A stretch of DNA of 14,779 bases, taken from Longimicrobiales bacterium (GTDB taxonomy: Bacteria > Gemmatimonadota > Gemmatimonadetes > Longimicrobiales > RSA9). The notes under the pieces are model-generated. The model saw only the letters and a program-made list of their open reading frames with translations. It did not search any database and had not been told where the DNA came from. The stretch lies in NCBI GenBank assembly GCA_039912685.1, contig JBDSPG010000057.1, positions 1 through 14,779 of the forward strand, in the 5' to 3' direction. This document shows, one piece after another, positions 1 to 14,779 of the stretch. Position 1 is the stretch's first letter, and every line of letters begins with the position of its first letter. The position numbers were made by a program, and so were the translations under genes.

Positions 1-418
1 GATTCACCTGCAGTGTAACTTCCTCACGCAGCTCGGCGATCGCCGATTCGCGGCTCTGCGCCATTAGCACGAACATTGACAGAAAGATCGCCTCCAGCGA
101 GACGATCATGGTCAGCAGGCCGAACGGGAACGGATCGAAGGGGCGCAGTCCGAACGCGCGAGTATTCCAGGCGATCCATACCGCAAACCACAGAACATGA
201 AGATTGAAGAAAGTGGCGGAGCTGGCAGCCCTCGTGAGCGAGTCTGCGAGCCGCTCCATGATCGTGCGGTCCGCAGCATGGCCGGCTTTGAGTGCGCGCA
301 TCGCGCGCGATACGCTGCGCGCACCGCGTCGGTCGACACCGGTATCCGCCTGGTCGGCGAGTTGCGGCGTCGCGTCCTGGAGCTGTACGGGTTCCGGGTT
401 TTCGTGCATGGGACGCAT
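1..418 (-). CDS. DUF1003 (PF06210-like) small membrane protein, 3' end cut off by the window edge
   Basis: Absent from the ORF track because it runs off the window. Hand translation of the minus strand from the ATG at 418-416 gives MRPMHENPEPVQLQDATPQLADQADTGVDRRGARSVSRAMRALKAGHAADRTIMERLADSLTRAASSATFFNLHVLWFAVWIAWNTRAFGLRPFDPFPFGLLTMIVSLEAIFLSMFVLMAQSRESAIAELREEVTLQVN, still open at position 1. There is an in-frame TAA at 461-463 just upstream. The 'WFAVWIAWNT...FDPFPFGLLTMIVSLEAIFLSMFVLMAQSRE' core matches the two-helix DUF1003 signature (fDPyPF..LLn..lS..aa...l.lMsQNRq). The listed 24..515(-) ORF is in a different frame and is Arg/Pro-rich GC-frame junk. Confidence 0.65.
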   Translation of the reverse strand, partial: MRPMHENPEPVQLQDATPQLADQADTGVDRRGARSVSRAMRALKAGHAADRTIMERLADSLTRAASSATFFNLHVLWFAVWIAWNTRAFGLRPFDPFPFGLLTMIVSLEAIFLSMFVLMAQSRESAIAELREEVTLQVN

Positions 419-478
419 GATGGCGATTATCGTGCCCCGCAGCCAGCGCGATGGGTCGCTTTACGAGCCACGGGATCT

Positions 479-1213
479 CTACCAGCGCCGGACCAAACCC
501 ACGCCGACATACCATTCGCCCGCGCCATTAAGCCGATGCCCCACTCGCGCGTCCAGCTGCAGGTCTCCTGTGATGCTGCGCGTCATCCCGACATCCGTGA
601 AAACCGCATGGTCCCGAAACGGGCCGTTGAGCACGCGAGTGCCGTATGCCTCGGCGAAGACTCCCGTGCGCCTCCCGATCTCAGCACCCAGGACAATGCT
701 GCCACTCGCTTCGCCCGACCGGCCGGATGGTCCGGGCTGTGAAGCGAATGATGCATTCGCACCCAGCGCGACGCTCTCACTCAATGGACGCTCCAGGGAC
801 AACAGGACTTCAGGTACCACGCCATCCGCCGTTTCCGTTGACGCACCCGTCGGAAATATGGCACCCACGATGACCGCGGCCCGCGGTGAAAGCGAAAATT
901 TTGCGCCGATGCCAGCGTCCTCGATGCCGTTCGCCTCGACACCATTCCCACGCGTCAGCACGTAGGAGTTCGCCAACACGCGCAGTTCGAACCTGCGCGT
1001 CAGACCGATACGCAGCAGCAGCTCACCAATCGCGTGGCGACTGATGCCGTCGGTGCGCGTCAGTGTGTATCCGCTCTCCAGCTGCGGACGCGACACCACG
1101 ACCACGCTCTCGGTGAAGTCCGGACGATCACTCGTCAGCTCCTGTGATGATGCGGCTGCCGGTAGCATGAGAACCACGGCAAACAGGAACGGTACCGTCG
1201 GACGTCGCATCAT
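479..1213 (-). CDS. Outer-membrane beta-barrel protein, PF13557 (MetA-pathway/'transporter' family)-like, with signal peptide
   Basis: 244 aa. N-terminal signal peptide MMRRPTVPFLFAVVLMLPAAASSQE. Mature N-terminus TSDRPDFTESVVVVSRPQLESGYTLTRTDG...LLLRIGLTRRFELRV resembles the family consensus (tDRPgft.s..tv..G.lQlEsGyt...lRiGltd.lElrl). Remainder is rich in alternating beta-strand patterns and ends in aromatic W. Its ATG (1213) overlaps the ZIP gene stop as ATGA. Confidence 0.65.
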   Translation of the reverse strand: MMRRPTVPFLFAVVLMLPAAASSQELTSDRPDFTESVVVVSRPQLESGYTLTRTDGISRHAIGELLLRIGLTRRFELRVLANSYVLTRGNGVEANGIEDAGIGAKFSLSPRAAVIVGAIFPTGASTETADGVVPEVLLSLERPLSESVALGANASFASQPGPSGRSGEASGSIVLGAEIGRRTGVFAEAYGTRVLNGPFRDHAVFTDVGMTRSITGDLQLDARVGHRLNGAGEWYVGVGLVRRW

Positions 1214-2388
1214 GCCGCGACGAACAGGCCGGTCGCGTACATCACGAGCATGCCGAGCGCAAACCCGGCTGCATTGCGTGGACTCGTCAGACCGCGCTCA
1301 CTGCCCGCGAAGAAGCTCGCAATTGCGTAGATGACCTGCGCAATTGCACCCGCTCCGATTGCGAAGAACAACGTGGTAAGTACGGGCGAATAGCTCAACC
1401 CGCCGATCCACGCACCTGCAATAGTCGGCAACCCCGCCAGCAGGCCCAGGCCGATCAGTCGGCTCACACGCGGGCGACCACTTGCCAGCGGCGTAACGAT
1501 CGCAAGGCCTTCCGTCGTATTGTGCAGCAGGAAACCAAGCACCAGGAACGTACCAAGCGCGATCTCTCCCGTCGCATACGCACTACCGACTGCCAGACCC
1601 TCGCCGAGATTGTGCAGTCCGATTCCGATCGCGACCAGCAGCGCCAGACGGTTTGCTGCGCCTTCACCGGTTTGCGTGCGAGAACTGTCCGCACGTCCGA
1701 GTGCAAAGAGCAGCAGCGCCGTCAGCGTGCTGCCGAGCATGACAATGCCGAGCCCCTGATACGCACCGGGAACCAGCTGTGACATATCAAGCGCCTCTGC
1801 CATTGCTTCAATGCCGAGGAAAAGCAGCAGGCCGACCGTGAACGCGAGGAAGAAATCGAGGGTCTCGTGTTCTACTCGGCGAAGGAACGGCAGCCACAAC
1901 AGACCGAGCAGCACAGGAATCACGCCGACATATATGCCGAGCACCGCAAACATGCCGATCTGTTTTGCGCCCGCGCGCGGCGTCTGCACCGCCGCTTGCA
2001 CTTCACTTTCGAACGTCACGCCCGTGCTCGTGACGAGCTTCACTACGTGACGCTCGCCCGTGACCCACGGATATGGAATGGTGATGACACGCGACGACAG
2101 ACGCTCCATGCGACGATCGCCATCGAGCGTGTGCACCCATGCCGCATCATCGATCGTGATCTGCGCGATCGTCACCGGCTCCGCGCCGCCGTTCACAACC
2201 CGTAGCTTCATCACGTTCGGCTCCGGCAGCGTAATTCGCTCGATGACCAGATCTTCAACCGGGATCGCACCTGATTCAAGCATGCCGAGCGGTCCGTGAC
2301 GAAGCAGAATGACAACGAGGATCGCCAGCAGCGCGAGCGGAAACAGTGCGCGCACCCACAGCGACGTATTGCTGCTTGTCTCAGGCAT
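1210..2388 (-). CDS. ZIP-family divalent metal permease (ZupT-like 8-TM core) with an extra N-terminal TM anchor plus a ~110-aa extracytoplasmic beta-rich domain
   Basis: 392 aa. Core motifs GIGLHNLGEGLAVG and FLLHNTTEGLAIV are the ZIP TM4/TM5 metal-site signatures (HNxxEG). Residues ~12-30 form a TM helix. Residues ~31-140 (VEDLVIERITLPEPNVMKLRVVNGGAEPVTIAQITIDDAAWVHTLDGDRRMERLSSRVITIPYPWVTGERHVVKLVTSTGVTFESEV) are hydrophilic and beta-rich before the first core helix. The ATG at 2388 forms an 8-nt overlap (ATGCCTGA) with the MCO stop. Confidence 0.85.
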   Translation of the reverse strand: MPETSSNTSLWVRALFPLALLAILVVILLRHGPLGMLESGAIPVEDLVIERITLPEPNVMKLRVVNGGAEPVTIAQITIDDAAWVHTLDGDRRMERLSSRVITIPYPWVTGERHVVKLVTSTGVTFESEVQAAVQTPRAGAKQIGMFAVLGIYVGVIPVLLGLLWLPFLRRVEHETLDFFLAFTVGLLLFLGIEAMAEALDMSQLVPGAYQGLGIVMLGSTLTALLLFALGRADSSRTQTGEGAANRLALLVAIGIGLHNLGEGLAVGSAYATGEIALGTFLVLGFLLHNTTEGLAIVTPLASGRPRVSRLIGLGLLAGLPTIAGAWIGGLSYSPVLTTLFFAIGAGAIAQVIYAIASFFAGSERGLTSPRNAAGFALGMLVMYATGLFVAA

Positions 2389-3436
2389 GGACTACCGGGC
2401 GGACATTGAATGCACCCGACCAGCCGAGCTCCGCAAACTCGCTTTGATGTGCGTGGAACATGAACTGGCCCGTGTGCTTGTAACGGAACTCCACAACACC
2501 ACGCTCGCCCTGGCACAGCGCAACTGTGTCCGTCGACTCGTACTGCGTCAGGGTCGTGCCGGTCCTGTAGTACTTGAAGATGTTGCCGTGCAGATGAAAT
2601 GAATTCAACAGATCGAATTCCGTCATGTTGCCGAGATAGATGCGCACCAGCTCGCCCTGATCGATCTGGATGGGATGCTTCTGGTAATGAAATGCGACGC
2701 TGTTCACCGCGTACACTTCATTGTCATTGTCGAGGTTCGTGTCAAAGCCATTCATCATCATCACCATCTCGCGCGCTGGCTCGCGCGGCGTCGGTGGATC
2801 GATGATGAACATGCCGTACAGGCCCTTGTGGATGTGGCGCTTGAACGGCGGTACGTGACAGTGGTACAGGTGAACGCCGAACGGCTCCGCGTCGAACTCA
2901 TACACGAACGCGCTTCCGGGCTGCACGATTTCCATCGCGCCATCCATGTTCGCCGGATGAACGCCATGAAAATGCATCGTGTGCGGGTGCGTGCCGCCAT
3001 TCACGAACCGGACTCGCACGCGGTCACCCTCCGTGCAGCGGATCGTCGGACCCGGCACGCTGCCGTTGTACGTCCACGCGGGGAAATAAAGGCCGGGCGC
3101 GATCTCGATCTCGCGATTCGTCGCAACGATCTCGTACTCGCGTACCCTACGGCCGTCCGCGGATGCGGCCTCGCGGCCATATTCGAAGTGTGTCAGAAAT
3201 GCATCGGGATCGAGGCCACCGGGCTTGATGTCACCTACAACATCGAGTGCGTGCGGTGAGTGTGCGTCATGCGACGACATCAGCGGGGTCACCGTCGACT
3301 CAGGCGCAGACCCTGCAACCGCCCGCGCGATCCCCGCGGATGCCGCGGCCACGGCCGCTGTGCCCAACGCGCCCCTGCGCAGAAGAGTCCGTCGTGTAAT
3401 GGATTTGTCGTTCCGATCGGTCATAGGCCCGCCCAT
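2381..3436 (-). CDS. TAT-secreted two-domain multicopper oxidase (small laccase/NirK-like fold)
   Basis: Copper-ligand motifs in order: HPHTMHFHG (HxH), HLYHCHV...HIH...M (HCH plus T1 His/Met), FHLHG (HxH), FHAHQ (HxH). Twin-arginine signal TRRTLLRRGALGTAAVAAASAGIARA. His-rich mature N-terminus SSHDAHSPHALD. The track ORF 2381..3916 carries a 160-aa Arg-rich N-terminal extension that overlaps the regulator gene and is rejected. Start chosen at the ATG at 3436 (MGGPMTDRNDKSITRR...); an alternative ATG lies at 3424 (MTDRNDK...). Confidence 0.8.
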   Translation of the reverse strand: MGGPMTDRNDKSITRRTLLRRGALGTAAVAAASAGIARAVAGSAPESTVTPLMSSHDAHSPHALDVVGDIKPGGLDPDAFLTHFEYGREAASADGRRVREYEIVATNREIEIAPGLYFPAWTYNGSVPGPTIRCTEGDRVRVRFVNGGTHPHTMHFHGVHPANMDGAMEIVQPGSAFVYEFDAEPFGVHLYHCHVPPFKRHIHKGLYGMFIIDPPTPREPAREMVMMMNGFDTNLDNDNEVYAVNSVAFHYQKHPIQIDQGELVRIYLGNMTEFDLLNSFHLHGNIFKYYRTGTTLTQYESTDTVALCQGERGVVEFRYKHTGQFMFHAHQSEFAELGWSGAFNVRPVVHA

Positions 3437-3457
3437 GTTTATGTCCCGCCCAACTTC

Positions 3458-3486
3458 ATAATTAGGCAGGACTAAAACAATGTCAA
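3458..3486 (-). promoter_or_regulatory. Putative sigma70 promoter for the MCO-ZIP-OMP string: TTGACA(-35)-N17-AATTAT(-10)
   Basis: Minus-strand reading of 3437-3519: ...GGCCTTGACATTGTTTTAGTCCTGCCTAATTATGAAGTTGGGCGGGACATAAAC-ATG. The -35 is a perfect TTGACA (plus 3481-3486). The spacer is 17 nt. The -10 AATTAT (plus 3458-3463) matches 4/6 including A2 and T6. Predicted TSS is ~14 nt upstream of the ATG at 3436. Confidence 0.4.
3462..3475. promoter_or_regulatory. Imperfect palindrome TTAGGCAGGACTAA in the promoter spacer; candidate DtxR/MntR-family operator
   Basis: Outer arms TTAG/CTAA are exact inverted repeats and resemble TTAGG/CCTAA half-sites of DtxR/IdeR-type boxes. It sits between -35 and -10, where repressors of this family typically bind. 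It lies 45 bp downstream of the regulator gene stop. Confidence 0.3.
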
Positions 3487-3519
3487 GGCCAGACTTTCTG
3501 TAATTTACCGCAAACGGGG

Positions 3520-4188
3520 TTAGGCGAGGTCTGGTTCCGGCGGGGCGACCTGGATTTTGGCGGCGATTTCGGCGCCGACCACGCATTCCGTGCCGGCGAC
3601 ACGTAGGCGCAGCGGCCCGTTGAAGGGCGCGCGGTCGAGGATCTCGAGCTGAGCGCCCGGGATCAGTCCAAGTTCGGCAAAGTAGCGGAGCTCGGCGGGG
3701 TCGTCGTCGGGGACTTGCCTCAAGAGTACGGCGGAGCCGACGGGTATTTCGGCAAGCGACGGCAGATGTACGTCTTCGAAAACTCCTGCGGCTGTCGGAA
3801 TTGGCGCGCCATGCGGATCCGCGACAGGTTCGCCGAGTGCCTTGGCCATTCGGTCGATGAGCTCCTCTGAGGCCGAGTGCTCTAGCTGTTCGGCTTCGGC
3901 ATGTACGCGGTCCCATGGGTAGCCGAGCACATGGACGAGGAATGCTTCCAGGATCCGATGACGCCGAATGGTGCGCACGGCGGTATGCGTCCCGCGCGCG
4001 GTCAGCCTCGCGCCATAATAGCGCGTGTGTTCGACGAGGCCCTGCTCCGCCAGCCGCTTGAGCATGCCGGTTACGGAGCCCGCCGCGATGCCGAGCTGGT
4101 CAGCGATCGCTGAAGTGCTTGCCGACTCCCCCTCACGGGAGAGCTGGTAGATCGCCTTGAGGTAGTCTTCGACCGCCGGACTCGTCAT
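3520..4188 (-). CDS. DtxR/MntR-family metal-dependent transcriptional regulator with C-terminal FeoA/SH3-like domain
   Basis: 222 aa. N-terminus MTSPAVEDYLKAIYQL is nearly identical to the B. subtilis MntR N-terminus (MTTPSMEDYIEQIYML). Winged-HTH residues ~20-70. Metal-site region H77...H96-E98-E100-E103-H104. C-terminal SH3-like segment VGSAVLLRQV...LRYFAELGLIPGAQLEIL. Confidence 0.9.
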   Translation of the reverse strand: MTSPAVEDYLKAIYQLSREGESASTSAIADQLGIAAGSVTGMLKRLAEQGLVEHTRYYGARLTARGTHTAVRTIRRHRILEAFLVHVLGYPWDRVHAEAEQLEHSASEELIDRMAKALGEPVADPHGAPIPTAAGVFEDVHLPSLAEIPVGSAVLLRQVPDDDPAELRYFAELGLIPGAQLEILDRAPFNGPLRLRVAGTECVVGAEIAAKIQVAPPEPDLA

Positions 4189-4203
4189 ACCGCAAGATGA
4201 CGT

Positions 4204-4227
4204 GCCGGTCGGAAAACGACAACCGGC
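4204..4227 (-). other. Stem-loop (GCCGG-TCG-GAAAA-CGA-CA-ACCGGC) between flotillin stop and regulator start
   Basis: Inverted repeat GCCGGT...ACCGGC with inner TCG/CGA pairing, in the 41-bp gap 4189-4229. No downstream U-tract on the transcribed (minus) strand, so it is not a canonical intrinsic terminator. Confidence 0.25.
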
Positions 4228-4229
4228 GT

Positions 4230-5723
4230 TTACGGTGCGTCGAGATTCGAACCAGCGGCAGGCGCTCCGACTTTCCCGCCCAGGTTCTTCATAAACGAAT
4301 CGAGGTCCAGCCCCATCGCGCCCGCGACCTGCTCGAGTGCGCGAATGGAAGCGTTCACTTTCTGCGACGTCGCATTAGCGACGCCCTGACCGTTTCCGCT
4401 GTCGATGACAGTGAGGCGGTCGATCTGCACATCCTTCATGGCATCGACGGTGACGCCGAGCAGCGCCGGCATCTTTTCGGCGAGGAAGACCTGCAGTCCG
4501 ATATCGCCGCCCTTGGCGATCTGGGCGAACAGCAGGGCAAGTACTTCCGCCTGCGCGCGACCGCTCTCCATGATCGGGGCGGCCTCCGCCTTGGCGGCAG
4601 ACTCCGCGGCCATACGCGCCGCTTCCGCGGGTTGCACGACATCTGCCTGCAGCCTTGTGCGCTCCGTTTTCACGCGCTGCTCCTGATACGCAGTCTGCGC
4701 TTCCGACTCGGCGCGCTGTGCATTCGCGTGCGCAACCTTTTCCGCGGTTTCCGAAAGCTGCAGCAGCTCCGCCTGTCGTACACGGAGTGCATTCTTCGCT
4801 TCGGAAATTTTCACGTCAGCATTCGCCTGCGCGACTTCCGCGATCTGCTTGGACGCCGCCTGCTGTGTGCGGATCTCCGCGTCCGCCGTAGCGTTCGCGA
4901 CTTCCGCGCGCTGACGTGCCTGCGCCTGGCTCTCCTTGACGTGCGCCTCTGCTTCAGCCTGCGCGACCTGCGCCATCTTGGTCGCTTCCGCCTGCTGCTG
5001 CTTGATCTGTGCGTCGGCCATCGCAGCCGCAACTTCTGCGACGCGCTTCGCTTCGGACTGGCGCAGCCGAGTTTCCGCGATTGCGTTCGCCTTTGCGATC
5101 TCGGCATCACGCAGTGCTTCCGCAGTGGCCTTCTCACCAATCGCCTGCAGATATCCGACCTTGTCGCTTACATGCTGAATCTTGAGCACGTCGAGCTGCA
5201 GGCCGAGCTTCTTCAGGTCGTGATCGGCTTCCTCGGAGAGATGCTCTGCGAATCCGAGACGGTCTTCGTTGACCTGCTCCGGCGTCAGCTTCGACAGCAC
5301 GCCACGCAGGTTACCGGTCAACGTTTCGCGCGCGAGACGCTCGATCTCCGCCTGCGTCTTGCCGAGCAGTCTTTCGACGGCGTTGTTGAATACGGCTTCC
5401 GGTGAGGACGCGATCTTCACGTTCGCGATGGCCTGCACCGCGAGCGGGATGTTGCCTTTGGAGTACGCGTCATCAACGCTGATCTCGAGCGGGATCGTGC
5501 CGAGCGTTAGCCACTGCACGCGTTCCAGAATGGGTATGCGCAGGGTGCGACCGCCGGTTACGGTGCGATAACCGACGCTGCTGCCATCACCGAGCGCGCG
5601 TTTGCGACCCGTAATTGCTGCCGCCATGTTTGGCGGCACGATGATCACGAGGCGGTTTATCGTGAAAAGGATGAGCACTGCGACGGCAAGCAGTACGCCA
5701 CCGATGATCAAGCCCGTATTCAT
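4230..5723 (-). CDS. Flotillin-like SPFH/Band-7 protein (FloT/YqiK type)
   Basis: 497 aa. N-terminal TM helix, then SPFH core (PILERVQWLTLGTIPLEISVDDAYSKGNIPLAVQAIANVKI...). Long Ala/Glu/Gln coiled-coil with ~22-residue repeats. Gly/Ala-rich C-terminus. Start ATG 5723 lies 2 nt after the NfeD gene stop. Confidence 0.9.
   Translation of the reverse strand: MNTGLIIGGVLLAVAVLILFTINRLVIIVPPNMAAAITGRKRALGDGSSVGYRTVTGGRTLRIPILERVQWLTLGTIPLEISVDDAYSKGNIPLAVQAIANVKIASSPEAVFNNAVERLLGKTQAEIERLARETLTGNLRGVLSKLTPEQVNEDRLGFAEHLSEEADHDLKKLGLQLDVLKIQHVSDKVGYLQAIGEKATAEALRDAEIAKANAIAETRLRQSEAKRVAEVAAAMADAQIKQQQAEATKMAQVAQAEAEAHVKESQAQARQRAEVANATADAEIRTQQAASKQIAEVAQANADVKISEAKNALRVRQAELLQLSETAEKVAHANAQRAESEAQTAYQEQRVKTERTRLQADVVQPAEAARMAAESAAKAEAAPIMESGRAQAEVLALLFAQIAKGGDIGLQVFLAEKMPALLGVTVDAMKDVQIDRLTVIDSGNGQGVANATSQKVNASIRALEQVAGAMGLDLDSFMKNLGGKVGAPAAGSNLDAP
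4689..5126 (-). repeat. Imperfect tandem nucleotide periodicity encoding the flotillin EA-rich coiled-coil (22-aa units such as AEVAxAxADAxI...)
   Basis: Protein residues ~200-345 show repeating units RVAEVAAAMADAQIKQQQAEATKM / AQVAQAEAEAHVKESQAQARQR / AEVANATADAEIRTQQAASKQI / AEVAQANADVKISEAKNALRVRQ. The DNA shows recurring gcgcctgcgc / ttccgcg / cttcgc blocks. This also generates long spurious ORFs in other frames. Confidence 0.4.
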
Positions 5724-5725
5724 CT

Positions 5726-6301
5726 TTACTCCGTTTCAGAAGGAAGGAGCGCATCCGCGCGCTCGAACTCGTGGAGAGGCGATACGAACGCAGTGCCTCC
5801 CCTTATCTCTACGACGACAACCTGCTTCCAGGTTTCGGGCTGCAGCGCATTCTTGTCATAGCATTCCGCCATCAGCTCGATTTCGCGACCGCTTCGCTCG
5901 ACGGCAATTTTCCCTCTGCCGCCGCGCAGCGGCAGCACGACGTGGCCGAGCAGACCTTCGAACGAAGCATCCGTTTCCATTGCACCGGAGTTCGTCTGTT
6001 TCAGGTAGCGGAACATCGCGACGCTTGTGAAGGCCGACACAATGCCGGTGAAGAGCGCGCCGAAAAACGCGAGCAGCGGCGCCTTCCCGCCCGACGTGAA
6101 GTGCACCAGCACACCGACCGCGCCGAACGCGAACAGGAAGTACGTCGCTGCGCGCAGTGAAAAGAGCTGCCAGTGCGAATCGGCGCCGTCGTGTTCGATG
6201 TGGATGTGATCGGCCCCCTCGGAGCCGAAGAAATCGCCGGCGAGGGAGAAGAGTGCGAGGCCGCCCCCGAGAACGAGAGCGAACCAGAACAGCGTCAGCA
6301 T
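5726..6301 (-). CDS. NfeD/YqiJ-like membrane protein (flotillin-associated)
   Basis: Two or three N-terminal TM helices (MLTLFWFALVLGGGLALFSLAG...; LFSLRAATYFLFAFGAVGVLV; LLAFFGALFTGIVSAFTSVAMF). C-terminal soluble beta-rich domain (GLLGHVVLPLRGGRGKIAVERSGREIELMAECYDK...VVVVEIRGGTAFVSPL) typical of the NfeD OB-fold. Sits immediately upstream of the flotillin, the canonical gene pair. The track start (GTG at 6406) is replaced by the ATG at 6301, which has a strong SD (GGAGGATCCC-ATG) and leaves a sensible 118-bp divergent intergenic region to the MATE gene. Confidence 0.75.
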   Translation of the reverse strand: MLTLFWFALVLGGGLALFSLAGDFFGSEGADHIHIEHDGADSHWQLFSLRAATYFLFAFGAVGVLVHFTSGGKAPLLAFFGALFTGIVSAFTSVAMFRYLKQTNSGAMETDASFEGLLGHVVLPLRGGRGKIAVERSGREIELMAECYDKNALQPETWKQVVVVEIRGGTAFVSPLHEFERADALLPSETE

Positions 6302-6419
6302 GGGATCCTCCGAAGTGCCGACGGCGCGATATCGTGCCGGAGCGGCGGGTGTCCTACCAAGATAATAGCGGCCGGACGGGACGCCATGAAAATCGGAGCG
6401 GTACACGGTATCTTATCCC

Positions 6420-7817
6420 ATGGATACGCCTCCCGACCTCGTTTTCGCCGCTGCGGCGCCCCACCGGCCGGGGACGCACACTGATTTGCGCGTAGAGATC
6501 GGCGCGCTCGCAGCTCTCGCCGGGCCGATCATCTTCAGCCAACTCGGCCAGGTCGGTATGTCGACAGCGGACACGCTCATGGTCGGCCGATTGGGTGCGA
6601 CGCCGCTCGCAGCGGCCGGATTGGGCTCCGCCCTCCACTTTTTTGGTGTTCTGATCTGCGCCGGCATTCTCCTCGGGATGGCGCCTCTGGTCAGTCAGGC
6701 ATTCGGCGCCGGTGATATCAACCGCTGCCGTGCCGTCCTCGTCCAGGGGGTCTGGGTTGCACTCTTGCTTGCGGTGCCACTCACAGCGAGCTGCATCCTT
6801 GGCGGCCCGATCGCGCGCGCACTCGGACAGGAGGAAAGTGTCGTTGCGTTGACGGGCGGATATCTACGTGCACTGGGGTGGGGCGTTCCGCCGCTGCTTC
6901 TCTTCATGACATTCCGTCAGTTTCTTGAGGCAATGGGTCATGTGCGTGCAACCATGATCATCACGTTCCTCGGGCTCGCAACGAACATCGCGTTCAACTT
7001 TGTGCTGATCTTCGGAGCAGGCGGTTGGATCGAGCCGCTCGGTGTCGTCGGTGCCGGACTGGCGACGTCGATCACACGCTGGGCTATGCTCATTGCAACG
7101 CTGGTGTACATCCATATCCATCCTGAATTGCGACCGTTTCACGGTGTCCGACTCCGGCCACACCGCGAAATGCTGCGCCGCATCATCAGCATAGGTCTGC
7201 CGGCGGGCGGGCATTTCGGACTGGAAGTTGGGCTTTTCTCACTCGCAGCAGTGCTGATGGGCTGGCTCGGCCCCCTCGAACTCGCGGCGCATCAGGTCAC
7301 GATCAACATTGCGTCCACCACCTTCATGGTCGCACTCGGCGTCAGCTTCGCGGGCTCCATTCGCGTCGGACAACACGTCGGCGCCGGACGTCAGGCTGAA
7401 ATGCGGAACGCAGTGCGCGCAACCTACCTGCTCGCCACCGGCTTCATGGCGATGTGCGCACTCCTCTTCGTGATTATTCCGCACACGCTCATCGGACTGT
7501 ATACCGACGATCCCGCCATCATTGCACTCGGTGGGAAGCTGCTGCTGTGCGCCGCCGCATTCCAGATTTTCGATGGCGCCCAGGTGGCCGGCACGGGCGT
7601 TCTCCGCGGTGCTGCCGACACCCGCGTCCCCATGGTGCTCGCCGCACTCGGCTATTGGGCCATCGGCATGCCCGTCGGCTACACCCTCGCTTTCCATTTC
7701 CACCTCGGCGCGCTCGGCATCTGGATCGGCCTCTCCGCCGGCCTCGCCCTCGTCGCCATCCTCCTCTTAATAAGAGCCCGAAAAGTTCTTTGGGGGTCAC
7801 CAATAGCCGTCCGCTAA
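6420..7817 (+). CDS. MATE-family multidrug/cation efflux transporter (NorM/DinF-like)
   Basis: 465 aa, 12 predicted TM helices. Matches the MATE pattern: ...AGPIIFSQLGQVGMSTADTLMVGRLG..., FMTFRQFLEAMGH, and second-half repeat ...HQVTINIASTTFMVALGVSFAGSIRVGQHVGAG. Confidence 0.9.
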   Translation: MDTPPDLVFAAAAPHRPGTHTDLRVEIGALAALAGPIIFSQLGQVGMSTADTLMVGRLGATPLAAAGLGSALHFFGVLICAGILLGMAPLVSQAFGAGDINRCRAVLVQGVWVALLLAVPLTASCILGGPIARALGQEESVVALTGGYLRALGWGVPPLLLFMTFRQFLEAMGHVRATMIITFLGLATNIAFNFVLIFGAGGWIEPLGVVGAGLATSITRWAMLIATLVYIHIHPELRPFHGVRLRPHREMLRRIISIGLPAGGHFGLEVGLFSLAAVLMGWLGPLELAAHQVTINIASTTFMVALGVSFAGSIRVGQHVGAGRQAEMRNAVRATYLLATGFMAMCALLFVIIPHTLIGLYTDDPAIIALGGKLLLCAAAFQIFDGAQVAGTGVLRGAADTRVPMVLAALGYWAIGMPVGYTLAFHFHLGALGIWIGLSAGLALVAILLLIRARKVLWGSPIAVR

Positions 7818-7887
7818 GAAACAGTCCGTTGGAAAACTTCTCCGTACTCCGTGCCTTCGTGTGAGAAATTCCGTCCGAAACCCGCTC

Positions 7888-7905
7888 CCCTACCCCTCCG
7901 TAGGG
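7888..7905. other. Perfect 6-bp stem / 6-nt loop hairpin CCCTAC-CCCTCC-GTAGGG in the MATE-ADOP intergenic region
   Basis: Seen directly in the sequence. No T-tract follows. May be a transcript-stabilising or attenuating structure. Confidence 0.2.
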
Positions 7906-7946
7906 CTCCCCGGCAGTCCAATCCCACCGTCCATGTGAGCGGCCCG

Positions 7947-10364
7947 ATGAAAGCATTCCTCAACGACCTCCGCTTCGGAGCCCGCATGCTGCGCAAGCAG
8001 CCGGGGTCCTCGGCCATCGCGATCATCGCACTCGCACTGGGAATCGGACTCACATCCCTGATGTTCAGCATTGTCTATGGTGCGATGCTGCGCGGGCTGC
8101 CCTTCGAGGAGTCCGAGCGGATCCTCACGCTGTCGACGTCGATTCCATCCGAGAACCGTCTGCAGGTCGAGCCATCGGTGCATGACTTCACGGAGTGGCG
8201 CGCAGAGCAGAAGTCGTTCGAGGACCTGTCAGCGAGCAACTCGACGGCCATCAACCTCTCCGATGGCGCCAATCCTGAGCGATATGAAGGCGCGTTCGTC
8301 ACGCCAGAGATGTTCCCGTTGCTGCGCGTGCAACCGGTTCTCGGCCGGTCGCTGCAGACGGCTGACAACGTCCCAGGCGCACCCGACGTGATGCTCATCG
8401 GATTCAGCATCTGGCAGAATCGCTTTGGTGGCGATCCGTCCGTAATCGGCCGAGTGGAACGCGCGAATGGCAAGCCGACCACGATCATTGGCGTGATGCC
8501 TGACCGTTTCGCATTTCCCGAGAGCGAGCAGATCTGGCTGCCGCTGCGTCAGGACCCGGCGCGCGTGAAGCGCGGTGAGGGCCAGCGCGTGGATGTCATC
8601 GGCCGGTTGCGTCATGGCGTTTCAATCGATGCGGCACGCGCGGAGTTCAGCGCCATCGCGCAGCGGATCGCCACTGCGCATCCCGAAACGAACAAGGGCG
8701 CCGGCGTCACGATCACACCGTATATCGAGAGCTCGTTCGGCCCCGAACCGATCGCAATGCTCTACACCATGCTGGGCGCCGTATTTCTCGTCCTGCTCAT
8801 TGCATGCACCAATGTCGCGAACCTGCTGATCAGCCGCGCCGCTGCACGCTCGAAGGAGGTCGGTGTACGGACTGCTCTGGGAGCGTCACGATATCGCATC
8901 GTCCGCCAGTTCATGGCCGAGTCCCTCATCATTTCATTCGCAGGCGCGCTTCTCGGCCTCGGCATCGCCTTCATCGGCACACGAATGTTCTCGAATGCGA
9001 TCGTCGACACCAACCCGCCGTTCTGGATCGACGTGAAGGTGGATGGCGGGGTTCTTTTATTCGTGTTCGCCATCACACTGCTGTCGACTATGCTCGCCGG
9101 CGCTTTCCCTGCGTTCAGCGCTGCCGGCACGAAAGTGAGTGACGTGTTGAAGGACGAGGCGCGCGGCAGCTCGAGTCTGAAACTCGGCAGGCTCAGCCGC
9201 GTTCTGGTGGTTTTTGAGATCGCACTTTCGGCCGGTCTTCTGGTTGGTGCCGGTCTTATCATCAAGAGCATCACGAAGCTGCGCACAGTCGACTACGGCT
9301 TCGAGACGCGCAGCGTTTTCACAGGGCACGTATCGCTGACCGATGTCGATTATCCTGACGAAGCGACGCGTGTCCGTTTCTACAATGAGCTGGTTGAGAA
9401 AGTGCGTGCCCTGCCGGGTGTTCAGTCCGCTGCGATTGCGAGCTCACTTCCCGGTCGCGGGTCAGGCCGGACAACCTTTGCTGTCGAAGGCGTCACCTAT
9501 CCCGATGAGCGCTACCCGTTCGCTGGCTCGCCCCAGGTGTCGCCCGATTACTTCAGCACGCTGAAGATCGGCATTGTGAGTGGTCGCGCATTCACAGCGC
9601 AGGACGATGCCGCATCGTTACCGGTCGCAATCGTGACCCAGTCCCTGGCGCGTGCTCAGTTCGGAACAGCCAGCCCGATCGGCCGGCGGGTACGGCTTAG
9701 CCCTGACCGCGACCGTGACGAGCCGTTCCGCACGATTGTCGGCGTCGTGCCCGATTCGTACATCAATGGTCTGACCGAAAAGGAACAGTCCGGCATCTTC
9801 ATTCCCTTTGCGCAGTCGCCCGCCTACGGCGCTGGGATTCTCGCGCGCGTGGATGGCAATCCGCTGGACCTGACGAAGGCCGTTCGCGGCGTCGTAACGG
9901 CCATGGATCCGGATCAACCGATGTTCAGCACAACGACACTGCAGCACTCGATCGACGAGCACAACTGGTTTTACCTGGTGTTCGGTTCCCTCTTCATGTC
10001 GTTCGGCCTGGCCGCGTTATTCCTGGCTTCTGTCGGATTGTACGGTGTAATGGCGACGTCCGTGAATCACCGGACACGCGAGATGGGCGTGCGCATGGCA
10101 CTCGGCGCCAATCGGGGAGATGTGCTTCGCCTGGTGATGAACGAGGGGCTGATTCAGCTCGGGGTCGGCCTGGTGCTCGGACTTGTCTTCGCCCTGGGTG
10201 TGTCGAGACTGCTCAGCATGCTGCTCTTCCAGGTGGACCCGCGCGATCCTGCAACCTTTGTCGCAATCGGTACACTCCTCGTGCTGACGGCGATCGTGGC
10301 TACGTTCGTACCGGCACTACGCGCGACACGTGTGCAACCTGTGCAGGCGATGAGGGATGATTGA
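7947..10364 (+). CDS. ADOP-family (acidobacterial duplicated orphan permease) MacB/FtsX-type ABC permease with two FtsX domains
   Basis: N-terminus MKAFLNDLRFGARMLRKQPGSSAIAIIALALGIGLTSLMFSIVYG is the hallmark ADOP leader (..LRYA.RMLRKsPGFt..A.LtLALGIGANTA.FS). A MacB-type periplasmic domain follows. First FtsX module ~res 290-420 (LVLLIACTNVANLLISRAAARSKEVGVRTALGASR). Second periplasmic domain, then second FtsX module at the C-terminus (LFLASVGLYGVMATSVNHRTREMGVRMALGANR). The track start (GTG 7851) adds 32 non-conserved residues, so the ATG at 7947 is preferred. No ATPase or membrane-fusion gene is adjacent. Confidence 0.85.
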   Translation: MKAFLNDLRFGARMLRKQPGSSAIAIIALALGIGLTSLMFSIVYGAMLRGLPFEESERILTLSTSIPSENRLQVEPSVHDFTEWRAEQKSFEDLSASNSTAINLSDGANPERYEGAFVTPEMFPLLRVQPVLGRSLQTADNVPGAPDVMLIGFSIWQNRFGGDPSVIGRVERANGKPTTIIGVMPDRFAFPESEQIWLPLRQDPARVKRGEGQRVDVIGRLRHGVSIDAARAEFSAIAQRIATAHPETNKGAGVTITPYIESSFGPEPIAMLYTMLGAVFLVLLIACTNVANLLISRAAARSKEVGVRTALGASRYRIVRQFMAESLIISFAGALLGLGIAFIGTRMFSNAIVDTNPPFWIDVKVDGGVLLFVFAITLLSTMLAGAFPAFSAAGTKVSDVLKDEARGSSSLKLGRLSRVLVVFEIALSAGLLVGAGLIIKSITKLRTVDYGFETRSVFTGHVSLTDVDYPDEATRVRFYNELVEKVRALPGVQSAAIASSLPGRGSGRTTFAVEGVTYPDERYPFAGSPQVSPDYFSTLKIGIVSGRAFTAQDDAASLPVAIVTQSLARAQFGTASPIGRRVRLSPDRDRDEPFRTIVGVVPDSYINGLTEKEQSGIFIPFAQSPAYGAGILARVDGNPLDLTKAVRGVVTAMDPDQPMFSTTTLQHSIDEHNWFYLVFGSLFMSFGLAALFLASVGLYGVMATSVNHRTREMGVRMALGANRGDVLRLVMNEGLIQLGVGLVLGLVFALGVSRLLSMLLFQVDPRDPATFVAIGTLLVLTAIVATFVPALRATRVQPVQAMRDD

Positions 10365-10376
10365 GCCCTCGACCGC

Positions 10377-11504
10377 TCAACGACGAAGCACGCGCAGTGT
10401 CGCACTGTCCGACAGTACGGACCAGTCGATCGCCTGATACGTTACGGTGTTGTCACGCCGCACATTGAAGAACAGCGCGGCATGCACGGCCGGATACTTC
10501 GTCCGCATGCTGTCGAGTGCCGCCGCGTACCAACCCGCGCGGTCCCCGCCGACCGACACACTGCCCAGCTCCGCGATCATGATAGGCTTGTTCAAACCCG
10601 ATAGCGATGCGTAGTGTTTGCCGAAGATCTCGTCGAATGTCCACCATCGCGACCAGTTCGCGACAGTGCCGTAATTGAGAGCACCGGTCGAGACCCAGTC
10701 GACATATTGGTCACCTGGCCAGTAAACCTCCCAGCCGGCATAGGCGACATGGGGTGACCACACCCAGATTACGTTCGTCGCACCCGCAGCGCGAAAGCGA
10801 TCGACGACATGGCGCCATGCGGCGATGAAATCCTGCGGCTGGTTGTTCTGCGGGCCCCACGGATACCGATAAGGATCGTTCATCTCGTGTGCGAGGCGCA
10901 GCATGATCAGGTGTTTGCTAGCCTTCGAATCACGCGCCCACTGGTCCAGGTAGAAGTCGTACCTGCCTGCAGCAATCGATGCGAGACCGCCGCGATCGCG
11001 GTCGGCACGAAGCGGAAGGTCGGGATGCTTGCTGTTCTCGAAGTCCGTGAGCCACGGTTCCCAGGTGATCACGGGAATCGAGCCGATTGCATGGATGGCA
11101 TCGACAATACGATCGGGGAACGCCTGCTCGGGTTTGTCGCCCCACGCCGCATATGTCTGGATCAACGCGAGCGGCTTGCCAATCGCTCGCTCCAGGGCCA
11201 GCACACCGTCGAGTGTTGCGGGAGTGCCGTCATCATAGACGCCGAACAGGAACGTGTCGGGATGCACGAGCACTTCGCGATCATCCCGATAACCCTCGAG
11301 CCATTTCATTTGTTCGATGCGACCCGGGCCGCGCAGCTTCATGGCTGCACGGTTCTCCGTCCGGCTCACCAGGTTCGCGACTGTGTGCATCACACGCGCG
11401 AACGGCCCTTCCGTTGCCGATCCTGCAAAAAGCAGTACCAGCACGAGGCCTACGCTCACAAGAGCGGAGATCGCGGTGAGTGCTACACGCTGATGACGTC
11501 GCAT
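10377..11504 (-). CDS. Membrane-anchored glycoside hydrolase, GH26-like (clan GH-A TIM barrel)
   Basis: 375 aa. N-terminal TM anchor ALTAISALVSVGLVLVLLFAG. Acid/base region IMLRLAHEMNDPYRYPWG fits the GH26 signature (lRfgHEmN..w.WwG). A candidate nucleophile sits ~105 residues later in PIMIAELGSVS (GH-A beta7 position). The ATG at 11504 overlaps the GT2 3' end by 22 nt. Confidence 0.65.
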   Translation of the reverse strand: MRRHQRVALTAISALVSVGLVLVLLFAGSATEGPFARVMHTVANLVSRTENRAAMKLRGPGRIEQMKWLEGYRDDREVLVHPDTFLFGVYDDGTPATLDGVLALERAIGKPLALIQTYAAWGDKPEQAFPDRIVDAIHAIGSIPVITWEPWLTDFENSKHPDLPLRADRDRGGLASIAAGRYDFYLDQWARDSKASKHLIMLRLAHEMNDPYRYPWGPQNNQPQDFIAAWRHVVDRFRAAGATNVIWVWSPHVAYAGWEVYWPGDQYVDWVSTGALNYGTVANWSRWWTFDEIFGKHYASLSGLNKPIMIAELGSVSVGGDRAGWYAAALDSMRTKYPAVHAALFFNVRRDNTVTYQAIDWSVLSDSATLRVLRR

Positions 11505-13090
11505 TCAATCAATTCCAGGTCGATGTCATCCCAGGCCGCGCCAGCCCCGGGCGTCCTTGCCTGCCACGCCGCGTATACACCACCCACGCTCAGCATCGCG
11601 GCGAGGGTGGCAAAACCGATCATGCCCCATACGGCCTGACTTGTCAGCACCAGCGTACCGGCAGATTCGAGCAGCAGCCTGTTGTATATCGTCCACCCAA
11701 CTGTCACAGTGTACAGCACCAGCAAAACGAGCAGTGGCCATGCGAGTCGGAAGAAGCGACCACGAACGGCTTCCTTCGCAGTCGGAATATATGGGATCTC
11801 TGCGCGTGCGATCGCGAGAACGGTACCGGCCAGAAATATTGGCCAGCACGCAACCTTCAGCATCATGCCACGCAGATGAAGTCCGCGCTCGTGCCGCACG
11901 TCACACATCCACCGCTGCGAGAACAGGTAGATCACGACCGCTACAATGGCAACCGGTCCGCCCATCACGATGAACTCGTCGAACCGCATGGCGGCCGGCT
12001 GCACGCCTGTCCACAGGTAGACGTAGGGCAGCGCGAGATACATCGGGGCGGTGACCCCGAATAGGTAATACGTTCCGATCGCTGCGTAGGAGAGCCGCTG
12101 CCACCACGACAGTGTTCCCGCCCTGCTGGGCAGCTCTGCAAACATCACTTCGTACACGCCGCGCGCCCACTTCAGCTGCTGCTTGTAGAATGACCCGAGA
12201 TCTTCAGGCACCAGGCCGCGGCTCAGTACTTCGGGGACATAGACCGACCGCCATTTCGATGCGTGCAAACGGATCGATGTGACGAGGTCCTCGGCGAGGC
12301 CGATGCCGTGACCACCGATGGTCTGGAGCGCATCACGGCGGAACGTGCAGTTCGCACCGATCGCAACGGCCGCACCGTGTCCGTGCAGACCAAGCTGTGT
12401 CGGGCCGTAGAACGAATACGTCTGCTCCGCAGCGCCTCTCGCTACGAATGAGCGAGACTGGTTGTAGTATGCTTGCGCAACCTGCACGAAACCGATGTCG
12501 TCGTCATGAAAATGGCCGAGCACACGATCGAGGAAGTTAGGGAACGGGATGTGGTCGGGATCGAGCACGAGGATGAACCGTTCCGTTGTGCGTTGCAGCG
12601 CTGCATTGATCTTGCCTGCCTTCGCACCCGGTATTCCGATGAGCTCGAGCCACACCGCGCCATGCCGTTCGGCGGCCTCGCGCATGCGCGGATCACAAGT
12701 GTCATCGAGCAGGTACGTCGTGTGAGGATAACGAATGTGTGCGCACGCCGCGAGCGTCTTCTCGAACATTGCGAGCGGTTCGCCGGGTGAACTCGTCGTG
12801 AAAATCGCGACACTCATTCCGGCCGGCGCCGGGCGGTGCGCATCCACGCGAATGCGCGCGATGTTGATCCAACCCAGCACAATGCGTGTGATGCCATACC
12901 ACACGGCCAGAGACAGCACGACGAATAAGGGGATACTTGCGACGTTGCTCGCGCGGAACCACCAGTCTCCAAACCGGATAAGCAGCAGGATGCCTGCGCC
13001 GATCAGCGCATGGAGAATGACACGATCGGATCGCGAGACGTCAGCAGCGCGACGCCACCGCATGAGGTCGCGCGTCAGCGCGCGAGCCAC
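11483..13090 (-). CDS. Processive family-2 glycosyltransferase (cellulose-synthase/PgaC/HAS-like exopolysaccharide synthase)
   Basis: 535 aa. Two N-terminal TM helices. GT-A domain has LLDD (UDP-binding D), VLDPDH (DxD), GLAEDL (TED-like) and QQLKW in place of the canonical QxxRW. Four or five C-terminal TM helices. No PilZ domain. The track start is a GTG at 13090, overlapping the upstream gene by 16 nt. An alternative ATG at 13063 (MRWRR...) would leave an 11-nt gap. Confidence 0.9.
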   Translation of the reverse strand: MARALTRDLMRWRRAADVSRSDRVILHALIGAGILLLIRFGDWWFRASNVASIPLFVVLSLAVWYGITRIVLGWINIARIRVDAHRPAPAGMSVAIFTTSSPGEPLAMFEKTLAACAHIRYPHTTYLLDDTCDPRMREAAERHGAVWLELIGIPGAKAGKINAALQRTTERFILVLDPDHIPFPNFLDRVLGHFHDDDIGFVQVAQAYYNQSRSFVARGAAEQTYSFYGPTQLGLHGHGAAVAIGANCTFRRDALQTIGGHGIGLAEDLVTSIRLHASKWRSVYVPEVLSRGLVPEDLGSFYKQQLKWARGVYEVMFAELPSRAGTLSWWQRLSYAAIGTYYLFGVTAPMYLALPYVYLWTGVQPAAMRFDEFIVMGGPVAIVAVVIYLFSQRWMCDVRHERGLHLRGMMLKVACWPIFLAGTVLAIARAEIPYIPTAKEAVRGRFFRLAWPLLVLLVLYTVTVGWTIYNRLLLESAGTLVLTSQAVWGMIGFATLAAMLSVGGVYAAWQARTPGAGAAWDDIDLELIECDVISV

Positions 13091-14310
13091 ATCACCGCCA
13101 CGCTCGCACGAGAGACATCATAAAATGACGTGCGCTCATGCGCTGCACGCAGGTAGAGCGTCATGCGTGTGCCGCGCGGAATGCTGGCGGACGCGGCGGC
13201 CGTCCATGGCTTGAATGACCGCGTCACGAACTGCTGGGACTGACCACGTCCTTGAACCGGCGCGTCCTCGTGGGCGGAGAAGCCGTAACTGCCGTTTATC
13301 TGCAGCGCCGTCACCCGACCGAAACGGAGCTCGCCCAATGCACTGTGTGATGTCACATTCTCGGGTGTGTAGTATGGATCGAACCGTTTGCCGTTCCATC
13401 GCGAGTCGTTCGCATCCTGGTGCGCGGACGCGAGGCCGAGCCTCACGCCGGCAGTGACAGGCGCCAGTACCCAGACATACGCGGACCTGATTTCGGTGCC
13501 ATCCGGATAGCGGTCGGAGCGGACGGCGACGAGTCCGCCAAAGCCGGAAGCGCCCGAGCGATCGAGGGCGAGCTCGATGCCACGCACGGCGATCGCAGTA
13601 TCCAGGCTCGCAAGCGTGCCATGGTAGGTCGAGCGTTCGACGGAAGCGCGCACCGCGGTCTGCGATGCCACGCGGAACGCTGCGATCGCGTGTCCGGTCA
13701 GCGTGGCCCCGCCCGCGTTTCCACCTTCCACGGCTGCACCTCCGCTAAGTGTGATCGGAGTGCCTGCGGGCGACCATGACACGCCGGCACCGCCGGCCAC
13801 AACTGTCGGCGCTGTGGCCGTCGAATCGCTGGCGTAGCGATCGAGTCGTCCCGTCAGCTTCACCACAGCGGACGGCGCCGCAAAGAAGCCGGCCTCAACA
13901 TCGAGCGAACCGGTGCGAATCGGCTGGTCATCTCCAGTCGCTCCCGCGAGTGCACGCACCCATGGCGACGTCGCATGTGCTACGTCGGCATTGAATCGCA
14001 CGATGTCGGCGCGGAGGATCGCATCGTTCGGGGTGATCTCGAGGGCCCGGGCGTATGCGCTACGAGCACGCGCGTAGTCGCCGAGCTGATATAGAATCTG
14101 CGCGCGCAGCCAGTGCACGCCTGCATCCGACGGGTGCTGAGTCAGGTACTCGTCAAGTTGGCGAATCGCGGACGCATACTGCCCGGCGTCCCGCATGCGC
14201 CGCGCCGCCGCAATCTGCGTTGGTTCCTGCGCCGCTGCGCGCGTCACGGCGCTGCACATCAGCGTCAGGACGATCGCTGCGCACCCGTGCCACCCGAAAC
14301 CGCGCGTCAT
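13075..14310 (-). CDS. Secreted TPR-repeat protein fused to a C-terminal outer-membrane beta-barrel-like domain (putative polysaccharide export porin)
   Basis: 411 aa. Signal peptide MTRGFGWHGCAAIVLTLMCSAVTRAAAQE. Two or three TPR-like helices (AGQYASAIRQLDEYLTQHPSDAGVHWLRAQILYQLGDYARARSAYARALEITPND). The rest is Gly/Ala/Ser/Thr-rich with alternating hydrophobic patterns (AIAAFRVASQTAVRASVERS, IELALDRSG, AYVWVLAPVTAGVRLGLASA, MTLYLRAAHERTSFYDVSRASVAVMWLAR) typical of beta-barrel strands. The ATG at 14310 overlaps the arfB stop as ATGA. Confidence 0.6.
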   Translation of the reverse strand: MTRGFGWHGCAAIVLTLMCSAVTRAAAQEPTQIAAARRMRDAGQYASAIRQLDEYLTQHPSDAGVHWLRAQILYQLGDYARARSAYARALEITPNDAILRADIVRFNADVAHATSPWVRALAGATGDDQPIRTGSLDVEAGFFAAPSAVVKLTGRLDRYASDSTATAPTVVAGGAGVSWSPAGTPITLSGGAAVEGGNAGGATLTGHAIAAFRVASQTAVRASVERSTYHGTLASLDTAIAVRGIELALDRSGASGFGGLVAVRSDRYPDGTEIRSAYVWVLAPVTAGVRLGLASAHQDANDSRWNGKRFDPYYTPENVTSHSALGELRFGRVTALQINGSYGFSAHEDAPVQGRGQSQQFVTRSFKPWTAAASASIPRGTRMTLYLRAAHERTSFYDVSRASVAVMWLAR

Positions 14311-14753
14311 TCGTACGGTCCGATCTTGTCACGGCCGCGCTTGACTTCCGACCGCTTCTTCTTCTCGCGCAATCGGTCTTCCTTCACGCCCTTCGGCACC
14401 TTCGTCCGCTTGCGCGGCTTCGGGATGCGCAATGCCCGCTCGATCACGCCCGCGAACCGTTCCGTCACTTCTTCCTTATTCTGGAGCTGGCTTCTGCTCC
14501 CTGCTGACACCAGGCGGAGCACGCCGCTGCCGTCGATACGCGTGGCAAGCTTGACGAGGAGTCGCGTTCGCTCATCATTCGTCAGAGGAGTCGAGGTTGC
14601 GACGTTCCAAGTGAGCTCGATTCGGGTCGAAGACGTGTTCACGTGCTGACCGCCCGGACCACCTGATCGCGTCGCCCGGTATTCGATTTCGGATCGCGGG
14701 ATGCTCAATGTATCATTGATCCGAATCGCCGTGTCGTCCGTTGGCCCCTGCAT
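14307..14753 (-). CDS. arfB: ArfB (YaeJ) alternative ribosome-rescue factor / peptidyl-tRNA hydrolase
   Basis: 148 aa. Catalytic GGQ motif in SGGPGGQHVNTSSTRIELTWN. Basic C-terminal tail (RIPKPRKRTKVPKGVKEDRLREKKKRSEVKRGRDK) that probes the empty mRNA channel. Length is typical of ArfB. Confidence 0.9.
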   Translation of the reverse strand: MQGPTDDTAIRINDTLSIPRSEIEYRATRSGGPGGQHVNTSSTRIELTWNVATSTPLTNDERTRLLVKLATRIDGSGVLRLVSAGSRSQLQNKEEVTERFAGVIERALRIPKPRKRTKVPKGVKEDRLREKKKRSEVKRGRDKIGPYE

Positions 14754-14779
14754 GGTTACAACTTCACCAGCATGTCAAC

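Follow-up and report, generated by a model that had tools for sequence, protein, structure and literature searches.

Iron uptake systems such as Fet3p-Ftr1p of yeast and EfeUOB, FetMP and P19-Ftr1 of bacteria combine a copper protein with a permease, and they resemble the locus described here in that an extracytoplasmic copper protein or multicopper oxidase (MCO) and its permease are expressed together and form an obligate pair. They differ in their Ftr1/EfeU-type permease, REXXE motifs and Fe3+ cargo, whereas the present locus encodes a ZIP permease with HNxxEG motifs, a manganese-type regulator and a two-domain MCO homologous to the solved structures 7rab and 3gdc. In CopA/CopB (PcoA/PcoB), a periplasmic MCO and an outer-membrane barrel share a single operon. 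CopA/PcoA is a three-domain, Met-rich, copper-induced protein and CopB belongs to another outer-membrane protein family, whereas two MCO domains and a PF13557 barrel were found here, so that the resemblance to CopA/CopB noted in the first-pass annotation is superficial.

In ammonia-oxidising archaea (AOA), the gene of a two-domain MCO (MCO1) lies beside that of a ZIP-family permease; the pair, for which Kerou et al. 2016 is the source given, was recognised as conserved, and a Fet3/Ftr1-like coupling was proposed (PMC7785015, PMC5817080). PMC7785015 cites the pairing of Fet3p with its permease. The AOA pair differs in being archaeal, MCO1 being described as confined to that lineage ("thaumarchaeal" in PMC7785015), and in being treated as copper uptake, its function likewise uncharacterised. 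Neither PMC7785015 nor PMC5817080 mentions a DtxR/MntR regulator, an operator, MntH or an outer-membrane barrel.

Two manganese systems share other parts of the arrangement. In Corynebacterium glutamicum, the DtxR-type, Mn-responsive MntR acts as repressor of mntT, which encodes a ZIP-family transporter (cg0741/cg1623; Baumgart and Frunzke 2015, cited in PMC11933003), and no oxidase partner is reported. In Bradyrhizobium japonicum, the outer-membrane channel MnoP, a manganese importer, is co-regulated with the inner-membrane Mn2+ importer MntH at Mn limitation (Hohle et al. 2011, cited in PMC9334652); the regulator there is Mur, of the Fur family, and the system includes neither an MCO nor a ZIP. 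The first-pass annotation had known of no characterised bacterial system pairing a ZIP with an MCO under DtxR/MntR control. This claim has to be narrowed: the earlier mention of the pairing in AOA, uncharacterised though it is, tempers the novelty, and a ZIP under DtxR/MntR control is known in C. glutamicum.

Gene order and predicted products

The window, i.e., the whole stretch of 14,779 nt that was analysed, comes from a soil bacterium of the Longimicrobiales and contained all the elements described in the first-pass annotation, on the minus strand and at the positions given in Table 1. The order on that strand was regulator, promoter with palindrome, MCO, ZIP and PF13557 barrel, the promoter and operator being located 3' of the regulator gene, not 5'. 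The regulator started only 41 nt after a flotillin gene upstream had ended, and DUF1003 began 60 nt beyond the stop of the barrel gene. The gene identities as first read were confirmed by profile, sequence and structure matches.

Table 1. Positions of genes, overlaps and regulatory elements in the window
Feature	Position	Strand	Remark
DtxR/MntR-family metalloregulator, 222 aa	3520..4188	-	Pfam PF01325, PF02742, PF04023
Sigma-70-type promoter TTGACA-17-AATTAT	3458..3486	-	Precedes MCO-ZIP-OMP genes
Operator palindrome TTAG-N6-CTAA (predicted), TTAGTCCTGCCTAA on minus strand	3462..3475	.	Unique in window
TAT-signal two-domain multicopper oxidase, 351 aa	2381..3436	-	Pfam Cu-oxidase_3 + Cu-oxidase_2
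8-nt overlap ATGCCTGA, ZIP start / MCO stop	2381..2388	-	Read from sequence
ZIP-family permease, 392 aa	1210..2388	-	ZupT model, BbZIP sequence + fold matches
ZIP Ig-like beta-sandwich domain, residues 47-130	1999..2250	-	Between TM0 and ZIP TM1
4-nt overlap ATGA, OMP start / ZIP stop	1210..1213	-	Read from sequence
PF13557 (Phenol_MetA_deg) outer-membrane (OM) beta-barrel (OMP), 244 aa	479..1213	-	39.8 bits, cut-off 22
DUF1003 membrane protein, cut by window edge	1..418	-	PF06210, 75.7 bits

The regulator consisted of a winged HTH, a dimerisation/metal domain and a C-terminal FeoA/SH3-like domain (Pfam Fe_dep_repress, Fe_dep_repr_C and FeoA, each over its cut-off). The top NCBIfam model was the Thermus-type MntR with 186 bits, under the 350-bit equivalog cut-off, which counts against manganese uptake. 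In the PDB ranking, 5zr4, 8pvt, SloR and ScaR came first and IdeR followed, the best structural relatives thus ranking ahead of IdeR/DtxR. The segments VEDYLKAIY and HAEAEQLEH aligned with TEMYLRTIY and HAEACRWEH of IdeR, placing Asp at the position of IdeR Met10 and Glu at that of Cys102. Judged by these residues, the regulator is of the Mn type, with the Asp/Glu signature of manganese sensors; signature and ranking together make the earlier description "Mn/Fe-type rather than Cu-type" more precise. All adjacent regulators at related and plasmid loci likewise carried Asp at the Met10 position and Asp or Glu at the Cys102 position.

The MCO bears the twin-arginine motif TRRTLL, and RR motifs were found in its relatives too. 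It scored 374 bits against 7rab and 354 bits against 3gdc, and it belongs to the same family as 7rab/7rac and 3gdc, with an alignment over both cupredoxin domains and all ligand motifs in common. The entries give neither a physiological function nor a partner, and literature searches for the codes returned nothing. Fet3 appeared among the distant matches, and the copper_res_A model, whose cut-off is 479 bits, reached 80. Residues H150, H152, H155, H157, H160, H192, C193, H194, H201, H281, H283, H328 and H330 were invariant in 85/85 homologues, and this full set of copper-ligand motifs predicts oxidase competence. Position 206, Leu in 81 of the 85, is the likely T1 axial residue; Leu is also reported as the T1 axial residue of AOA MCO1 (PMC7785015).

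The permease has an additional N-terminal TM helix (residues 7-31) followed by eight TM helices (141-391), and the Ig-like domain between them faces, by inference, the periplasm. Fold comparison of this N-domain gave no pointer to a particular metal, a further point against manganese uptake. Pfam Zip scored 30.7 bits, under its cut-off of 35.1, and the ZupT model 48 bits; BbZIP was matched both by sequence (E=1.6e-8) and by Foldseek (probability 1.00, TMt 0.65; AF2 model pLDDT 88.5). The motifs read HNLGEG and HNTTEG, with H259, N260, E263, H289, N290 and E293 invariant. The barrel has a signal peptide and the C-terminus ...VRRW.

Conservation of the cluster and its operator

The related set comprised 85 loci, 82 of which include upstream DNA, and in all 82 the MCO lay directly 5' of the ZIP. 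Missing synteny in relatives had been named in the first-pass annotation as grounds for refutation; the relatives instead showed strong synteny. The same was true of 14/14 plasmid records from other phyla, namely those listing coordinates of both genes. The pair is carried by plasmids of Deinococcus, actinobacteria, rhizobia, Bacillaceae, cyanobacteria and haloarchaea, in many cases together with a DtxR/MntR regulator, and it recurs in at least seven phyla. Its conservation thus extends over bacteria and archaea.

The overlaps reported in the first-pass annotation were read directly, and the translational coupling proved to be conserved: the MCO/ZIP start/stop overlap was retained in 85 of 89 cases, as 8 nt in 77 (ATG, GTG or TTG start at the identical position), 14 nt in three and ATGA in five (Deinococcus, Paenarthrobacter, Rhodococcus, Sinorhizobium and Pseudanabaena loci). 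Most relatives also showed the ATGA overlap between the ZIP and the next barrel gene. A PF13557-type barrel lay downstream of the ZIP in 56/85 loci; an orthologue of close similarity occurred only at locus L006, and 55 others had a divergent protein of ~280 aa in its place (PF13557 match in 16 of 23, best 1.9e-8). The barrel was absent from all non-Gemmatimonadota phyla sampled and is a Gemmatimonadota addition.

The regulator gene adjoined the cluster in 47 of the 85 loci, and also on Deinococcus, Paenarthrobacter, Sinorhizobium (copy annotated mntR) and Haloferax plasmids. In 18 of the 85, an Nramp/MntH gene (472 bits) lay between regulator and MCO, its start overlapping the regulator stop.

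The promoter was the sole sigma-70-like site on both strands of positions 1-4400, although one site per 4.4 kb is about the level of shuffled sequence (mean 1.1); a TTGACA promoter of equal kind was found upstream of the cluster in relatives. The palindrome occurred once in the window (14.8 kb) against 0.01 expected. Related loci, 899 kb in total, contained 62 copies, each directly 5' of the gene that opens the cluster, even at loci without an adjacent regulator gene. On Deinococcus and Haloferax plasmids, too, it lay upstream of the MCO. In the window it is situated in the spacer of the promoter and extends into the -10 element, and in relatives it overlaps the -10/+1 region. Such overlap of the predicted operator with the core promoter corresponds to repressor geometry, and the cluster is apparently switched by a manganese-type repressor.

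Proposed function and alternatives

Judging from sequence and synteny, we hold with moderate confidence that the operon serves trans-envelope uptake of a divalent metal, most likely Mn2+, induced by manganese starvation, with the oxidase as partner of the ZIP. Mn(II)-bound repressor would occupy the palindrome and halt transcription; a drop in manganese would lead to production of the three translationally coupled proteins. The MCO would be exported by the TAT route, the ZIP would display its Ig-like domain via the extra membrane anchor, and the cation would pass the outer membrane through the barrel and the inner membrane through the ZIP. In the periplasm, the oxidase would be a partner that the ZIP requires, probably bound to the N-domain of the permease. 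ZIPs are manganese importers in Salmonella and Streptococcus (PMC9334652).

An oxidase is chemically awkward for Mn2+ uptake, since oxidation of Mn2+ would deplete the ZIP substrate. The preferred, though tentative, role is that of a redox gate: by oxidising Fe2+ and Cu+ where they would enter a ZIP of low selectivity, the enzyme would keep out Fenton-active ions and let redox-inert Mn2+ pass. Among the three functions first proposed (Mn/Fe acquisition, Mn/Fe detoxification and Cu(I) detoxification), acquisition fits best in view of the repressor geometry and of MntH in 18 relatives; the original observation was confirmed as a whole, and its interpretation is partly supported.

A Fet3/Ftr1-style copper route, in which the MCO makes Cu2+ from periplasmic Cu+ and the ZIP imports it, is unlikely, although it has been put forward for the AOA pair (PMC7785015, PMC5817080). 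There, MCO1 and the adjacent permease were modestly up at copper limitation (PMC7785015), which also speaks against manganese uptake, and the likely axial Leu matches; the likeness is drawn from the published description of that pair. Cu2+ is the sole divalent-cation product of an MCO and hence fits a ZIP, and obligate pairing is expected where the oxidase product is the permease substrate. The plasmid pairs, moreover, mostly have genes related to copper and heavy metals around them (those of Cu P-type ATPases, PCuAC, SCO, CopD, DUF305 and a four-helix Cu-binding protein), a further point against manganese uptake. These neighbours, however, may merely load copper into the MCO, and no copper genes were found nearby in the window or at most chromosomal Gemmatimonadota loci. 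The adjacent regulators are all of the DtxR/MntR type with hard O/N ligands of the manganese kind, none being of the CueR, CsoR or CopY type, and MntH is co-operonic in 18 loci.

Ferroxidase-linked acquisition or exclusion of iron, with a regulator sensing both Fe2+ and Mn2+ and an MCO ferroxidase working with the ZIP, is quite improbable. Pairs of an MCO or cupredoxin with a permease are the rule in iron uptake, Fet3 is a distant match of the MCO, the operator is similar to the iron box of DtxR/IdeR, TTAGGTTAGCCTAACCTAA, and certain Mn-type DtxR relatives sense Fe as well. That such relatives can respond to Fe or Cd also counts against manganese uptake. The regulator, however, lacks the Met10/Cys102 pair of iron sensors. 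No ZIPs carrying Fe3+ are known, the present one retains ordinary HNxxEG motifs instead of REXXE, and the Nramp gene in the operon indicates Mn2+/Fe2+ rather than Fe3+.

Slightly less probable still is detoxification or efflux by a ferroportin-ceruloplasmin logic, in which the ZIP would export Mn2+/Fe2+ to the periplasm, or the MCO would oxidise excess Mn2+/Fe2+/Cu+ there, under a regulator that would activate transcription when metal is plentiful. Those Mn(II) oxidases that are known from bacteria are MCOs, and the plasmid copies lie within metal-resistance islands. B. subtilis MntR is an activator of efflux genes (cited in PMC9240420). Against this reading, the operator position is that of a repressor, the importer MntH shares the operon, and the ZIPs characterised to date import to the cytoplasm.

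That the genes are mere neighbours with independent functions and promoters is very improbable and already contradicted by the synteny data, i.e., the invariant MCO-ZIP linkage, the retained overlaps, the one conserved operator and the recurrence in at least seven phyla, even if DUF1003 and the flotillin genes upstream do lie beside the cluster without being related to it. DUF1003, counted at first as a member of the gene string, is not conserved there and lay downstream of the cluster only at L006 (1/85 loci).

Gene order in the window and in related loci

The arrangement of the cluster, consisting of a DtxR/MntR-type regulator (REG), a multicopper oxidase (MCO), a ZIP permease and an outer-membrane protein (OMP), is given in the table together with the adjoining genes. 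The overlaps described in the first-pass annotation, ATGCCTGA between MCO and ZIP and ATGA between ZIP and OMP, were both read in the sequence. The remainder of the window encodes, besides flotillin, a MATE pump, a MacB-like permease, GH26, GT2, a TPR protein and an RF-1-domain protein, and no metal genes were found among these other genes. Scans of the window returned no Rfam families and no tRNAs, so that no Mn riboswitch is present there.

Layout of the cluster and adjoining genes in the window
Feature	Coordinates or length	Strand	Assignment
Membrane-protein ORF upstream of flotillin	5726-6406	minus	without Pfam family
Flotillin/SPFH gene	4230-5723	minus	
Regulator	4188-3520	minus	DtxR-family Pfam domains
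Gap, regulator to MCO	83 nt	minus	
MCO	3436-2381	minus	Cu-oxidase_3 + Cu-oxidase_2
ZIP	2388-1210	minus	BbZIP alignment, fold
OMP	1213-479	minus	PF13557
Gap, OMP to DUF1003	60 nt	minus	
DUF1003	from 418, off window edge	minus	

Two long antisense ORFs, 4197-5405 (plus strand, 402 aa, opposite flotillin) and 2675-3259 (plus strand, 194 aa, opposite MCO), were rejected as genes. Spurious ORFs of this kind are typical where DNA is GC-rich, and the same artefact was present in longest-ORF calls on related loci.

A ZIP profile yielded 288 relatives in the species-genome collection, and the best 80 loci were analysed. Nearly all were from Gemmatimonadota; Ca. Fervidifonticultor and a Bipolaricaulia MAG were also represented. 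Five metagenome loci brought the total to 85, among which a few duplicate one another. Gene order was called by tblastn anchoring. The synteny anticipated in the first-pass annotation was borne out: MCO was located immediately upstream of ZIP in 82 of the 85 loci, the other three having less than 150 nt of upstream DNA. In these data the pair is obligate (82/82 loci with upstream DNA), with conserved overlapping start and stop codons.

Six architectures were counted: MCO-ZIP-OMP2 (19 loci), REG-MntH-MCO-ZIP-OMP2 (16), REG-MCO-ZIP-OMP2 (15), MCO-ZIP (14), REG-MCO-ZIP (11) and MCO-ZIP-REG (4). The gene inserted in the MntH-type loci encodes an Nramp importer (472 bits), and its start overlaps the regulator stop. 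Among 89 cases, the overlap of the MCO stop with the ZIP start was 8 nt in 77, 14 nt in 3 and ATGA in 5.

Single ORFs joining the C-terminal part of MCO to the N-terminal part of ZIP were observed in P0268, P0155, P0203 and P0159, with a frameshifted MCO at least in P0159. They probably arose as artefacts of assembly or of frameshifts where stop and start overlap; true fusions would also conflict with the expected membrane topology, and the ORFs were rejected as Rosetta-stone evidence.

Oxidase, permease and outer-membrane barrel

The two cupredoxin domains of MCO place it among the two-domain MCOs, and the solved members of this class, PDB entries 7rab (374 bits) and 3gdc (354 bits), were matched across both domains. 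NirK matches were weaker or restricted to domain 1. Identity with NirK was rejected, as TIGR02376 reached 102.7 vs 296.3 bits in domain 1 only and all eight trinuclear-centre His are present.

The motifs HFH (155/157), HCH (192-194), HLH (281/283) and HAH (328/330), as well as H201, were invariant in 85/85 homologues. Altogether, 13 residues (twelve His and Cys193) were invariant in the 85 homologues from all sampled phyla, and by ligand roles assigned from motifs rather than from structure they supply the full trinuclear centre and the type-1 site. The probable axial position was occupied by Leu in 81 of 85 homologues. Since the full copper-ligand set is invariant, the enzyme is very likely active. 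From its close similarity to the solved homologues we infer oxidase activity and assembly into a homotrimer whose subunit interfaces would hold the trinuclear centre.

The N-terminus of MCO, SITRRTLLRRGALGTAAVAAASAG, carries a twin-arginine motif (TRRTLL) followed by a hydrophobic stretch, from which TAT export is predicted. RR motifs were present in at least 79 of the 81 relatives' MCOs with a complete 5' end.

For ZIP, the PF02535 gathering score was not reached (30.7 vs 35.1 bits) and the ZupT model gave 48 vs 252 bits; homologues have a precomputed PF02535 match. The structural reference BbZIP was matched both by sequence (E=1.6e-8, HNLGEG aligned with HNLPEG) and by Foldseek (probability 1.00, TMt 0.65). 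Residues H259/N260/E263 and H289/N290/E293 were invariant, and the eight-helix fold was recovered, with TM4 and TM5 carrying the metal-binding motifs. In the confident AF2 model (pLDDT 88.5), eight helices superpose on BbZIP, and an additional N-terminal helix and a beta-sandwich (residues 47-130) are present.

The N-domain is a generic Ig-like sandwich, and N66, D80, R92, R96, R100 and PYPW make up an invariant surface. Its profile matched 784 clusters at 50% identity, and none of the best 150 exceeded approximately 430 aa, which is consistent with a domain confined to the N-termini of ZIPs. Because the N-termini of ZIPs are extracytoplasmic, this domain is expected on the periplasmic side of the membrane, in the compartment of the TAT-exported MCO.

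The window OMP matched PF13557 (39.8 vs 22 bits) and was assigned to this family; it has a signal peptide (N-terminus MMRRPTVPFLFAVVLMLPAAASS) and a C-terminal aromatic residue (...VRRW). In relatives, the corresponding position is taken by OMP2, which is predicted to be secreted and is approximately 280 aa long; its start and the ZIP stop often share an ATGA overlap. One OMP2 sequence scanned alone gave no Pfam match, while PF13557 appeared when 23 members were scanned, in 16 of them; on this basis a predicted PF13557-type barrel is counted 3' of ZIP in 56 loci. An hhalign comparison of the window OMP (two-sequence profile) with the OMP2 family was not significant (probability 0.4). Among the 85 loci, the barrel subtype of the window together with DUF1003 was found again only in L006, the closest relative.

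A likeness to CopA/CopB (PcoA/PcoB) had been noted in the first-pass annotation and did not hold, as the copper_res_A model reached 80 vs 479 bits and the barrel matches PF13557 alone.

Regulator and predicted operator

The regulator belongs to the DtxR/MntR family according to PF01325 (62.9 bits, cut-off 26) and PF02742 (98.1 bits, cut-off 27), and its C-terminus forms an FeoA/SH3-like domain (70.4 bits, above the Pfam cut-off). The top NCBIfam model was a Thermus-type MntR, and none of the scores reached the MntR equivalog cut-offs: NF047407 (186/350 bits), NF008273 (81.5/153) and NF003025 (72/138). By these profile scores the protein is a member of the MntR family and no certified equivalog.

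In the alignment with IdeR (VEDYLKAIY vs TEMYLRTIY; HAEAEQLEH vs HAEACRWEH), the regulator has Asp at the position of IdeR Met10 and Glu at that of Cys102, a Mn-type signature. Guedon and Helmann (in 2003) are said to have identified the residues at these positions as metal-selectivity determinants in the DtxR/MntR family. Asp and Glu at both positions were also found in four matches ranking above IdeR, namely SloR, ScaR, 5zr4 and 8pvt, the last two being Mn regulators, of M. tuberculosis and D. radiodurans, respectively.

The sole promoter-like site within 1-4400 was TTGACA-17-AATTAT (3486..3458). A palindrome, TTAG-N6-CTAA, occurs once in the window (0.01 expected), in the spacer of this promoter and overlapping the -10 element. 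Upstream regions of relatives showed a conserved TTGACA promoter followed by the box, near TTAGGCTAACCTAA, at the -10/+1 region. In 86 sequences (899 kb), 62 occurrences were found against about 4 expected, as estimated from base composition, and all 62 directly preceded the gene with which the cluster opens, even in loci without a regulator gene nearby. This conserved position, overlapping the promoter, suggests that the box is an operator. It resembles the DtxR/IdeR iron box.

In the window and in L006, the box is positioned after the regulator gene, so that the window regulator is probably not autoregulated through it. Flotillin and its upstream ORF (4189-6406 region) stop 41 nt short of the regulator start, with no operator box between, and the flotillin-regulator order recurs in L006 (2116-3594); the regulator may be transcribed by read-through from this unrelated flotillin operon.

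In many promoters of Gemmatimonadales loci (L013-L056, e.g., L046 at approximately 4110-4170), the -35 directly adjoins another TTAGG-like element (TTGACATTAGGAGG...), which is located upstream of the main box and may be a second operator or half-site. A few loci were without the exact box. In L004, L033, L036 and L075, degenerate variants end in TTAA, or have CTAA with a TTAA start. In L001/L052, no DtxR-type gene was found within 6 kb; genes for an ArsR-type regulator and a DUF305/DUF4142 protein were observed, along with a faint cupredoxin match, downstream. Regulation may have been rewired in L001/L052.

Distribution of the pair and reading of its function

Plasmids of Deinococcus, Rubrobacter, Arthrobacter/Paenarthrobacter, Rhodococcus, Bacillaceae, rhizobia, the Roseobacter group, cyanobacteria and haloarchaea also carry the pair. 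MCO and ZIP adjoined, with MCO first, in 14/14 cross-checkable plasmid records. The pair, whose carriers include Gemmatimonadota, Deinococcota, Actinomycetota, Bacillota, Alphaproteobacteria, Cyanobacteria and Haloarchaea, is either ancient or highly mobile.

In the annotated regions, a DtxR/MntR-type regulator adjoins it in Deinococcus QL22, Paenarthrobacter AT5, Sinorhizobium M14, S. meliloti and Haloferax mediterranei, and both the M14 and S. meliloti regulators are annotated mntR. All of these pair-adjacent regulators, which represent four other phyla, had Asp and Asp/Glu at the two signature positions. The box was located 61 nt (Deinococcus) and 77 nt (Haloferax) upstream of MCO.

The repressor-type geometry of the operator, the Mn-type residues of the sensor, an Nramp within the operon and the outer-membrane barrel point to expression of the operon at low Mn and a role in acquisition. 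The same is indicated by precedents for Mn import by ZIPs and the outer-membrane channel MnoP (PMC9334652) and by a case of MntR repressing a ZIP (PMC11933003).

The main alternative is that MCO oxidises Cu+ to Cu2+, which feeds ZIP, as proposed for the MCO1 + ZIP pair of ammonia-oxidising archaea (PMC7785015, PMC5817080). Plasmid neighbours of the pair are commonly copper or heavy-metal genes, in keeping with copper feeding, whereas the Mn-type DtxR/MntR regulator and the presence of MntH in the operon speak against it.

The first-pass annotation knew of no characterised bacterial system pairing a ZIP with an MCO under DtxR/MntR control. The archaeal pairing and MntR-ZIP control are already known; the literature searched contained no description of a bacterial MCO-ZIP system. 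To our knowledge, a functional ZIP-MCO partnership has never been demonstrated. The Fet3-Ftr1 parallel drawn in the first-pass annotation was kept for its logic alone, since the permease is a ZIP, in contrast to the Ftr1/EfeU-family permease with REXXE motifs.

That the pairing is universal and translationally coupled speaks for oxidase and permease being partners, physically or kinetically. Within the Mn-acquisition reading, the favoured role of MCO would be that of a redox gate, removing Fe2+ and Cu+ by oxidation at the ZIP mouth, with Mn2+ entering. It is possible, although we hold it to be rather doubtful, that MCO associates physically with the N-domain ZIP as an oxidase-permease complex in at least seven bacterial and archaeal phyla, a ZIP-based counterpart of Fet3-Ftr1 under a Mn-sensing DtxR-family repressor, with oxidase turnover required for ZIP transport or setting its metal selectivity.

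ZIP transporters, like multicopper oxidases, have a central place in metal biology, and the widespread, conserved pair described here is wired to a Mn-type repressor through a recognisable predicted operator. Such a system could explain how Mn import is kept selective against Fe and Cu. A complex, if true, would represent a new mechanistic class of metal uptake and a first function for the crystallised two-domain MCOs 3gdc and 7rab, on whose function a literature search under PDB codes 7RAB and 3GDC found nothing. What was a speculative note of archaeal genomics thereby becomes a system that can be tested in organisms amenable to culture, among them Haloferax mediterranei (pHM300; HFX_RS16530-16545), Rhodococcus erythropolis PR4 (pREL1; RER_RS00570-00560), Sinorhizobium fredii NGR234 and Chroococcidiopsis thermalis PCC 7203.

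Additional genes accompany the pair in some lineages. In Peribacillus asahii (L091 9640-10603), a tatA and a tatC gene of its own come after the pair, as would fit a TAT route dedicated to export of the oxidase in a monoderm. Rhodococcus plasmids have a gene for a Rieske (2Fe-2S) protein that overlaps the ZIP stop, and Haloferax mediterranei has a plastocyanin/azurin-like gene, placed between ZIP and the DtxR-type regulator. These Rieske and plastocyanin-like genes (related loci L088 9135-9548, L094 7050-7469 and L092 7200-7520) may encode lineage-specific electron-transfer partners of MCO.

What the first reader, a model, noticed from the sequence alone, without database searches (positions are those of the whole stretch)
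3437..3519. Near-consensus sigma70 promoter with an embedded TTAG-N6-CTAA palindrome right after the regulator gene
The 83-bp gap reads on the coding strand as TTGACA-N17-AATTAT with the palindrome TTAGTCCTGCCTAA inside the spacer. Operator-within-promoter is the classic layout for DtxR/IdeR/MntR repression, and the half-sites resemble the TTAGG/CCTAA arms of iron boxes. This suggests the upstream regulator represses the MCO-ZIP-OMP string directly, giving an internal regulated promoter inside an apparent operon. The palindrome has shorter spacing (14 bp total) than the 19-bp IdeR box, so it may be a distinct operator class.
Basis: seen in the sequence. Interest (0 to 1): 0.5.

Follow-up and report, generated by a model that had tools for sequence, protein, structure and literature searches.

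The report
Manganese-repressor operator inside a promoter
The short palindrome is a genuine binding site for the neighbouring metal-sensing repressor, almost identical to one already crystallised with its repressor in Deinococcus, so it is a correct but fairly ordinary call; it also shows that a copper oxidase, a ZIP transporter and an outer-membrane protein belong to the presumed manganese-starvation response of this soil phylum.

Summary
TTGACA (3486-3481), a 17-nt spacer and AATTAT (3463-3458) form the best sigma-70-like match in the window. TTAGTCCTGCCTAA (3475-3462) fills the spacer and overlaps the -10 by 2 bp.

A 4+4 palindrome alone is not significant. Comparison with relatives makes it so. 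Exact TTAG-N6-CTAA occurs once each in 53 of 81 Gemmatimonadota loci that carry an ortholog of the adjacent DtxR-family regulator (1.8 expected). It is always intergenic, and in the loci examined it precedes Nramp (MntH), the regulator itself, or the MCO-ZIP string. In an independent set of 59 assessable MCO loci, 43 have an exact site and 12 a one-mismatch site.

The window site differs at two central bases from the D. radiodurans dr1709 (mntH) operator ATTTTAGTCGCGCCTAAAATA, crystallised with one DR2539 dimer. The window regulator is 56% identical to DR2539 and keeps its recognition helix and primary metal ligands (Asp/Glu/Glu/His).

Most likely mechanism: the metal-loaded (probably Mn2+) dimer blocks RNA polymerase at an internal promoter for MCO-ZIP-OMP. 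The regulator has its own operator-free promoter.

The "distinct operator class" is the known single-dimer DR2539-type box. Verdict: new member of a known kind. No binding or transcription-start data exist for this organism.

The parts
3462..3475 (.). Operator: palindrome TTAG-N6-CTAA (minus strand TTAGTCCTGCCTAA), the predicted binding site for one dimer of the adjacent DtxR-family regulator
   Evidence: It is the only hit in the window. The same pattern is found once each in 53 of 81 regulator loci against 1.8 expected, and upstream of 43 (exact) plus 12 (one mismatch) of 59 assessable MCO loci. It differs at 2 central bases from the DR2539 operator ATTTTAGTCGCGCCTAAAATA.
3481..3486 (-). -35 hexamer TTGACA of the internal promoter P(mco)
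   Evidence: The TTGAC(A/T)-N5-TTAG spacing is conserved in L082 and L002. A TTGnnn element lies 5-6 nt before the operator in 22 of 56 sites.
3458..3463 (-). -10 hexamer AATTAT (or TAATTA at 3464-3459 with a 16-nt spacer), overlapping the right arm of the operator
   Evidence: The counterpart is AATAAT in L082 and AATTAT in L002. By inference the transcription start would lie near 3451.
3520..4188 (-). DtxR-family metalloregulator (222 aa): wHTH, dimerisation/metal-binding domain and C-terminal FeoA/SH3-like domain; DR2539-like
   Evidence: Pfam PF01325, PF02742 and PF04023. Best solved relatives are 5zr4 (3e-41) and DR2539 8pvt/8pw0 (2e-40). It is 56% identical to DR2539 over residues 3-135. 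Ligands D8/E100/E103/H104 and H77/E81/H96/D124/H126 match DR2539.
4194..4222 (-). The regulator's own promoter-like element: TTGTCG (4222-4217), 17 nt, CATCTT (4199-4194), then 5 nt to ATG 4188. It would give a leaderless or near-leaderless mRNA and has no operator.
   Evidence: Sequence. The TTGyyn-N17/18-CAtcTT-N5/6-ATG arrangement recurs in 7 of 8 other regulator genes closest to the window's (L081-L086, L167, L168), counting L082 read by eye as GATCTT, and in similar form in L001, L006 and L009.
2381..3436 (-). Two-domain multicopper oxidase with a twin-arginine signal (start ATG 3436 or 3424); first gene under the operator
   Evidence: Pfam Cu-oxidase_3 and Cu-oxidase_2. Closest solved structures are 7rab (5e-111) and 3gdc. 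The RRTLLRRG motif is read from the translation.
1210..2388 (-). ZIP-family metal transporter; overlaps the MCO stop by 8 nt
   Evidence: Pfam Zip (below the curated cutoff) and NCBIfam ZupT-like. A ZIP gene follows the MCO in every one of the 80 MCO loci that extends far enough downstream.
479..1213 (-). Outer-membrane beta-barrel protein (Phenol_MetA_deg family); overlaps the ZIP stop by 4 nt
   Evidence: Pfam PF13557. The same gene follows ZIP in L082.
3443..3472 (-). Potential 13-bp hairpin GUCCUGCCUAAUU-AUGA-AGUUGGGCGGGAC. It joins the operator core to a downstream degenerate operator-like copy, TTGGGCGGGACATA (3453-3440). Significance is unresolved.
   Evidence: region z = -2.4. The pairing is kept in L082 and L084 in the same register. 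A family-wide test of locus-specific complementarity is not significant (p = 0.24-0.37).

Best explanation
The palindrome at 3475-3462 is the operator of the regulator encoded just upstream (3520-4188). That regulator is a DtxR-family, DR2539-like sensor, most likely of manganese. One metal-loaded dimer binds TTAG-N6-CTAA. The site sits between the -35 and -10 hexamers of a sigma-70-type promoter and overlaps the -10 by 2 bp, so the bound dimer excludes RNA polymerase. This shuts off the translationally coupled genes for a Tat-exported two-domain multicopper oxidase, a ZIP transporter and an outer-membrane barrel. When the metal is scarce the apo-repressor leaves and the three genes are transcribed from about 3451. 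The regulator gene is not under this operator. It has its own conserved, operator-free promoter (4222-4194). Shown here: the sequence features, their conservation and their co-occurrence with the regulator, Nramp and MCO-ZIP genes, and the match to a crystallised operator-repressor pair. Inferred: binding, repression rather than activation, the identity of the metal, and the transcription start.
For: (1) The promoter scores 10 of 12, the best in the window. The same TTGAC(A/T)-N5-TTAG-N6-CTAA-(T)AAT/TTAT layout occurs in L082 (regulator 83% identical) and in L002 (62% identical), although the flanks have diverged.
(2) Exact TTAG-N6-CTAA occurs in 53 of 81 regulator loci, once each, against 1.8 expected. 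Eight more loci have a one-mismatch site at the same relative places.
(3) In the loci examined the sites precede Nramp-Usp-regulator (Pfam checked for L016), regulator-Nramp-MCO-ZIP (tblastn), or MCO-ZIP directly.
(4) An independent retrieval by MCO similarity gave 59 assessable loci. Of these, 43 have an exact site and 12 a one-mismatch site upstream of the gene string, and 4 have none.
(5) The D. radiodurans DR2539 operator in the mntH (dr1709) promoter is ATTTTAGTCGCGCCTAAAATA. It was crystallised with one dimer (PDB 8PW0; bioRxiv 10.1101/2024.02.12.579695). Binding depends on Mn(II) or Fe(II) (PMC3327659). The window reads TTTTAGTCCTGCCTAA, 14 of 16 bases identical.
(6) The regulator is 56% identical to DR2539. 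Its recognition helix is GSVTGMLKR against ASVTGMLRK. DNA-contact residues S24, T25, A35, S38, T40, G41, H54 and Y57 are the same as in DR2539. Primary-site ligands D8/E100/E103/H104 equal D11/E102/E105/H106.
(7) There is no other site on the contig and no Rfam family in the gap.
Against: There are no experimental data for this organism or phylum. The sigma-A consensus of Gemmatimonadota is assumed, not known. No intrinsic terminator lies between the regulator stop and the promoter, so read-through from the regulator's promoter may also feed MCO-ZIP-OMP, and the internal promoter is not proven. DR2539 responds to Fe(II) and several other cations in vitro, so the metal cannot be assigned from sequence. 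Three DR2539 DNA-contact residues differ (Q28 to S, P38 to A, A39 to G), as does one ancillary-site ligand (D130 to A). About 20 of 81 regulator loci show no site within the 4-kb flanks. The left arm here is TTAGT rather than the commoner TTAGG (12 against 33 of 56 sites).
Confidence: 0.8

Rival explanations
1. The site is the regulator's operator, but the physiological signal is iron, or both iron and manganese. The MCO-ZIP-OMP string would then be an iron-related module, for example ferroxidase-linked.
For: DR2539 binds its operator with Fe(II) as well as Mn(II) in EMSA (PMC3327659) and with several other cations. The half-sites are those of IdeR/DtxR iron boxes. Multicopper oxidases are classic ferroxidases: Fet3 appears among the distant PDB hits. 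L002 has the same promoter-operator in front of a di-haem oxidoreductase.
Against: The primary site has Asp and Glu where Fe-selective DtxR/IdeR have Met10 and Cys102 (residue roles are from established DtxR literature). The commonest gene behind the operator in relatives is Nramp/MntH, the canonical manganese importer. The binuclear ancillary site is described as typical of Mn-activated family members.
Confidence: 0.2
2. There is no functional internal promoter. MCO-ZIP-OMP is transcribed by read-through from the regulator's promoter, and the bound repressor acts as a roadblock rather than by promoter occlusion.
For: No terminator is predicted between the regulator gene and the operator. In most relatives the regulator is translationally coupled to the downstream genes in a single operon, with the operator upstream of the whole string.
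Against: The window, L082 and L002 all keep a near-consensus -35 at a fixed 5-nt distance and an A/T-rich -10. The 83-bp gap exists only in the clade where the operator sits after the regulator. In relatives the operator always sits in a promoter-like context preceded by TTGnnn.
Confidence: 0.1
3. The relevant element is an RNA hairpin (3472-3443) in read-through transcripts. It would be a U-less terminator or stabiliser for the regulator mRNA, or a structure that masks the MCO ribosome-binding region. The palindrome would be only part of its 5' arm.
For: A 13-bp stem with three G-U pairs and no mismatches is predicted. G-U pairs work only on the sense strand. L082 and L084 keep pairing in the same register, with some changes on both sides.
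Against: No run of U follows the stem. The 3' arm coincides exactly with a second, degenerate operator-like copy 22 bp downstream, so an inverted duplication of the operator explains the complementarity. Across 95 sites, cognate complementarity does not exceed non-cognate (p = 0.24-0.37). This reading does not explain conservation of TTAG/CTAA across more than 100 loci with variable centres.
Confidence: 0.08
4. It is a chance 4+4 palindrome in an A/T-rich promoter with no regulatory role.
For: Within the window the pattern is not significant. Short inverted repeats are expected by chance in any 83-bp stretch.
Against: 53 exact sites against 1.8 expected, one per locus, all at promoter-like positions. 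55 of 59 MCO loci have a site. 14 of 16 bases match a crystallised operator.
Confidence: 0.02

Closest known systems
Deinococcus radiodurans DR2539 and its operator in the dr1709 (mntH) promoter (PDB 8PVT/8PVZ/8PW0; PMC3327659; bioRxiv 10.1101/2024.02.12.579695)
   Same: Both are three-domain DtxR-family regulators, 56% identical, with Asp/Glu/Glu/His primary ligands, Lys at the position of B. subtilis MntR Glu11, and a nearly identical recognition helix. The operators are ATTTTAGTCGCGCCTAAAATA against tgTTTTAGTCCTGCCTAAttat, the same TTAG-N6-CTAA unit, bound there by one dimer. In both cases the operator lies in the promoter of a metal-uptake gene.
   Different: The target here is an MCO-ZIP-OMP string rather than mntH, although mntH is the target in many Gemmatimonadota relatives. 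The DR2539 'tertiary' metal site (E74/H78/E110/E113) is not conserved (R72/R76/E108/I111). One ancillary ligand differs (D130 to A128), as do three DNA-contact residues. The phylum is different.
IdeR/DtxR 19-bp iron box (TTAGGTTAGGCTAACCTAA; own knowledge of the consensus)
   Same: The half-site words TTAG and CTAA are the same, as is the operator-over-promoter logic and the protein family.
   Different: By inspection, the iron box is two TTAG-N6-CTAA units overlapping with a 5-bp offset, and it binds two dimers. The window has a single unit. The regulator has Asp8 and Glu100 instead of the Fe-type Met10 and Cys102.
Mycobacterium tuberculosis MntR (Rv2788; PDB 5zr4 is the best-scoring solved relative, 3e-41)
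   Same: Same subfamily: the DR2539 paper groups DR2539 and MtMntR by helix alpha-3. Both have three domains and control Mn importers.
   Different: Its validated target sequences (for example ATTGCGACGTCGACGGTACA) do not contain TTAG-N6-CTAA.
Bacillus subtilis / E. coli MntR (two-domain MntR proper)
   Same: Mn-dependent repression of mntH by a DtxR-family dimer bound over the promoter.
   Different: These proteins have no C-terminal SH3/FeoA domain and have a binuclear site using Glu11 (Lys11 here). The operator is different (AATTTGCCTTAAGGAAACT). The NCBIfam equivalogs score far below cutoff.
Corynebacterium glutamicum MntR repressing a ZIP-family transporter (recalled from memory: Baumgart and Frunzke 2015; not checked here)
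   Same: A DtxR-family Mn sensor directly controls a ZIP transporter gene.
   Different: As far as I recall, no multicopper oxidase or outer-membrane partner is involved, and the operator sequence is different.

Membership tests
DR2539-type (DtxR-family, Mn-responsive) repressor-operator pair | The regulator has an N-terminal wHTH, a dimerisation/metal-binding domain and a C-terminal SH3-like (FeoA) domain | tested here: met
   PF01325, PF02742 and PF04023 all score above their cutoffs.
DR2539-type (DtxR-family, Mn-responsive) repressor-operator pair | Primary metal site Asp11/Glu102/Glu105/His106, and ancillary site His79/Glu83/His98/Asp126/His128/Asp130 | tested here: met
   The alignment against the ligand list gives D8/E100/E103/H104 (4 of 4) and H77/E81/H96/D124/H126 plus A128 (5 of 6).
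DR2539-type (DtxR-family, Mn-responsive) repressor-operator pair | The operator is a pseudo-palindrome of the form TTTTAG-N6-CTAAAA, bound by one dimer | tested here: met
   The window reads TTTTAGTCCTGCCTAA and dr1709p reads TTTTAGTCGCGCCTAA. Stoichiometry was not tested.
DR2539-type (DtxR-family, Mn-responsive) repressor-operator pair | The operator is conserved in front of Mn-uptake genes next to orthologous regulators | tested here: met
   53 of 81 loci carry an exact site. Nramp is the first gene downstream in the Pfam-checked examples, and a similar ~460-aa ORF follows in roughly 30 loci.
DR2539-type (DtxR-family, Mn-responsive) repressor-operator pair | Metal-dependent DNA binding and repression | not testable with these tools
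   This needs EMSA or footprinting and in vivo reporters.
IdeR/DtxR iron box | A 19-bp box with two overlapping dimer sites (a second TTAG/CTAA pair offset by 5 bp) | tested here: not met
   The sequence ttgtTTTAGTCCTGCCTAAttatg has no second pair at +/-5.
IdeR/DtxR iron box | Fe-type primary ligands Met10 and Cys102 | tested here: not met
   The equivalent positions hold Asp8 and Glu100. The DtxR equivalog scores 85 against a cutoff of 290.
MntR proper (B. subtilis / E. coli type) | A two-domain protein of about 140-155 aa with a binuclear site that includes Glu11 | tested here: not met
   The protein is 222 aa with a FeoA/SH3 domain and has Lys11 at that position. The NCBIfam MntR equivalogs score 72-82 against cutoffs of 138-153.
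Thermus-type MntR (NCBIfam NF047407) | Score at or above the equivalog cutoff | tested here: not met
   It scores 186 bits against a cutoff of 350. This is the best NCBIfam hit, but only a relative.
Sigma-70-type promoter | -35 and -10 hexamers with a 16-18 nt spacer | tested here: met
   TTGACA, 17 nt, AATTAT, scoring 10 of 12. The arrangement is conserved in L082 and L002.
Sigma-70-type promoter | A mapped transcription start | not testable with these tools
   This needs 5'-RACE or differential RNA-seq.

The most novel reading that the evidence does not exclude
The operator marks a conserved, previously undescribed metal-starvation module in Gemmatimonadota. In it, a Tat-exported two-domain multicopper oxidase is always paired with an N-terminally extended ZIP transporter, often translationally coupled to it. 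In this clade an outer-membrane barrel is added. The module is co-regulated with, and often co-transcribed with, Nramp under a DR2539-like Mn sensor. If the oxidase acts together with the ZIP importer, this would be a new kind of oxidase-assisted divalent-metal uptake. For example, it could oxidise competing Fe(II) or Cu(I) in the periplasm, or process the substrate metal.
Probability: 0.3. Interest if true: 0.6.

Novelty: new member of a known kind. Interest (0 to 1): 0.35.

Why it matters
This gives a well-supported regulon anchor for the DtxR/MntR-like sensor of Gemmatimonadota, an abundant soil phylum with few cultured members. The 14-bp box TTAG-N6-CTAA can be searched in any genome of the phylum. 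The DR2539 crystal structure can be carried over to explain recognition. The box also ties a two-domain multicopper oxidase plus ZIP pair of unknown role to the presumed manganese-limitation response, a link I did not find in the literature searched. It also shows how the regulatory wiring changes between clades: the same operator sits in front of Nramp-Usp-regulator, in front of regulator-Nramp-MCO-ZIP, or, as here, after a separately transcribed regulator. The operator mechanism itself is textbook.

Tried and rejected
(1) Window-only statistics for the palindrome are not significant, so the case had to rest on comparison with relatives.

(2) An exact-sequence look-up of the window regulator found nothing. 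Look-ups of close homologs gave only four loci with DNA spanning the regulator-to-next-gene gap (L081-L084), three of which (L081, L082, L084) show the window's layout. Several samples returned no DNA.

(3) A terminator between the regulator gene and the promoter: none was found.

(4) The RNA hairpin or covariation idea for 3472-3443. The first test gave p = 0.03. The stricter test, using only the six central bases that are not fixed by ascertainment, gave p = 0.24-0.37. I therefore dropped it as a family-wide feature and kept it only as a clade-specific oddity.

(5) Known RNA families, including Mn riboswitches: no match.

(6) Literature on MntR in Gemmatimonadetes, and on MCO plus ZIP under MntR: nothing specific. 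A search by PDB codes 7RAB/3GDC gave nothing useful on the oxidase. A search for a Thermus MntR operator found none.

(7) The Mtb and B. subtilis MntR operators were compared and rejected as models because their sequences differ.

(8) The uORF ATGAAGTTGGGCGGGACATAA (3459-3439) was considered and dropped because it is absent from L082.

Full report
**1. What is in the sequence**

The window is a complete 14,779-bp contig of a Longimicrobiales (Gemmatimonadota) metagenome-assembled genome. The regulator protein is 100% identical to a protein that NCBI names as coming from such a MAG, on a contig of exactly this length.

The minus strand carries a run of genes:
- an NfeD-like ORF (5726-6406)
- a flotillin/SPFH protein (4230-5723)
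- a 222-aa DtxR-family regulator (3520-4188), with PF01325, PF02742 and a C-terminal FeoA/SH3 domain PF04023
- a two-domain multicopper oxidase with a twin-arginine signal (2381-3436, or starting at 3424)
- a ZIP transporter (1210-2388, overlapping the oxidase stop by 8 nt)
- an outer-membrane barrel of the Phenol_MetA_deg family (479-1213, overlapping the ZIP stop by 4 nt)

The gap after the regulator gene reads, on the coding strand, cTTGACAttgttTTAGTCCTGCCTAAttatgaag. The elements are:
- TTGACA at 3486-3481
- a 17-nt spacer
- AATTAT at 3463-3458
- the palindrome TTAG-N6-CTAA at 3475-3462

The promoter scan ranks this as the best sigma-70-like site in the window, at 10 of 12. It lies in the local G+C minimum.

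**2. Is it more than chance?**

Within the window alone it is not. Allowing one mismatch, 0.7 matches are expected and half of the shuffles have one. Allowing two mismatches, the window has fewer matches than expected. The test has to come from related sequences.

A scan of species-representative genomes with the regulator protein returned 80 Gemmatimonadota loci at 50-71% identity. In these plus the window (647 kb in total), exact TTAG-N6-CTAA occurs 53 times, once in each of 53 sequences. Shuffles that preserve local composition give 1.8 +/- 1.2. Every site is intergenic, is on the regulator's strand, and follows a TTGnnn element. Eight further loci have a one-mismatch site at the same relative position.

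The site logo is a/t-TTAG-G-y-T-A-r-C-CTAA-A/t. The window's centre (TCCTGC) is a less common variant, but the arms are canonical.

**3. What the sites control**

Three layouts recur.
- (a) Operator, then Nramp (MntH), then a universal stress protein, then the regulator. In roughly 30 mostly Gemmatimonadaceae/Gemmatimonadales loci the site lies about 1.9-2.0 kb upstream of the regulator. In 11 of them the Nramp start codon lies exactly 9 nt after CTAA.
- (b) Operator, then regulator, then Nramp, then MCO, then ZIP, with the genes abutting or overlapping.
- (c) Regulator, then a gap containing the operator, then the next genes. This is the window's layout.

Layout (c) is shared by its closest relatives:
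- L082 (regulator 83% identical; same NfeD-flotillin-regulator-MCO-ZIP-OMP order): cTTGACTtaattTTAGTCTTGCCTAAtaatt
- L081 (81% identical) and L084 (85% identical)
- L002 (62% identical), where cTTGACAaatatTTAGGGCCGCCTAAttatt precedes a di-haem oxidoreductase

The -35 to operator spacing (5 nt) and the A/T-rich -10 that overlaps CTAA are the same in the window, L082 and L002. The rest of the gap has diverged. This pattern is a phylogenetic footprint.

As an independent test I retrieved 80 metagenomic loci by similarity to the oxidase. ZIP follows the oxidase wherever the contig extends far enough. Of 59 loci with enough upstream sequence:
- 43 have an exact site within 260 nt upstream of the first gene of the (regulator)-(Nramp)-MCO string
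- 12 have a one-mismatch site there
- 4 have none

MCO-ZIP is thus a core target of this operator across the group.

**4. Who binds it**

The regulator's best solved relatives are 5zr4 (3e-41) and 8pvt/8pvz/8pw0 (2e-40). The 8PV*/8PW0 entries are D. radiodurans DR2539. 5zr4 is named only 'Metal-dependent transcriptional regulator'; from my own knowledge, supported by the reference, it is M. tuberculosis MntR.

DR2539 represses mntH (dr1709). It binds an inverted repeat in that promoter in a Mn(II)- and Fe(II)-dependent manner (PMC3327659). It was crystallised as one dimer on a 21-bp pseudo-palindrome, with each wHTH reading 5 bp (bioRxiv 10.1101/2024.02.12.579695). Table S5 of that paper gives the oligonucleotide as ATTTTAGTCGCGCCTAAAATA. 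This is TTAG-N6-CTAA. The window's TTTTAGTCCTGCCTAA differs from it only at the two central bases.

The window regulator is 56% identical to DR2539 over residues 3-135. Mapping the paper's residue lists onto the alignment gives the following.
- Recognition helix: ASVTGMLRK in DR2539, GSVTGMLKR here.
- DNA contacts: S26/T27/A37/S40/T42/G43/H56/Y59 are conserved as S24/T25/A35/S38/T40/G41/H54/Y57. R46/K47 become K44/R45. Q28, P38 and A39 differ (S, A, G).
- Primary metal site: D11/E102/E105/H106 equals D8/E100/E103/H104.
- Ancillary site: H79/E83/H98/D126/H128 equals H77/E81/H96/D124/H126. D130 is A128 here.
- The Deinococcus-specific 'tertiary' site is not conserved.

Asp and Glu at the positions of DtxR Met10 and Cys102, together with Lys at the position of B. 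subtilis MntR Glu11, place the protein with DR2539, ScaR and SloR. It is neither an Fe-type IdeR/DtxR nor a two-domain MntR. All NCBIfam equivalogs score below their cutoffs.

**5. Mechanism**

The operator fills the promoter spacer and overlaps the -10 hexamer. A bound dimer should therefore exclude RNA polymerase, which is the classic DtxR-family mode of repression. This step is an inference from position.

With Nramp as the commonest co-regulated gene, the likely signal is Mn2+. Because DR2539 responds to Fe in vitro, I put Mn at about 0.7 and keep Fe, or both metals, as a rival.

The regulator in this clade is not autoregulated through this box. No site precedes it. It has its own conserved promoter-like element: TTGTCG (4222-4217), 17 nt, CATCTT (4199-4194), then 5 nt to ATG 4188. 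The same arrangement appears in 7 of 8 other regulator genes closest to the window's, and in similar form in three more distant loci. The short distance to the ATG implies a leaderless mRNA.

No terminator lies between the regulator stop and the MCO promoter. Some read-through is therefore possible, and a bound repressor would also act as a roadblock.

**6. Relation to known systems**

By inspection, the consensus TTAGGTTAGGCTAACCTAA (from my own knowledge) is two TTAG-N6-CTAA units offset by 5 bp. This fits the two dimers seen on iron boxes. The window has one unit, as does the DR2539 operator, which binds one dimer.

It is therefore not a new operator class. It is the single-dimer form that has already been described. 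The operators of Mtb MntR and B. subtilis MntR are unrelated in sequence. No Rfam family matches the gap.

**7. Loose ends**

(a) Bases 3472-3443 can form a 13-bp RNA hairpin with three G-U pairs. Its 3' arm is the core of a degenerate operator-like copy, TTGGGCGGGACATA (3453-3440), which starts 22 bp after the operator. L082 and L084 keep this pairing in the same register, with some changes on both sides of the stem. Across 95 sites, however, complementarity within a locus is no better than between loci (p = 0.24-0.37). An inverted, decayed duplicate of the operator, or a weak second site two helical turns away, explains it as well as an RNA structure does. From a start near 3451 the 5' arm would not be transcribed at all.

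(b) Many relatives carry a second partial site about 22 bp from the main one (TTGACATTAGG... upstream in layout (b); TTTGG...CTCA downstream in some MCO loci). This suggests cooperative binding of two dimers in those promoters.

(c) The role of a periplasmic multicopper oxidase in a presumed manganese-starvation regulon is unknown. Its closest solved relatives (7rab, 3gdc) carry no functional name. I found no paper that links such an oxidase-ZIP pair to MntR.

**8. Verdict**

This is a new member of a known kind: a DR2539-type operator in a new phylum and in front of new target genes. Interest is moderate to low for the operator itself. It is somewhat higher for the conserved MCO-ZIP(-OMP) module that the operator places under metal control.

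Noticed in passing
window 4186-4222 (minus strand): The regulator gene has its own conserved promoter-like element: TTGTCG, 17 nt, CATCTT, then 5 nt to the ATG. It would give a leaderless mRNA and has no operator. The same arrangement is seen in 7 of 8 other regulator genes closest to the window's, and in similar form in L001, L006 and L009. This clade's regulator is therefore not autoregulated, unlike in Gemmatimonadales, where the operator precedes the regulator.
   Followed up: partly
window 3443-3472 and 3440-3453 (minus strand): A 13-bp potential hairpin (3 G-U pairs, no mismatches) joins the operator core to a degenerate inverted copy of the operator that starts 22 bp downstream. It is kept in L082 and L084 in the same register. 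It is not supported as a family-wide feature (p = 0.24-0.37).
   Followed up: partly
window 3424-3451 (minus strand): GGGCGGG occurs twice, 18 nt apart (3451-3445 and 3433-3427), within a 15-nt imperfect direct repeat. Relatives have GGGTGGG or GGCGGGG 2-3 nt before their ATG, which favours ATG 3424 over 3436 as the oxidase start. The start codon remains ambiguous.
   Followed up: partly
L014, L016, L018, L019, L022, L024, L026, L042, L043, L047, L054 (about 2 kb upstream of the regulator): In operator-Nramp-Usp-regulator operons the Nramp start codon (ATG or GTG) lies exactly 9 nt after CTAA. The -10 would then be the TAAnnn that overlaps the operator, and the mRNA would be leaderless.
   Followed up: partly
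L048, L061, L068, L069, L070, L074, L075, L077 (50-57 nt upstream of the regulator): The -35 hexamer is followed directly by a second partial site (TTGACATTAGG...CTyA), 21-22 bp upstream of the main operator. This suggests two dimers on the same face of the helix in the autoregulated regulator-Nramp-MCO-ZIP operons.
   Followed up: no
L002 4793-4806 and downstream: The same TTGACA-N5-operator-TTAT promoter as in the window sits after the regulator, but it drives a di-haem oxidoreductase (PF06537, putative peroxidase) followed by two ORFs with no Pfam match. This is a different cargo under the same switch.
   Followed up: partly
L083 1082-1150 (just after the regulator stop): A tandem array of about seven GGCTAAT units, each containing the CTAA half-site, followed by other G-rich simple repeats. 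No full operator is present and the next gene is a MarR regulator.
   Followed up: no
window 1210-3436; L087-L166: The two-domain multicopper oxidase is followed by the ZIP gene in every one of the 80 metagenomic loci that extends far enough. In the window the two overlap by 8 nt. The ZIP protein has an N-terminal extension of about 150 aa before the Pfam Zip match. The oxidase has its HCH (type-1 copper) motif in domain 1, and its closest structures are 7rab and 3gdc.
   Followed up: partly
window 10377-14310 (minus strand): A GH26-like hydrolase, a family-2 glycosyltransferase (cellulose-synthase-like) and a TPR protein form an apparent exopolysaccharide cluster. The same neighbours occur next to the regulator-MCO-ZIP genes on the 28.8-kb contig that carries P0006.
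   Followed up: no

Follow-up and report, generated by a model that had tools for sequence, protein, structure and literature searches.

Three adjacent genes on the minus strand (10377–14310) encode a porin, a GT2 synthase and a GH26 hydrolase, and are likely to represent a self-contained Gemmatimonadota module for synthase-dependent exopolysaccharide secretion. The trio appears to be a stripped-down machinery to make, trim and export a sugar polymer, probably a beta-glucan and most likely one of the mixed-linkage type. The components are familiar, but this particular trio has not been described before; literature searches on GH26 with BcsA, and on Gemmatimonadota with cellulose synthase or synthase-dependent exopolysaccharides, gave no account of the system. 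An earlier note on this DNA had proposed a three-gene exopolysaccharide module; the observation is confirmed and its interpretation supported. The window, i.e. the whole stretch analysed, comprises positions 1–14,779 of contig JBDSPG010000057.1 (GCA_039912685.1, Longimicrobiales bacterium), and all features given below are on the minus strand. The host is a soil bacterium of the phylum Gemmatimonadota.

The outer-membrane export porin gene (13075..14310) encodes 411 aa, in which a signal peptide is followed by two TPR repeats closed by a capping helix and then by a beta-barrel. The signal peptide, read from the sequence, covers residues 1–27 (14230..14310), with a hydrophobic segment at residues 9–27 and a predicted cleavage site after residue 27, between TRAAA and QEP. 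The N-terminal helix has low pLDDT in the structure model. The periplasmic TPR module, residues 31–113 (13972..14220), matches Pfam TPR_16, TPR_14 and TPR_2 and has five helices in the model (31–41, 45–58, 63–75, 79–92 and 97–113). It is missing from some orthologues (loci L001 and L003). The barrel domain, residues 117–409 (13084..13962), displays 17 DSSP strand segments in the model, which we read as about 16 strands. Word-index searches returned the query alone (single sequence) or 15 proteins (TPR-free alignment) and were insufficient; the barrel family became visible through an exhaustive HMMER search, in which it comprises 308 representative clusters (E ≤ 1e-3), and its members share conserved DDQP and PYYTP motifs. 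The barrel is structurally closest to that of BcsC. The outer-membrane protein is a barrel of the BcsC/PgaA/PelB type, as had been supposed, and it has the outer-membrane barrel and periplasmic TPR repeats of synthase-dependent secretion systems.

The synthase gene (11483..13090) encodes a BcsA-like processive GT2 of 535 aa that has no PilZ domain and matches Pfam Glyco_trans_2_3, Glyco_tranf_2_3 and Cellulose_synt. In PDB searches it matches BcsA at E 6e-33 when the sequence is used alone and at 5.7e-42 when the family profile is used; the homology reaches into the transmembrane regions (profile positions 29–386), with an identity to any BcsA of 32% or less. Hydrophobic segments are found at residues 24–42, 50–68, 373–391, 409–427, 446–464 and 487–505, and the protein ends about 25 residues beyond the last transmembrane segment. 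The alignment to the BcsA/CelA model ends ahead of the PilZ region of the model, and the protein is not a BcsA equivalog with a C-terminal PilZ domain. The cytosolic GT-A catalytic domain, located at about residues 90–330 (12101..12823) by alignment to BcsA, contains DDT129–131 (12698–12706), DPD177–179 (12554–12562) and AED266–268 (12287–12295), the residues of which are invariant across orthologues. At the canonical QxxRW position, aligned with QRGRW of R. sphaeroides BcsA, is QQLKW (residues 304–308; 12167..12181), and QQ[LIF]KW is found in 56 of 56 orthologues. The Arg of QxxRW contacts the UDP diphosphate in BcsA, and its replacement by Lys means that donor handling may differ. The sequence YIPTAK (residues 434–439; 11774..11791) resembles a gating loop and fits the pattern FxVTxK, which we take to be the BcsA gating-loop motif; [FY]xPTxK is present in every orthologue scanned. 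With its Pfam matches, BcsA homology, invariant motifs and at least six hydrophobic segments, the protein has the signatures of an inner-membrane processive glycosyltransferase, and by its sequence may form a transmembrane translocation channel. The topology had been termed BcsA/PgaC-like; the BcsA part holds (114–130 bits to BcsA-type glucan synthases), but the PgaC part is less apt (about 60 bits to PgaC or NodC).

The hydrolase gene (10377..11504) encodes 375 aa and matches Pfam PF02156 at 33.8 bits (cutoff 20.2). Its AF2 model (pLDDT 89.7) is a (beta/alpha)8 barrel, and the top Foldseek matches are all GH26. A putative N-terminal transmembrane anchor spans residues 7–29, after MRRHQR (11418..11486; Kyte-Doolittle 2.68), and the model shows a helix at residues 3–29. 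By the positive-inside rule the catalytic domain would face the periplasm; cleavage of the anchor by signal peptidase is also conceivable. The catalytic domain (10380..11249, from the AF2 model and the Lic26A alignment) contains the acid/base Glu207 (10884–10886), which aligns with Lic26A Glu109 in chain numbering counted from the alignment, and the nucleophile Glu312 (10569–10571), which aligns with the Glu of the Lic26A IIAEF motif. Glu109 and Glu222 of Lic26A are presumably its acid/base and nucleophile. Glu207 and Glu312 are conserved without exception across 63 homologues and about 87 loci. An exact-sequence look-up of this GH26 returned no contig on record. Family match, fold and the two catalytic glutamates, which in GH26 lie on strands 4 and 7, mark the protein as a bona fide GH26, and thus as carbohydrate-active, as the earlier note had it; the general GH26 mechanism has been described (PMC10470212). 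With the periplasmic location predicted above, it would be the polymer-cleaving or modifying enzyme of the module.

The gene trio is strictly co-conserved, in 64/64 and 34/34 testable loci, which bears out the expectation that the three genes would be kept together, and it recurs unchanged in every related sequence examined. One scan gave 428 confirmed stretches that carry the module, hundreds of soil and sediment metagenome contigs have it, and the GH26 hydrolase is found in more than 2,300 protein clusters. A GTDB genome scan with a 4-sequence porin alignment, the patterns of which were narrow, yielded only 8 loci. Upstream of the porin is arfB (14307..14753), a ribosome-rescue peptidyl-tRNA hydrolase gene (NF006718 ArfB, 133.9 bits, cutoff 100), the stop codon of which overlaps the porin start (ATGA). 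This arrangement recurs only in loci L005 and L006, and arfB is a neighbour outside the conserved module. Clustering of flanking open reading frames showed no conserved fourth gene, only lineage-specific neighbours such as acyl-CoA dehydrogenase, S9 peptidase and ADOP permease. A promoter/terminator scan found no terminator, and promoter-like sites fell inside genes.

Gene order, folds, catalytic motifs and strict co-conservation are observed, whereas membrane topology, the part played by the hydrolase, polymer identity and regulation are predictions. A mechanism can be proposed by analogy. The inner-membrane GT2 would polymerise sugar from a cytosolic nucleotide-sugar and, like BcsA, would pass the elongating polymer across the membrane by a channel of its own transmembrane segments. 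The GH26, held at the inner membrane by its N-terminal helix with the catalytic barrel in the periplasm, may act on the nascent chain as BcsZ, PgaB or PelA do, by cleaving or trimming it. Exit from the cell would then be through the 16-stranded porin, whose short TPR stub would point toward the periplasm. The requirement of BcsA for BcsB for its activity argues against a secretion module, in that BcsB is missing here. No window protein belongs to the PilZ, GGDEF or EAL families, and neither BcsB nor GH8 BcsZ occurs in the window or in the related loci that were annotated; the earlier remark that PilZ and BcsB are missing stands. No post-translational c-di-GMP receptor of the known kinds (PilZ on BcsA or Alg44, the PgaD interface, PelD) was found, nor was a riboswitch in an Rfam scan of 9 loci. 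With neither a BcsB-like partner nor a recognisable c-di-GMP receptor, control is probably transcriptional or of unknown kind.

GH26 specificity varies. The closest characterised relative of the window enzyme is CtLic26A, the GH26 lichenase domain of Clostridium thermocellum CelH, with which it shares 34% identity over 267 aa, the catalytic Glu pair and the motifs WEPW, HE.N and YPGD.YVD. Lichenases of this family hydrolyse beta-1,4 bonds that adjoin beta-1,3 bonds in glucans. CtLic26A is a secreted cellulosomal degradative enzyme inside a multidomain protein, whereas its counterpart here is joined to a membrane anchor by some 55 linker residues and is encoded in a biosynthetic operon. In a comparison of sequence and fold, rather than of subsite residues, the window enzyme is nearest Lic26A, well ahead of xylanases and mannanases: phmmer against the PDB gave E 5e-39 for CtLic26A, 1e-5 for a beta-1,3-xylanase and 3.5e-5 or weaker for mannanases, and Foldseek gave target-normalised TM-scores of 0.88 (E 4e-25) for Lic26A and 0.61 or lower (E 1e-13 or weaker) for mannanases. 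Judged solely by this nearest relative, an unbranched beta-glucan with beta-1,3 and beta-1,4 linkages is the most likely polymer. Of the two products named in the earlier note, the beta-1,3/1,4-type glucan is retained, and the phmmer values make mannan much less likely. A beta-mannan or glucomannan would agree with the predominance of mannanases in the Pfam GH26 family and with the weak mannanase matches of the window enzyme; with the lichenase far ahead, and glucan synthases as the solved-structure relatives of the GT2, such a product seems very improbable. We give as little credence to a role other than secretion, in which porin and lichenase would serve uptake and degradation of external beta-glucan or a periplasmic glucan would be kept in the envelope. 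Divergent secretion of cellulose, a pure beta-1,4-glucan, with a PilZ-less BcsA, a shortened BcsC and a GH26 in place of the GH8 BcsZ, is unlikely. The GT2 scores only 159.8 bits on TIGR03030 CelA (cutoff 699.1) and 106.3 bits on the BcsA equivalog NF008558 (cutoff 992), its identity to BcsA is low, BcsB, PilZ and GH8 are missing, and the sole close characterised relative of the hydrolase is a lichenase, an enzyme that we assume does not attack pure beta-1,4-glucan.

The polymer could also contain pentose. The trio might be related to the APS system of S. meliloti and make an arabinose- or xylose-containing polymer, with genes elsewhere in the genome providing UDP-xylose or UDP-arabinose. The best Sinorhizobium GT2 matches lie in the uxs1-uxe-apsS-apsH1-apsE-apsH2 operon of pSymB, named in PMC7902896 and PMC12560781; this plasmid match had been expected to be bgsBA, the mixed-linkage glucan operon, and proved to be this operon instead. 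The GT2 is 26% identical to ApsS (132 bits over residues 29–427) and the GH26 31% identical to ApsE, itself a GH26. Both synthases lack PilZ and the Arg of QxxRW (QEFQW in ApsS, which also carries FRVTPK), and the GH26 branches nearest Lic26A include beta-1,3 and mixed-linkage xylanases (PMC10470212). ApsS/ApsE, the other studied GT2–GH26 pair, is reported to make an arabinose-containing polymer, not a glucan (PMC7902896), which speaks against the beta-glucan explanation. Against kinship with APS, Lic26A resembles the window GH26 twice as closely (147 bits) as ApsE does (74 bits). Nor does ApsS stand nearer the GT2 than other BcsA-like enzymes do; GT2s of Sphingobium and Paracoccus outscore it on the GT2 family profile. 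The uxs/uxe-type genes sit within the operon in both alphaproteobacterial APS-type loci; uxs1/uxe and DUF995 (apsH) genes are present in locus L016 and a uxs/galE pair in L098. In the window and the annotated related loci, uxs1/uxe and DUF995 genes are absent, and clustering of open reading frames gave no conserved extra family. The APS operon and its immediate surroundings gave no homologue of the barrel porin. A Loktanella TPR protein beside an APS-like locus was considered as a porin and rejected, since it does not match the barrel profile. Kinship with APS in this sense is improbable, slightly more so than cellulose, and the mixed-linkage glucan remains the preferred reading.

Few members of the Gemmatimonadota, one of the most abundant phyla in soil, have been cultured, and their surface polymers are essentially uncharacterised. 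The hundreds of metagenome contigs that carry the module make it a plausible major route to the extracellular matrix of the phylum, and it may matter for how soil aggregates and how cells withstand desiccation. Nature offers here a pared-down form of the Bcs, Pga and Pel machines that has no BcsB or PilZ and sometimes no TPR domain either; it could reveal which components polymerisation, periplasmic transit and export really require. With three genes to transfer, heterologous expression should be easy, and a mixed-linkage glucan product would be of biotechnological interest. Perhaps this is the first three-protein secretion machine for mixed-linkage beta-1,3/1,4-glucan that is independent of BcsB and c-di-GMP, specific to Gemmatimonadota and abundant in soil metagenomes, with the tethered GH26 as an obligatory synthase partner that structurally replaces the BcsB anchor and the QQxKW synthase as a new beta-glucan synthase clade; we offer this larger proposal tentatively and as more doubtful than not.

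Two known systems make the polymer class predicted here. To our knowledge, and as far as the papers on them go, neither includes a dedicated GH26, and BgsB is presumably a membrane-fusion protein. S. meliloti BgsA/BgsB (with TolC) and Romboutsia ilealis RiGT2 both employ a BcsA-like GT2, but Bgs is a two-gene operon, bgsBA, that needs TolC and not a BcsC-type porin, BgsA binds c-di-GMP, and RiGT2, unlike the module synthase, has a PilZ domain and a Gram-positive source (PMC5567048, PMC10374906, PMC13438883). The earlier note could not match the combination to a named system, which holds for the triad but not for the GT2–GH26 pairing: APS is the only studied system found to pair a PilZ-less BcsA-like GT2 with a GH26, and by secondary accounts it differs in its UDP-xylose synthase and epimerase genes, its two DUF995 genes and its activation through c-di-GMP and CuxR (PMC7902896, PMC12560781). 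The GT2 is only remotely similar to PgaC of the Pga system, and the module has neither a deacetylase nor the PgaD or PelD c-di-GMP receptor of Pga and Pel. The Pel system uses a GT4. From Bcs the module differs in having no BcsB, no PilZ domain, two TPR repeats or none in place of a long array, a GH26 with a membrane anchor where Bcs has a soluble GH8, QQxKW and AED rather than QxxRW and TED, and a synthase far under the NCBIfam BcsA/CelA cutoffs. It shares with Bcs an inner-membrane GT2 homologous to BcsA with the D, DxD, ED, Q..W and gating-loop motifs, an outer-membrane protein with TPR repeats and a 16-stranded barrel, and a putatively periplasmic endo-acting glycoside hydrolase encoded in the operon. 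The comparison drawn at the outset from the sequence, in which the module is a minimal counterpart of Bcs, Pga and Pel, stands.

The three consecutive minus-strand open reading frames described in the earlier note recur at the same coordinates in the open reading frame list: the porin gene (411 aa) at 13075-14310, the GT2 synthase gene (535 aa) at 11483-13090 and the GH26 gene (375 aa) at 10377-11504. Their starts and stops do overlap, by 16 nt between porin and synthase and by 22 nt between synthase and GH26, and the three genes are translationally coupled. The synthase plausibly begins at GTG, since its first ATG falls within a conserved N-terminal motif, LWRWRR. The window, a complete contig of 14,779 bp from a metagenome-assembled Longimicrobiales bacterium, has a G+C content of 58-66%.

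Upstream of the porin gene is arfB, encoding a ribosome-rescue peptidyl-tRNA hydrolase (14307-14753, minus strand; NF006718, 133.9 bits). The arfB stop codon and the porin ATG share the sequence ATGA at 14307-14310, and this overlap suggests that a ribosome-rescue factor is translationally coupled to the polysaccharide operon. The overlap is also found in a related Longimicrobiales MAG (loci L005 and L006; L005 4635-5081) and is absent from the other loci. As the contig stops 26 nt 5' of arfB, a promoter upstream of this gene lies outside view. On the other side, an ADOP-family duplicated MacB/FtsX permease gene (7851-10364, plus strand; TIGR03434, 848 bits) runs convergently towards the GH26 gene, and 12 nt separate the two stops. 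This permease gene adjoins the triad in L005 as well (9174-11591), and is not beside it in the more distant loci examined.

Two further gene groups are found in the window. At 4230-6406 (minus strand) are a gene for a FloT-like, flotillin-type SPFH/Band_7 protein of 497 aa and the gene preceding it, whose 226-aa product matches no family; an NfeD-type partner is usual at that position. A metal-related run at 24-3916 (minus strand) encodes a multicopper oxidase of 511 aa with no match in its first ∼245 residues, a 392-aa ZIP-family transporter with weak matches, a 244-aa MetA-pathway-type outer-membrane protein and a 163-aa product without assignment.

The triad is strictly co-inherited. The hydrolase family comprises 2,347 clusters at E<=1e-3, of which the best 120 are all full length and 55-72% identical; source names among the matches are all from Gemmatimonadota (Longimicrobiales, Gemmatimonadales, Gemmatimonadota). 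The order porin-GT2-GH26 on a single strand is found on all contigs of three hydrolase homologues, at all GTDB-genome loci found by porin motifs, and on the contigs of three distant porin homologues, including one with a porin only 25% identical. In a metagenome scan with the hydrolase as anchor (at least 80 loci, with neighbours called by family HMMs), the GT2 gene is directly upstream of the hydrolase on the same strand in 64/64 loci having more than 400 nt upstream, and the barrel domain is directly upstream of the GT2 in all 34 loci with sufficient sequence. The conservation across related genomes on which the earlier note had made its reading depend is thus present at every testable locus. 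Identity decreases from synthase (63-75%) to hydrolase (52-72%) to porin (27-40%). The flanking genes vary between loci, clustering of all flanking open reading frames gave only lineage-specific neighbours (acyl-CoA dehydrogenase and S9 peptidase among them) and no conserved fourth gene, and an Rfam scan of nine loci gave no family and hence no known riboswitch. Accordingly, the triad makes up the whole conserved unit.

At the level of the synthase, Pfam assigns GT2 families and Cellulose_synt. Residues 28-502 align to positions 59-562 of the 714-position CelA model TIGR03030, but the score of 159.8 bits is far under the cutoff of 699, and the protein therefore does not qualify as a BcsA equivalog. 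Among PDB sequences, cellulose and glucan synthases alone match: Rhodobacter sphaeroides BcsA (E 6e-33 for the sequence alone, 5.7e-42 for the profile of its family), Escherichia coli BcsA (4.7e-35), plant CesA (∼1e-13) and barley CslF6 (2e-8), with chitin synthase reaching only 2e-3. Against plasmid records, identity is at most 32% to any protein, and scores are 114-130 bits for BcsA-type proteins and ∼60 bits for PgaC and NodC; of the BcsA/PgaC-like topology proposed earlier, the BcsA part therefore describes the protein better than the PgaC part. Alignment with BcsA places the motifs DDT129-131, DPD177-179 and AED266-268 (TED in BcsA), and QQLKW304-308 (window 12167-12181, minus strand) aligns to BcsA QRGRW; YIPTAK, at residues 434-439, agrees with the gating-loop pattern FxVTxK. 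In orthologues DDT and DPD are invariant or nearly so, AED is present in 72/72, QQ[LIF]KW in 56/56 and [FY]xPTxK throughout. Lys in place of the canonical Arg of the near-universal QxxRW is a hallmark of this synthase family.

The catalytic domain is preceded by hydrophobic segments at residues 24-42 and 50-68 and followed by others at ∼373-505. The protein ends ∼25 residues past the last of these, which leaves no space for a PilZ domain, and none was detected with Pfam and NCBIfam models. A conserved Arg-rich motif, LWRWRRA..VRRRDR (residues 10-24, ∼13020-13065, minus strand), is in the cytosolic N-terminal tail just ahead of the first transmembrane segment; it may do no more than set the topology, or it may bind a ligand or partner.

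The hydrolase is a GH26 enzyme with an intact active site, as the earlier note had proposed at the family level. The Pfam GH26 score is 33.8 against a gathering score of 20.2, with coverage of residues 189-283 only, and the best PDB match is CtLic26A, the GH26 lichenase module of Clostridium thermocellum endoglucanase H (E 5e-39); BLASTP gives 34% identity over 267 residues (147 bits). Glu207 (HEMN) aligns to Lic26A Glu109, in chain numbering counted from the alignment, and Glu312 (IAELG) to the Glu of Lic26A IIAEF. The aligned Lic26A residues, Glu109 and Glu222, are taken here to be the acid/base and the nucleophile. Neither Glu207 nor Glu312 varies across 63 homologues or the metagenome loci. 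In the AlphaFold2 model (pLDDT 89.7), residues 3-29 form an N-terminal helix (Kyte-Doolittle score 2.68) and residues 34-58 a second helix of low confidence; the (beta/alpha)8 barrel begins at residue 86. A Foldseek search with this model ranks all Lic26A entries first (E ∼4e-25, 33% identity, target-normalised TM-score 0.85-0.89).

Pfam matches to the porin are confined to TPR repeats at residues 34-100, and no curated family matched its C-terminal 300 residues. An exhaustive HMMER search with residues 110-411 gave 308 representative clusters at E<=1e-3, including 192 at E<=1e-10. An AlphaFold2 model built on an alignment of 90 of these clusters (pLDDT 92.4, pTM 0.81) shows a signal peptide, then five helices at residues 31-113, predicted to be two TPR motifs and a capping helix, followed by 17 DSSP strand segments at residues 117-409 that are read as a 16-stranded barrel. 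The beta-barrel outer-membrane protein anticipated from the sequence is thus borne out, as a BcsC/PgaA/PelB-type barrel. The TPR part ranges from none (proteins of 336-351 aa) to ∼300 residues (591-667 aa), as illustrated by the porins of the related triad loci L001 (5345-6355) and L003 (5350-6405) and by homologues P0160, P0162 and P0265, and the module can therefore do without the TPR domain. In the L001 (336 aa) and L003 (351 aa) porins the barrel directly follows the signal peptide; most members have 170-190 additional N-terminal residues and a few have ∼300. The window porin, with two repeats, is an intermediate form.

The best Sinorhizobium plasmid matches of the synthase are to one locus, which was examined in S. 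meliloti pSymB. This locus is the APS operon (named in PMC7902896 and PMC12560781) and not the mixed-linkage beta-glucan operon bgsBA; its 651-aa GT2 and its GH26 are accompanied by two genes for NAD-dependent epimerases/dehydratases, a DUF995 gene and a further DUF995-like gene. Its synthase ApsS shows 26% identity to the window GT2 (residues 29-427, 132 bits), has no PilZ match and has the gating loop FRVTPK; its GH26, ApsE, aligns with the window GH26 at 31% identity across 207 residues (74 bits). A Loktanella plasmid locus has the same uxs-galE-GT2-GH26 core. The ApsS-like synthases of both species have QEFQW at the QxxRW site, and a missing Arg may be the signature of one clade among the BcsA-like synthases without PilZ. 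Neither locus has a barrel-porin homologue, and both carry their own sugar-nucleotide genes. The synthase-GH26 idea is common to the triad and APS, whereas the remainder is not. The earlier failure to match a named system thus holds for the triad, but the GT2-GH26 pair has its precedent in APS. Other PilZ-less BcsA-like GT2 genes are on alphaproteobacterial plasmids of Sphingobium (pBSY17_1), Paracoccus and Loktanella; one such locus has a GT2, a SPOR protein, BcsS and a GH16, and another a GT2, three DUF3131 proteins, OpgC and a GH16. The Loktanella locus looks APS-like, and the other two seem to resemble no described system. From these pairings with GH16 or DUF3131 proteins a general rule suggests itself, in which a BcsA-like synthase without PilZ is accompanied by a hydrolase that matches its product. 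Actinoplanes, too, has a GH26 in an EPS cluster, one of the Wzx/Wzy type (PMC13390465).

The triad is quite probably a working synthase-dependent export module. By analogy with Bcs, Pga and Pel, the synthase would polymerise at the cytosolic face and extrude the chain via its own transmembrane channel. The N-terminal helix would tether the GH26 to the inner membrane on its outer face, with the positive residues MRRHQR on the cytosolic side, and the enzyme would cut the chain to release it, control its length or clear stalled product. Export through the outer membrane would be by way of the porin barrel. As the triad has no linked precursor genes, its donor is probably a housekeeping nucleotide-sugar. 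As to regulation, PilZ and BcsB are absent, and the nine scanned loci gave no known riboswitch.

A beta-glucan is indicated both by the closest hydrolase of known activity and by the closest synthases of known structure, and the lichenase similarity of the GH26 suggests mixed beta-1,3/1,4 linkages; a mixed-linkage-type beta-glucan is offered tentatively, with slightly less than even confidence. Of the two polymers proposed earlier, the glucan is favoured over the mannan by Lic26A, the nearest characterised relative of the GH26. The characterised GH26 enzymes are beta-1,4-mannanases, beta-1,3-xylanases, xylanases of mixed-linkage type and one lichenase (PMC10470212). The non-mannanase branches all act on beta-1,3-containing backbones. 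The window enzyme is nearest to these non-mannanase branches: PDB mannanases match at 3.5e-5 or weaker, beside 1e-5 for the beta-1,3-xylanase Xyl4, and in Foldseek at 1e-13 or weaker with TM-scores <=0.61, and a mannan is less likely. Cellulose would fit the BcsA matches of the synthase and fits less well with a lichenase-like hydrolase, and is also a less likely product. The same applies to a pentose-containing, APS-like polymer: APS contains arabinose and supplies the synthase-GH26 precedent, and the triad is without uxs/uxe.

Full-text literature searches, combining GH26 with BcsA and Gemmatimonadota with cellulose synthase or synthase-dependent EPS, gave no description of the triad. The overall interpretation in the earlier note is supported, and is sharpened on polymer, precedent and distribution. 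The triad combines a BcsA-type catalytic core with a BcsC/PgaA/PelB-type barrel. It differs from Bcs in scoring below the BcsA equivalog cutoffs and in having no BcsB, PilZ or GH8; from Pga in a synthase remote from PgaC; from APS in the absence of uxs/uxe and DUF995 genes; and from bgsBA in the absence of bgsB. Its mechanism holds no surprise, but the system is a clean and minimal one that lends itself to experiment and is found throughout an abundant phylum that has been little studied. It operates like Bcs, Pga and Pel but belongs to none of them.
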